DNA of 63,745 nucleotides, filler included, from Craspedostauros australis (lineage: Eukaryota), in the NCBI GenBank assembly GCA_030167865.1. It is 5 parts of 5 records of this genome, joined end to end, with 100 filler letters (N's around TTAATTAATTAA, not from the genome) between each part and the next. Parts side by side here need not be neighbours in the genome. Positions count along the whole stretch, not along the records: positions 28,887 to 48,007 come from JALAGF010004069.1; 4 more parts are not named here. One strand, 5' to 3'. Below are positions 1-63,745 of the stretch, one piece after another (the stretch's first letter is position 1; every line of letters starts with the position of its first letter). Under the pieces are notes generated by a model. It made no database searches. It saw only the letters and a list, made by a program, of their open reading frames with translations, and was not told the DNA's origin. Both the position numbers and the translations under genes were made by a program.

Positions 1-2366
1 GCGATGGATCCAGCGCAACGCACAAGACCTGCGATATCGGCACCCGAAAAACCTCCTGTGGCATAGCTGGCGGCCAGGTCATAGGTTGGACGCACCGCCG
101 AAGATGCACCCGTCAGTACCCGCCCCACAAAATGACGCACTGCTGCTCTTTTGCGACCCGGAGACACCGAAGGCGATGGTGCTGGCGGCGATACTGATTG
201 AGTCTGGCTGTTGCTGCCATCTCCAGCTGTACCTACATCTCCACTTGCACCTACACCTACACCTACACTTCCACTACCCCAGAAACCATCCATGGACATG
301 CCATCGCTGGGCATACCATCGATTGCAGAGCAAAGAGGCTTGCTCAAACGACCGCGCTTCCGCAACGCATCAAAGTGGATCTTCAGGATCTCACGACGGC
401 CTTCCCGGTCAGGAAGCGGGATCTCGATCTGGACCTCCAGCCGTCCCGGACGCAGCAACGCCTCATCCAGAAGCTCACGACGATTGGTCATGCCGATCAG
501 CAGCACGTTGTCAATCGAGTTGACACCATCCATCTTCGCCAGGATCTGATTGACGACGCTGGCACGTGTGGCCTCACCGGAGTCTTCTCCAGCACTGCGA
601 CGCCGGAACACGGCATCGACCTCATCGATCACGATCACATGCAAAGCACTCTTCGTGACATCGCCGTTGCATGCAGCCAGCTCTGCCTCAGCATCAGCAA
701 ACAGAGATCGCACCAGCTTCTCCGATCCACCGACCCATCGATCCAGCAGCTCTGGTGCTGATGCGATCTTGGGCTTGCGAGCACGCAGAGCACGCGCGAT
801 CTCTCTTGCGAGTGCTGTCTTGCCACATCCAGGAGGTCCATACAGCAACAGCCCGCGGACGGGTGTCAAGCCCAACGCCAACAGCTCTTCGGCTTCCATG
901 GCAGTCCGGCTGAGCTGCGTCGTGACCTCGTCCTTGGCCCCATCCTTGATCTTGTCCTTCATGCTGTCCTTGTCCGTGATGGCAGTGTTGTCATCCTCAT
1001 CGGCTGGACGGATGACACGACCATCGAGCACACGTCGGACGATCGAGCTGATCTCTTTCTGCAGACCGCCGACGGAGGATTCGAAGTCGGATTGGAATGC
1101 GTCATTGCGTTCACTGCCAGATAGCGAGATGGGGATTGCCAGCTGATCGTTGATCGAGCTCCCTCCATCCCCGTTGCTACCACCATCACCATTCTCACTC
1201 ATGTACTGACCAAACATCCGTTCTGGTCTCCATGCCAAGTTCTCAATCATCATTTCCTGCATCTGTGGACTCTTTTCAGGAACGATTCCTTGTCCAGGTG
1301 CCATCAGCAGGACCTCCAATGCGGCGCATGGTCCCATGTCGACCGCCTCGTACATCCTTTCAGGACCGCCGTACTGGATCCATGTTGGCAGGTTGTCCTT
1401 GGATGACACCATGATATCTGTGCGTTCACCAGCCTTGCGAGGTGAACGGTTGGAATTGTGAGATCCGATGAGACGGTACCGCGTGATGCCACCATACAGC
1501 AGCTTGCCGCAGATCAACGACGATGATGGTTCCAGCAGCGGTCCCTTCAGCGATGCACCCGATGGCAACAGCACCAACCGACATCGCAATCGTGCCAGGA
1601 ACTGCTCTCGTGTTTGATCGATGCGTTCCATGGACTGATCGGTGATGACGGTGGCGTTGATGATGGACTGGAAGGTCTTCGACACGTCCACGATCATGGG
1701 TGTGGGTGATGACTTCATCCATCGGATCCACGAGAATGCGTCATCACGATCCATGGGTGTCTTCTGTTCATCTGGCAGCTTGAGTTTGATCTTCTCCATG
1801 ACCCTTTGGAATGCAAATAGGTTCTTTTCATCGATCCATGTTGTTGATGAGTTGGGTATTCTTGTGTTGTCCTTGCCCGTGGCCTCAAGTTGAAGGTCAC
1901 TTTCCGCGAGGCAAGTTGCGGCACGGCCAGCGAGGAGCTCGAACATGTTGACATCGATGGTTGATGTGGTTTGGTCTGTGGATGCGGAGGATTTGATTGA
2001 CTTGTCACCATCAACAGTGTCCTTGTTGTTGTCCTTGTTGTTGTTGTTGTTGTTGTCATCACGTGATGGTTCCAAGGTGGCTGATGTGGAATCGCCGTTG
2101 ACAGCAGCGGTCATTCCTGGTGGAGAATCACGCAGTCGCAGAGATCGTGGGTTCGTTCTGCGCTGTCTCCATGATGGTTGATTCCGTTGAGAGTACTGTG
2201 AGTGTGGTTGTGGCTGCAACTGCAACTGTGATTGTGATTGTTGGTAGTTGTTGTTGATGATTGGTGATGGGGTGTGGAATGATGTCACCAATGCGATCGG
2301 CAGGAGCACAAGTACAAGTACAGGCACCAGGATCAGGTTGGTTCGCACCAGTGTGTGCGAAGTCAT
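1..2366 (-). CDS. NSF/Sec18 D1-like single-domain AAA+ ATPase with putative bipartite plastid-targeting presequence (copy 1; 3' end runs off window start)
   Basis: Reading frame extends from the MDRDDAF ATG (1754) up to an in-frame ATG at 2366 giving MTSHTLVRTNLILVPVLVLVLLPIALVTS-FHTPSP. Walker A GPPGCGKT, Walker [12 protein letters not shown]-like [33 protein letters not shown]. Confidence 0.85.
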   Translation of the reverse strand, partial: MTSHTLVRTNLILVPVLVLVLLPIALVTSFHTPSPIINNNYQQSQSQLQLQPQPHSQYSQRNQPSWRQRRTNPRSLRLRDSPPGMTAAVNGDSTSATLEPSRDDNNNNNNKDNNKDTVDGDKSIKSSASTDQTTSTIDVNMFELLAGRAATCLAESDLQLEATGKDNTRIPNSSTTWIDEKNLFAFQRVMEKIKLKLPDEQKTPMDRDDAFSWIRWMKSSPTPMIVDVSKTFQSIINATVITDQSMERIDQTREQFLARLRCRLVLLPSGASLKGPLLEPSSSLICGKLLYGGITRYRLIGSHNSNRSPRKAGERTDIMVSSKDNLPTWIQYGGPERMYEAVDMGPCAALEVLLMAPGQGIVPEKSPQMQEMMIENLAWRPERMFGQYMSENGDGGSNGDGGSSINDQLAIPISLSGSERNDAFQSDFESSVGGLQKEISSIVRRVLDGRVIRPADEDDNTAITDKDSMKDKIKDGAKDEVTTQLSRTAMEAEELLALGLTPVRGLLLYGPPGCGKTALAREIARALRARKPKIASAPELLDRWVGGSEKLVRSLFADAEAELAACNGDVTKSALHVIVIDEVDAVFRRRSAGEDSGEATRASVVNQILAKMDGVNSIDNVLLIGMTNRRELLDEALLRPGRLEVQIEIPLPDREGRREILKIHFDALRKRGRLSKPLCSAIDGMPSDGMSMDGFWGSGSVGVGVGASGDVGTAGDGSNSQTQSVSPPAPSPSVSPGRKRAAVRHFVGRVLTGASSAVRPTYDLAASYATGGFSGADIAGLVRCAGSI

Positions 2367-3231
2367 GGTGCGATGATGTGGAAGCACGATGATGCCTTGG
2401 TTGGTGATGTCTTGTACTCGTTCGTACGATCTATGGTGCAGTGTGTATGATTGAGAATGTTCGTGGTTGGAGTTGTTGATGTGTCAGAAGCAGAAGAACG
2501 AATGAAGAGACAGAAGATAGAACAAAGTGTGTGTTGTGTTTGTTCGGAAGATCCAGAAGAACGTGGAAAATCACATTGTTGATGTCCAAACAAACGTCAC
2601 TCTTGTTCGACAACCATTTCCACACACGACCGTGTTTCACTCGTACTGTGAGCTCTCACAGATGGCGGTCAACGAGTGCGGATAGAGAGTGGACTTGAAC
2701 ATCCTGCAACGCAAGAACAATGCAAGTGAGACGTGTTCCTTATCCTTCATTGTGTGCAATATCTCTCTTATCCATACGATCACATCTATCGTGTGATCTC
2801 TGGAAAGACACATGTGTGTGTGTTCACTGTGATGATGATTTGGACGATGAGAATGCCTACATTCGTGTATACTATCTAGAGAGATGTACTCGCGCCACGA
2901 CTCAGAACTCTTGACTCAACAACCAAATGCCATTCACCAATCTAATTTCATCGAACACTCTACGAACTTGACTTCTCCACTAAACCTGAGTGAGGTTGAG
3001 AGTATATGAATAAGAAATGTGGTTGGAGTGACAGATCGGGCCTGGTTGGATTTCGGGTTGCACTCTTGTGCAACCCGTTGTCAAGCAACAGCACCAAACT
3101 CATCATCAAACTCAAAATCGCGATTGTTTCCAACCAGGCCTGATCTACCTTTTTTGCTCTGCAATCACTTTTTTGCTCGACGACAATCGTGGGAAGATTA
3201 AAAGCACATCTAGTTACAATTATTCATTTGT

Positions 3232-5112
3232 TTACATATCAAGCCACTTCATGTCAATGTTGATGGCCTTGGTACCAGTGTGGATGGACTCGAAGGCATC
3301 GCCGTTGGAATAATCCCGGAACGTGGTCCAATCCTTGCGATGTTTTGATCCATTCTGCTGTCGGGCTTTGACGTAGCGGTGGTGGTCGGACAGGATATCA
3401 TGTTGCGCGATGCGCTTGCCGGCTTCGTTGAGGTGTTCGAAGGTCCCGAGGGAGACGGGGTAGTTGGCGGCTTGCATGATGTCAGCCAGGAGCTTGATGG
3501 AGTAGGACGTCTCCCTGCTGAGCTCGGCGCACCAAATGTCGGAGACGCCTTCCGAGGCCCAAACGCCGGGGACCTTGCCGATGGCGTTGTAGTAGTTGAG
3601 GTCCATGTAGATGCGTCGATGCGGCATGTTCATTTCTGCGATGGCGCGTTTGAGGTTGTGCGCCTTCATTTCGTCCTTGGTGGGGCAGGGCAAGTCACCG
3701 GAGATGAGCTGAGCGAAGAGGTATGCGAAGGCATCGTGGTCCATCATGGGGCTGCTGGTCAAGTCCTGGAAGAACATCATCTGCGGGTTCTCGATCTGTG
3801 CATTCGAAAGGAAAGAGGGAAGTTGTGAGATGACGAGGCAGTGTAGTAAAGGACGGTTTTCCAACTCACAGCAGACACAACCCACACTTGACTGCGTACG
3901 TACCACAACACCATGATACAGATCGGGCGAATGCGACCACCCGTAATGCGTCGGAACCGTGGGCTCGACATGCCCCAGATACTGGTCGAACTGATTGGGC
4001 GACATCTTCCAATCCTTGGGCAGATCCGGAATGGGAATCTTGCCCTGCTTGTAGAGCAGGTTGGGATCGAGCATCTGATGGGCGGCTCCGTAGCCCGTGC
4101 AAAAGAGGACCGCGTCGATATTTTCCAAAACAACGTGCTCGGACTCGCCGTAACCGACGTATCCCGCCTTCCAGTCCCAGTGCAGGTACTCCAACCGCAG
4201 CGTGTTGTCCCCTTTTGCGTCCAAGATCTGCGTCTGCGTGTGCACGTCTACCTTGTTGCCGGGCCACGTCTCGGTCCAGAAGACGTGCGCCTCGGAACTG
4301 CGACAGACAATGTCGACGTGCTCGACGCCTAGCTTGACGGCCTGGATGGCGAGATCTTCGGCCGAATAGGAACCACCGATGAGGACGATGCGCTTGCCTT
4401 TGACGGTGGCCTCGAGGTCGGCCGAGTCGGCGGAATGCAGGATCTGTCCCTTGAAGCCGCCGGCCCTGAGCTTGTGCACGGTCTGCTTGGGCATCTTCTG
4501 CTGTCCGTTCTCGCCGGCCGCCCAGATGCAGTAATCGAAGTCCTGCGTGTGGTTCAGGTTGCGGACGAGGTCGTTGGTGCGGACCCGGAACTTGCGCGTG
4601 GCCCGATCGAACGTGACGTTCTGGACCTCCGTGTTGAACTGCATGTAGCGCTCGAAGAGGTCCGGCGTGTTGCGCGTGACGCGCTTCATCATGTAGTCCA
4701 GGACGTGCTTGCGCTGCAGGTAGACGTGCACGGGCTGCTGGAAGTGGTCGTCGAAGGTGTAGTCGTCGAACTCCATGTTGTGCGATGCGCCGTTGGTCCA
4801 GAGGTTGTCGTACATCTCGACGCAGTCGGACGTGTCTGTCTCATCCGCCTTGCGCCACACGCCTCCCGGGCTGGAGGCTCGTTCGAAGCATTGGATGCGG
4901 ATGCTGCTGTTAGCGTTGTTGCTGTTGGCCTTCCGCAGCTTCTGATCCATGTGGTAGCAGAAGAACATGCCTCCGGGTCCAGCTCCGATCACGCAGACGG
5001 ACTTTGCCTGGTTGGCTGCCGCACCGGAGCGCAAGGGTCGCTCGGTCGATGCGGCCGCCATGGTGTCTGGCGATGTCGCAAACGCTGCTGGGAGGGCGCT
5101 GTTGGGAGCCAT
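3232..5112 (-). CDS. Flavin-containing monooxygenase (class B FMO), bacterial Tmm/mFMO-like; probable 108-nt intron at 3796-3903
   Basis: FAD motif VIGAGPGG, ERxxxxGGVW, MYDNLWTNG...EFDDYTFDDHF, FMO motif FKGQILHSAD, NADPH motif IGGSYSAED, LFCTGY. Likely start ATG 5112 (MAPNSA); the ORF-track extension to 5523 looks non-coding. Intron GTACGT...TTTCGAATGCACAG. Confidence 0.9.
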   Translation of the reverse strand: MAPNSALPAAFATSPDTMAAASTERPLRSGAAANQAKSVCVIGAGPGGMFFCYHMDQKLRKANSNNANSSIRIQCFERASSPGGVWRKADETDTSDCVEMYDNLWTNGASHNMEFDDYTFDDHFQQPVHVYLQRKHVLDYMMKRVTRNTPDLFERYMQFNTEVQNVTFDRATRKFRVRTNDLVRNLNHTQDFDYCIWAAGENGQQKMPKQTVHKLRAGGFKGQILHSADSADLEATVKGKRIVLIGGSYSAEDLAIQAVKLGVEHVDIVCRSSEAHVFWTETWPGNKVDVHTQTQILDAKGDNTLRLEYLHWDWKAGYVGYGESEHVVLENIDAVLFCTGYGAAHQMLDPNLLYKQGKIPIPDLPKDWKMSPNQFDQYLGHVEPTVPTHYGWSHSPDLYHGVVVRTQSSVGCVCCELENRPLLHCLVISQLPSFLSNAQIENPQMMFFQDLTSSPMMDHDAFAYLFAQLISGDLPCPTKDEMKAHNLKRAIAEMNMPHRRIYMDLNYYNAIGKVPGVWASEGVSDIWCAELSRETSYSIKLLADIMQAANYPVSLGTFEHLNEAGKRIAQHDILSDHHRYVKARQQNGSKHRKDWTTFRDYSNGDAFESIHTGTKAINIDMKWLDM

Positions 5113-6073
5113 GGTCCTGCTATATATCGTATAATAGTCTGGTGTGGCTTGGGGAATGCCGCAACGTCGGAATGGTTGTTGAAAAGTGACTGAGATGTGA
5201 ATACAATGTGATATGATGTGATATAATGCAATGTGGCAACTTGGGTTGTCTGATGTCAGCACTCCTTTTGGGTTCCTCTGCTGTTGGTGTTGCTGCTGAG
5301 GGCGTTGCGAGGAGCACCAAAGTTGCCGCCGTTTTTTTTGCCGTCGTTTCTTGCTCGGCAACACGTCAGGCACGCGGACACGGAATAACGGTGTGTTGTG
5401 TCGTAGTCGCAACGATACTTCTCTTTGAATTTGTCGCGCAACCACGCGAACTTTTCTCCGAATTCTGTTCGGCAATGCACATTTGCGATGAACAACGCGT
5501 GCACAACGAATGCCATGCAACAAAAGGTTGCTTGACCCATGCGGTACTCTACTACCACACAGTGCGTAGTTGTATCACACGTGCACTGTACGCACTAAAC
5601 ACAACTCCACACGTGCATGATCGGATACATCGCAATTGCCGAACTTACTGAGGAACAATCGCGTAGAAGGTTGAAACATGTGAGATGTCAAATGGCATCT
5701 CTGCTCTGTTCTTGTCTTTCCTTTGTGCGGTCTCGCCAACGTCACGAAGCAAACGAGAACAAATGATAAAAATAAAGCGAACGATAGTTGCCGTTGAATT
5801 TGGCAGCTATCATGAGGCTGTTCACTCGTCTCGTTGCAAGTTACCCCAACTGTACCTGTATGATGCAGAGAGCGCAGTCGTCTTCATGCCATACTGTGCC
5901 ACGCTGCGCCATGCCATCTTCACTGCTCTCATGCCTCAGTTCGTGCCCGCCGATGGATTGCATCGCATCGTGTTGCATTGCATTGACGGCTACGCCATGG
6001 TGCCATTCCACCAATCATCTGCTCTCTACTACACCACCTGTCACTCCATGTTCCCTCCGGCAATGCCAGCCCA

Positions 6074-7507
6074 TCATATCTTCATGGAATACATCTTCCA
6101 ATCCCCCATGGCTGGTTTGTAAAACAACTCGCGCTGCGCCATCGAGCCCGCGTATCGGCATTTGATGAGCAAGCTCAGCAAGGCTTGATCATGCCGATGT
6201 TCCTGAAACGTCGGCAGATTGGGCACGGTCGATGCTTCGTCGTTGATCCAATGATACCGAGCGCACCAATCTTGCCACGTCCGCAGAAACGCAATGATTC
6301 CATCCTTGAGGCGCAGCATCAGGAATGCTCCATTGTATTGATTCGACGACAGCACGCCATCGTCCGTATCGCCGCAGATCTCCAAATAGACATCGCGCTT
6401 CACCCACTCGCGTTCCACGAACTCCAGCTCGTAGAGGGCCAGATTGTGATCGTGCCGTATCATGTGCCGCATCAATTCGTCGATCCATGTCATGTGGTAG
6501 ACCGTGTCGATGTCGCTGAAGATCAGAAAGCCGTCCTGCTGCGCGGCGTCTGCATGATGCAACAGCAAAGGCGCCTTCCAGAACCAATACCCGCCACCAC
6601 GCGAGGGCACCGGTGTGGTCGGATCCTGAAATTGCAAGTGCATGCGCCATCGTGGATCGTTTTGAATGAACGCAGGAAACTGATGATAGAAATGCAAATT
6701 GGAATCCGGAATGAGACGCGTCGCTGCGATGGCCTCCTTGGTTTGCTCCACCTGCGATTGAAATCGAGTTGGCGGCCAACCGAATTTGGCAGAAATGTAA
6801 TGGATGGATGATCCTTGCACCGGCAGCTGTTCGGGTCTTGCATGCACCGGCGTCGCACCGCAGTGTCGCAGCGGTGGATAGACGTACGATTGGCACATGA
6901 GCTCGTACCGTCTTGCCCATGGTCTTGTGAATTGCCGTAGGAACATGCGGCGCGTCGGCGGCGAAGCAACGTTGATTACCAGCAGGATGACAAGTATCGT
7001 CCAAAGGCATTGCCTCCTCTTTCGCTTTGCCGTGTTCTGCCCATCGCAGCCGCTGCTGCAACGAATCTGGCTCATGCTCCCACAGAAGGTTCGGAGGTAT
7101 CGTTGGAACCGTTGCGATAAGTCCTTTGTCGATTCATCGCCTGCTTTCGAGGATGGAGACGGCAGCGCCAATGATGGTGAAGTGCTGGGCTGGTACGACT
7201 GCGACAAAGGCAGCATCACCTGCGACGTAGATGTCGACCCTCCACGATCGTTGGCACTTGAATGACCGCCTGCGCTGGCAGTGAGGAGATCGTTTGCGGC
7301 GGTCGGTCCATCTGGGCCATGGACTGCAGGGCGCTGCCTTGTGCCGAAAGTCGATGATGCCGATGCCATTGGAGGTGGAGACCACGTTGCTTCTTTCCGC
7401 TGCTTTTCTACTGGTGATGGGCGGTTCGAAGTGCTCGTGCTCGTGCTCGTGACGTTGTTCAGTGAAGACAACGATACTCTTTCAGCTTGAGGCGCGCGTT
7501 GTCTCAT
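6074..7507 (-). CDS. Type II membrane glycosyltransferase-like protein (GT-A fold, YWxWK / HRHDQ family)
   Basis: Low-complexity N-terminus, basic stretch KRKRR then TM helix LWTILVILLVINVA, then GGGYWFWKAPLL, DxD motif SDID and FQEHRHDQALLSLL. Start chosen at ATG 7507 (MRQRAP). Confidence 0.65.
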   Translation of the reverse strand: MRQRAPQAERVSLSSLNNVTSTSTSTSNRPSPVEKQRKEATWSPPPMASASSTFGTRQRPAVHGPDGPTAANDLLTASAGGHSSANDRGGSTSTSQVMLPLSQSYQPSTSPSLALPSPSSKAGDESTKDLSQRFQRYLRTFCGSMSQIRCSSGCDGQNTAKRKRRQCLWTILVILLVINVASPPTRRMFLRQFTRPWARRYELMCQSYVYPPLRHCGATPVHARPEQLPVQGSSIHYISAKFGWPPTRFQSQVEQTKEAIAATRLIPDSNLHFYHQFPAFIQNDPRWRMHLQFQDPTTPVPSRGGGYWFWKAPLLLHHADAAQQDGFLIFSDIDTVYHMTWIDELMRHMIRHDHNLALYELEFVEREWVKRDVYLEICGDTDDGVLSSNQYNGAFLMLRLKDGIIAFLRTWQDWCARYHWINDEASTVPNLPTFQEHRHDQALLSLLIKCRYAGSMAQRELFYKPAMGDWKMYSMKI

Positions 7508-7969
7508 TACTCTGCGCACCAATAAGACTACTTGATGATGCTGTGATGGAATGACCGTAAGCACCATTGCATGAGCGTTGATGCCATGGGTGAACTTGAT
7601 GATGGCTGCGTTGGTGGTGATGGCGGTGGTGATGGCAGTGGTGATGGTCGCGTTGTTTTGCCGTGTCGAACGTCTGGAGACTTCGAGAAGGATGTGAAAT
7701 CGACGCATTCGATTAAATCCAAAATCAGGAATGAAATCGGGAATGATAGACAAGAAGATAAACCTAGATACATCGTCGATATGCACCGGAAGCTGCGGTA
7801 ACTATGTGTACAACTATTGTGATTGATGTATTCAGCGTGTACGGACAACCACCAAGAAAGACAGAAAATTTGGCGCCAACAGAGATGTGCGCAAATCAAG
7901 CTGCATTCTTGGACCTTCATCATCATTGTCATCATCATCACATACTCAACTACTCATCCCACCCAAACA

Positions 7970-8899
7970 ATGACGACAACACCCCCCATTTGGTGGATCG
8001 TCGGTGACGGCGATTTATCGTACAGCGCCCAATGCGCACGTTCCGAGACGACGATGCATATCCACGCCACCGTGCTGGAAACGGAAGCACATCACCGCCG
8101 CGTCTATCACAATTCCGATACCAACACGCAAATCATCCGCGATGCCGGCCACACCGTCTTGTTCGGCATCGATTGTCGTCAACCGCATCCTTGCGAACGC
8201 GTCGATTTCTTGTTCCCGCACGTCGTCGGCAAGAACAATTTGAAACGCAATCGCAAGTTGGTGCGCGACTTTTTGTGTAACGCTAGTGGGGCGCAGCATA
8301 TTTACATCGCCGTGACGCAAGAACAATCGACGACATGGCAGATCGCGCAGTCGGCGGCCTTGTACGGTCTGTTCGTGACGGAATTGGAGACGCGGTACCG
8401 ACCCACGCATCATCTGTCGTCGCATCGTGGACGCGATCGCGGGTTTCGCGTCGGCGATGATGCATGCCGGTATCTGTTGAGTCGCACGGCGCCCAGCAAC
8501 GGCGATCTGCAACTGTGCTGTCGTCATCAGTTGGCCATGAAAGTGTCGGCGACGGTGGTGGATAGACATTTGGCGGAGCTGTTGCAAGATAACGAGCTGG
8601 TCGTCAACGAGGATCTGGAGGTGATGGAATACAAGGCACCGACGTTGGTGGAGGCATCGACCTTGAAGAATTGTTCCCTGAACGTGTACGTGCTGCATGT
8701 TCTGATGGTGGGCAAGAAGGCGCCGCTGAGCCGTCCGATTGCGGATGGGGTGCGTGAACACTTGGAAGATGGCGTGCGGCAGAAATGGGGCTTGCAGGTT
8801 GCCAAGGGTGGCAGGATGGTGGGACAGTTGGTGCCGTACGGTGCGCACAAGAAGGAAATGGAATCAAGCGCAAAGGCAGACAGCGCTTCTTCCTCATGA
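7970..8899 (+). CDS. BMT5/DUF2431-like rRNA (uridine-N3)-methyltransferase domain protein (FDXACB1 N-domain-like)
   Basis: IVGDGDLSYS, ATVLET, VLFGID, FLFPH, NLKRNRKLVRDFL, WQI..SAA, SSHRGRDRGF match the family pattern. ATG at 7970. Confidence 0.75.
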   Translation: MTTTPPIWWIVGDGDLSYSAQCARSETTMHIHATVLETEAHHRRVYHNSDTNTQIIRDAGHTVLFGIDCRQPHPCERVDFLFPHVVGKNNLKRNRKLVRDFLCNASGAQHIYIAVTQEQSTTWQIAQSAALYGLFVTELETRYRPTHHLSSHRGRDRGFRVGDDACRYLLSRTAPSNGDLQLCCRHQLAMKVSATVVDRHLAELLQDNELVVNEDLEVMEYKAPTLVEASTLKNCSLNVYVLHVLMVGKKAPLSRPIADGVREHLEDGVRQKWGLQVAKGGRMVGQLVPYGAHKKEMESSAKADSASSS

Positions 8900-9010
8900 C
8901 ACTGGCGTTTCTTTTCTTACAATGAGTGTCTATTCTAGAGTTGTTCCTGGCAGATAGGATTATCATTGACTTGACTTGACTTGACGTGATGATATGTTCT
9001 TGCATGCTCA

Positions 9011-10036
9011 TCAAAACCCGACATTGGACGTTTGCGTCAACAGGGTGCGACTCCTCGCGCTGTTCTGCTGCGGCACATCGGACCGCGATTTCTTCGGTGA
9101 CAGGCTCCTCGCTACAGGACGCTTGTTTGGCTGCTGCTGCCGCCTGCCAACGTACGGAAACGGAACGGACTGGACATGCTGCGACAGCTGATGACGATAG
9201 AAACGTCCCGCCTTGGTCTTGTACCTGACCTGCACCACGTTGTGCTGCGTGAGGGTGGAGGAGGGCGAGAAGTTGGTGGCACCAGGATGCAGACCGTGGC
9301 GGCGGAAGAAGGTGGAGAGCTGGGCGTTGCCACCCTCCAGCATCTGCAGGATCTCGCTGAGCTTCCAATGGTCCATGGTGAGGGATCGCACCGTGGAGAT
9401 GGAGACGCCCATGGATCGGTGATGGCCTGCGCAGTCGAGGCAGAGGAGGGCGCCGAAGCTGGCCGTGGCCCACTGCGGATTGAGCTTCCCGCAGTCCATG
9501 CAGTTGGAGTTGCCGGGCAGCTGCGTGACGAGTCGGCAGCACGCCGTCGGGAATGGGCGCGTGATTGGCTGAGCGGATGCTGGCTGTTGCTGCAGTTTCC
9601 TGAATTCCTCCAATTCGGCAGTTGCCAAGTCAGTGTAGGACAGGAGGGAGTTGGCCGATCGGGGTGCGGCTGGCAGAGTGCGTCTGACCTTGCGAGAGTT
9701 GCTGCTGCTGCTGTGTTTAGCTGGTGCTCCTGCTTTGGTTGACGTTGCTGCATTCATAGGCGTAGTCTTTCTGTTGGCAGCGTTGGCGTTGGTGATGTCC
9801 ATGTCTTCATCTTCGTCGTCGTCGCTGATGATCGAGGCGTTGGTGCGCACCACGCTCTGCGATTCATCAATGGCGTTCGTTGGCGAGTTGTGAAGCGACG
9901 TCTGCATCGGCGAAGCGGCAGACACAGTCATTGGAGTCAGAGTAGCGGAGTGCGAGTAGTAGCGTTGGTTGTCTGTTGCTGGGGTTGCTGCGAAGAACTT
10001 GGCTGTTGCGGTTGTCACGACGGATGTGGTGGACAT
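9011..10036 (-). CDS. ArfGAP domain protein
   Basis: GNSN-CMDC-x16-CLDC-x4-R zinc finger with arginine finger, then SMGVSISTVRSLTMDHW and MLEGGN. Confidence 0.92.
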   Translation of the reverse strand: MSTTSVVTTATAKFFAATPATDNQRYYSHSATLTPMTVSAASPMQTSLHNSPTNAIDESQSVVRTNASIISDDDEDEDMDITNANAANRKTTPMNAATSTKAGAPAKHSSSSNSRKVRRTLPAAPRSANSLLSYTDLATAELEEFRKLQQQPASAQPITRPFPTACCRLVTQLPGNSNCMDCGKLNPQWATASFGALLCLDCAGHHRSMGVSISTVRSLTMDHWKLSEILQMLEGGNAQLSTFFRRHGLHPGATNFSPSSTLTQHNVVQVRYKTKAGRFYRHQLSQHVQSVPFPYVGRRQQQPNKRPVARSLSPKKSRSDVPQQNSARSRTLLTQTSNVGF

Positions 10037-10889
10037 GATGTGCGGTGTAGTTCAATGCAATGGAGCAGCGCGCGAAATGAGAAAGCGAGCGGAATGTGAG
10101 GTTGCCGTTGTTGCACGTCGTTGGTGGACTTACAATGGCTCTGGGTGTTGATGGTCACAGTACGACTACACACAAAGGAGAGTATGGTGCCACACTAATA
10201 CGGGTACGAGCTGTGAAGTCGGAGTATTACGACCTCCGGCTGAGTCTTGATGCGAGGTTTCTCTCTTGGCCTTGCGATGAATTGGGCTTTCCCGAGAATG
10301 CGTGTGCGCTAATGAAACAACACCTTCCACGATGATCGTGAAATTCGGAGGCCTGGTCGTGGAAACACACGCAACATCCTGCTTTCGCCACCATCACCAA
10401 CACACCTTAATACACCTCCGAACAATGGACGTCTCCTTGCTCCTTGTTGCCGTCGTCGTCGTGGGCAGCGCTCTTGTTGTTGCGCTCCTGTGGCCCCTTC
10501 CCGCGCTTTCCTTCTTTCTCTGTTTGGATGTCAGTTGCTGCGTGTCAACAGGCAACGTGTTGCATCATGACGAAACCCGTTCCGAATGTGACAACGGAAA
10601 TCAGTCGTGTCGCTGGCCTAGAATTCTATTTGGTACTCAGATATCACGATTGGGGTATATCTGTATGACAACGCTCCAAAGACGAAGTACTTTTTGTTCT
10701 CTCGAGATTCAATTTGATGGTGCAGTAAACAGGCGAACAAACGGTTGAGCACAAGCAGACTGTCGTTTGTTTGATTGACAGGATGGTTTACTATTATTTC
10801 TTCAATACTGACCTCTCCTGTCCGACGACTCGTGTCCGCATGCCGCAATCCAGTAATCGAATTGCACAGCAGCAACAGAGCATCGTCGT

Positions 10890-13481
10890 TTATCCGTTCA
10901 TGTGCTGCGCCAACTTCTTCTGATTCGCCTTGCGCGTGGCCATCTTGAAATCCAGAATATCGCCCTTGTACTCCGTGATGCACTTATTGTCGCAGATCAT
11001 GATCTTCTCGGCGCATTGCGAGATCAACCGCATGTCGTGACTAATCATCAGCACGCCACCCTTGAAGGTCCGCAGGCACCGGGCCAGAGCGTCGATGGAC
11101 TCCATGTCCAAAGGATTCGTGGGTTCGTCCAGCAGCAGCAGGTGGGGCTTCTCGTGCGCGATCATGGCGAACACGATGCGGGCCTTCTGTCCGGCAGAAA
11201 GCTGGGACATCACCTGGGTCTGCTGTGCGCCGGTGCAACCGTAACGGCCCAGCAATGGCCGTATGCTCTCGATCGATGCCTCCGGCATCACCTTCAGCTT
11301 GAAGAAGTCGAGCGGGGTCATGCTCAGATCCAGGCGGTCCTCGAAGTGCTGCGAGAACTTTGATGTGCGCAAGTGCATGTTGCGCTTCACGGCGCCCTTG
11401 GTGGGGAGCAGGTCGCCCTCGATCAATTTCACGAGGGTGGTCTGTTGTGGTGGTGGTGGGCGGTGTGTGTGTGTGTGAAGCATGACAAGTTGGGAGGTGA
11501 AGTGAGCACAGCTGTTGCATCGATTGGCTGAAACACAATTGTTGAACAGGATCATCCATCCATCCATCCATCCATCCATCCATCCATCCATCCATCCATG
11601 TATTTTGTATCACGCTGTCGCAACGTACCTTTCCTGCTCCGTTAGGACCCACCAACGCCACACGCGTCTGCAAGTCGATTCCGAAATCGACCCTGCTGTA
11701 CAGCTCGGGACCGTTGGGGTACGCGAAACTGAGGTTCTCAATCGCACATACAGGCACCGGCAGCTCTCCAGCATCCGGGAAGGTCCAATCCCATTCCGGA
11801 TCCTGCTCTGGCAACTCCGTCAATCCGGCCTCCAGCTTCTTCTGCAGCAGCTTCTCGCGTGCCTGCGCCTGTCGCACCATCTTCACGGTACCGTGACCGA
11901 AACGGGAGATGAAGTCCTTGATCTCGGAAATGTCGCGCTGCTCGGCATCGTACTGGCGCATCTGCACGGTGTCCTGGTCGCGGCGCGTCTGCACGTAGGT
12001 GTCGTAGTTGCCGGAGTAGTACCGCAGCTTCTTGTAGGTCATGTCGAGACGCACGATGTGGGTGCAGACGTTGTTCATGAAATCCTGGGAGTGACACACG
12101 AAGAAGAGGATCTTGTCCCAGTTGCACAGGTACTCCTCCAACCAGAGCACGGCGTCCATGTCGAGATGGTTCGTGGGCTCATCGAGGCACAGGAATTCCG
12201 GCTGCAAAAAGAGCGCCCTGGCCAGCGCCACGCGCATGCGCCATCCTCCGCTGAATTCACGCGTCTTCATGTTCTGCATGGTCTTGGTGAATCCCAGACC
12301 GTGCAGGATGGTGGTGGCGCGCGCCTCGGCCGAACTGGCATCCAGATGATCGAGACGGGCGTAGACGGCCTCCAGCTGACCCTGGATCTCCATCTGGGCA
12401 TCCTCGTCGGCGTCGGCCATCATGGCGTTGAGCTTTTCGGCCTGCCCCTCGAGGAGGGCGACCTCGTCGTTGGATTCCATGACGGCGCCGAGGGCCGTGA
12501 TGTCGTCACGCGCCGGGTATTCGCTGTCGAGGAAGTAAATGTCGAGCGCGTCCGGGATGGGGATGGCGCGGGCGGCGATGGCCTTCATCACCGTGGACTT
12601 ACCACTTCCGTTGGGGCCTGTACGGTACGGCATGGTTTGTTGGCATGATTTATTGACAGGATTGGTGTGAGCAGAGAGAGTATGTCATTGGATATCCATC
12701 GTGGATGATGAAATGAAAGGTGTAATAGATGCGATGGTGAGAAAATGAATATGGTTGGGCACGAGCAATTGGACGCGAACGATTGGACAGACGAAAGGAA
12801 CGAGTGATTCTTTGCTTGCCTGCGTTTCATCGTCTCATCATCCCATCGGAATCAAGAGAACAAAAACGAATCTCGAAGTCATTCCATCAAATGGGCACCC
12901 TGCTCTGTGCGCAGAGAGAATCGGCACCGCACACTGCTACCCCAGCAACAAAATCGTGTTGATTTGATGCAGTACTCACCAATGAAGCCATAACGATTGC
13001 CGTAGTTGATGACAATATCGGTATCCTCCACCAGCGGCTTGCCGTGGAAGGTGACCGTGACGCCGGAGACGTTGATATCTCTCGTATTGGCGTGCAAGGC
13101 GCCCTTCTTGCTTTCGTAGGTCACAATGATGTTGTCCTGCGACAGCTTTTCCAGTGCGGCTTCCTTCTTCGCAGCATCGTGATCTTCCATGCTGAGCAGT
13201 TCGATCGCCGGCTCCTCCTTCTTTTCTTCGTCCTTCTTGGCCTTGACGGGCTTGCCCTTGGCCTTGCGCTTGGCTTCGCGTGCTGCCTTGGCGCGGGCCT
13301 TCTTTTCTTCCTTCGTCAACTTCTTCTCGAACAGTTCATCTTCGCCCTTGCCCAATGCGGCATCGCGCACATCGGAAGCAATCAGAGCATCGGTGTCGAC
13401 GGCACCGTACCCCGAGTCCAAGGCCTTGTCAACGGCAAAGGCCTCCTTCTTCGCGCGCTTTTCGTTGTATCGCTTCGACAT
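10890..13481 (-). CDS. ABC-F family ATPase (ABCF2-like, no TM domains); exons 13481-12980, 12617-11629, 11441-10890
   Basis: Two NBDs: GPNGSGKS / FSGGWRMR / LCLDEPTNHLD and GPNGAGKT / LSAGQKAR / LLLDEPTNPLD. GT-AG introns 12618-12979 and 11442-11628 restore a continuous frame. Confidence 0.93.
11553..11599. repeat. (CATC)n microsatellite in ABCF intron 2
   Basis: About 11 perfect CATC units. Confidence 0.95.
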
Positions 13482-14189
13482 CGCTGTATGGTAGTATTTG
13501 TATGCGGTCGTCTTGTTTTTTTTTGTGAGTGGTTTTGCGGTCTTTATGAACTTGCACCGCAGGAAGAAGAGTTGGAACACCAATACTCCCGCTCTCTCTT
13601 CGATTTTATGGCGAGGTAATCGTGGTCGCCACGCAACAATGATGGAATTGATGAAATTCGTGGTCACGCCAAAACACAAATGACGATTGCGGAAGCGAGA
13701 GCCGACGTGGTTTTCTCATCGATGTTTGGTTGGTTGCAGTCTGGGCGTCGTCCGGCTTCACGATCGGAATCTCCCAAGATTCGACTCTAGTTTTGACCGT
13801 AGACTAATGATGAAAACCGACAACTGAAATTTTGCAGGTTTTCGGGAATTGGAGAGTGTGCCAAATTCGTGTGGGTCATCAACATTGTCTCCACCTGACA
13901 CGAAGTACAAGCAGTGAGTGTGACAGCCTGGTGGGCAATAGCAAAGGAAGTACCTGCGTATGGCGCATCGCAAGCTGTTTGCACTCTACTTGATGTCAAT
14001 AGCGCACGAGTAGAGCATCGTAGTAGTATATGATGGCATGCCATACTCCACCCTGCTCTGTTCGACTCGGACACACTCTCAATGTGCTGTTGTGATGACA
14101 CTTTACTCTATTATCGTATTGTTATTCTCATTCGTAGTCGCAGTTGTCGTCGTCGTTGTTGTCGTCGTTGTTGCTGTCGTTGTCATGAA

Positions 14190-15359
14190 TCAGCACTCCT
14201 CCATGCGCTCGACGATCACGATGGTGCCACGATTGCCTTTCGAGACGCGCAGATCGTCATCGAGATACAAGAACTCCATCCATCCGATCGGCGACCGTTT
14301 CATCTCAAACTGGAACGATGCACCGGGATTGGCATCGGTTGGTAATCGCAATCCCAACACCAACTTCATCACGAACCACACGATGGAAGACACGACCGAC
14401 TGTTGTGACGCGGCAGTTTCATACGCGGACGCAAAAGTGCGACGCCAAACCTCCTCATCCTCGCCATATGACGATGATGATAGCGTGCCACCGCGGAATT
14501 TCACTTTCAGTCGATTCTTCGACCACCAGCAGGTAGCATGATTCGTCAATGTGGCTGGCAAATCGACGTTGTCATCTGTATGAATTATGATGTCGCAGAT
14601 GATGTCGAAGGAATACTGTTTCTTGCCATTGTCACCACTATGTTCAGTTTCATTGCTCTCGTTGTCATTGTTTTGATTGTCATCATTGTTTTGATTGTCA
14701 CCATTGTCACCAATGTCACCAATGTTGTCATTGTCCGCATCGTGTGCAACGATTTCGTTGCGAATACGTACCACAGAACATAGTAGACTCGCTGGTTGGA
14801 AGATATGAAAAGACAAGCGTCCCAACGTGTACTGAGGATGCTCGTTGTCAGACATGGTCGCCGAGTCATTCACTTGGCCGGGAAATTGGGGCGCGGTCAA
14901 GGTATGGTACCTACCAACCAAAAGGTTATTGACAAGATTGGCAGTCACAGGAGTTGTGTTGGCACGTTGCAACTGATCAATGGCATCCAATACTTCCGGG
15001 TGGCTCGGCGAGCCATTGTGCTGCTTCAGCATGTCGTGCAAGTGCTGCTTGGCAGCTTGCAGTCGGTTCATTGGATTGCTATCTGCGTCGGGTTCTACTA
15101 GTAGTTGTCGTGGGCGTGGGGGTGATTTGCACGACGACGACGACGACAATGATGATAGTGACGACGACGACGATGATGATACTGAACAACGACTGGATGT
15201 CTGAAGTATCGATAGTTGTGGGTCATGAAGATGTTGCGATGCGATGCAGTCACCCGTTGAGCAAAGTTGCTGCGATGTAGTAGCCTCACCTGCAGTCAAC
15301 CAATCCCGTTCTATCCTGCATAGACCTGGAGATGCTCTTCCCTGTATAACAATCTTCAT
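14190..15359 (-). CDS. PAP/fibrillin-like domain protein
   Basis: VLDAIDQLQRAN helix near the N-terminus and C-terminal GWMEFLYLDDDLRVSKGNRGTIVIVER, typical of PAP_fibrillin. Asn/Asp-rich insertion. Start uncertain. Confidence 0.7.
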   Translation of the reverse strand: MKIVIQGRASPGLCRIERDWLTAGEATTSQQLCSTGDCIASQHLHDPQLSILQTSSRCSVSSSSSSSLSSLSSSSSCKSPPRPRQLLVEPDADSNPMNRLQAAKQHLHDMLKQHNGSPSHPEVLDAIDQLQRANTTPVTANLVNNLLVGRYHTLTAPQFPGQVNDSATMSDNEHPQYTLGRLSFHIFQPASLLCSVVRIRNEIVAHDADNDNIGDIGDNGDNQNNDDNQNNDNESNETEHSGDNGKKQYSFDIICDIIIHTDDNVDLPATLTNHATCWWSKNRLKVKFRGGTLSSSSYGEDEEVWRRTFASAYETAASQQSVVSSIVWFVMKLVLGLRLPTDANPGASFQFEMKRSPIGWMEFLYLDDDLRVSKGNRGTIVIVERMEEC

Positions 15360-16230
15360 TCTGTTCTGCTCTACTCTGCTCTACTCTGCTCGCACTTGGC
15401 TTGGCTCTATTTCACTTGGTTCACTCTACTCGTGGGGTGCTTGACTTGACTTGGCTTGACTCTTTTCGACTTGACATGACTCTAATCGAGTCGAGTTCCA
15501 TCCACGGTTTGAGCACAAATAGCCGAGCGCGAGCTGACATGCCCACTTGATCCGGCTGATGTGATGATGCCAGCATTCCTTCGTATTGGTGTCGTTGATG
15601 CGTTGCCTCCTATGCCGAATCGCATCGCGGCACATCACACCACATCGGTTGATGGCCGCAGCAAGGTTCTGTCGACATCAACGAGATCCTTTCCTCGCAC
15701 TGTGCTGGGCCGATCCTTGTGCAAGTACACAACACACGCCAGTACCGCACACGCTCGTCCCGATACTAGTTCTCACACAAAGCTGTGCCACATGAGCAGG
15801 GTAGGAACATCTAATCAAACGACAGTTTGAGAAGTCTTTTTGTGTGGACGTTGTTTTGTGAACACATCTACATCATTGTGGAAGAAACCTGATTGGTTGC
15901 ATCCATTCGTGCCTACTAATTGGTGCAAGTGCGTCATGAGAATGGCGAAGCTGTGCGACAGCAATGACGAACGCAGCAGCACATAGAGCACAGCAACTCA
16001 ACTTCGTATTTCTCGTATGTCATTCGCAAAAACGGTTCCCATGACAGCGATGGATCGGAATCCGAATACTTCCTGCTGACAAAAGCATTCCCAAACCAAG
16101 AACAAATCAATCAGACCACGCAGGTAGTACCGGAACATTCACAGTTGTTGTCGAAGGTATACTGGTACTCTCTACCAGTGTACATGATGGTACGTGCGAT
16201 GTCGGTGCTTAGCTGCTTTGCTATTTTCCA

Positions 16231-16675
16231 TCACAAGTCAAATTGATCGGCAAAAGGTGCGATGGCTTTTTTGGTAAACCCATCGGTGGCAATTCTGGCC
16301 TTCTTCATCTTGCGCAAGACACCGCCCACATGATCAATCGTCTCCTTGTCCGACAATATGGGTGACGCCACGACCGCCCGCAGCACGGCATTGTAGGTCA
16401 GAACGGTGGGCCTGAGATGCCGGTTGGCGTTCATGGCTCCTAGCAGCTCGAGCGCCCGATCGGCCGCCTGCGTCTTGCGGCTGCGCGCCCAGGCCGCGAT
16501 GACGGAGCTGTACGTGATGGTGGTGGGACGCAGATCGTGGCTCTTGTCGGATTGGCGGTACCGCTGCTGCAGGGTGGTCAAGAGGTCATCGGCACGTTGG
16601 GCGCCGTGCGGTCGGGCCGAGCTGGCCTTGGCCCAGCAATTGATGAGGGTGTTGAAGCTGACCGTGTCGGGACGG
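16231..16675 (-). CDS. Pentatricopeptide repeat (PPR) protein, 3' fragment truncated by gap
   Basis: Successive PPR motifs: PDTVSFNTLINCWAK, PTTITYSSVIAAWARS..AADRALELLGAM, PTVLTYNAVLRA. Confidence 0.88.
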
Positions 16676-16775
16676 NNNNNNNNNNNNNNNNNNNNNNNNN
16701 NNNNNNNNNNNNNNNNNNNTTAATTAATTAANNNNNNNNNNNNNNNNNNNNNNNNNNNNNNNNNNNNNNNNNNNN
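16676..16775. other. Artificial contig spacer N44-TTAATTAATTAA-N44
   Basis: Identical 100-nt structure at four sites; the 12-mer gives stop codons in all six frames. Confidence 0.95.
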
Positions 16776-18644
16776 CCAGATGAACAGAAGACACCCATGG
16801 ATCGTGATGACGCATTCTCGTGGATCCGATGGATGAAGTCATCACCCACACCCATGATCGTGGACGTGTCGAAGACCTTCCAGTCCATCATCAACGCCAC
16901 CGTCATCACCGATCAGTCCATGGAACGCATCGATCAAACACGAGAGCAGTTCCTGGCACGATTGCGATGTCGGTTGGTGCTGTTGCCATCGGGTGCATCG
17001 CTGAAGGGACCGCTGCTGGAACCATCATCGTCGTTGATCTGCGGCAAGCTGCTGTATGGTGGCATCACGCGGTACCGTCTCATCGGATCTCACAATTCCA
17101 ACCGTTCACCTCGCAAGGCTGGTGAACGCACAGATATCATGGTGTCATCCAAGGACAACCTGCCAACATGGATCCAGTACGGCGGTCCTGAAAGGATGTA
17201 CGAGGCGGTCGACATGGGACCATGCGCCGCATTGGAGGTCCTGCTGATGGCACCTGGACAAGGAATCGTTCCTGAAAAGAGTCCACAGATGCAGGAAATG
17301 ATGATTGAGAACTTGGCATGGAGACCAGAACGGATGTTTGGTCAGTACATGAGTGAGAATGGTGATGGTGGTAGCAACGGGGATGGAGGGAGCTCGATCA
17401 ACGATCAGCTGGCAATCCCCATCTCGCTATCTGGCAGTGAACGCAATGACGCATTCCAATCCGACTTCGAATCCTCCGTCGGCGGTCTGCAGAAAGAGAT
17501 CAGCTCGATCGTCCGACGTGTGCTCGATGGTCGTGTCATCCGTCCAGCCGATGAGGATGACAACACTGCCATCACGGACAAGGACAGCATGAAGGACAAG
17601 ATCAAGGATGGGGCCAAGGACGAGGTCACGACGCAGCTCAGCCGGACTGCCATGGAAGCCGAAGAGCTGTTGGCGTTGGGCTTGACACCCGTCCGCGGGC
17701 TGTTGCTGTATGGACCTCCTGGATGTGGCAAGACAGCACTCGCAAGAGAGATCGCGCGTGCTCTGCGTGCTCGCAAGCCCAAGATCGCATCAGCACCAGA
17801 GCTGCTGGATCGATGGGTCGGTGGATCGGAGAAGCTGGTGCGATCTCTGTTTGCTGATGCTGAGGCAGAGCTGGCTGCATGCAACGGCGATGTCACGAAG
17901 AGTGCTTTGCATGTGATCGTGATCGATGAGGTCGATGCCGTGTTCCGGCGTCGCAGTGCTGGAGAAGACTCCGGTGAGGCCACACGTGCCAGCGTCGTCA
18001 ATCAGATCCTGGCGAAGATGGATGGTGTCAACTCGATTGACAACGTGCTGCTGATCGGCATGACCAATCGTCGTGAGCTTCTGGATGAGGCGTTGCTGCG
18101 TCCGGGACGGCTGGAGGTCCAGATCGAGATCCCGCTTCCTGACCGGGAAGGCCGTCGTGAGATCCTGAAGATCCACTTTGATGCGTTGCGGAAGCGCGGT
18201 CGTTTGAGCAAGCCTCTTTGCTCTGCAATCGATGGTATGCCCAGCGATGGCATGTCCATGGATGGTTTCTGGGGTAGTGGAAGTGTAGGTGTAGGTGTAG
18301 GTGCAAGTGGAGATGTAGGTACAGCTGGAGATGGCAGCAACAGCCAGACTCAATCAGTATCGCCGCCAGCACCATCGCCTTCGGTGTCTCCGGGTCGCAA
18401 AAGAGCAGCAGTGCGTCATTTTGTGGGGCGGGTACTGACGGGTGCATCTTCGGCGGTGCGTCCAACCTATGACCTGGCCGCCAGCTATGCCACAGGAGGT
18501 TTTTCGGGTGCCGATATCGCAGGTCTTGTGCGTTGCGCTGGATCCATCGCGTTGGCGAGATCGAGAGAGGATGGCAATGGAGTGGATGGGTTGGTGGTGA
18601 CGTTGGAAGATGTGAAGCAGGCGTTGGGGGAGCTGAAGAAGTGA
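16776..18644 (+). CDS. NSF-D1-like AAA+ ATPase (copy 2; 5'-truncated by gap)
   Basis: 615-aa ORF with the same translation as copy 3 and as copy 1 where they overlap. Lacks the presequence region because the contig starts at the base equivalent to position 1775. Confidence 0.85.
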
Positions 18645-18720
18645 GCAGGTGGTGGAGAGTAGAGCAGAAGTACACGTTGTGAACAGCTGGATGCACTTTG
18701 CCTCTTTCGTCTGTTCCACT
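16776..18720 (+). repeat. Left arm of ~1.95-kb inverted repeat (pairs with 26842-28786; core also equals 1-1775)
   Basis: Reverse complement of 26842-28786, with SNPs seen at 18551, 18569, 18652 and 18695. Similarity ends after ...CTGTTCCACT. Confidence 0.95.
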
Positions 18721-21700
18721 GTGTTGCATTGTGCGTTCTAGTATTCAAAGTGCACTTGCACCATGTGCAACATAGAAGATGCTACGACTGCTCCATGCCA
18801 TCTGTGTACATAATACGAGACCATCTCAATTGTCAACATGTGTCCGTCGATACATTTACATGGTGAAGACCTCGGTGTAACGACGTCGCCGTTCGAACCG
18901 GACGATCCTTGTTTGGCTTCCCGATGCATTTCATCAATCAGTTCGTTTGGCCTACAGCAGAAGGTACCGGCGCAGGTGCGTCGAATCCTCCAGGCAGGCC
19001 GACAGTCGATGGATCGCCGGTCGTCCACCTCGTCTTTCGGTTGTGGTGGTGCCCACGGGTACTGTCGACGAAAGTCAGCTTTATTTTGTGGCGGGAGATG
19101 ACGCGAAGTTCGTCAACGTTTTCATTGGCCGTTATACACGGTTGAAGCATTCAGCAGATGTCAAGACGTGTCACGTCAGCGCTGCGTTCAACATGACGTC
19201 ATCGCATGGTCCAGTCACGGCAAGTGACAAGTCATGTGTACGGTCACGAGTCAAGTTGGGTTTTAGTGGGAATGGCAAACGACGAACATTTTGCTCACAT
19301 TTCTCTAACAACACGTTCGTGCGGCACCATACCCCGCTACAACTACCTGCAACATGCAACCGTCTCCAGGTCGATGCCGGAGTTGGGAAGGACGCCGACA
19401 GGATCCATGATGGGCGAGATACAGGCACCATCGTATCCTCCTTGCAGCAATGGATCCACTTACCCGCGGGAACATCACACACACAATTCGTTTGCTCTTG
19501 GTTCTATGTCAGAGATTGTCGCATTGCTTCTTGTGGATGATGAGACCCTCCCCGGACGTGCATTGGATGCTGGGACTCGCAGCTTTGGAAACGAATACTC
19601 TGAATCGAAACGAAGAAGCAGCCGAAGTCTCTTTGCGCGATCACTTATTCGAGGTATCGGTATGACGACTCATGGGAGGTACTGTGGGTATGTGAGTCGG
19701 TGAGCATGGAATAATAATTACTCGGATCTACGAGTATGATGCTTGCCTGAACGTATCGGTGGCGTGGAGTTGCGAGTATGCAGGAGACGCACACCATCTT
19801 GGCGCTCATGCGAGCTCCTGTCTGCACGAAGGACTCTCCAGCAGTTGCTTTGTTGAAGCGACCAAAGGACAAGTACGTGGTTGGGACGAAACGTGAATCG
19901 TAGCATCAACTTCAGAACGCAGAACTCCTGTGCACCACCATGGATTGTTTCGTGTTTCACGATCATAGATGCAACATCAGTTACCCTATGGCGGCGCCTT
20001 GGAGGCACCAACGAGGTGCCGCGAATAGTCTCTCTCTCTCTCTCTTGTTTGCTCTTGCTCTTTTCCTGTCTTCGTATCTCGTCAGAATCCTCTCCAAGAC
20101 TCCAACCACGAGCATGCGCACGAGGAGTGGCAATAGACGCCAAGTTTTCGAAGCTGCCGCGACCAAAGTTCCTCCCCTTGCCAAGAAGCTCATCGGCGTG
20201 ATGGGCTTTTGGCAGAGTCGTCATGCCCACATACTCACGGCTCGTACTCCGACAACGTGGGTTGATGTCTCGAGAGCAAAATGATGCCGCCCTTCGGCGG
20301 AAACGAATGGTGATGTTGGTTGGTGGACGGAGGTGCGTCATGCGGTAATACTTGGAGGAGCTGTGTGCGGCGTAAGGAGACGACAGATCATCACTTTGCT
20401 ATGCTGTATTCTGCACACGTGAGGGTGCGACAGGAATGTCCGAATGCAAATGTGAATGTGATTCTGGCTATCCTCGCTTGGCACGACGCAAACCAGCGTG
20501 AGCTGAGGAGTTGAGACATATACTGTGCCATTGTCGTACGTCATCTCGTTCTCCCATCTCTCCATGGTCGTTCCCCCAACATGTCCGCCCGCGTCTCGAA
20601 GAGGTTGCGATGACTCCATTCCTTGCTCAACGTCTACTGACGTTTAAGAATTGAAGTTTCTGTGCACACAATGATCCAACGATTAAGACATGTGCCCAAG
20701 CGGATGCGACCGTGCGCATGTGAAAACACGACAACCATCGGAATCAACTTTTGATTTGAAGTTGTGGGAGCTGTTCATGCAAGCTCATGCCTCCAGCTGC
20801 GAAGTGCGCTCTCGTTCGTTCTTGGGCTGACCGAGCGTTAATCGTGTTCGATGCGGATGTGTCTACGGTTAGTGTTGGGGGAGCGAACGTGATGTGATCA
20901 CGTACTTCTGTGATCTACCATCAATTTGTAGTTCCATACCGTATGCAGCGAGTACACTCACCCGCACAACTTTCCTGGGTGGCGGTCGACGCTCGCCCTT
21001 GGCCTTTTGTTTGCGTGGTTGTGCAAGGGCGAGAAGAGACAGCAACTCGCATCAGCAACGGTGGCAATTCAATGTCTGTCTGTTTGTTTGTGCGTGTGTG
21101 TTTTCTGTCTCTGTCGCTTCCTCCCTCTCATTCCATGTGACGTTTCTCGAAGGACCTTGACAAAGGCTATCCAGTACCTCTCGCACATTCGATCCACATT
21201 CGGCGAAGTGCGCGATTCCCGAAACGAAGCCTGCGCTGGATGGATGGCGTGATGGTTGGAACGACGCAGGGCCTTTCGGGATCGTGTCGGGCGTCCCAGG
21301 AGATACTGGGCCATCCCATGTGCGCATGATACAGTGAATGGCCTTTCTCTGTGTCGAGGATGGCGCTTTCCTCGTCTGCGCTTTCCATGGGCTGCGCGCA
21401 TCCCTGTTTGTGCTTGTTCATTTCTTCCTTTGGGAACGTAAGCCGAAGCAACCAAGAAGTTGTGTGGGATCGCATCACGCCCAGAAGATTTGCGAGGTTC
21501 ATGAAGAATAAATAGTCAGTCAGCGAGAACGTCGTTGAAGGGAACGAATACATGCATCAAAACGGTAAGTTCAAGAAGGGCCCAATTAGTGAAGCTTCGG
21601 ATTTGTGCAGACTTGCAAGACGCAAAACGACGCGTTTGTTCAGAAATCGTTCCCAATTACGAGGATCTCGTGATGAGGAACACAAGCAACTGGCGCCGAA

Positions 21701-22218
21701 ACGGCACCAAGAGAACATCGCGATAAACTTTGGCGGTCCCAATCAGATAGCATCACTGGGTGTCGCGGCATCGCTGGACGTCGTGACATCGCTGATAGGC
21801 GCAACCGCAGTGGCGGAGTTCGGACCATACTCTTCTTTGTTTCACACATCACAGCTCAGCACACACCCCCGATAGAAAGACACAAACGGAGCGCACCAAC
21901 AATGCAGGTAACATCCCAAGGACACACAACTTTCGCATGCGGCTACCTCGCCAAACCGCAACCAGTTTCAGCCCTGGCCTCTGCCACCGCACTCCATCCT
22001 GTCATAATCTGCCGACATCAGCAACAATCGCTCTCTTTTGACCATCACAACGCAACAAGGACAACCGCGAACTGCGTCAACTTGGCTGTGCGCTCGCATC
22101 AGCCCATCGAACTAAACACAACACCACAATCTCCAAGACAAGCATCAAGAACAGCAAGTGAAGCTGACATTCACGCTCCAGTACCAACGCATCAACGCAT
22201 CAACGCATCAAGGCAACG

Positions 22219-25200
22219 ATGATAAACCGCTTCCTCGCAAGCGAAACTGACGATGTGCTGGACATCGTGCAGGGCTCAGAAAGGGAAGACGATGAAATCG
22301 ACCATTCAAGCTCGGGTGGCGGCAGCAGCACCGACAACAATAGCAAGAACACAAACGGCAGCGGCCGAGCTCGCAATGCACAGCAACAGGACATGTACTC
22401 ATCGAAGATCACAGGTGCTGAGACGAAACGGGTGTTTTGGTCTCGGGCGGCCTTCCTCTCCGTGCTCTGCGTGGCAGCGGGCGCCACAACTGCAGCCGTG
22501 TACATCCTATCCCACAACGACGAGCGCAAGAGCTTCGAAACCAGGGTACGTGCACATCATGAATGGTGACTGACCATTCCGGGACGCATCTTTGCCATGC
22601 GAAGAAACGCTGACTTTCAACCCTGCATATCATACGAATACATTTGTACGAGTGCTCACCTCCTTCTCTTCGTTCTTCCCTGCCCTACTATGCCATGCCC
22701 TACTCTGCCATGCTCTACTCTGCCATGCCCTACTCTGGCCTGCCCTCTTCTGCCCTGCCTGAATGGTCAACGAATCACCTATGAAACATCACATCATACT
22801 TTACGAACAGTTCGACGACTTTGCCCACCAGATCGTGGAGGTATCACAGATCAACGCACGTGATATCTTCGGAGTCTTCGAGAGCATGAGTCTGCAAGTC
22901 ACCACCTACACCGACGCCGCCAACCAAACATGGCCATTCGTCACCATCCCTGGCTTCGAGGCCCAAAGCCGGGACGTCATCGAGACGACCGGTGCAACCA
23001 GGATGGGCGTGGTCCCAATCGTGAAACACGCCGACAAAGAAGCCTACGAGAAGTACCAACTCGAACATCAACAGTGGATCCAAGACGACTTGGACTTTGC
23101 CGGGTCCAACGCCACCATCAACACAATCCCGAAGCTGTTTACGTTTGATGCCAACGGCACTCTCATCTTCCCGAACGATAGTGAGCTGTATGCGCCGGCT
23201 CTCGCGGTTGCGCCCATTGCCACGAGCGTCGGCCTGATCAACTTCGAGTCTTTCAGCTTGCCGTACTTCGCCAGAGTCTACGAGCAAATGGAGCGCACCG
23301 AGACAGCCGTGCTGTCCGAAGTCATCAACCTGGGGCGGGACGCAACCTACGAGTACAACTGGCCCCAGAGCTTCATGACTGCCCCCATCTTCGACAAGGC
23401 CATCGGTCCAGGTACCCCCAACAAGCACCATGAAATCGTCGGCATCGTGTCGGCGCAGGTCCCATGGCACTATTACTTCCTCAACCTCGTTCCGGAGGGT
23501 ATTGACGACATCTACTTGGTAATCCGCAACACGTGCGACCAATCGTTCACATTCCGCATCGAAGGCCCGGACGTGATCTACCTCGGGGTTGGCGAACTGC
23601 ACGAAACATTCTTGGATCACCTAGAAGTTTCGTCTGGATTCACATCCTTCACAAGCATTGATGCGTGCACGTACTCCTTCCATCTGTACCCCTCGCGCCA
23701 ATTTCGAAAGACGTACAAAACCTCCGGACCCATCATCAACGCCGCCGTCGTGTTCTGCATCTTCTTGCTCACGGCTGTGTTCTTCATCATCTACGATCAG
23801 CTCGTGGAAAGACGTCAGAGCAAGGTGCTGACCTCCGCCACGAAGTCGCATGCCATCGTCAGCTCCCTGTTCCCCGACAACGTCCGCGATCGCATCATGG
23901 ACAACAACGAGGCGGAGAAGGGCGAGGTCGAAAAGCCGGGCAAGCGTCTAGATGCATTCCGCATCGTCGGTGGTGGTCACGGCACGGGCCGCAAGTCACA
24001 GACCTACGGACCCGCTGGACAAGCGACCACAAAGCAGCATCTCGAACAAGCCAAGAGGTCCAGCCCTATCGCCGACTTCTTCCCCAGTGCCTCCGTGCTC
24101 TTCGCGGACATTGTGGGATTCACCGCATGGTCCAGCACGCGTGAACCAACCGAGGTGTTCATGCTGCTGGAGACCGTGTACAACGCCTTCGACCGCATCG
24201 CCGTGCGTCTGAAGGTCTTCAAGGTGGAGACCATCGGCGACTGCTACGTCGCCGCCTGCGGTCTTCCAGAGTCCCGCGACGACCACGCAGTCGTCATCTT
24301 CCGCTTCGCTCGCCAGTGCCTGACGAAGATGGGCGACCTCGTTCACAAGCTGGCCACCGTACTGGGCCCGGACACGGCCGACCTCTCCATGAGATTTGGC
24401 ATCCATTCGGGTCCTGTCACCGCCGGCGTCCTTCGTGGCGAGAAGTCCAGATTCCAGCTGTTCGGTGACACGGTCAACACGGCAGCGAGGATGGAGAGCA
24501 ACGGTGCACCGAACCGCGTCCATCTCTCCCAGGAGACGGCAAATGAGCTCTCTCGCCACGGCAAGCACCATTGGTACCGCCCTCGTGAGGACACCATCGT
24601 GGCAAAAGGCAAGGGCGAGCTCCAGACCTTCTGGGGTGTCCTGAAGGGCGAGGCGTCCACGGACTCCCCGTTGATGGCGCGAGGATCGGATTCAGTCTCC
24701 GAACTTCTGGAACCAGCCCCACTGAACCGAGCGGGCAAGAAGAAGCAAGACCTGGAGAACCACATCAAGTGGACGGTCAAGGCGATGGAGCAAGGCCTAA
24801 AGAAGGTGCTGGCGACAAGATCGACTGAGCAAAATCCGTCCTCCACCTCCTCGACTGTCTCGGCATCGTCAGAAGAGATGCAAGGATGGGAACAACAGCA
24901 CATGTTCGATGGACCGATCGCCCAAGAAGCCAAAGACATCATCAGCTTTCCAACCGAGCCACGCGTCTACCGCAGCGACCCGCGGTCCATGAAGCTCGAT
25001 TCGACAACACGAAGAGAGCTGGACAAGTTCGTCCGCACGATCGCCTGCATGTACCGCGACGTCGCGTACCATTCCTTCGCACATGCCAGCCACGTCGTGC
25101 AGTCAGTCCAGACGAAGTTTGCTCGCATGTCGGAACAACAACAGATGTCGTCTTGGGATTCGAAGTCCAGGCCACCGACGCCAACAAGGACGACCGCATC

Positions 25201-26041
25201 GGCTGGACTCACGTCGGACCCGCTGATCCAGTTCGCATGCCTCTTCGCTGCGTTGATCCACGACGTCGATCATCTGGGAGTGCCGAACGCCACACTCATC
25301 GAACAAAAGCACGTCATCGCCGCAACATACAACAACAAGAGCGTCGCGGAGCAAAATTCACTCGATGTTGCGTGGAACCTGCTCATGGAATCGACGTTCA
25401 CCAATCTCAGAGCCTGCATTTACGCATCACGCGGAGAGTTCTTCTACTTCCGCCAGATGGTGGTGAACGCCGTGCTGGCGACCGACATCATCGACAAGGA
25501 GTCCAACCAACGACGTATCAAACGATGGAACATCGCTTTCCAGGCACTTCCACCGACTCCGCCTCCGCAGCCACCATCGACGCCATCATCCACGTCCTCG
25601 GAATCATCGTTGCAACTGCAAGTGCCATTGGGAGGTGACATGTCTGCGACCGACCACAACAACTTGCGCACGACGGTTGCCATGGAGTACCTGGTTCAGA
25701 CGTGCGACGTCGTCCATACCATGCAGCATTGGCAGACGTACATCAAATGGAACGAACGGTTGTTCCAGGAATCCTACAAATCATACCAGGACGGCAACAC
25801 CACCGAGGATCCCTGCAGAGGGTGGTTCCAGGGGGAGATGAAGTTCTTCGACAACTTCGTCATCCCGCTGGCGGAACGGCTGAGGGATAGCTGCATGCTC
25901 GGAGCATCGTCATCGGATGAATACTTGCACTACGCTTTGGCCAATCGCAAGGAATGGGAGCTGCGCGGGCGGGAGGTGTTGCAGGGGTACCTCATGATGT
26001 ACATCGCTGCAAGATCCGATGGGGGGCCTGCTGAGTACTAG
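22219..26041 (+). CDS. Membrane receptor-type guanylate/adenylate cyclase - class I phosphodiesterase fusion (GC/PDE); intron 22546-22810
   Basis: TM1 (AAFLSVLCVAAGATTAAVYIL), extracellular CHASE-like region, TM2 (AVVFCIFLLTAVFFIIY). Cyclase LFADIVGFT, KVETIGDCY, GDTVNTAARMES. PDE YHSFAHASHV, IHDVDH, ATDI, CDVVHTMQHW. GT-AG intron joins FETR to FDDF in frame. Confidence 0.93.
22681..22760. repeat. Degenerate ~15-bp tandem repeat (TGCCATGCCCTACTC-like) in GC/PDE intron
   Basis: About 5 imperfect copies visible. Confidence 0.8.
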
Positions 26042-26356
26042 CTGCACCATCCCAGAATGGTACTGGGTCGTTACACAAGGGTGCATACCCGGACGTGCAC
26101 AGCTTCGGCACACTACATGCATGACAGCGGTGGAATCATTCATAAAATAATAATATCGTTTTCTCTAGTTCGTCGTTGTACATTGACAGAATTGACACGT
26201 AGAGGCTCATTGCATACAGGTGTCGCTCCTACTCTGTCCGTTGTCGTCGCTCTTCCTCTCTGTTGAAAGGTGAATGTCGATAGAAGTCGCGACGTCGCCA
26301 ACCAAAATGAAAGTGTGGTCTTGTGGGAAGCTTCATTGGCGCTGATCGAATTGTCC

Positions 26357-26361
26357 AAAAA
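26357..26361 (-). terminator. RNA polymerase III T-tract terminator of tRNA-Asp
   Basis: TTTTT on the minus strand 1 nt after the discriminator base. Confidence 0.8.
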
Positions 26362-26362
26362 G

Positions 26363-26434
26363 CTCCGACACGGGGAATCGAACCCCGGTCTCCCGCGTGA
26401 CAGGCGGGGATACTAGCCACTATACTATGTCGGA
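26363..26434 (-). tRNA. tRNA-Asp(GUC)
   Basis: TCCGACA acceptor stem pairs with TGTCGGA+G; D arm TAGTATAGTGGCTAGTA; anticodon loop CTGTCAC; T loop GGTTCGATTCC. 72 nt. Confidence 0.97.
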
Positions 26435-26841
26435 AACAAGGTGTTGCAGCCTTTGCTGTTAACGACGCTAGAGGACTGTCAATTTAACTACCTATTTTCC
26501 AATAGTTCACGCGTAACGTTTGATGATTTTATTGAATCTATCTCGGTATTAGTATTGGTATTGAGGTATAATACACTCATGGCTTTGCGTCCCATACCTT
26601 GCACATGATCTTTCGTAGTTGCCTTTTGATCCTGGATGCCGTTGACGTCGTCTTCTGATCTATCACACCACAAACTCTGATGTGAGGCGACCTGTTGCCT
26701 TCACTTTGGTGCGCCTCCTGTGCAAGCACAACTGCCACTCTCCCTTCTCTGCTCACCCAATGCACGTATAAGAGTTCTCTCATCATGTATTCCGCTTCAC
26801 CCCACGAACAGAACAGATGCCATGTCAATCGCAGGTCAACA

Positions 26842-28786
26842 AGTGGAACAGACGAAAGAGGCAAAGCGCATCCAGCTGTTCACAACGTGTACTTCTGCTC
26901 TACTCTCCATCACCTGCTCACTTCTTCAGCTCCCCCAACGCCTGCTTCACATCTTCCAACGTCACCACCAACCCATCCACTCCATTGCCATCTTCTCTCG
27001 ATCTCGCCAATGCGATGGATCCAGCGCAACGCACAAGACCTGCGATATCGGCACCCGAAAAACCTCCTGTGGCATAGCTGGCGGCCAGGTCATAGGTTGG
27101 ACGCACCGCCGAAGATGCACCCGTCAGTACCCGCCCCACAAAATGACGCACTGCTGCTCTTTTGCGACCCGGAGACACCGAAGGCGATGGTGCTGGCGGC
27201 GATACTGATTGAGTCTGGCTGTTGCTGCCATCTCCAGCTGTACCTACATCTCCACTTGCACCTACACCTACACCTACACTTCCACTACCCCAGAAACCAT
27301 CCATGGACATGCCATCGCTGGGCATACCATCGATTGCAGAGCAAAGAGGCTTGCTCAAACGACCGCGCTTCCGCAACGCATCAAAGTGGATCTTCAGGAT
27401 CTCACGACGGCCTTCCCGGTCAGGAAGCGGGATCTCGATCTGGACCTCCAGCCGTCCCGGACGCAGCAACGCCTCATCCAGAAGCTCACGACGATTGGTC
27501 ATGCCGATCAGCAGCACGTTGTCAATCGAGTTGACACCATCCATCTTCGCCAGGATCTGATTGACGACGCTGGCACGTGTGGCCTCACCGGAGTCTTCTC
27601 CAGCACTGCGACGCCGGAACACGGCATCGACCTCATCGATCACGATCACATGCAAAGCACTCTTCGTGACATCGCCGTTGCATGCAGCCAGCTCTGCCTC
27701 AGCATCAGCAAACAGAGATCGCACCAGCTTCTCCGATCCACCGACCCATCGATCCAGCAGCTCTGGTGCTGATGCGATCTTGGGCTTGCGAGCACGCAGA
27801 GCACGCGCGATCTCTCTTGCGAGTGCTGTCTTGCCACATCCAGGAGGTCCATACAGCAACAGCCCGCGGACGGGTGTCAAGCCCAACGCCAACAGCTCTT
27901 CGGCTTCCATGGCAGTCCGGCTGAGCTGCGTCGTGACCTCGTCCTTGGCCCCATCCTTGATCTTGTCCTTCATGCTGTCCTTGTCCGTGATGGCAGTGTT
28001 GTCATCCTCATCGGCTGGACGGATGACACGACCATCGAGCACACGTCGGACGATCGAGCTGATCTCTTTCTGCAGACCGCCGACGGAGGATTCGAAGTCG
28101 GATTGGAATGCGTCATTGCGTTCACTGCCAGATAGCGAGATGGGGATTGCCAGCTGATCGTTGATCGAGCTCCCTCCATCCCCGTTGCTACCACCATCAC
28201 CATTCTCACTCATGTACTGACCAAACATCCGTTCTGGTCTCCATGCCAAGTTCTCAATCATCATTTCCTGCATCTGTGGACTCTTTTCAGGAACGATTCC
28301 TTGTCCAGGTGCCATCAGCAGGACCTCCAATGCGGCGCATGGTCCCATGTCGACCGCCTCGTACATCCTTTCAGGACCGCCGTACTGGATCCATGTTGGC
28401 AGGTTGTCCTTGGATGACACCATGATATCTGTGCGTTCACCAGCCTTGCGAGGTGAACGGTTGGAATTGTGAGATCCGATGAGACGGTACCGCGTGATGC
28501 CACCATACAGCAGCTTGCCGCAGATCAACGACGATGATGGTTCCAGCAGCGGTCCCTTCAGCGATGCACCCGATGGCAACAGCACCAACCGACATCGCAA
28601 TCGTGCCAGGAACTGCTCTCGTGTTTGATCGATGCGTTCCATGGACTGATCGGTGATGACGGTGGCGTTGATGATGGACTGGAAGGTCTTCGACACGTCC
28701 ACGATCATGGGTGTGGGTGATGACTTCATCCATCGGATCCACGAGAATGCGTCATCACGATCCATGGGTGTCTTCTGTTCATCTGG
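26842..28786 (-). repeat. Right arm of ~1.95-kb inverted repeat
   Basis: Reverse complement of 16776-18720; 27012-28786 matches 1-1775 in direct orientation. Confidence 0.95.
26918..28786 (-). CDS. NSF-D1-like AAA+ ATPase (copy 3; 5'-truncated by gap)
   Basis: 615-aa ORF with the same translation as copy 2. Confidence 0.85.
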
Positions 28787-28886
28787 NNNNNNNNNNNNNN
28801 NNNNNNNNNNNNNNNNNNNNNNNNNNNNNNTTAATTAATTAANNNNNNNNNNNNNNNNNNNNNNNNNNNNNNNNNNNNNNNNNNNN
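28787..28886. other. Artificial contig spacer
   Basis: N44-TTAATTAATTAA-N44. Confidence 0.95.
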
Positions 28887-31800
28887 TACACATCTGGAAG
28901 CACGGGAAACCCGAAGGGTGTGATGGTCACCCACGATGCATTGAGAGCAAACGCTGAACTGTTGCACAGTGGCTGGCTGGAGTGCCTTGAACATGATTTG
29001 GGTGACATGAGTAAGTTGCCCGAGCGCATCACCACATTTTCATGGTTGCCGCAGTACCACGACCTGGGCCTGATCCAGCTGACCATCGTCCCATTGGCGG
29101 GCGCTTTCCGTACGCACATGATGTCACCGGTCTCTTTCATCCGCAATCCATTGCTTTGGATGGATCTCATCTCCAAGCACAAGTGCCATTTCACGGTCGC
29201 TCCCGACTTTGGCTACAGACTGGTTACTCGTAAGTTCAATGAGGCCAAGGCACGAGGAGGTGATCGCTCGGATCCTATCCCCAACCTCGATCTATCCAGC
29301 ATGTGCTATTTCCAAAACGCTGCGGAACCCATCCGCTTGGATACGACTGAACTGTTCTCCGCAGCATTCAGCCCACACGGCTTGCGCAAGAAGTGGTTCA
29401 TGACCGGATACGGTCTGGCGGAGAACGTGGTTGGCGTGAGCTATCAGCAGGGATTCCAGGTATCATCCATCCGTGAACGCGAAGATCTCCATCCATTCGT
29501 GGCCATCGCCCATCGTGACACTCTGCACCACTCCATTGATATCATCATCGTGCACCCAGAGACACGTGAGCTCGTGCCAGACAATTCAACGGGAGAGATG
29601 TGGATCGCAGGGCCGTCGGTGGCAGCTGGTTACTACAATCAGCCTGGCCTAACTTCGGAAACATTCCAAGCAGTGTTGTTGCAGAGCGACACAGCTGATG
29701 ACACCGCAACGTCGAGCGGCAGCACAGACGGAAACACGAGCAGCAGTAACGGCAGCGACAACAGCAGCGCTCCAGCCAAAACATACCTCCGTACCGGTGA
29801 CTACGGTTTCTACCAAGATGACTATCTCTACATCTGTGGACGAAAGAAGGACATCATCATCGTCAACGGCGTCAACTACTACCCACAGGACATTGAACAT
29901 GCTGTCGAAGAGGCATCGCCCGCTGTCCGTCCTGGCTGCGTCGCGGCATTCTCATCAGACGAATCAGGCAACGATGGGCGGTTGGAAATCGTGTTCGAGA
30001 TTCGATCGTCTCATGCCGAGGAAGCAGAATCGGTCTGCAACGACATCAAGCGTGCTGTGATGGAAGGGATTGGGTTGACACCGGCAACCGTAACGGCTGT
30101 GAAAGAGCGCACCATCTCCAAGACGACTAGCGGGAAGATTCAGCGAAGACGCAACCGCGAGCGTCTTCATGATGGAACGCAGAAGATGGTGCTGGACGTG
30201 ATCGGAACGTCTAATTTCTTCAGCGTACACGATGGCGACCTGGCATCTCAATCGAAGCGTCTTTCGTCGCGGAAGTCCTGTATCCAAGACCTCAATATCA
30301 AAGATATGGACTTCAACGAGATTGTGAAGGATGTCACGGGGTCACAAGTCAAGACCGAAGACAAATGGGAAGATGTCGGGCTCTCCTCCATGGTGGAAAT
30401 GGAACTTCGGCAGTCACTCGCACGGCGATACAGCACCGTTATTCCTCCCAACTGCTTCGAGACGTTTCCGTCGGTTCTCGATCTCAAGACCTACCTCGAA
30501 GCATCCATCGGGCAGCCACTTCCAACCAACCTCCCGACGCTCAAAAGGATCCAGACAGTGCGAAACGAGAAGCCTCTGTCGCAACCGACCATCGCTTTCA
30601 TTCAGGCCATCGGCGCGCTCGCCGTCCTATTCATCTTCGCGTTGCCCATCATTCCTGCATTTGAGATCGGCAGGGTGCTGGTCAACAACAACCGCACCCA
30701 TGTGCTCTTCTTCATCGATTTCTCCCCGTACATTTGGGTGTGGTACCCACTCGTCATCCCATTCTGGTCCCTCACACTCACCATCGAGATCATTCTCGCA
30801 AAATGGATTGTCATCGGAAGATATCGAGAGGGGCGCATCCACGAAACAAGCATCTATTTCCTTCGTTGGTGGTTTGTAGATCGGCTGATGCATATATGGG
30901 AACTTTTCGTTGGCCGCTTCATTGTGGGAACGCCGCTGATGACAGTATTTTACTATCTCATGGGCGCAAACGTTCATCGATCGTCGTGTATCGACTCATG
31001 CATCCGAGAGTGTGATCTCGTGACGATGGGTGCCCATTCCAAACTGACCGAAACCGTCCGGTGTCGCATGTTCGGTGCTTGGGAAGACGACGTGCTAGGC
31101 CCAAGCATGAGGTTCCGCAAGATCCAAATCGGAGCCAATGCGACGGTCAACGGCACTCTGTGCCCCGGCGCGAAGGTTGGATCCTCCTGCCATGTGCACA
31201 ACCTCGCAGTGCTGCTCGAGGGTGCCCAAGCACCTCCCAACACTATGATCAGAGGGAATCCTGGATTTGTCTATGTCAACGTTCCCGTGACGGACCCACG
31301 GAACAGTGACGACAATCCACAGCGTGAGAACGGCGGGATCAGGGATGCCGCAGGACCGACCAACGACTCCCAATGGATCGCACTGGGCGCCATGAAGATC
31401 GCCTGGCTGCTCATCGAGCTGTACTTTGCATTCACTTGCTTTCTGACCATTGACATTCTCATCCGCGATGAGCTCCCAATCTGGCGATACTCCAAGTTGC
31501 AATACTGGATTGTGCTATTTGGGCTCACATCTTCGTTCCTCATCGTGACAAGCATCCCTCTCAAATGGGTGCTCATCGGGAAGAAGCGACCCGGGAAGGC
31601 AAGCACGAGGGTCATTTCGCATTTTGCGGACTGGGCATGCGACTTTCATTTCACGCTTGCGTGCTTCATTCTCTACGGACTGACATACAACTCCATCATC
31701 TGGAACCTCGTTCTCATGGCTCATGGCATGGACATTGACTTGACGTCCAAGGTATTCGCAGAGGAATTCTCCCCGTCCAAGGTCGACCTCGTATCTGTCA

Positions 31801-32693
31801 AACGGTCCTTCATCTCCGTCTTCAACCCGTGCGTGAAGGATGGCAACGAGTATGCCAAGATCACCGTCGAAGACAGCAGCATTGGCATCATGACCGCCGC
31901 CGAACCAGGTGTGGAGATTCGAAAGTCGGTGGCGCCACCGCATACGCACATCATGGAGAATCTAGTGCGGTCGGAGCACCATCCGCGCAACGTGCCCTTG
32001 TCACTTTGCGAGCATGCAAAGCTCATGGCGACGAGTACGCTGCTGTACGGCATCATGCTCGTGGTGGTGGCAGGCAGCTTCATCCCAGCCTACGAACTCT
32101 GGATGAGACTGATCAAGCCGCAGACGCCATCCGATGCAGTTCCAGCCGTCGCGGCATGCATCATCGTCCAGTCCACGGTGTGGACCGTGCTGCTGCGCAT
32201 CCTGGAATGCATCACGTTCCTGGGAACCGACAAGCGGACGACGCCGTGGTGCCTCGCTCTGTACATGGTGTACCAGTCGTTCTGCTGGTCAGTTTCCGTC
32301 TGGTCGTTCACCTGGGTGCTCTCCGGGACGTCCATGATGAACGGCGTCCTGCGCTTTCAGGGTGTCAAGGTGAAGGGACGTCTGCTCTACTTCGCCTGTC
32401 GTGTCTACGAGTCGACGCATATCACCATCGCGGATGGATGCGTCATCGACGAGTCCGTCGTCTCTGGTCATCACGACACGTTTGCGCGCTTAACCTTGGT
32501 GCGCTCGTATGTGAGCGGCGTGCTGCATCAGAAATGCGGCGTGATGGGAGCGGTGAGGCAGCCCGTCCTGGATGATGATGCGCGGCTTATAGAGCACGGA
32601 CCCCAGCATCTGTTGATGGGCGTTGGGGATGGCATCACGGATGTTGCACCAACGGCTCAGTCGGACGGAGTGCTGCCTTCGCATCTGGCCTGA
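28887..32693 (+). CDS. FAAL-type adenylation domain + carrier protein (ACP/PCP) + multi-TM Pls-like 'NRPS terminal domain'; 5'-truncated by gap
   Basis: YTSGSTGNPKG from 28887; FAAL signatures SWLPQYHDLGLI, SPVSFIRNPLLW, APDFGY, NAAEPI, GYGLAE, LRTGD, GRKKDIIIVNGVNYYPQDIE, KTTSGKIQR. Carrier motif WEDVGLSSM (~30366-30392). Three TM-pair/soluble repeats with KWIVIGRYREG, YFLRWWFVDRL, GTPLMTVFYYLMGANV, KWVLIGKKRPG, SGTSMMNGVLRFQGVKV and hexapeptide-like IQIGANATV. Confidence 0.88.
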   Translation, partial: YTSGSTGNPKGVMVTHDALRANAELLHSGWLECLEHDLGDMSKLPERITTFSWLPQYHDLGLIQLTIVPLAGAFRTHMMSPVSFIRNPLLWMDLISKHKCHFTVAPDFGYRLVTRKFNEAKARGGDRSDPIPNLDLSSMCYFQNAAEPIRLDTTELFSAAFSPHGLRKKWFMTGYGLAENVVGVSYQQGFQVSSIREREDLHPFVAIAHRDTLHHSIDIIIVHPETRELVPDNSTGEMWIAGPSVAAGYYNQPGLTSETFQAVLLQSDTADDTATSSGSTDGNTSSSNGSDNSSAPAKTYLRTGDYGFYQDDYLYICGRKKDIIIVNGVNYYPQDIEHAVEEASPAVRPGCVAAFSSDESGNDGRLEIVFEIRSSHAEEAESVCNDIKRAVMEGIGLTPATVTAVKERTISKTTSGKIQRRRNRERLHDGTQKMVLDVIGTSNFFSVHDGDLASQSKRLSSRKSCIQDLNIKDMDFNEIVKDVTGSQVKTEDKWEDVGLSSMVEMELRQSLARRYSTVIPPNCFETFPSVLDLKTYLEASIGQPLPTNLPTLKRIQTVRNEKPLSQPTIAFIQAIGALAVLFIFALPIIPAFEIGRVLVNNNRTHVLFFIDFSPYIWVWYPLVIPFWSLTLTIEIILAKWIVIGRYREGRIHETSIYFLRWWFVDRLMHIWELFVGRFIVGTPLMTVFYYLMGANVHRSSCIDSCIRECDLVTMGAHSKLTETVRCRMFGAWEDDVLGPSMRFRKIQIGANATVNGTLCPGAKVGSSCHVHNLAVLLEGAQAPPNTMIRGNPGFVYVNVPVTDPRNSDDNPQRENGGIRDAAGPTNDSQWIALGAMKIAWLLIELYFAFTCFLTIDILIRDELPIWRYSKLQYWIVLFGLTSSFLIVTSIPLKWVLIGKKRPGKASTRVISHFADWACDFHFTLACFILYGLTYNSIIWNLVLMAHGMDIDLTSKVFAEEFSPSKVDLVSVKRSFISVFNPCVKDGNEYAKITVEDSSIGIMTAAEPGVEIRKSVAPPHTHIMENLVRSEHHPRNVPLSLCEHAKLMATSTLLYGIMLVVVAGSFIPAYELWMRLIKPQTPSDAVPAVAACIIVQSTVWTVLLRILECITFLGTDKRTTPWCLALYMVYQSFCWSVSVWSFTWVLSGTSMMNGVLRFQGVKVKGRLLYFACRVYESTHITIADGCVIDESVVSGHHDTFARLTLVRSYVSGVLHQKCGVMGAVRQPVLDDDARLIEHGPQHLLMGVGDGITDVAPTAQSDGVLPSHLA

Positions 32694-33185
32694 AACAAGC
32701 GATCGAGCATGTCGTCAGTGTCCGGAGAGTATTCGTCGAGCAAGCATCTTCATAGTCGAGGTAACATATTGTCATGTAGAGTATACATCATATTCTATTC
32801 TATTATATAATTTTATAATGGTTGATTCGTCAGGCACCTCTTGCATTCATGTAATAGTAGCCGCCTCCTCTGGCCATCCATGACAGTTCTACCAAACTCT
32901 ACTTGCAAGGAAAGGCATGTCTGCACCATCACAAATGGGTAGTGACATCGTGCCAAAATCCAACCCAAGTTCTCTTTGTTGTTCTCAAGATCACTCGTGA
33001 CTCGATGGTTCACGTTCGACAATGACGCAAAACAACCAAACGAAAATCTTCGCACAAGTGCAGAGCAACCGACCACGATGATGGTCACCGCACAATCACA
33101 ATCAGACCACTCGCAGTGTCGAATTCGGCGTTAGTACATTCAAGGAGTGGCACCACACGATCCCGCGCTTTCGTCAGCAGCAACG

Positions 33186-34391
33186 ATGGCGCTGCCTACA
33201 ATGCCAGGCATGCCAGGAATGCCCACAGCCAGCGCGACTGCGGCCTGCATGATCGTCATCACGGCTCTCACCACTCCTCTGTTCATCTACCTTTATCATG
33301 CTGATCGCAGCAACCGCAAGGAGCTGGCGCGACACTGCCTTGGCTTGTCTTCCAGCTCGCCGAAGGAGCACGCGATCGCCAGCTTCGAGAGCTTCGACAC
33401 GATGCAAGAATGGATGAAGGCGTCATTGGGGTCTTCTGCTACCACCACGCTCTCCAAGCAGGTCGACAAGGCCTTCCGCAAGCACGATCTTCACTACATC
33501 TGCACAGGAGAATCGTACCACGTCCTCGGTTGGGAGCACCTCTCTGTTTGCGTGGATCACGAGATACGCGCGTACGGTGGATCTGTGTGGAAAGGGGTCA
33601 TGGTTGGCACCCTGCGCTTCGCCTTTGCGAAGTGCATGGAGTCGCACATCCAAGAAGTCCGGCAGGGATCGCCTCGAAAAAATCAGCACCAACCTACGAG
33701 GACAGATGGAGGCAAACCAACCACGCCAAGCAGGAGTTCAAACGGGACAGGGGCAGGAGCCGCGTCACAAAGCAAGACACCATTTTCACTCCAAGCGATG
33801 GAGTTGACACGATCCAAGATGGGAGATGCCCGTAGCGTCAACGAAGATGGCGGCAGGCTGGTTGGTTGGTCGGCGGTGACCGTCAAGGGCGACACATTGC
33901 GAGTCATGTGGTTTTATCAGCGCACCAGCATGCACAAGCAGGGCCTCATCTGGTTTTACATCTTGCGCAAGGGAATCGAGATCTGCTTCGATCTCAAGCC
34001 GGATGGCGTCACGCACGTCGACCTTGGTCCCAGCAACACCGACAACGTAAAGCAACTCAAGGCGAAGTACGGCTTCCATTCCACGGAGCAATGGAGAAAG
34101 GTGGGTCATAGCGACAATTGTGGCAATTGCAACAGCAATGGCAACAGCAATGGCGGTGACAAATCCAATCAAAATGATCGTGACCAACCTCCGGAATGCA
34201 AACCTCTTGTCGAATTCCCGGCCAAGACCACCTTGGATGCTGGTGCCCCTCGTCTCCAGGCATGCACACTCGAGAATTACACCAATTCAACAAGTGAAGC
34301 CGACACCACCGACCCATCGTCTCAAATTCCATCGTTGGTTTGCGATTACGACGGTCCCTTCGTCTCTTTGGCCAAATTTGTCACCGCATGA
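33186..34391 (+). CDS. N-anchored protein with Fem/BioF2-like GNAT C-terminal domain (putative acyl/aminoacyl transferase)
   Basis: Hydrophobic N-terminal segment (ACMIVITALTTPLFIYLY). C-terminal DGGRLVGW...LIWFYILRKGIE...VTHVDLGPS....KQLKAKYGF resembles the Fem-like GNAT pattern (g.lv...DlG....lK..yGf). First ATG 33186. Confidence 0.55.
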   Translation: MALPTMPGMPGMPTASATAACMIVITALTTPLFIYLYHADRSNRKELARHCLGLSSSSPKEHAIASFESFDTMQEWMKASLGSSATTTLSKQVDKAFRKHDLHYICTGESYHVLGWEHLSVCVDHEIRAYGGSVWKGVMVGTLRFAFAKCMESHIQEVRQGSPRKNQHQPTRTDGGKPTTPSRSSNGTGAGAASQSKTPFSLQAMELTRSKMGDARSVNEDGGRLVGWSAVTVKGDTLRVMWFYQRTSMHKQGLIWFYILRKGIEICFDLKPDGVTHVDLGPSNTDNVKQLKAKYGFHSTEQWRKVGHSDNCGNCNSNGNSNGGDKSNQNDRDQPPECKPLVEFPAKTTLDAGAPRLQACTLENYTNSTSEADTTDPSSQIPSLVCDYDGPFVSLAKFVTA

Positions 34392-35272
34392 GCCCACTTG
34401 GATATTCGTACTCGTACTCGTATTCGTATGTTTGTATCGAATGCAGAATGGGAGAGTAAGGGACTGTCGAGCGGATTCCATCGTACTCGTGAATGGAGTA
34501 GTGCGACCTGCGCAGGCAAGGGACAGGTAGATTGCAGATGTGCACCCACATCCGTGCGAATACGAGGACGAAGATGAATGGGATTGTGCGAGAGAGACAA
34601 CGAAGCGGAGCATGGCATTGTATTATCTCGGCTTCCGTACGCAAGTTGTACCCCAATCGTAGTCATGACGCATGCGCTGTACACGTGCGCTTTGTCCAGC
34701 ACCGTTATTTACAATAGAATAATAACATTATATTATTATATTCTGCGACCATTCGCGCATACTGTTGCTGCTCTGCATTTCAGTCTCCAGGCGTACCTCG
34801 CTATCACACTCTCTCCGCGAACTCGCACAAGCACCCGGACATGCGGGCAGAGAGGAAGAAAGGGAACAATGACGAATCACACGACTGACTGAGTTAGTCC
34901 CATCCGACAAGCAACAAGAGTTTTTTCTCGTGCGCAAGAGGAATGACCGTTGGTGTCCGAAAACAGCACACATCGTTGGCCGAAATTGGGGCGCTTTGTC
35001 ATGGGGTCACGCGTTGGAACCCTACACGCAACAGAGCCGCAACAACAACCAAAGCAACGACGATGCACAACAAAGTCAGGATCTTCCCAACACAACAACA
35101 CAACTGCTCCGCAAAACTGCACTAAACTAAACAACAGAACACAAAACAACGACCTCCACCGACAGCGCCAGTTACTCCATCTCTCCGTGTGCCACCAACG
35201 AACGCAGCAGCAGTAGCACGAATCAACAAGGCCACGTACCCGTCCGCATACTCACGCAGAGAGTCTCGAAGG

Positions 35273-35340
35273 GAACAGAGAGAACAGACAGGACAGACAG
35301 GACAGACAGGACAGACAACACAGACAACACAGACAGAACC
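35273..35340. repeat. 9-bp tandem repeat (ACAGACAGG/ACAGACAAC) upstream of PRA1 start
   Basis: About 7 imperfect units. Confidence 0.8.
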
Positions 35341-35357
35341 AACAGAAGATCATCAAG

Positions 35358-36716
35358 ATGGCGACGGAAGGAAACGCAACGACGGCGAACACCATGAACT
35401 CGGTGCTCGGCATGATGAATACGGCGTACGTTGAACCATTTGCTTGCTGCCTGCGGCGAAGGCAATCTTTTGCACGGATCGGTCGCCATGGCAATGACAT
35501 CATCCATCTGCGCGTTGAGATCCACGCTGACACACGCTGCGTTGGTCATCGGTTTGGTCATTGGGATGTGGACACGTATGAATCCAGCCTCATGAACATT
35601 AATGCATCAATGGCCAACATGCAAACAGCGAACAAATGAACCCGATACGCATCTGCTCCCAACCTCACCCCGTCCGTTCGTCTACCATTCCCTTCGTCTC
35701 TTCTCTCTCTCTCTCTCGCTGCTTCTTGTTGAACATCGCAGGAAGGAGAAGTGGGACTCCAGCGGTGCCAACGAGGCCCTCGGTCGTCTGCATGCCAGCA
35801 TCCCTCAGTCCACCAGAGACTATGTTTCGACCACCACGTCCCAGGTGTTTTCGCGGAAACAGATCCGCTCCATCTCCTTGGTCTTTGGAATTGGCGAGGA
35901 GCGTCCCTTCTACGTGGAGAAAGCGCCGTCGCTGCTCATCGCACGCGTCCGTCACAACCTCACCTTCTTCGTGCTCAACTACCTGGTCGTCACGGCCATC
36001 ATGTTCTGCCTCACGCTGCTCACAGACATGAGGACCTTGATTGGCATCATGCTGGTCATCGGAGCATGGTTCTACGTTCTGAAACAGGCGGAAAGCGGTA
36101 GCTTGAAAATTGGTCGTAAGTCAGACGTCTCTTTCTCGTCGTCTGCAACTGCATGGTACCAATATACGCCCATCCATGTATCCATCCATTCCTGTGTACT
36201 TTCACGATGGATTGCGGAGGGAGAAGAGATCATTTGGCTTCCAAACCTGTCTGTTCAGCGCAGGCGAGTGGCTTGATCGATTGCCTGTGAAGCATGTTGA
36301 GACAACATCTGTGATCCTCATCATGTTCTGTCTCTCGCTCTCATTCTGCTCTGTCTCTGTACCTTTGCACCCACACATACTCTCACGAATATCCATGAAT
36401 GTGGATGCTGCGGCTTTGGTCTCGGTCGTCCACTTTGATTGTCTTATCCTCGCGACGAACAGCTGTGACGATCCCGCAAAAGTACGCAACTATCGGTATG
36501 GGAATCATCAGCGCGTACGTGATTTACAGGTTGCTCGTCGGAGTCGTCTGGTGGGCACTCCTTGTGTCAGCCGTCATTGTTCTGGCGCACGCAGGGCTTC
36601 GTGACGCAAGCATGCACCAAGATACAGAAGACAAGATGGACATGGTTGGTGAAGTCAGCGAAGACTCAGCGTTCCTACCAAACACCAAGAACAACAACAT
36701 CCTGCACGAAGTCTAG
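35358..36716 (+). CDS. PRA1 family (prenylated Rab acceptor) protein; exons 35358-35425, 35742-36115, 36463-36716
   Basis: RVRHNLTFFVLNY motif, hydrophobic hairpins, C-terminal LAHAGLRD. GT-AG introns 35426-35741 and 36116-36462 keep the frame. Confidence 0.88.
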
Positions 36717-36742
36717 GCGTACGTACATCAGACGCAGACGCG

Positions 36743-36746
<4 letters not shown>

Positions 36747-36788
<42 letters not shown>
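36747..36788. repeat. (CA)21 microsatellite
   Basis: Perfect dinucleotide run just after the PRA1 stop. Confidence 0.97.
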
Positions 36789-36791
<3 letters not shown>

Positions 36792-37027
36792 CCTCTACAT
36801 CCTCGTGCCGAATCTTTGATGTACTACCCTGATTCGAGAATGCGATTGCTGCCTCTTCACAGACGAAAGATCGCACGATTCACCCAATTGTGCCGAAACG
36901 AAAACAGCCCGGAGCTTGTAGAGCACGATACTACGAGTATGACACTCAACTCCACGACGCCCAATAGTATACTCGCTTACAACTTGCGGAGTAGTCCGGT
37001 ACATACTAGTATAGTCAGCAGACTCTA

Positions 37028-40000
37028 TCATGGCATCGTCGGGCCACTGCCGCTTGGGCCACCAGCGGTGATATCTTCCGGTTGTGTCTTTTTGTTGCCG
37101 CCACTGCTGCTTGACCATCGCAAGTCGCAAACCAGGCTCACATGGTCGCTTGGAAAGACAGAGCTTGGCATGGCGACATCCTTGGAAAGTAGCTCTTCAT
37201 CCGGAACTTCTGCGACGCGATGTGGCACCAACGCGCCCTCCTCATCGGATTCCGCAGCCGAAACAAGGATGTAATCCAACGTGGACTTGAAGTTTTGCAA
37301 GTAGTGCGTGTACTGCGGCAATGTTTCATACCCGGATCGGAGGATCGGGAATGATGCAGGCAGTGCGATGGTCGGTGGGACTGGTCGCATCTTTCGTGGT
37401 TGCGATCCCAACGGATCGTATCCCATTGTTGTGGCTGCATCGGCGCCGACATTCGCCAAAGCGCCCCCGTTTTGCGCAGTATTACAATTATTGGTCTCCT
37501 CATCTTGATCCTCATCCTCATCATCGCTGAGATTTCCATCCCAAGAGAATGTGAAGAGATTCTTCCATCGAAACGTCGCCTGCTCGTCATTCGCGGAGCT
37601 CCCCTCGTCTGCTTCAGCAATGGGTTGCACGGAACGGCTGAAGATCAGTCGGGCAGCACCAGAATCTGGAGACGAATTCAAGTCTCCACAGAATATCATT
37701 GGAGGAGACGAACTTCGGCTGGATGAATCCATGTCGATGAATTTGGCCGAGTAATCAATGCGTTTGTCATGAGCTGCATTTTGCTGACGTTCTCGGTGCA
37801 TCCGATGCAGGCACCCGAAAGCTTGGAGCAGACGGATATGATCTGCTCGAGGATGATAGAAGAGATGCGTGTTGCCCACCAGCACCCGTCGGTCTGTTCC
37901 ACGAAGTACGAGGTGCGCCGTCTGCAGCACATGGCTCAGTTTATCTACCAGCACTTTTCTCAGCTCGGGCACCTCCTGCAGGAAGGCCTGCACATCCTCC
38001 ATCGTTGACCAATCCGCGTCGCCCTGCCATGTATCATTGGAGGTAAATATGTCACGGATTAGGTGCGTCTTCAAGTCTTGCTCGGGTCTCGGCTGGGAAG
38101 GATCTCCTGATGATGACGAATCTGTCTGATCTATACCATGACGCCTTGCAGCTTCGAATGTATCGAGCGACCAAAACATCGCCAGACCTTCTCGGCTCCC
38201 ATCCTTGCCGGAGTAGTAACCCTCGTAGTTGTGCAAGGTCAAGGCCGGTTCGAGCAAATCGTGGAACACGAAGTTGTCAACCTCTTGGAGACACACAACG
38301 TCCGCGCCGTATTGCAATATTTCATGCAGAAGCATGGGGAATCGCCGTTCTTTCTGCATGACTGATTTGTCCTCGATGTACGGATAGAACCAATTCTGTG
38401 CCATCGGAGAGGAGGCGTTCAACTCGGCAAGGATGTTGTACGTCATTACACGCAGATCAGTCATCCCTGTGAGAGCTGGCTGCGCATCTGAGTTGCAACT
38501 TGCGTTGCTTGCGCCGCGGCTGTGCCGCCGGGTCCTCGACTCGGCTTTTTGGCGCACGTCCAGAAAGTCCCTCCGTAGGCTCAGAAGTGCGTTCGGAGGA
38601 CATGGTTCGATGACATTTCGAAACATGAACGCTTCCTTCGTGATCACACCAGTGCCAGTGTCCGAAGCAGGGTTCTGACCGTTGTTGCGATCGACCGCAT
38701 CTGACAAGCCGTAGACTGTCGCGGCAACAACAACATCAGCTTCAGCATCAACTTCGACTGCTGTGGTGGGATCGGTACGTGCACTCATTTCATCACCCTC
38801 CCTTCCATTTGTCAGTCGCACCAGGACTATCAACTTTCTCCCAACATCCAACGCCGTCGGAGTGAAGGAGAATGAGTTGGACGTCACCAATCGAAGCCGG
38901 TTCGACTCGGAATCTCTCTGCTCGCCATCGAAGGCATCGGCATCGGTACGGCAAGCAGCCCCTTCAGGCGATCCCAAAACCTCTTCGACGTACCAATCCA
39001 CGCAGACACTTGTTGCGAAGAGAGATTCTAATCGGACCACCACTGGGATTCCAACGAATAGCCTTTGTGAAAAGGCTTCGAATGTCCTGATGGAGACCAA
39101 CGTTGGGGGATTGAGAACAACCTGCAATCGTGCAGTGGCTGATGGTGTTGTGTCGGCATCACTGTTTGCCGGAGCCGCATGTTCCGACGCGAGCGAAAAG
39201 CTGCTGGTCGGAGTGGGCCTGATGAAGGTCAGACTGAGCTCTAAATCCCAGTCGCTCTGCTGTTGCTCGGCGCACAGTTGCCGCCATAATCCGCTATGGT
39301 GGTGTCCATCTGTTGGCACTCGTGCTTGTTCGCAGTGCTTCGCGCAGCTTCCTGATGATACCGATTCGTCGGATCTCACACGAGGTGCGGGCGAGGTGCA
39401 TCGAAGCAACAGATGCTCCACTGGGTTGCTCACTACCTTCTTGGATTGCTTTCCCTTTTTTCCTTTCTGCTTGCCTTGTTTGCTATCTCCTTCTGGTTTC
39501 GGTAGGACCTTCTTTTGCAACGTGAGAGCGAGACGCTGCACTGCCTTGTCCACAGGTTCAGATCCACTCCGGTTCATGTGCAGTGTGAAGGAGGGCGGGA
39601 TTGATTTGACGTTGGCATCCGGCGCAATTGGAGAGCCTGTTGCTGTCACAGCAACATCTTCGACATCCCAAGTCACAGTACCGGCTGCAGCGCCATCATG
39701 CTGTTCCTGATCCAGCGACTTCCAGAAGTACGATGAGAGAGCAGACGCAGCGGGATGGCCGAACTTGCCATCATCATCACTATCATCGTCATTATCGACC
39801 GCAGTGTTCGGTACCACGGGCTCGTTTGCTGATGCCTTCAGTTGATGATAAACCGGGTGGGAATGATCCTGCAGAAGGGGCAAAGTGGTGCGCTTGGCTA
39901 TTTCGTAATCGGCCGATACGATGTCAACGTCGGGCAACGTGCGTATCGTCAGCGTCCCGGTGACATGCTGCACGCCCGTGGGCGCAGATGTACCTGCACC

Positions 40001-40039
40001 TGCACCTGCGCCAACGACATCAAGCGCAGGCAGCTGCAT
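37028..40039 (-). CDS. CCR4/nocturnin-family EEP deadenylase, 2',5'-phosphodiesterase 12-like
   Basis: RVMTYNILA, VCLQEVD, GNTHLFYHPRADHIRLLQ, FCGDLNS, TLDYI, PSDH; N-terminal region with MNRSGSEP and VVLNPP as in PDE12. First in-frame ATG 40039; true start uncertain. Confidence 0.88.
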   Translation of the reverse strand: MQLPALDVVGAGAGAGTSAPTGVQHVTGTLTIRTLPDVDIVSADYEIAKRTTLPLLQDHSHPVYHQLKASANEPVVPNTAVDNDDDSDDDGKFGHPAASALSSYFWKSLDQEQHDGAAAGTVTWDVEDVAVTATGSPIAPDANVKSIPPSFTLHMNRSGSEPVDKAVQRLALTLQKKVLPKPEGDSKQGKQKGKKGKQSKKVVSNPVEHLLLRCTSPAPRVRSDESVSSGSCAKHCEQARVPTDGHHHSGLWRQLCAEQQQSDWDLELSLTFIRPTPTSSFSLASEHAAPANSDADTTPSATARLQVVLNPPTLVSIRTFEAFSQRLFVGIPVVVRLESLFATSVCVDWYVEEVLGSPEGAACRTDADAFDGEQRDSESNRLRLVTSNSFSFTPTALDVGRKLIVLVRLTNGREGDEMSARTDPTTAVEVDAEADVVVAATVYGLSDAVDRNNGQNPASDTGTGVITKEAFMFRNVIEPCPPNALLSLRRDFLDVRQKAESRTRRHSRGASNASCNSDAQPALTGMTDLRVMTYNILAELNASSPMAQNWFYPYIEDKSVMQKERRFPMLLHEILQYGADVVCLQEVDNFVFHDLLEPALTLHNYEGYYSGKDGSREGLAMFWSLDTFEAARRHGIDQTDSSSSGDPSQPRPEQDLKTHLIRDIFTSNDTWQGDADWSTMEDVQAFLQEVPELRKVLVDKLSHVLQTAHLVLRGTDRRVLVGNTHLFYHPRADHIRLLQAFGCLHRMHRERQQNAAHDKRIDYSAKFIDMDSSSRSSSPPMIFCGDLNSSPDSGAARLIFSRSVQPIAEADEGSSANDEQATFRWKNLFTFSWDGNLSDDEDEDQDEETNNCNTAQNGGALANVGADAATTMGYDPLGSQPRKMRPVPPTIALPASFPILRSGYETLPQYTHYLQNFKSTLDYILVSAAESDEEGALVPHRVAEVPDEELLSKDVAMPSSVFPSDHVSLVCDLRWSSSSGGNKKTQPEDITAGGPSGSGPTMP

Positions 40040-43000
40040 CGTTGCTTTGTGCGACGCCGATTCTGTGAGTGCACTCCGTCGAGCTTGACCGACGCGCCGA
40101 AGGAGAACACGAAGTTGGTTAAACTTGCTCTTCAGTGCCAATGCTCTTGACGCTCTCGCAGGTGCCTGTCTGTCCCTGCCACTCTATGATATGGTTTCAG
40201 TGTACTACGCTGCTCTATTCTTTTTCTCCCACTTTATTCCATCGCAGCACGAACATGCGAGAGTGTAATGCGTTGCGCTGCGCTGCTCTCCACGCTCACA
40301 GCCAGATGTCGTATTGCACGATGGTAGGGATGAATGTCCGCTGCGATGGTGGAGAGGTGATGGCTTTGTTGTGGAGCCAATCCGTGATCGTGTTGACTTG
40401 TGCCTAACAACGATGAGAGATCTTGTTGACTTGTGCCGACACGTTTGACGCAAGAACAAACACCGATTGGTTGCGGAATCGGAAGCTACGGTAGACACAC
40501 ATGTAATTGCATTAATTGCATGCATGAAACCGCAGGTACCAGATACCACGCTCGAAGTACATGTTGCGCAAAGCGCTGCCTTGTGCCACCAGTTCCCGCT
40601 TCGGTTCCCACTTCAGCTCTGGCGCGAGTTGCGCTGCCAGATGCAGCAAGGCCACAGCCTTCCCAAGAAGCTACGAGGACGAGTACTTTCCATCAACTGC
40701 ATACCCAGCCTTGTTCGGAGTTGAATGTCTCTCAAAACCGGGTCACGACAATTCATTGGAAGCGTGTTGTGCGATGGCGCGACAGGAACACGCGCAGAAA
40801 ATGTCTCTATGCTTGATGCCCCGACTAACAAGAACAAGATGATCGCGAGAATCTTCGGATGCGGCGGTGAAGACCCTCCACAGGCCGTGACCGCAGAGAT
40901 GGCGTAGAAACGCTTCGACGAGAACAAAGAAACGATGAAAGCACGACCATAACAAACAATATCGCAGACTGTGAATGACGACAATAGACTCTTTTCACTG
41001 GTGGCGCATCTGAGGTAATTGCAGCTTGCGGCGGTGATTGTTTCATGGTTGGCAGTGACAACCAACTAGCTTGCGCCACCCAGTACTGTTCACGGCACGA
41101 TGACGATGAGTGACAGATCTCGCATGGGGAACTTTCGGTGCGAGCCTGTATTTCCTAGCACCATCGTCTCCAGCAGCTGCACATCACTGGCCAACCTGGT
41201 GCTACTGTCGATGTCGAGTTCAGAGTGAATAGGCCACCAGCATTTGTCTGGGGAGGGTACCTTGCCAAAGCTTAAGAAACAACGCTTGGATCACCATGCG
41301 AATCGAAGAAGGGGCATGGAACGATGATTTCAGATACGCGCATGTTGGAGCCCGCGAACTCAAAGGCATTGCATCGGTGTAGAAGTGAATTCATGGCCCT
41401 GGCAAATTCAAAAGCGCGAGGAAATTTAACCATTGCCGACGGTGCATAATAAAATCGATGTTGTTGTTGTCGTCAACAAAGGAGTGTGCGACATCAACAA
41501 AGGTGGCGAATGGGAAACTACACGAGAAGAGAGACGTGATGGAGACAGTGCAATGAATGATACAACAAGCCACCAACGACGAAGGGGACAGCTCCAATGA
41601 AGCAATTTCAAAGGGATTTGAATCCCGAGAGAGGTGTGTCTGAAATGCTGAGCATTGATGTTGCCTCTGATATATTATTGTATTGAAACTATCTTAATAA
41701 CGGTGCTGGGTGTCCCTGTCAACTCCTCTTCAGCCATAGAATTCACAAAAACTCGACAATTCCAGGCGAAACAGAGGAGACTCCCCCTGGCTCGTTGAGG
41801 GGGATGGTTCTCAAGTGATGGCTCCAATCCACAAATAGGTGATACTTCCGAAATGGCCCGGAAGCTCGGGTCTTACATCTGTGGTTAACTCTCAGTTCGT
41901 CACAATCAACGTGAGCAACATGAGTCATGATTTCGAGGATTCCATCAACTCTATGCAGTGTGTCGGGTACATGCGTAGAACCGTGTTTCGTTGTGGAAGG
42001 AAACGAGAAGCAACCTAGTCGAATCGCAGGAACTGCACTTATACTCTCTTTTCCGCAAGACTTCCTGCATCTTTACTTACCGCATGTGTGCAATTACATG
42101 TGGTGGAATGATCAAGACCATATTTGTCAATGCTCGTCCTTGCATCATTCGCTTCATGCACGACTCAATGTTGCCGTACCTCTGTGCTTGTCCAACCGTG
42201 GTGGCTTGAGAGTTCGGCACATCGAAAGAAAAGAATGGAAGGAATTGTGACTGTTCGGTTCGTTTCCCACATTCTTCTTTGTGACGCAATAGCATCAAGT
42301 GATAAACTTGATCGAATTGGTGTTTGGAAGCAGACCAACCAATGTCGACAAAATGATTGAATCAACCAAACGAAGCCAAGGGGTAAACGAGTTTCCTTCA
42401 GATCAGAAGAGAGCTATACCCGACCGAAATTCTTGACATCCATGCATTTATGTGGATGTGACCAGATAATACCACTTCATGGTAAGTTCAGCACAAAGTA
42501 TCTTCTGCAAGAGCACTACTGCTCTTCTGTTATATCGTGGACAACAATCGCGCTTCGTGCCGATCATGTGCCGTATTCGGACCACAGGATAGGAAAGCGA
42601 TATGGTCGTAGGAACTCTTTGCAACTGTGTTGGCTTTGACGTTCGTAGGAAGAATCGAATCTGGTATTTTGGACTCTGGAGTGAGAGTTAACCAAGCCTT
42701 TGTCCTGATGATTGTCACGTTCTTAACTGGGACGATAGAACGAATCATACGACAAGACTGCAAATAGTCTCTGATTGCAGTGAGAAAACCCCCGGAATGC
42801 ATAGGTCTATTGTTTATGTTGTGTGGTGAACGAAATTTGTATCGGTGGATGGGATACTCCAAGTTGTCCGAACACGACGTATTTGTCTGTAGTGCATTGC
42901 TCTTTCTGGCGGAATAAGCAAGGTTCTGATTCTCGGTCATGCGTAAGAGATCTCTTTCAGGTTACTCGACTGGTGTCTATCACTGGAGGCAATCAGAGAA

Positions 43001-45625
43001 CCAAAGATGAGCACCATCTCAAAACCAATCTACCTTCATCGATGGAAGTAGGGACTCTGTGTTTCAATCCCACTACTTTGAAGACAATGGAGATTAGAGC
43101 AACGTGCTTGTTCATGTTCCAATCGATATCTCAGTTTCACTTGACGGTTCATTTTGTACCTCCAGTCTCGTACACGGATGTAGTACAACCCGAGCGGATA
43201 TTTTTTTGAACAGACACCTTCATACTTGAACGAACAAGCCGTCTTTGTAATTCCTGTCTGATTGTGTATTCAGCGAATCCCGAAAGCTGCATACGGAAGA
43301 TGTCTTGGTACAGACCAATGACAGTCGGAAACCAAGACACGGTTGTTGCGTATGACAGTTGCCCGATTCCAGTCGATAGAATCATCATTGTGAAGAACCC
43401 GACCATTGCATGGTAGAGTGGAGAGAAAGAATCGAATGTCACGAGCCACCTCGGTGTCAAAGAGACGAGCCGGCGCTTCGTCGGGAAAGGGTGAACGCTC
43501 GTTTTCTGTATTGGTCGGAACCATACTGATCAGTTGTTTATCAACATCACTCTCTGTCTGTGAGAACGGTGTTGGATTCTGTCGATCAGCCAAAATGAAG
43601 GCATAAAGTGAGACCAGGACAGTGCGCTCGAATAAAAGTAAATCAACAAGCCATACTTTCCTCATGGCGATACGTGATAGGAGTATTTATAAGTACCTAT
43701 GTTACACGGATCGCATGTTCTGACCGCTTCGCAACAGAATGAGTGTCCCGTTGCAAGTCCCGATTGTATTCCACGTATGCAAACTATCACTCTGTCCATG
43801 AACATACCAGTGGGTCGTCTCAAAGCCATGAAGCACGGAAAAAAACATGGGGCATGGCGGGTTCCGTTCGTTAGAAGCGAGTGTCTCCTCTTCGTTCATG
43901 ATGCTTGAAACAAGGTAAAGATCAATTGAACTGTTTCTGCTCGCTTTATCTGCGTTGAAGGATTCGCAAGGGAGTGGAGTAAAGACTGATAAAAATTTAC
44001 AGACACCTCGCATGCACTCGAAGTGTTTTTGCTGGTTCCTCGTGGACCTTGCTTCTCGACAAACCAAAAAGCCAGGGCACATAGGTCTGTCCATGTTTTC
44101 TGGGAATGGGCTCATGAATGCACTGGAAACAATATTTGGAGTGTTTGGATCTTCCACACACAGAATCCGACCCTTGAGTGAAGTACACGCGGCAAAAACT
44201 GCTCTGAAGTCGTTTCTGTTGCAAGTATCGCTTCCAGCTATCCCCAGCAACAGTATCATTTTTCTTTCTTGCTATTGTCAGACAAAGTCGTTAACACTTC
44301 AATTCACCTTGAATGCGTGAACCGGCGAATATCTTGAAGCCTTTGCGTCAGGCACACTTGAATCTCAACATAAAGCCATACTCTCATCATTGATCTAATA
44401 CCAACGTGATAACTTTCCAATTCCAAATTGATGAAAACCATGCCGACTTCGGCTCTATCAATTCATGTAAGAAGAGTGGAAGTTTCGCGAAACGAAAATG
44501 TTTGACACAAATGAAGAAGCAATAACGAATTAAAAAAGATGTATATTCATATCAAATTTGGCCTCCTGACTTAGCAAAACGGTTGATTCAACAGTGTCGT
44601 CCATGGCACATCAGTCAGATTGTTTTACGGCCCCGCCACAAAAAATACTTGCTGAATAGCAGCCGCAGTCGAAGGTTGAAAGCTGCTTTGCAGAATTCCT
44701 TGCAAAGACGTGGAGATAAGAGTGAATGCACACCCTCGTAGGAGCATGACTGTGAGGATGTGCAAGAAAAGTTGGAAGAGAATAATCACAGTTTACAAAT
44801 GTACAATAATATCAGACCAGCGTGTTTCGACATCTTGGCTCAAAGCCAAAATGAAAATACCTTTGTCCTGAAAGGCTGGATCAAATTAAAACAAATGTGA
44901 AGGTAACAGTGAACAGAAAAGACAATTCGAACATCAGGTCTGATGAAACTCTCTTGTATTCCATACGGACCGGATTGCAAGACAATTTTCGCCCTCTGTG
45001 TGAGTGGAGTTGTTGGACTCTGCATTTCCAAGGGTGTATATATAAAAAGGCACCAAGAGTCAATCGTGTCCTGCGATTTCATTGACGCAAAGCCAACAAA
45101 ACCTTAACCCCTTGTTTCTGACGAAGGCTAACGTGTCTTGAGATAACGCCATCTCGTGTACTGGATTGTTGACAACGGAGCCTTGGTTGTGTTCATACTA
45201 TCGAACAAATCGTGCAAACGAAGTTAGAGGATGATATATCTGGTGAATTTGCAGACGAAAGCGTCGAACTGTTGATTCTCTTTCACATGAACGACGGCAA
45301 TTGACGACTGATGGCGGTTCACAGATGCGAAGCTCGATATGTAGAATGTGCATCGTGTGTGACAAACATACTTGGACTCTCGGTCGGTCATTGATGTCAC
45401 CTTTGCAATGATGCAGAAAAGAACTGTTTTGTATCCTGACTTGTGGATTCCAAATGGGTACGCACAAACCTTTCCGTTCTTGAAATTTATCATTTTTCAA
45501 TCGATTGCTCTGTTGAAGGCAACTTTGAGTTTTCCATGGTCTGGTTTCGATCTTGAATCCTGTTGGCTGTTTCACTTCCATCACAACCTTTAGTTAAGAA
45601 AAAACAGGGTCGCTCTGCTTGTTGC

Positions 45626-45975
45626 AAGTTGGTTGTGCGATATGATTTCTTCATCGCCTCCGCCAACATGATCAAGCAGAACCCGCGTCTGTTGTGACCG
45701 GGTTGGGCGAAGGAAGGCAAGTTCCCAACCCTTCTGGCCTTGGGAGATGACATGCAAGGCAAGATCGACGAGATCAAGGCCGCCATCACGTTCCAGACAA
45801 CGAAGATCATGTGTCTCAACGTCGCCGTCGGAAACGTCGAGAATGAGCACAATCAGGTGGTTGCCAACACCCAACTGGCTGCCAACTTTTTGACGTCACT
45901 ACTGAAAAATAGCAGTGACAGAACTTTGACCAGATCTACATCGGGTCCACCATGGGGCCAGCTATCCGGATTTTC
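45626..45975 (+). pseudogene. RPL10A: 60S ribosomal protein L10a (uL1) pseudogene, C-terminal half
   Basis: YDFFIASANMIKQNPRLL*PGWAKEGKFPTLL...KIDEIKAAITFQTTKIMCLNVAVGNV...NTQLAANFLTSLLK, then frameshifted *QNFDQIYIGSTMGPAIRIF. Aligns by eye to the uL1 C-terminus. Stops at 45695 and 45916. Confidence 0.88.
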
Positions 45976-47830
45976 TTCTGCACCATATGCCGAAGCAGAG
46001 TTGATTTCCTTTTGATCGACGAAGCAGTTGAAGCCGCGTGAATTGGATATAGCTGTCGAGCAGAATGACACAACACGAGTAGACTCTTCAGGTCTGATGC
46101 CTGTTTGCTGGTACAACAACGACGCTGTAGTCATATTCTGTATTGTGTTTCTGGTGATGCTTCATTGAATTTTGCAATTGGCGATTGCTGGGATCGTCGC
46201 AATGGTGTTCTAGCTCAACGAGAACACTTGATACAACAAGCACTCACCATGCAGTCGTAATCACTATGTACTCTGAGTATGTGTTGCTGTGCTATTTTGC
46301 TAGTCTGTTCTCTGTTGCCCCATCACGCCAATGGAAGTGGTCGATGGGCTACTCTGCTCTGCTCTCACTAATTGCCACAGCTGCAAACGAAACCACCAGT
46401 CGATAATCGCCTAATGACTGCAGCGAATGGGAGATCACGAAATAGCGCCAAGTATGTTGCCAGCATGATTGAGCACCACTTTCATCTCTTCTGGTTCTGC
46501 CATGCTGCCCTTCAGCATTCCTTCCAACTTCTCATCTGCATGATCAATCGCGTCTTTTGAGTTCGGTGCGACAATGCGATGAACGAGCAAGGCACAAGTC
46601 ATGTCCTTGCAAGCCATGATACAACTGCAACCGCCACTGCATCAAATATCACGTTGTGTATGAACTGGCTGGCCCATGCACAGTAGAGGATGCGCTCACG
46701 AGGCCATCCTGTCCATCACTTGCGTGGGTTTTGGACGCTTCCATCGATGCTGTTGTTGCTGCTCCTTGTGTTGCTTCCTTTGGCTGCTCGGAACTCGTCT
46801 GCTTCGGGAGCCCCATCAGATCGCGGTGTGGCGAGTGTTGCAAATACCATGGCAAGAACGCAAGCGAGTGGAAGAGTGGTTGCTACAGTTTCGTCAATCT
46901 CCAAGGGTTCTCTTATTGTGTGCAGGCGAGGACCGCTGTCGCGCTTCATACTCACGTCGTAGCTGACGATAGAGTGCTGTTGCCATGACTTGCCGTGCGC
47001 AGAGTTCGAGTTTCGTCGAAGAAACAACAAATTTGTGGCTTGAGCCCAGGATGCACGACTTGAAGAAGTTTGTCCTGAAAATAGCCAATCACAACCGTCG
47101 CTTGCGTTCGATTTTGCATCCAGCCGGCATAGTTCGTAAACGAAAAGTATGGTACATCTTGGCTTCATATCATATCAGGGAACAACCTAAGAAATCATAT
47201 ATTTGTAATCCTTGCAGTGTCTTTATTACAAGGAGCAATTAGTTTCTTGAATAATAGCCTATTTGAAGTCTTACGGACCCGGTATCACGTTCTTCTTCGG
47301 ACCACTTCTATTCTTCTGCGATAGACATTGCAACGAACAAGCGAGAAGGAAACTGGAATCAAGAGCGTGAGTGGACACCTTCTGCTATTCGCACAGAACA
47401 CCAAAGAAAAATTTTCAAGAGTAAAGACGGTGCACTGTTCTGTTTGACCCAAGTGACTCCATATCTTCGATGGTCCATAAAACTTAAAATATAAACTTTA
47501 AGAAACATTCTTTGCTTTCGATTATGCAATTTACACTACAAGGATTGACAAGATATGTTTTATATTGTTCTATTCCAAAAAGGTAACATCAGCGAGCACA
47601 AATGGTTGGTCCACTCGCTGACTCGCTTCATACGCAACTATCGCCACTCCGATCTGCTTCGCCCCAACCACCAACAAACCAAATCAGATACTCACAATCA
47701 GCAACACGCACTCCTCTTCAATGTGAAGTGAAGTGCCTCTCTCTCGTGATGCTGCGAGACCGTCTTAGAACATGATCAAGGTCAAAAGCAAGATCAAGAG
47801 CGAAGGAACACAACAGGATACGCTCCGAGT

Positions 47831-48007
47831 TTGGAATCCGCCATTCTGCTGGTACATATGCCGGCGAAATCTCACGAAAGCAATGGCAATTCCAGACACG
47901 ATCAACCCAACGTGCGAACGTATCAATCCTGCATACGAGCGCAAGAACGAGTACTACTACAAGTACTCCATGCAAAGGTTGCTCCATTGATCCACCGATC
48001 CTTCGCG
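47831..48007 (+). pseudogene. Possible degenerate PPR-repeat fragment
   Basis: AILLVHM..KSHESNGN...QPNVRTYQSCIRA resembles a diatom PPR junction; single motif only. Confidence 0.3.
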
Positions 48008-48107
48008 NNNNNNNNNNNNNNNNNNNNNNNNNNNNNNNNNNNNNNNNNNNNTTAATTAATTAANNNNNNNNNNNNNNNNNNNNNNNNNNNNNNNNNNNNN
48101 NNNNNNN
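48008..48107. other. Artificial contig spacer
   Basis: N44-TTAATTAATTAA-N44. Confidence 0.95.
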
Positions 48108-48142
48108 CTCACTCACTCACTCTTTATCACACGTACGAGTAG

Positions 48143-50753
48143 ACCATCGGTGACTGCTATGTAGCCGCAACTGGCCTTCCCGAACAGCAGGAGCACCATG
48201 CTCTCATCATGGCCAAGTTCGCACGCGATTGCTTGGCGAAGATGTCCAGCGTCCTCAGGCGCCTTGAGGTGTCGCTCGGTCCTGACACAGTCGAGCTGGG
48301 CATGCGCGTTGGCATCAACTCTGGCCCAGTCACTGCGGGCGTCCTGCGTGGAGAGAAGTCCAGATTCCAGCTCTTCGGTGACACAGTCAACACGGCGGCG
48401 CGGATGGAGTCCACCGGCAAGAAGCACAAGATTCACCTCTCCGCGTCCGCCGCAACCAGCATTACCGCATCCATGGAGGCATCCGAGAAAACTCAGAACA
48501 TATGGATTATGCCACGCAACGAGCCAATCGATGTCAAGGGCAAGGGGCAGATGGAGACGTTCTGGTTGGCGTACGGGTCACTGAGCACGGGGTCTGCGAC
48601 GTCCAGCACTGTTGGAGGCACACCGCAAATCCAAAAACGAAAGTTCCCTCAACGCCGCCTCAGCGGATTGGGAGGTGTATCGGAACATGAGCCGCTGACG
48701 CAGCCAATAGATGATGGCAGTGCGCCAGCTCCACTTCAACAGAAAACACTTTCGATGAAACCAAGCTCCTCCAACGGAAGCCTCAGCAGCTTCGGTGACA
48801 GCGTCGACGCAGTCTCAACAACTCGCTCGTCGTACGGCTCACAAGCGAATCGAAGTACGAGTACGGATGACGACGATGACAGCAGCAGCGAGTCTGCAGA
48901 GATGCCCGAGTTTCTTCGGGAGAGTGTCATCGACAGACGAGAACGCTTGATCGATTGGAACGTCGACGTGCTGCGTGAGTTGCTCCAGAAGATCGTGGCC
49001 ATGCGACGTGGCCATTCCAACAATAGCACCACGTCGCTGCAAGCCACAGTCCAGCAGCAGGCAGAGCTTCGGGACCTGGAGAAGGAACATCACGATTCCA
49101 TCAAGTACAGCATCCTCGACGAGGTTCAGGAGATTATCGAACTCCCCAACAAGCCAGCGAAGTACGGCACCGACCCACAGTCCGTCCACCTGGATGATGC
49201 CGTCGTGGCGGAGTTGCGAGACTTCGTGTCGAGGATCTGCTACATGTACCGCGACAACAGCTTCCATTGCTTTGAGCATGCCAGGTGAGTATTGGCATCA
49301 TGCTATGCTATACGTATGGTCGTTTTGTGTTATTGTTTTGTTCAGGTCTTGGAGATGGCAACGGCACAGATGGCGGCAGTGATGACTGTTCAATCTTGTG
49401 GCAACTCCACTCATGCCCGTACATCTCACTCTTGTCATGCCTGCTTGATCGACGAATCGTTTTGTGCTACGTTGCCCTTTTCTGCTCCACTCCGTCCGCA
49501 ATGCTCAAATCGTTCCACCATGCACTGTATGAACATCCGCACACCTCAGCCACGTGACGCAATCTGTGATCAAGTTGATTCACAGAGTCGTCACGCCGGA
49601 CTCCATTGATTACAAGAAGATGGCATACACGAAGACCGCTACGAAGACGTTGCACCAGTACACGTACGGTATCACATCCGATCCATTGACGCAGTTCTCC
49701 GTTGCCCTCTCGGCCTTGATCCATGACGTGGATCATCCTGGCGTCCCCAACGCACAGCTGTGCAAGGAACGCGATCCCGACGCCGTGCGCTACAAGTTTC
49801 AGAGCGTCGCCGAGCAGAACTCGATCGACCTTGGCTGGGACTTGCTGATGGCGCCCCAGTACGAGGCCCTGCGTGCTTGCATCTACAGTAATTGCGAAGA
49901 ATTCAACCGCTTCCGCCAGCTGATCGTCAACACCGTCATGGCCACGGACATCGTGGACAAGGAGCTCGGCTTGCTCCGTAAGAAGCGCTGGGAGACGGCC
50001 TTCGCCAATGTCCAACCCAAGCACCCTGGTTCGGCACCGGCAACGCCCGTCCCGCCCAAGAAGAAGATCTTGAAGAAGCACAGCAAGCAATTCAAAACGC
50101 CATCTCCGGTCAAGCCCGGCGGCGTGAGATCGTCGGTGACAAGCATCGACTTTTCCGGCAAAATGACCGAGACCATCTTGCAGAAGGTGCCGCATCTGGA
50201 TCTGCGAAGCCCAATCAAACACAACACCATCAACGTCCATGGCAACGGCAACGGCAACGGCAACAGCGCTAACCCCAATAAGGCCGACAACAACAAAGAC
50301 AACCTCCTGCTATCACCCATCACCATCCCGAAGTCCATGTCCTCACTGAATCCATCCAACCACACCAACGTCTCCGAAACGACGCGCAACGACATGAACC
50401 GCAAGGCCACCGTCGTGATCGAGCATCTGATCCAAGCCTCCGACGTGTCGCATACGATGCAGCATTGGCACGTGTACTTGAAATGGAACGAGCGTTTCTT
50501 CGAGGAATGCGCCATGGCGTACAAGGAAGGCCGCGCAGGACGCGATCCTGCCAAGAATTGGTACACGGGCGAGCTTGGATTCTTCGATCATTACATCATC
50601 CCGCTGGCCAAGAAGCTGAAGGATTGCGGCGTGTTTGGCGTGGCGTCGGACGAGTACCTGAACTACGCGACGGCGAATCGCAAGGAGTGGGAAGCGAAAG
50701 GTCAGGCGATTGTGGAAGAGTACGTCAGGAGGTTTCAGCAGAAGAATGGATGA
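48143..50753 (+). CDS. Second cyclase-phosphodiesterase (GC/PDE) fusion, 5'-truncated; exons 48143-49284, 49550-50753
   Basis: After an intron acceptor (AG 48141-48142): TIGDCYVAATGLP, MRVGINSGPVTAGVLRGEKSRFQLFGDTVNTAARMES. PDE FHCFEHAS|HV, IHDVDHPGVPN, IQASDVSHTMQHW. Intron 49285-49549. Confidence 0.92.
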
Positions 50754-51185
50754 ATAGATAGAAGAAGGAATGCGCATGGTCACTGCATGGTGTCCACAAG
50801 GGAACGCTGCATTCTCCCAAGGGAGAGATTCGAGGGAAAGGGGGAAGCACAAATGTACATAATCATCAGATATAAAATGCAAATCGAGTGTTGATTGACT
50901 GAAAGAGCTGACATGTTCCTGATACTACGTTCGTTCTGTCGCAGGCCGTAGGACACAAGCAGGCATGAATGAACCCCTACAACCATCACTTTGCGTGCAC
51001 TCTCTGGTACAGTACTCGTTCTTATGGTTGACAGTGCATCGTGTTTACATGTTACCCTTGAATAGTTCTTTTGTCGTCCGTCGGTTTTGCATGTACATAC
51101 ATAGTAGGTACTTGCTTGGCAGACCATCCCTACTTTACCATCCGCACACTACGTGCGCTTCCCAAATCTAAATTGTGGCAGATAG

Positions 51186-52193
51186 TTACGCATTGACTTC
51201 GTTGGGACGGTAGTAGGGACTCGTGCTGGGCGTGTAGGACGAGGATCGGCGTGCTGTCGGTGCTGGCGACTCGATGTTGAGCATGTTGTGAATTTCGTTG
51301 ACCGAATCTATCCGCGCTCCGGTGCTGGCTCTCGACCTGGGCGTGCCATCGGACTTGATGTAGCGTCCGTTGATGGTGTGCTGCTGCGGCGTGGCTGGTG
51401 GTGGCAGCTGCTGGACGGCCGCGTTGTTGTTGTTGGACTGGGGATACTCGTCGCCCTCCTTGATGAACTGCGACAGCTCCGTGAGGAAACCATCCTGGTT
51501 GGGCAGGAGGTTGGCGACGCAGCGCACGAGGAGCTTGACGCCGCGGGTCGTGTAGGCGTGCATGTTCTGGCTGCTGAGCAGGGACGTCTCGCACCTGTCC
51601 AGACTGATGCCCAGGGCCCCGAGATCGTTGCGAGCCTCGCCCAGCTCCGACTGGATGTCGTTGACCGTGTCGGTGTTCTCCTGCAGCTTGCGATCGAGGT
51701 CTTCCTGCGACTCCACGATGCCCCAGATCTGATTCTCCAGCGATTCCTTGACGTCGAGGATGGCCTGTCCCAGCGTCTTGGCCGCAGTGTCGAAGATTTT
51801 GCGCGTGACGGGCAGCAGCTCCTTGGCGGCCTCGGGCAGCGTGTTGGTGAGGACGACGTATCCGGCCCAGCAGGCTCCGGTGCCGACCGCGTACGTGATG
51901 ATGGTGGCCGTCCAGGAACCGCGCGCGTTGGAGCCCGGCGTGTGGATGATGATGGGGGCGGGCGGCGGTGTGTGAGGCACCATGACGCTCTTGCCGACCG
52001 CGTTTTCAAGGGCAGGCGCGATCTGCTTGGCGATCTGCGGCGGGGCGTTCTGCACGGCGCGCAGCACGAGGGGGTTCAGCACGGCCTTGACCTGTTCGGG
52101 GAACATGGTGTAGGCGCCCATGCCGAGCATCACCCATTGTCCCGTGGAGGTCTGCAGCAGCAGTTGGATAGGACCCCTTGGAGCACCCGACAT
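51186..52193 (-). CDS. Membrane-anchored coiled-coil protein, DUF1664-like
   Basis: TM segment (IITYAVGTGACWAGYVVL), ELLPVTRKIFDTAAKTLG, long heptad region, TTRGVKLL; strong GC3 bias supports coding. Confidence 0.6.
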   Translation of the reverse strand: MSGAPRGPIQLLLQTSTGQWVMLGMGAYTMFPEQVKAVLNPLVLRAVQNAPPQIAKQIAPALENAVGKSVMVPHTPPPAPIIIHTPGSNARGSWTATIITYAVGTGACWAGYVVLTNTLPEAAKELLPVTRKIFDTAAKTLGQAILDVKESLENQIWGIVESQEDLDRKLQENTDTVNDIQSELGEARNDLGALGISLDRCETSLLSSQNMHAYTTRGVKLLVRCVANLLPNQDGFLTELSQFIKEGDEYPQSNNNNAAVQQLPPPATPQQHTINGRYIKSDGTPRSRASTGARIDSVNEIHNMLNIESPAPTARRSSSYTPSTSPYYRPNEVNA

Positions 52194-53816
52194 CGTTGCT
52201 CTATCTGTTGCTGTGCTGACACTCGCACTATTGCTACGACTTTGATGCAGAGCCTAGAGTTAGAGTCCACGCACGGTCCCAAGCGATGGCGCTATGATTC
52301 GTGTTTGTGTTTGGAATTTGGTTTGGAATTTGTGGCTTTTTGCACAAAAACAACGGAAATGGAGCAGAGCGCGAGAAGTCTTCGTATTCGACTTTCCTCT
52401 TCCTGCCCAATTGCTTCCTCTTGTTGCCTGTTGCCCTTGTTGCCTGTTGCCGTTTCACGATGAACGGGGACGATGACAATTGCTTGCTTCCTTGATGCTG
52501 CAAATGAGCCTTGCTATGAATCTGTGATGGGCACAGGGATGCTGATTTGATTGTACTTGTTGGCCCAAACGCAATGTACGCAGCGCTGTTGCTTTGAATA
52601 CGAAGGTCGTCACACTCTTGTGCTTTGTCTCTGTTGGTGATTGCCAATGAGGATGCCTGGCTTTGGTGGTCAGTGTTCTTGTTGTTGTGTTTGGTGCACT
52701 TTTCTTCCGCTGTGCTACGACTGCTGCTGTTGTTGCTGAGGTTTGCGTGGTCCTGTTTCACGTGTTCCCATTGGCTGCTTCTTCGCGCGCTGCCACCGCA
52801 GAGACGCACCACTCCACCATCCATTTCGATCTTGTTGAGCGAAGCAGTTTATTTACATATTCATGGATGAATAAAGTTAAAATACAACAGCGACATTTTG
52901 ACGTTTTTGATATAACGATTCGCTGCTCACATGTGCATCGACGAACCTTGTGCCTTCATCATCACGGACGCATGCAGAAGACCAACAACAGGCGAATCTT
53001 GACATCCGAGTTCTGTTTGTACTGGATAGTTTGACCGTAGGTAGACTCTCTGGTTTCATCCTCGAGCAATCGAGCGCAGAGAATGACAGATTAGGATGCT
53101 GCACCGTGTTATCGACTTGTAGATTGTATACAACAGCAGGTGAATGTTGGCTTACTATGCGTACAGATGCCAACAATTGCGCAACGGAGACGACATGTGA
53201 CAAACAATACACTCGATTGCATTGCCTACGCCAGCTGCAACTGAGTGGCTCCAGAACACTTATCTGTACAGCCATTCTTCACATTATCCATTTCACGTTC
53301 ACAACATTCCAACATTCAATCAAATCCCCTTTGGAAAAGACTCAGGAACCTTGGGTGGCGACAGAGGGAAGAGATCTCTCTCTCTATTCTCCTTTCGTCA
53401 CTACATTCGATCAAACCGACCAAAAGCAACCACATCGTGTGAAACACGTCATCAATGACCAAAGTACTGTGATAGTCTCGTAGATGCGTTTTGATGACGG
53501 CAACAACTGTGAAAGATCGCGATCTGCCGATCGAACGATGATTGTGACGCCGATGACGATGGCAGACATCGAACTTGTGCATCGCGAGAGTTCCGAAAGA
53601 GACGATCAAACCAGCGGCCGCGTGGCGAAGCGTACTGATAGGTCGTAATGCTCCTGGAGAGGAGTAACGGATCGCAGTCATCCGCAAGATGCAGTGAAGT
53701 GAAGTCCAGATCAAGATCGAGAGCACCAACAACTGGCAACGATAACTGACAACGACAACTGACAACAACAAACTCAAAAGAACGGCAACAGCCAAGCAAC
53801 AACAGCCACCACCACG

Positions 53817-54458
53817 ATGAAGATCTCCGCCTCCCTCCTCCTCGCCGCCTTGGTGGCCACCATGACCGTGTCCAGCAGCACCGTCTCCGCCTCCGTCTTC
53901 ATCCCGTACGGATCCAAGCTGACGCAGACGGGTTCCAAGTCCTTTGCCTTTTCCAGAAAGACGGCCAACGACAGCAACGACGCCGATGACGAGATGCTCC
54001 ACATCGCCCGCCGCATGCGCCGCGTGACATCGACCAACGCCGCGGCCATGGCCATCCCGGGATACGGCATCGCCGAGCAGGTCTTCGTCGGCGGATTCGG
54101 CAACTTCCTCAGCATCTACAACCTCGTCATCACGGCGCGCATCCTCCTGTCCTGGTTCCCGCAGGCGGCCGGCATCGCCGCCTTGCAACCGGTCTACCAG
54201 ATCACCGATCCCTACCTCAACCTCTTCCGCGGCATCATCCCGCCCATCTTCGGTCTCGATCTGTCGCCGCTCCTGGCCTTCTTCCTTCTCAGCGTCCTCA
54301 CCAATGCGACGGCCGCCGTCGGTGCCGATCTCACGCCGGCCATGAAGCAGCGAATGTCGTCCAACCGGTCGCCGATGGACAAGATCATGGCCGAGCAACA
54401 GCAGCACCAGAAACTGCAGCGCAAGATCGCGCCCGCACTAACTTTGGGCAGTCTCTAA
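53817..54458 (+). CDS. YGGT family plastid membrane protein (YlmG/YLMG-like)
   Basis: Signal peptide followed by ASVF and a transit-like region; RILLSWFP, ITDPYLNLFRGIIPPIFGLDLSPLLAF. Confidence 0.92.
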   Translation: MKISASLLLAALVATMTVSSSTVSASVFIPYGSKLTQTGSKSFAFSRKTANDSNDADDEMLHIARRMRRVTSTNAAAMAIPGYGIAEQVFVGGFGNFLSIYNLVITARILLSWFPQAAGIAALQPVYQITDPYLNLFRGIIPPIFGLDLSPLLAFFLLSVLTNATAAVGADLTPAMKQRMSSNRSPMDKIMAEQQQHQKLQRKIAPALTLGSL

Positions 54459-54733
54459 TCTGTGGCGTCGCTATGGTAGGATGCATGAGTATGGCAATGT
54501 TATATCATCGATTGCTGCAGCTTGGAGTACAATCTACACCACTAAAGTTCCAACTTTAATTGCTCCAAATATTGACTAGAGACTACAGAACTGGATTGTA
54601 TTGTAATGTTGCACTATCTATCGATGATGAGTATGGTCAGATACAGAGTCTTGTGCGAGCACACTGTCGTGTATAATGAAGCAGATGGCAGACTCATCTG
54701 AATGATGAGCCCTGCTTCGAATTATGATGTTAT

Positions 54734-54766
54734 ACATCACATCACATCACATCACATCACATCACA
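54734..54766. repeat. (ACATC)n pentanucleotide microsatellite
   Basis: About 6 perfect units. Confidence 0.9.
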
Positions 54767-55043
54767 CTCGTAGTTGAGCATCTTCCAATGTGTTCCTCCG
54801 CATGACTCTGCAGCAGCTTCAATCATGCTGTTTTCATTTTCTCCCTTCTCCAGACAACCTTGCCATCAACATCAATCAAACATCGTGGAGTCATAGTCTA
54901 ATAATTGCTTGCGAAGGTTCTATTTTGTTGGTTTAGAACAGTATGTTGGCTCTGTTGCGATGCTGTTGTCTGCGCTGCTTGTGCACATCAACATCAACTA
55001 CCATGCATTCATGCATCTATCCACCAACCAAAGTCCACTCGAT

Positions 55044-56420
55044 TTAAGTCGCCTTCGTCTTCTTGTTCTTCTTGGGCTTCATGTACGATTCGACGTAGAA
55101 TTGGGCAAACAGGAAGAACAGCGACAGGATGTAGACGACGTAGGTGGAGCTGACGCGCAGGGAGGACTGATCGCACTGCGACACGACGAGGTAGGAGCCC
55201 TGCGACATCATCGTCACGAACTGCACCATCTGCATCATGGTGAGGTAGGACTTCCACCAGATGGGAAGGGACTTGCCCGTCGACTTGTCCTTCGTGTGCA
55301 TGCAGATGAAGTAGTAGGTGTACATGACGGTGTGGATGAAGCCGTTCAGGACGATGGTGAGGAAGATGTCACCGTCGTAGAAGACGTTGGAATTGAGCCA
55401 GTAGAAGAGGAAGATCGTGGTGTGGTGGTAGACGTGGAGGAAGGACAGCTGTCGCCACTTCTTGCCCAGCACGATGAAGATGGTGTCCCAGAAATCCCAC
55501 ACCTTCGAGATGTAGAACAGCCAAAGGAGGTTGCCGATGGCCGGGTCATGCTGGTTGTACGGCTCGCACGGAAGGATGGTGTAGTTGTTGCGGTACGCGA
55601 GGAAGCATCCCTCTAACGTCATGTAGGCGCACAGCATGATCTGCGACACGTTGTACAGGAACTTGATCGGGTACGGATCGATGGCCGGCAGGAAGTTCAT
55701 CACCTGGGAACCGATGGCGACGAAGAGGACGTACGCCAAGGCGATGGTGAACGCCGACGAGAAGTCAGTCAAGAACCATCCCTGTGTGTTGTGGAAGGTG
55801 TGGTTGCAGTATTGGCATTGATGCGTGTGGAATTTGGAATTGTTTTTGTCATTGCAATTGTGATGGCGAAGTTGTAAATGAGAATGTTAGTAATTGTTGT
55901 GGGATGATTGATGACTGATAATCGATGATGGAATAGAGTACAGTAAGCGATACCAAAGAACATCATGAATGAAGCTGTTCCTGCATCCAAGAAGAGGTGC
56001 AAAGCAGACAGCGCGCTTGTCCAAGTTGTCACTCGTCATTGGCGGAATTCACAAGGGATGCAACTCTCATGTCTGGCTCTTCATTCTCATAGTAGTACGC
56101 ATCCATCCATCAAGATTCTATTCATGTCATTGCTGTTGTTGGAGATGTTGAAGATGATGGGAGTGTGCAGGTACACAGACAGGAATGAGAACGCATGCGT
56201 GCACGCTGTTGCTGCGGATGCTTCCACAGCACTTGTGCGCTTCGTTGACTGGCTGATGGGAGAGAAAGTCCCTTGGCATTGCATGCTGTCTTGTGTCTTG
56301 CATGCTGTTTGGCACCACCGAATGACGTACTTCAGTGTGACCGCTGAATTTGGACTCTGGATCACCCCAGCGGACGATGCTCTCGCCGATGCTGTCCAGC
56401 GTGGTTGTGTACTGCTCCAT
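55044..56420 (-). CDS. ELO-family PUFA elongase (probable delta-6 elongase); exons 56420-56331, 55781-55044
   Basis: KVWDFWDTIFIVL, QLSFLHVYHH, NGFIHTVMYTYY, TMMQMVQF, lysine-rich ER-retention tail. Exon 1 MEQYTTTLDSIGESIVRWGDP joins GWFLTDF via GT-AG intron 55782-56330. Strongly resembles Thalassiosira Elo1 from memory. Confidence 0.93.
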
Positions 56421-57295
56421 GGTTGCTGTCGTGCTCGTGCTGGTACTCGTGTAGCTTGGACTTGACTTTGCAACGAACGGCAGTTGCTTTCTGTCACTTC
56501 TTGAATGAGACTTTCAAGAATAGTTTTTGTGGGTGGTGAGCTGTTGGTGTCGTTGTTGGTGATGTCGGCGTTGTTGTTGCCGTTTCTCCTCTCTCTCTCT
56601 CGCTGGATCGATTGGTCTCGGTTTGTTCGTCGACCACAGCCCCGCAATGACAGATGCGTTGTTGGTGGTGGTGGGAAAGCGCACACACGCTGCTTCAACT
56701 TCCCATCTCGTTGTCCGCCACCGAAGAATCCGGAAAAGGCACAGCAGCGCAACACAAAATGAGCAACGACAGCAAAGTATGATGTGTGTGCGTCTGTGTG
56801 CACAGTGATGATGATGATGATGATGGTGATGATGCGTGAGAACACAAGAGTTCACATCTCATCGCTCGCCCAATCAGCGTGCTTCATGTGTGACGTACGC
56901 TGCGAATACGATTCAATGTTGTCACGATCGAACGTATCAACGTTCGTATTGTCTATTCGAGTTAGTCGATCGTATCCCTGTCGCCAACATTAAAGAGCAC
57001 GCGCACCTAATGCAAATAAAAAGCGTACAAACTCGTCTATGCACAAATCGATAGACTGCCAACCAGAACAACGGGACGAGCAGGCCGCTCACTGTCTCGT
57101 TGTTGAGAGTAATCCACAACCCCCCCGACTCCACAATCTACTACTATTCCACTGCACAGTTCTTGCATCCTGATATAGATCGCTCGTTCCAATACAAGTA
57201 CAAAGAAAAGTAGTAGTACAAGTACACGGTATCGCTCACTCTACATTCGAACAACTCCCCTTTCTAGAGTTCGACATTCCTTGCCCCCATTTATC

Positions 57296-60200
57296 TCAAA
57301 TCGCTTTGTACCGATGCTGCAATTGATCGACCTTGCCATCTGCGCGCCATTCCCCGTACAGCCGGATGGCCTCACCGAAGTGGTACTTGGCGGTCTCCCT
57401 AGCATTCGGAAAGTTGGTCTCGATTAGCATGTGTTCGCCGAGCCGCTCGTTGGCCAGAGCCTGATCCTGGATTAGACCGCCTCTCGCCGCAATGCGAATG
57501 GCGGCCTGGTACATCTTGACTGCGGCTCGGAACGCACGATGCCGCTTGTGCTGCTTCGTGATTGCATGGGCGTTGAGAGCGGCGCGTTCCGCATTCAGGA
57601 TGGCGAGGGAATGCACCGCGTTGGGGTTGCCCTTCTTCACGGCTGTCTCCAACAGCTTGCGACACTGCTTGCCCATCTGCTTGATGCGCTTGCGCTCAGA
57701 TGGAGAGAAACTTTGGGACCGTTTCAGGACGATCGTCGTGGCGAAGGCGATTTGGAAGAACGTCGGCGCCTGCGAGATGTATCCTGAAGCTCTGACCTTC
57801 GCCGTCTTGCTGACCTCCAGGATGATGCTCACGAAGCTGTCGAATTCGCCGAAGTACAGCGCGGCGTACTTCTTGACGTGGAGTATCATGGCCCGCACCG
57901 ACGCGTCGCCCGCTTCCTCCAGACCTCGCATTCTCTCGACTTCGTCGAAGGCGTCACCGACCAGGAGCGTCCGATGGTCGGATCTTCCCCTCAGGTTCAG
58001 CACCATCTGCCATCTGCAGGCCAGCTGCACCTCCAGCTGCTCCTGGCTGAAATCCGCGCAGACCTTGGTGTACGTGGAGAAATCCTTGTCCAGGCTGTCC
58101 AAAGGCCTGGCCGTGAACCAGCACAGGTCCAGGTAGAAGACGATGGACCACATCGCGGATTGGATATCACCGCCAATCATGGAGGTCGAGTAGTTGTCCA
58201 GCATCGGCTGTTTGCAAGCCTCGTAGGATATCACGTTGTTGAGCACCATCCCGTACACCACAATTGCAGTCCGGGCCACTGCTGATAGGTCTGTCACGCT
58301 ATCGCATTTCTGCATCGCATAAGTAGCGTACATCTTCCCGGCTTCCATGTCCCCGAGGATGGGACCGAGCACCAACGACATCGATGAGATGGCAAGTGGG
58401 GAGAAGTTCGTTGTTCCCTTCGTCATCACGATGCTCACCATATCGATGGTTATCAGTGGCTGGATTAAGGAGTCCGAAAGAAAGGCTGCCATTGCGAATT
58501 TGTCCATGGTCTTGGCGATGAGGCTCTCCATGGGGTCCGTGGCTGCCTCCAGCGACTCCAAATACTCGATAGTCCACTTCCGTGCGGATCGTTTAAGGCT
58601 CATCATCCCTGTCACCACACGGAACAGGCAAAGCGCCTGATTTTTCGGGTATCGATACCCGACCTTCGCCAGGATGTCGCTGCCGAGCTTCATCAGGTTT
58701 ATCGACTTGTCGTTTTGGACCATGGCTGTCATTCCGTCCATCAGCACGTGGTATGCCCTCATCTTGTCGATCAACGGACAGTCGTCCAATTCGACCACCT
58801 GATTGCCGTATTCCTGCATCTTGTTGAACTTGTTGCTCACGTACGCGCATTCCGCCGCCGATGTGAAGAGCTGGATGCTCATCTCGCGATGTGACTGCCA
58901 ATGATCAGCTGGCATCATGTCGATGGCGTTCTGGAAGTATGTGAATGCTGCTCGGAACGCGCCATGTGATGCAGCTCTCGTGCCAGCATCGAAGTTGAGT
59001 CTGGCGACGCGGAAGCGTCTGGTCTGCGAAATCTCGCTTCTGTTCTTGTTGTGTTGTGCAGGCTGTCCTGGCTGCACTGTATGTGCTGGCTGTGGGTACG
59101 GTGGAACCATGTCCAGACGGCCATTGAGCAGATTCGCGACTACGAAGAGTGATGTTTCGAAGTCTTCACATGCCAGCCGGTCCATGAGGATGACGCCCAT
59201 GCGATGCTGCAGCTCTGTGAGTTGTATCTTGGACGGGATGATTGTTAATGCTGCCTCCTGCACCTTGTCATGGATGAAGGAGTAATCTGATACAGCCGAT
59301 GATGCTTGTGGCATGCTTACGTTCATGATGGTGCCCTTTCCCATGTACCCGTCGGCTTCATCATTATCATCATCGAAAATACTGCCGGTGTTGCTTCTTC
59401 TCGTGCTGCTGCTGCTGCTGCTGCTGCTGCCGTCGTAGCTGTCTGTGTGAGCTTCGATCAGTCCCTCATCCTCGTACGTCTTCAGGATACTCAGCCACTC
59501 ATCCTTGCTGCTCGGTGGCGGTCCGCCAAACAGTGATTCATACAACGCATGATGCCCCCCATCGCTCATCCTCTTTCCATCCTCAACGAAGCCCTCCAAC
59601 GTCGTTTGCAACAGCATCCACGAGAACGTAGATCCCAAGCACGCTGCCAATGGCAACATGTACTTGGCCGTCTCGATCTGCTGCAGCTTCAGCTCCATCA
59701 GCTCCACCACGTTGATGGTCGCGGGCGTTTCGATCTTGATCTGCTCGTTGTCCCACACCCACTTCATCAAGCCGGTGCTGTATGTGAGGAGGTTGTTATT
59801 GACGAGCATGCGGAGGAACTGCTGGACGAAGAAGACGTTGCCATCTGTCTTCTTGAACACAATCTCCGCCAGTCCGTAGCTGCTGTTGTTACCGCTGCTA
59901 TGAGCATCGGCATAACCCTCGCCACCATTGCCAATGTCATCGTCGTTGTAGATCCCCAGCAGTTGCTTCAGCATGACGTGTACATCATCCAACGAAATGT
60001 TGTTGACTTCCAGATCCACATATCGAATGAATCGCTCACGTCTCTTCGTCTGAATCGACGACAGCATCTGGCCGACGTAATTGATCCTGCTCGATACGCT
60101 CGCAGTATCAACACTATGCATTCGGCCATTGTCACCAACGCCGTCAGAGTCGACGAGGTTGGATCGGAAGCATACGACCACCATGAGAGATGAGATGGTG

Positions 60201-61618
60201 GTGTCCAACATCCACGATTCGATCATGTCCAGGGATTCCTTGTCGGCCCATTGGACATCGTCCGATACCCACACCAGGGGACAACAGTGGCAGATGATCT
60301 TGATGAAGTGACGGAAAGCGAACTTGAGTGCAATCGACTGCTGTTTGAAGCCCCGGGCCATTGGTGCATGCTGGCTGCCGGAAGGCAAACCGTTTTTGTC
60401 AAAAGCAGCGCTGCCCTCTCCTGTGTTGGATGCTGCATTGTCAGGATAGCACAGCGCATCACTGCCAACCACATCGACCAGATTGGGAATGATCTTGACG
60501 AGTGCCTGCAGCTCATCGACGTTGAGTTCTTCTGTGATGCGGTTTCGGATGTCATCAAAGCTTCGCGTATCCTTCACCTTGCGCGTCTTGTGCGTCTTGT
60601 GCCCTTTGCTCGCCGTGGTTGGCTGTTCTACGGCGGTCTTGTGAGTACCAGCACCAGACGTCCTCGGGAGGCTGCAGATCTGTGAGCACAGATCGGCCAT
60701 GGCGGTCCGGAAACCGGAATACGGCTCGTCCATCTGCTTGAGATCAAACTTGCCGGTGACGAAGAAGATGTGATTGGCCTTGCATTTGGGTCGCAGCGTT
60801 GCCGCCAGGGCTGACTTGCCTGTGCCGGAGTATCCGGAGATGGAAACGAAGGAGCGGACGGTGCTCTCCAAATCGGCGGTAAGATCAGGAAGTGCTGCTT
60901 CTTTGCGCTTGTTCTCATATGTGCTCGCCTTGGTGACCATGTCGCTCCTGTTGCTATCACCATCGTCGTTCTGAAAAGAGTCAACACCAGTACTGAGGCT
61001 GCCATCTTCATCCAAGGGTTTTGCTGGTGGTCGTTTGGCCGATGCACCAACATGCTTGGCGCTTTTGAGGATCTGCTGGAACACTCGGTCCAGGACCCGC
61101 TTCTCCTTCTCTCTCCCCACCAGCGAGATGCGCGAGAAGTCGAGGGAAGCACGAGAGATCTCCGCGATCTTCCTCGAAGTGCGCATGCCATTGGTCTCGG
61201 TCGCCAACCTTGGCTTGTGGAGCTTCGCATTGCTTATGGGGGTTGTGGTGATCGCATCGTCCACGATGGTTTGAACCAAGCCAAGGCCCACGGGTCCGCC
61301 CCTTCTGGACATCAGATCTGCCTGCACACGATGATGCGATCTGCGAATCTCGGCATGGTTGAACGACGATGACGATGCTGAGAATGACATGTTTAACGAA
61401 GGCGATGGCGGCGGCGGATATCCCATGGGTCCTCGGCCGTTGCTGATTGTGTTCGTTGCGAATCGCGCGGTGTCCAATCCAACGGCTGGCATCAATTCCA
61501 TGGATCCGCTTGCATCATCTTCGGTCAGAGACATCGTCATCGTCGATGCTACGTTTGTTCCACGCTCTTGTTTCTGCTTGGTGTTCTGCTTGAAGGACAG
61601 GAGATGTGATGGAGCCAT
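57296..61618 (-). CDS. STAND-type AAA_16 ATPase with C-terminal TPR-like superhelix (COG3899-like), intronless
   Basis: LVGREKE, Walker A SGYSGTGKS, GKFD...EPYS, Walker B VWVSDDVQWAD, KTDGNVFFVQQFL, AACLG, YSFIHDKVQEAA, C-terminal QDQALANERLG...YGEWRA..KV. Confidence 0.88.
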   Translation of the reverse strand: MAPSHLLSFKQNTKQKQERGTNVASTMTMSLTEDDASGSMELMPAVGLDTARFATNTISNGRGPMGYPPPPSPSLNMSFSASSSSFNHAEIRRSHHRVQADLMSRRGGPVGLGLVQTIVDDAITTTPISNAKLHKPRLATETNGMRTSRKIAEISRASLDFSRISLVGREKEKRVLDRVFQQILKSAKHVGASAKRPPAKPLDEDGSLSTGVDSFQNDDGDSNRSDMVTKASTYENKRKEAALPDLTADLESTVRSFVSISGYSGTGKSALAATLRPKCKANHIFFVTGKFDLKQMDEPYSGFRTAMADLCSQICSLPRTSGAGTHKTAVEQPTTASKGHKTHKTRKVKDTRSFDDIRNRITEELNVDELQALVKIIPNLVDVVGSDALCYPDNAASNTGEGSAAFDKNGLPSGSQHAPMARGFKQQSIALKFAFRHFIKIICHCCPLVWVSDDVQWADKESLDMIESWMLDTTISSLMVVVCFRSNLVDSDGVGDNGRMHSVDTASVSSRINYVGQMLSSIQTKRRERFIRYVDLEVNNISLDDVHVMLKQLLGIYNDDDIGNGGEGYADAHSSGNNSSYGLAEIVFKKTDGNVFFVQQFLRMLVNNNLLTYSTGLMKWVWDNEQIKIETPATINVVELMELKLQQIETAKYMLPLAACLGSTFSWMLLQTTLEGFVEDGKRMSDGGHHALYESLFGGPPPSSKDEWLSILKTYEDEGLIEAHTDSYDGSSSSSSSSTRRSNTGSIFDDDNDEADGYMGKGTIMNVSMPQASSAVSDYSFIHDKVQEAALTIIPSKIQLTELQHRMGVILMDRLACEDFETSLFVVANLLNGRLDMVPPYPQPAHTVQPGQPAQHNKNRSEISQTRRFRVARLNFDAGTRAASHGAFRAAFTYFQNAIDMMPADHWQSHREMSIQLFTSAAECAYVSNKFNKMQEYGNQVVELDDCPLIDKMRAYHVLMDGMTAMVQNDKSINLMKLGSDILAKVGYRYPKNQALCLFRVVTGMMSLKRSARKWTIEYLESLEAATDPMESLIAKTMDKFAMAAFLSDSLIQPLITIDMVSIVMTKGTTNFSPLAISSMSLVLGPILGDMEAGKMYATYAMQKCDSVTDLSAVARTAIVVYGMVLNNVISYEACKQPMLDNYSTSMIGGDIQSAMWSIVFYLDLCWFTARPLDSLDKDFSTYTKVCADFSQEQLEVQLACRWQMVLNLRGRSDHRTLLVGDAFDEVERMRGLEEAGDASVRAMILHVKKYAALYFGEFDSFVSIILEVSKTAKVRASGYISQAPTFFQIAFATTIVLKRSQSFSPSERKRIKQMGKQCRKLLETAVKKGNPNAVHSLAILNAERAALNAHAITKQHKRHRAFRAAVKMYQAAIRIAARGGLIQDQALANERLGEHMLIETNFPNARETAKYHFGEAIRLYGEWRADGKVDQLQHRYKAI

Positions 61619-62222
61619 CGTGGAGTGCCGCGTTTGTTGATGGAGGCGTCACTTGTTGTTAAAAGTCGGTGAGATGCTTCGCTGGTACCACCTACCGATG
61701 CTCGTTTTGGTGATGTGTGAGTGTTGGAATCCAAGCAATGTTGCGTTGGCTTCCCTGTGCATTGTCGCTCGTGCAGGCTTCGGGTCGGTGCACAGGCAAA
61801 GGCAACCAACCGGCCAACACAAGATTCGCGATTGTGACCTCGAGGGCGGCACAGCAGAGTGGTCACATGCGCGAGGAGAGATCGTATTGGTACGTCTGGG
61901 AGCACTGAACATCTGGAGAGCAAAAGTGTGTGGAACCACGATTTGGCACAGGACATTCGCGTTCGGACACGACAGGTACTACTGTCGCATCTTTGCGTGT
62001 GCCAGTGTGCCATGTCCGCGCACTCAGTGCCCGACAAGACACTTGTGAAGAGGCTTCTTGGACAAGTGCCCAAGGGAGAAACCGGCAACCGCGCAAGGGC
62101 ATCGTATGCACACGAATGCACCACTCGCATGACCGTGGCAAGCAGATACGGACGTTATTACCGGTTATTTGAGCGTTAGACTGGGCACTTGCAGCTGAAT
62201 CGTACGCAGCAGAGTAGAGACC

Positions 62223-62544
62223 NNNNNNNNNNNNNNNNNNNNNNNNNNNNNNNNNNNNNNNNNNNNNNNNNNNNNNNNNNNNNNNNNNNNNNNNNNNNNN
62301 NNNNNNNNNNNNNNNNTGACTCGTCGCTCTTTCTGAGCAACATGAGAGGAACAGCCTGAGGAGGCTACGATAATACTGGAGCTGCAGAATCGTGTAGTAT
62401 CCGCCATGGCCGGCACAGCCTGCGTAGTGCGGCGTCTCCTATGANNNNNNNNNNNNNNNNNNNNNNNNNNNNNNNNNNNNNNNNNNNNTTAATTAATTAA
62501 NNNNNNNNNNNNNNNNNNNNNNNNNNNNNNNNNNNNNNNNNNNN
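62223..62544. other. N gap (62223-62316), 128-bp sequence island, and artificial spacer (62445-62544)
   Basis: Seen directly. Confidence 0.9.
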
Positions 62545-63745
62545 GTCCAAGAGCAATGATGGGATGTGATCGTCGATGCTCTGTTTGGATGGATGTCGTT
62601 GCAGCCCAAGCGGGGTTTTGTGATCGAAGTTTGTACATCAAAGAAAGGCAGGCCAAGCTGCTCGTCTGTTTCCACAGCACTCTGCCACTCGAATCCATGC
62701 GGATTGCAGCCGCAAATCGTGAAGCGTGACAGAACCGTCCCTGGAGATTCCTGTGTGGTACGGCTTCAAGTACTAAGTGCCAGTGTCATGATACAATGCA
62801 AAACGATGTATTCCAATGGAATGCGATGCAATGTGACTGTGGCGGAATCGTCCACCAGGCTCATTTTGTCACAGCGCATGCTCAGACATGAAAATGAAAC
62901 TGCAGAACGCCCTCTCGCCCTCTCGCCCTCTCGCCATGAGCGTGATGCCTTGTTTGCGTTGGACGACGCTCGCGTTGGGAAGGATTGATCAGCGTGTCTG
63001 GAGATTCATGAGATTCTTGTAATCCACGATGATGCCAATGCATCACAGCGGAATTTCATCATCATGACAACGGTACTCAACCTCGTGTCAAAGATTGTTC
63101 TCCGAACACATGATTGATCGTTGATGAGAGCATTTTATTTATGATTTGCGACGACGCTTCAACCAAACGCGAATGCACTCCACCAACTCCGAAGGCCAAC
63201 AGCCCATCACGCGTCGTCTGGCTGGAATTCTTTCACAAAGCAAGATGGTCTTCCCGCGAAGGAGAGACACGTTGGGTTGTGATCGTGCGCTTTTGTGTCA
63301 CGCATTCTTGGCGCGGTTCACCCACCTGCCTGTCATCCGTGATTGATTGTTCCCAGATGATGGACTTCAACTTGCTTCGATTGCGCGACAAGACACGATG
63401 TGCCCAACAGACGCTCACACAAACACCACCACCAACGTTGCAGTGCGACTCTGTTCCCACGATGGCGAAGGCGATCCACCGCGATGGTTGGAAACGAGAC
63501 CCAAGAGGAGCTGTGGAAAGGTGCGCCAGTTGGTCTGTGACTACAACCACTCCACGAACACGGAACCTCCCCAAGGGCGGTTGCCGCAGCACAGCGTCCA
63601 GCCCTGATACCCTGATCGGAATTCTGTGCGGTCGCAACGACCAGAGCGGCTGGAAGAACACGGTGCCGGATTAGCCGTACCCAGCCCGTGCGCTGCTGTA
63701 GGAAAGGCACACACGCAAACACATCGCGCCAGCGTATCGCAGCGG

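Follow-up and report, generated by a model that had tools for sequence, protein, structure and literature searches.

The locus and its truncated reading frame

The window (the whole stretch of Craspedostauros australis DNA that was analysed, 63,745 nucleotides) carries at 28887-32693 on the plus strand a 5'-truncated intronless coding sequence of 1268 amino acids plus stop, with a FAAL-like domain, a carrier and a Pls-type membrane domain. Frame translation yielded a single open frame of 1268 codons with its stop at 32691-32693, and all core motifs tested in this frame are intact. One continuous tblastn alignment with the closest relative, P0002, spans 28887-32606 and indicates the absence of an intron. 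The intronless frame of more than 1260 aa in the original prediction was thus recovered.

The N runs of the window were mapped and the sequence was read across them. An artificial contig joiner (N44 + TTAATTAATTAA + N44) occupies 28787-28886 and is one of four of this type in the window. Since this joiner cuts the contig, the frame begins at 28887 in the middle of the adenylation domain. Comparison with P0016, P0002 and P0003 indicates that ~180-320 N-terminal residues are missing, and the acyl-chain-binding domain is consequently incomplete in the sequence here. The original prediction had called for recovery of the 5' end; tblastn did not find it in the rest of the window, the other contigs included. 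The missing N-terminal part may hold a targeting signal or an extra domain.

Contig pieces of an independent public run (X1, its kind guessed as 'RNA?') match 29811-31067 at 93-100 % identity, together with a short piece near 32423-32453 and 33111-33200; transcription, strand and ends are not readable from this run. The neighbouring genes on the same contig were also searched. The 8 ORFs of at least 150 aa yielded only PRA1 and Exo_endo_phos domains, and no phosphopantetheinyl transferase or lipid enzyme was seen among them. A neighbouring ORF of 1051 aa had no relatives at E <= 1e-10 in the protein search, and the diatom-type assignment therefore rests on the relatives of the gene itself, of which the nearest named ones are diatoms and not bacteria.

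The FAAL-like adenylation domain and the carrier

The remaining N-terminal core of the adenylation domain (aa 1-262, 28887-29672, plus strand) was delimited by Pfam AMP-binding (aa 1-250, E 1.8e-32), FAAL HMMs, PDB FAALs and spacer counts. It contains motif A3 as YTSGSTGNPKG (aa 1-11) and A5 as GYGLAE. An insert of 36 aa rich in Ser, Thr, Asp and Asn lies between A6 and A7 (aa 263-298, 29673-29780, plus strand); the aligned PDB FAALs are gapped here, and its length differs among relatives. The C-terminal subdomain follows at aa 299-433 (29781-30185, plus strand), identified by PF23024 AMP-dom_DIP2-like (aa 321-422, E 3.9e-8) and invariant residues, and carries A7 (YLRTGD), A8 and the A10 lysine K417. 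Core motifs A3, A5, A7, A8 and A10 are thus all present. All ten top-scoring NCBIfam models for the protein are of the FAAL or FAAL-like kind (E 1e-69 to 2e-47); classical CoA-ligase models reach E 7e-27 at best, and the amino-acid adenylation model E 2e-23. In the PDB sequence search the 16 top matches were all FAAL or FAAL-like loading domains. The FAAL signatures claimed for this protein are present, as seen in motifs, family models and PDB sequence matches.

The amino-acid-type A domain model TIGR01733 scored 82.7 bits (cut-off 317.4), whereas FAAL models reach 235 bits, and phmmer on the loading domain gave 494 bits for FAAL-type against 21 bits for amino-acid-type sequences. The FAAL scores are themselves under the curated full-length cut-offs (e.g. 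235 vs 600 bits), the domain being truncated and divergent. As judged from these sequence scores, the loading domain is FAAL-type and not amino-acid-type, and the proposed exchange of the amino-acid A domain for a FAAL-type one holds by NCBIfam, PDB and phmmer. The A5-A6 spacer measures 56 aa in the window protein and 70 aa in FAAL 7r7g (hand count from the alignment), compared with 42 aa in ACS-type domains (n=2) and, over 32 amino-acid-type A domains from Pls-type proteins, a median of 42 aa. The FAAL-specific insertion is thus ~14 aa instead of the usual ~28 aa. Because it is only about half-size, the sole use of carrier in place of CoA is not assured; CoA-rejection elements of FAALs besides the insertion are described in the available part of PMC8460268.

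The carrier (thiolation) domain was located at aa 478-537 (30318-30497, plus strand) by Pfam PP-binding and the conserved G498 and S501. The Pfam match is weak (E 1.7e-3, 19.0 bits, just below the 20.8 cut-off), and PP-binding was detected in 15 of 17 relatives. The predicted GLSS motif, with its serine kept, is found at aa 498-501 (30378-30389). G498 and S501 are unchanged in all 17 aligned relatives, and S501 is presumed to be the phosphopantetheine serine. As in the Pls/PosA layout, the carrier with its conserved serine follows the A domain and precedes the terminal domain.

The Pls/PosA-type membrane domain and its relatives

Six membrane helices, arranged as three pairs, separate three tandem soluble subdomains, as seen by hydropathy, AlphaFold2 and hhalign. 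The repeat 1 helix pair (aa 564-644, 30576-30818, plus strand, as are all segments that follow) was assigned from hydropathy and AlphaFold2 helices. It is followed by core helices with the WW661-662 motif and left-handed beta-helix 1 (aa 645-808, 30819-31310), which contains the conserved D710 and was assigned from AlphaFold2, conservation and VIA-align. The repeat 2 helix pair (aa 827-898, 31365-31580; hydropathy, AlphaFold2, conservation) ends in the invariant K893-W894...G898 and leads to core helices and beta-helix 2 (aa 899-1039, 31581-32003), with the invariant D967 in PSKVDL. In repeat 3 the helix pair (aa 1040-1111, 32004-32219; hydropathy, AlphaFold2) precedes core helices and beta-helix 3 (aa 1112-1247, 32220-32627), where H1195 is encoded at 32469-32471. 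The soluble parts of repeats 2 and 3 were assigned from AlphaFold2, conservation and repeat homology. The three repeats are mutually homologous, with hhalign profile-profile probabilities of 98.9, 98.6 and 96.8 %, and the predicted series of membrane-helix pair plus soluble domain is therefore confirmed by hydropathy, predicted secondary structure and profile homology.

The original prediction was to be doubted if the C-terminal half did not match TIGR02353 or Pls. TIGR02353 matched the terminal domain with E 3.4e-22, and the three-repeat build is the same. No result that the original prediction named as refuting came up in the checks made here. The assignment to TIGR02353 stands as homology and not as membership, the match having 78.6 bits against a cut-off of 423.1. 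Only profile positions 34-363 of 695 are aligned, whereas two bacterial members, P0130 (708 bits) and P0132 (704 bits), align over positions 3-695. With the C-terminal 724 aa as sole query, bacterial proteins named Pls/PosA were retrieved at E 8e-36 to 1e-20. By these searches the terminal domain is homologous to that of Pls/PosA and, since the TIGR02353 score is far under the curated cut-off, is placed as a divergent sister group outside the curated family.

The C-terminal half was modelled by AlphaFold2 with pLDDT 89.5 and pTM 0.90, the latter indicating one compact domain in the model. Foldseek on the model retrieved CysE and galactoside and maltose acetyltransferases (E 7e-5 to 1e-3). VIA-align retrieved QdtC (Z 12.0, rmsd 4.7, 116 aligned, model residues 144-281), the acetyltransferase domain of PglB (Z 11.5) and, at Z 8-9, LpxD and LpxA, which use acyl-ACP; both sets of fold alignments cover mainly beta-helix 1. 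No PDB chain like the whole membrane domain was found by Foldseek or VIA-align, in which models of >400 residues can miss matches. By sequence alone, the C-terminal half gave only weak beta-helix matches in the PDB (best E 0.048). Pfam Hexapep (PF00132) was absent from the window protein at E <= 0.01 and was matched in only 2 of 17 relatives. In the predicted model the soluble subdomains are left-handed beta-helix acyltransferase folds and not NRPS condensation folds. The Pls architecture claimed earlier, A-T-(TM/C-like)x3, thus persists in its homologous three-repeat build, whereas its 'C-like' parts do not have the condensation fold. The PosA paper likewise, in its available part, assigns a left-handed beta-helix to the 'C-like' domains, and models the terminal domain as three packed left-handed beta-helices atop six bent membrane helices (PMC10522769).

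Conservation was compared across 37 + 7 + 3 diatom-type and 10 bacterial sequences. Twenty-three positions are conserved, D710, D967 and H1195 among them. H1195, present in repeat 3 only, is the sole histidine kept in both the FAAL-loaded family and bacterial Pls/PosA. By analogy with the description of PosA in the available part of PMC10522769, the beta-helices may pack together and bring H1195, D710 and D967 close to each other.

A search of 1.84 billion proteins at E <= 1e-10 gave 433 representatives of the family. The gene groups with good support among diatom-type sequences, in a clade of 68 that includes ~30 Seminavis robusta paralogues; FAAL-loaded relatives also occur in a land plant and a brown alga. 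In the terminal-domain tree, 75 of the 76 FAAL-loaded sequences lie on one side, apart from the amino-acid-loaded ones (support 94). The A-T-terminal domain order is retained in 112 full-length terminal-domain sequences of three loading classes. Variant layouts were seen in P0280 (FAAL-T-ketosynthase-...-ACP, then a Pls-type terminal domain), in the plant relative P0111 (FAAL, carrier, hexapeptide repeats and a catalase domain) and in Seminavis paralogues with a FAD amine-oxidase-like insert. As placed by these comparisons, the gene is one of many public relatives and not a one-off.

Automatic database names in this family, such as 'FadD21' and 'D-alanine--D-alanyl carrier protein ligase', are misleading. 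Amino-acid loading by the Seminavis paralogues of the latter name was considered and rejected, as their A domains are FAAL-type too; the A5-A6 spacer of these paralogues is short (median 44 aa).

Proposed function and comparison with known systems

These features suggest, with a probability that we put a little above even, a self-loading membrane acyltransferase built as a single membrane-embedded module. The FAAL-like domain would convert a carboxylic acid, most likely fatty or lipid-like, into an acyl-adenylate. The carrier domain of the same protein would then accept the acyl group on the phosphopantetheine arm of S501. Finally, the Pls/PosA-type terminal domain, with its six membrane helices and its three beta-helix acyltransferase-like subdomains on the carrier's side of the membrane, would transfer the acyl group from its thioester to an amine or hydroxyl nucleophile at the membrane and release the acylated product. 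An offloading role of the terminal domain is favoured by P0280, where it comes after FAAL-T-ketosynthase-...-ACP. In this scheme we infer the substrate class, single transfer as against polymerisation, the acceptor and the topology; H1195, D710 and D967 are putative catalytic residues.

The product might instead be a polymer. A true Pls-like iterative polymerase, in which the FAAL-like domain activates a bifunctional acid (omega-amino or hydroxy) and the terminal domain extends a free chain into a polyamide or polyester, would account for the three-repeat build identical to that of Pls and for the conservation of residues common to bacterial Pls/PosA. Every characterised protein with this terminal domain is, according to the available part of PMC10522769, a homopolymer synthetase. 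The loading domain, however, is FAAL-type instead of amino-acid-type, and the separation of FAAL-loaded terminal domains in the tree (75/76, support 94) fits a changed reaction without proving one; we regard such a polymerase as doubtful, at well under an even chance. Use of free acyl-CoA was weighed as well. An ordinary acyl-CoA synthetase with a vestigial carrier, whose beta-helix domain would act in the manner of classical hexapeptide acetyltransferases, agrees with the ~14 aa insertion (not ~28 aa) and with CoA-dependent acetyltransferases being the closest solved folds. It is difficult to reconcile with best sequence matches that are all FAALs, with the invariance of the carrier Gly and Ser in 17/17 relatives (PP-binding in 15/17) and with the domain order kept in 112 full-length sequences across three loading classes, and appears very improbable.

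A dead copy, or an assembly or contamination artefact functionless in the organism, could be suspected of a gene cut by a contig end in a window that is a stitched pseudo-molecule. The 1268 open codons with each tested core motif intact, the diatoms rather than bacteria as nearest named relatives, and an independent public run that contains parts of the gene at 93-100 % identity argue against it, and we give this explanation hardly any credence.

A broader reading is put forward only tentatively, and is rather unlikely to hold as a whole. The Pls-type terminal domain would be a general membrane offloading module served by three loading classes (amino-acid, acyl-CoA-synthetase-like and FAAL-like), its three beta-helix copies would form one histidine-based active site instead of three, and the FAAL-loaded clade (diatoms, brown alga, land plants) would make N-/O-acylated lipids or lipid polyesters. 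If this were true, the ~30 paralogues in benthic Seminavis robusta would mirror diversified signalling or defence lipids.

To our knowledge, the only described role of Pls-type synthetases is the production of cationic polyamino acids in bacteria and fungi. The chemistry of this unusual membrane domain would be broadened if a sister group were to load fatty-type acids. FAAL-loaded members are widespread among diatoms, with a strong expansion in one benthic species; they could account for the biosynthesis of algal or plant lipids that now lack an assigned route, and one characterised member would allow hundreds of genes to be re-annotated. S501, H1195, D710 and D967 are direct mutagenesis targets.

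The original prediction of an undescribed enzyme is upheld insofar as no characterised member was found, while the many public relatives show that the gene is not unique. A literature search found no characterised FAAL-loaded member and no description of a FAAL-loaded Pls-type enzyme, with the proviso that domain architectures are tabulated in the supplements of PMC12820801 and PMC8460268, where the fusion may already be recorded. The available parts of these two papers do not mention the Pls-type membrane terminal domain or propose a reaction, nor does that of the Seminavis genome paper (PMC7335047) mention the family. Plant and other eukaryotic FAAL-like proteins with unusual fusions are described in the available part of an eLife 2021 paper (PMC8460268), and a diatom FAAL expansion, with 16 FAALs counted in Seminavis robusta, in that of the FAALPred paper (PMC12820801). 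The window protein belongs to the same wider FAAL-like group as these proteins. Unlike P0111 and the Seminavis insert paralogues, it has no oxidase or catalase domain in its present part.

The window protein resembles FadD32, FadD28, Legionella 3KXW, E. coli 3PBK and the cyanobacterial PKS loading domain 7R7G in its best sequence matches and core motifs, and its adenylation domain adjoins a carrier as in the FAAL loading domains of PKS/NRPS lines. It differs from those FAALs in the insertion of about half length, in the extra 36-aa Ser/Thr/Asp-rich insert before A7, and in being fused to a membrane terminal domain instead of feeding a PKS or NRPS.

With QdtC, PglB/PglD-type, serine, maltose and galactoside acetyltransferases and LpxA/LpxD, each soluble subdomain shares the left-handed beta-helix fold in the predicted model. 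LpxA and LpxD draw their acyl group from a carrier-protein phosphopantetheine thioester. Hexapeptide-repeat acyltransferases are soluble homotrimers, whereas the window protein has three diverged copies on one chain between membrane-helix pairs and, unlike them, keeps the conserved histidine only in the third copy.

Like Pls (Streptomyces albulus, epsilon-poly-L-lysine) and PosA (Acinetobacter baumannii, delta-poly-L-ornithine), the protein is a single module of A domain, carrier and ~700-aa terminal domain, the last with three membrane-helix pairs and three tandem left-handed beta-helix subdomains, sequence homology and common conserved residues. Unlike these members of the TIGR02353 'Pls/PosA family NRPS', it has FAAL-type loading and a eukaryotic host, and its product need not be a polymer.

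Gene, reading frame and contig limits

From the sequence reading, the window is a stitched pseudo-molecule of at least five concatenated contigs, kept apart by four N44-TTAATTAATTAA-N44 joiners (16676-16775, 28787-28886, 48008-48107 and 62445-62544); an additional N run lies at 62223-62316. The joiner linkers give stops in all six frames, and there is no physical linkage between features on opposite sides of one. The gene-bearing contig spans 28887-48007, its start being set by the joiner that fills 28787-28886. A single frame is open from the first base of this contig to the stop at 32691-32693 (+ strand), encoding 1268 aa. The closest relative, P0002 (1534 aa), aligned in tblastn over residues 241-1480 with 28887-32606 in one unbroken alignment, and the gene is therefore without intron. 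The original prediction of a single intronless frame joining a fatty acyl-AMP ligase (FAAL), a carrier and a membrane domain was confirmed. The N-terminal residues missing amount to ~240 by P0002, ~180 by P0016 and ~320 by P0003, two further relatives; tblastn did not place the missing 5′ piece on any other contig of the window. The gene is a single, truncated representative of its family.

The genomic context offered no functional clue, as PRA1 and Exo_endo_phos were the only domains detected in the other ORFs of the contig. Exo_endo_phos (E 6e-14) was found in a 1051-aa open frame at 37031-40183 (- strand), for which a word-indexed protein search returned no relatives at E <= 1e-10. Further along this contig, at 42001-48000, G+C is lower (0.44-0.47) than around the gene (0.51-0.55), and open frames reaching 150 aa number only two. 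An AAA ATPase domain (E 3e-32) is encoded in an open frame of 622 aa at 26921-28786 (- strand). This frame, too, is interrupted by a contig end, as it reaches the joiner at 28787, and it is no neighbour of the FAAL gene. In the public sequencing run X1, a 955-base contig matched 30113-31067 at ~93% identity (63 differences) and short pieces matched at 99-100%. Thus, close relatives or alleles of the gene exist in that sample.

Loading and carrier domains

At its start, the frame encodes the A3 core YTSGSTGNPKG of the adenylation (A) domain, and A5, A7, A8 and the A10 lysine are also present. Pfam models for AMP-binding (E 1.8e-32) and a DIP2-like C-terminal subdomain (E 3.9e-8) were matched. 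In NCBIfam, FAAL and FAAL-like models took the first ten places (E 1.1e-69 to 1.8e-47); the top classical long-chain CoA-ligase model reached 7e-27, and 2.3e-23 was obtained with the amino-acid adenylation model. The 16 top PDB sequence matches were FAALs or FAAL-like loading domains, namely 7r7g, 3kxw, FadD32, FadD23, 3pbk, McyG and FadD28. The A5-A6 spacer was surveyed in 130 sequences, in 23 of which the motif pair was undetected. It is 56 aa in the window protein (median of 58 relatives, 55 aa) and 70 aa in the FAAL 7r7g by hand count on a printed alignment; in other Pls-type proteins, A domains of amino-acid type (32) and acyl-CoA-synthetase (ACS) type (2) have 42 aa. As judged from sequence, the FAAL-specific insertion appears to be present in part only. 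Between A6 and A7, the A domain carries a 36-aa low-complexity insert rich in Ser, Thr, Asp and Asn (29673-29780, + strand), which has no counterpart in solved FAALs and differs in length from relative to relative.

The carrier domain was matched by Pfam PP-binding at aa 478-537 (E 1.7e-3), its 19.0 bits being slightly below the cut-off of 20.8. Among 17 aligned relatives, 15 matched PP-binding at E <= 0.01, the strongest at 1.2e-10. The carrier motif is G498-L-S-S501, with G498 and S501 unchanged in 17/17 relatives; the GLSS motif with its serine kept had been predicted correctly.

Terminal domain and family

Hydropathy indicated three membrane helix pairs in the C-terminal half (~aa 564-644, 830-898 and 1043-1110). 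TIGR02353, the Pls/PosA terminal-domain model, matched aa 613-957 with E 3.4e-22 and 78.6 bits against a cut-off of 423. The C-terminal 724 aa used as sole query returned 73 proteins, where bacterial entries named 'Pls/PosA family non-ribosomal peptide synthetase' (E 8e-36 to ~1e-20) ranked below the diatom-type relatives. Two of these bacterial proteins scored 704 and 708 bits with TIGR02353 and have amino-acid-type A domains. Together, these matches argue firmly for homology of the terminal domain to that of Pls/PosA; by its score, the window protein stands outside the curated TIGR02353 family. With FAAL models leading NCBIfam and the carrier serine kept, the TIGR02353 match supports the architecture originally proposed.

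The full-length search listed ~75 relatives of like build, 29 of the listed rows being named Seminavis robusta (5 more in the 724-aa search); Chaetoceros tenuissimus accounts for two others, and one is an MMETSP transcript with 'Thal' at the head of its organism field. The highest identity to the window protein was 46%, in a metagenome protein. Automatic names such as 'Putative fatty-acid--CoA ligase FadD21' and 'D-alanine--D-alanyl carrier protein ligase' mask the terminal domain. This domain was found in 130 of 178 fetched proteins, a sample biased by the queries used; 80 of the 130 have FAAL-type, 36 amino-acid-type and 11 ACS-like loading domains, and 3 have none. The ACS-like loading forms a third Pls-type class, found in diatoms and a chytrid: P0151 (Mayamaea), P0153, P0155, P0156 and P0177 (the chytrid Geranomyces) have FadD7-like loading domains, and on the two scanned, P0151 and P0177, TIGR02353 scored ~200 bits.

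A FastTree tree was built from 112 terminal domains, 18 partial ones being left out. On one side fell 75 of 76 FAAL-loaded rows (support 94, not starred), including a core clade of 68 (support 100) in which the window protein adjoins P0002. Amino-acid-loaded (26) and ACS-loaded (8) rows each grouped separately with good support; the plant row sits on a long branch, its placement uncertain. Beyond diatoms, FAAL-loaded members occur, for instance, in Ectocarpus (P0073) and the land plant Rhodamnia (P0111); the latter matched FAAL models and TIGR02353 (176 bits). HMMER against 1.84 billion representatives returned 1022 proteins at E <= 1e-3, 433 at E <= 1e-10 and 95 at E <= 1e-30. The family is a sizeable, publicly visible eukaryotic sister group of the Pls/PosA synthetases.

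Several members carry extra domains. An FAD amine-oxidase-like domain lies between the A and terminal domains in P0060, P0066, P0189 and P0195; P0066 ends in an AhpC/redoxin domain, P0189 in an alpha/beta-hydrolase domain, and plant P0111 has a catalase domain. In P0280, the terminal domain is preceded by a ketosynthase and second carrier, a layout compatible with an offloading role for the terminal domain. Taken together, the added domains suggest that the lipid substrates may be oxidised or extended.

Diatoms are reported to have the most FAALs among eukaryotes, with 16 in Seminavis robusta, and FAAL-PKS fusions are the only ones named for diatoms in the text of that FAALPred paper (PMC12820801). 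Fusions of plant FAAL-like proteins to HemY, amine-oxidase and catalase domains, with no function assigned, were described in eLife 2021 (PMC8460268). The text of these two papers appears to hold no mention of a Pls-type terminal domain, and literature searches found no published description of a FAAL-loaded Pls-type enzyme.

Conserved residues, proposed mechanism and fold

Conservation was assessed in 57 sequences: 10 bacterial Pls/PosA, 37 of the main diatom type, 7 from Seminavis under a 'DltA' name, and 3 others. In each of these groups, and in no fewer than 85% of the sequences overall, 23 positions are conserved: Q573, P621, K639, Y646, W661, W662, T682, G693, D710, L711, G790, P792, K893, W894, G898, W916, G947, P963, D967, G1000, G1147, G1159 and H1195. 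Beta-helix 1 has D710 at its start, and beta-helix 2 has D967. H1195, the sole conserved histidine, lies in beta-helix 3, and repeat profile comparison gave no counterpart in repeats 1 and 2. The conserved set may be read as a single common catalytic apparatus, which would imply basic chemistry as in Pls, with attack on a carrier-bound thioester. All three soluble subdomains probably lie on the same membrane side as the A and carrier domains, since an even number of membrane helices precedes each.

In the most likely reading, which we favour somewhat beyond even chances, the FAAL-like domain would adenylate a fatty or lipid-like acid, the activated acyl group would be loaded on S501, and the terminal domain would hand it over, at the membrane, to an acceptor with an amine or hydroxyl group. 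Iterative polymerisation of a bifunctional acid, as by Pls, is a possible but doubtful alternative. It is quite unlikely that the protein works in CoA-ligase mode with a vestigial carrier; the carrier serine persists throughout the aligned relatives. A dead or artefactual copy is very improbable: the frame is open throughout, if cut at the contig start. The interest lies in the family as a whole rather than in the window copy.

Profile-profile comparison showed the three repeats of the terminal domain to be homologous to one another, with probabilities of 98.9% (R1-R2), 98.6% (R1-R3) and 96.8% (R2-R3). AlphaFold2 modelled aa 537-1268 from the 57-sequence alignment (mean pLDDT 89.5, pTM 0.90); every repeat has 2 long helices, 2-3 shorter helices and a series of short strands. 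The top solved Foldseek matches were beta-helix acetyltransferases, and an aligner independent of Foldseek gave Z 12.0 for QdtC, 11.5 for the PglB acetyltransferase domain and 8-9 for LpxD and LpxA, chiefly on beta-helix 1; neither method found a solved chain like the entire membrane domain. The published AlphaFold/RoseTTAFold model of PosA has three packed five-turn left-handed beta-helices over six bent membrane helices (PMC10522769), and the predicted structure of the window protein agrees with it; its beta-helices may pack likewise.
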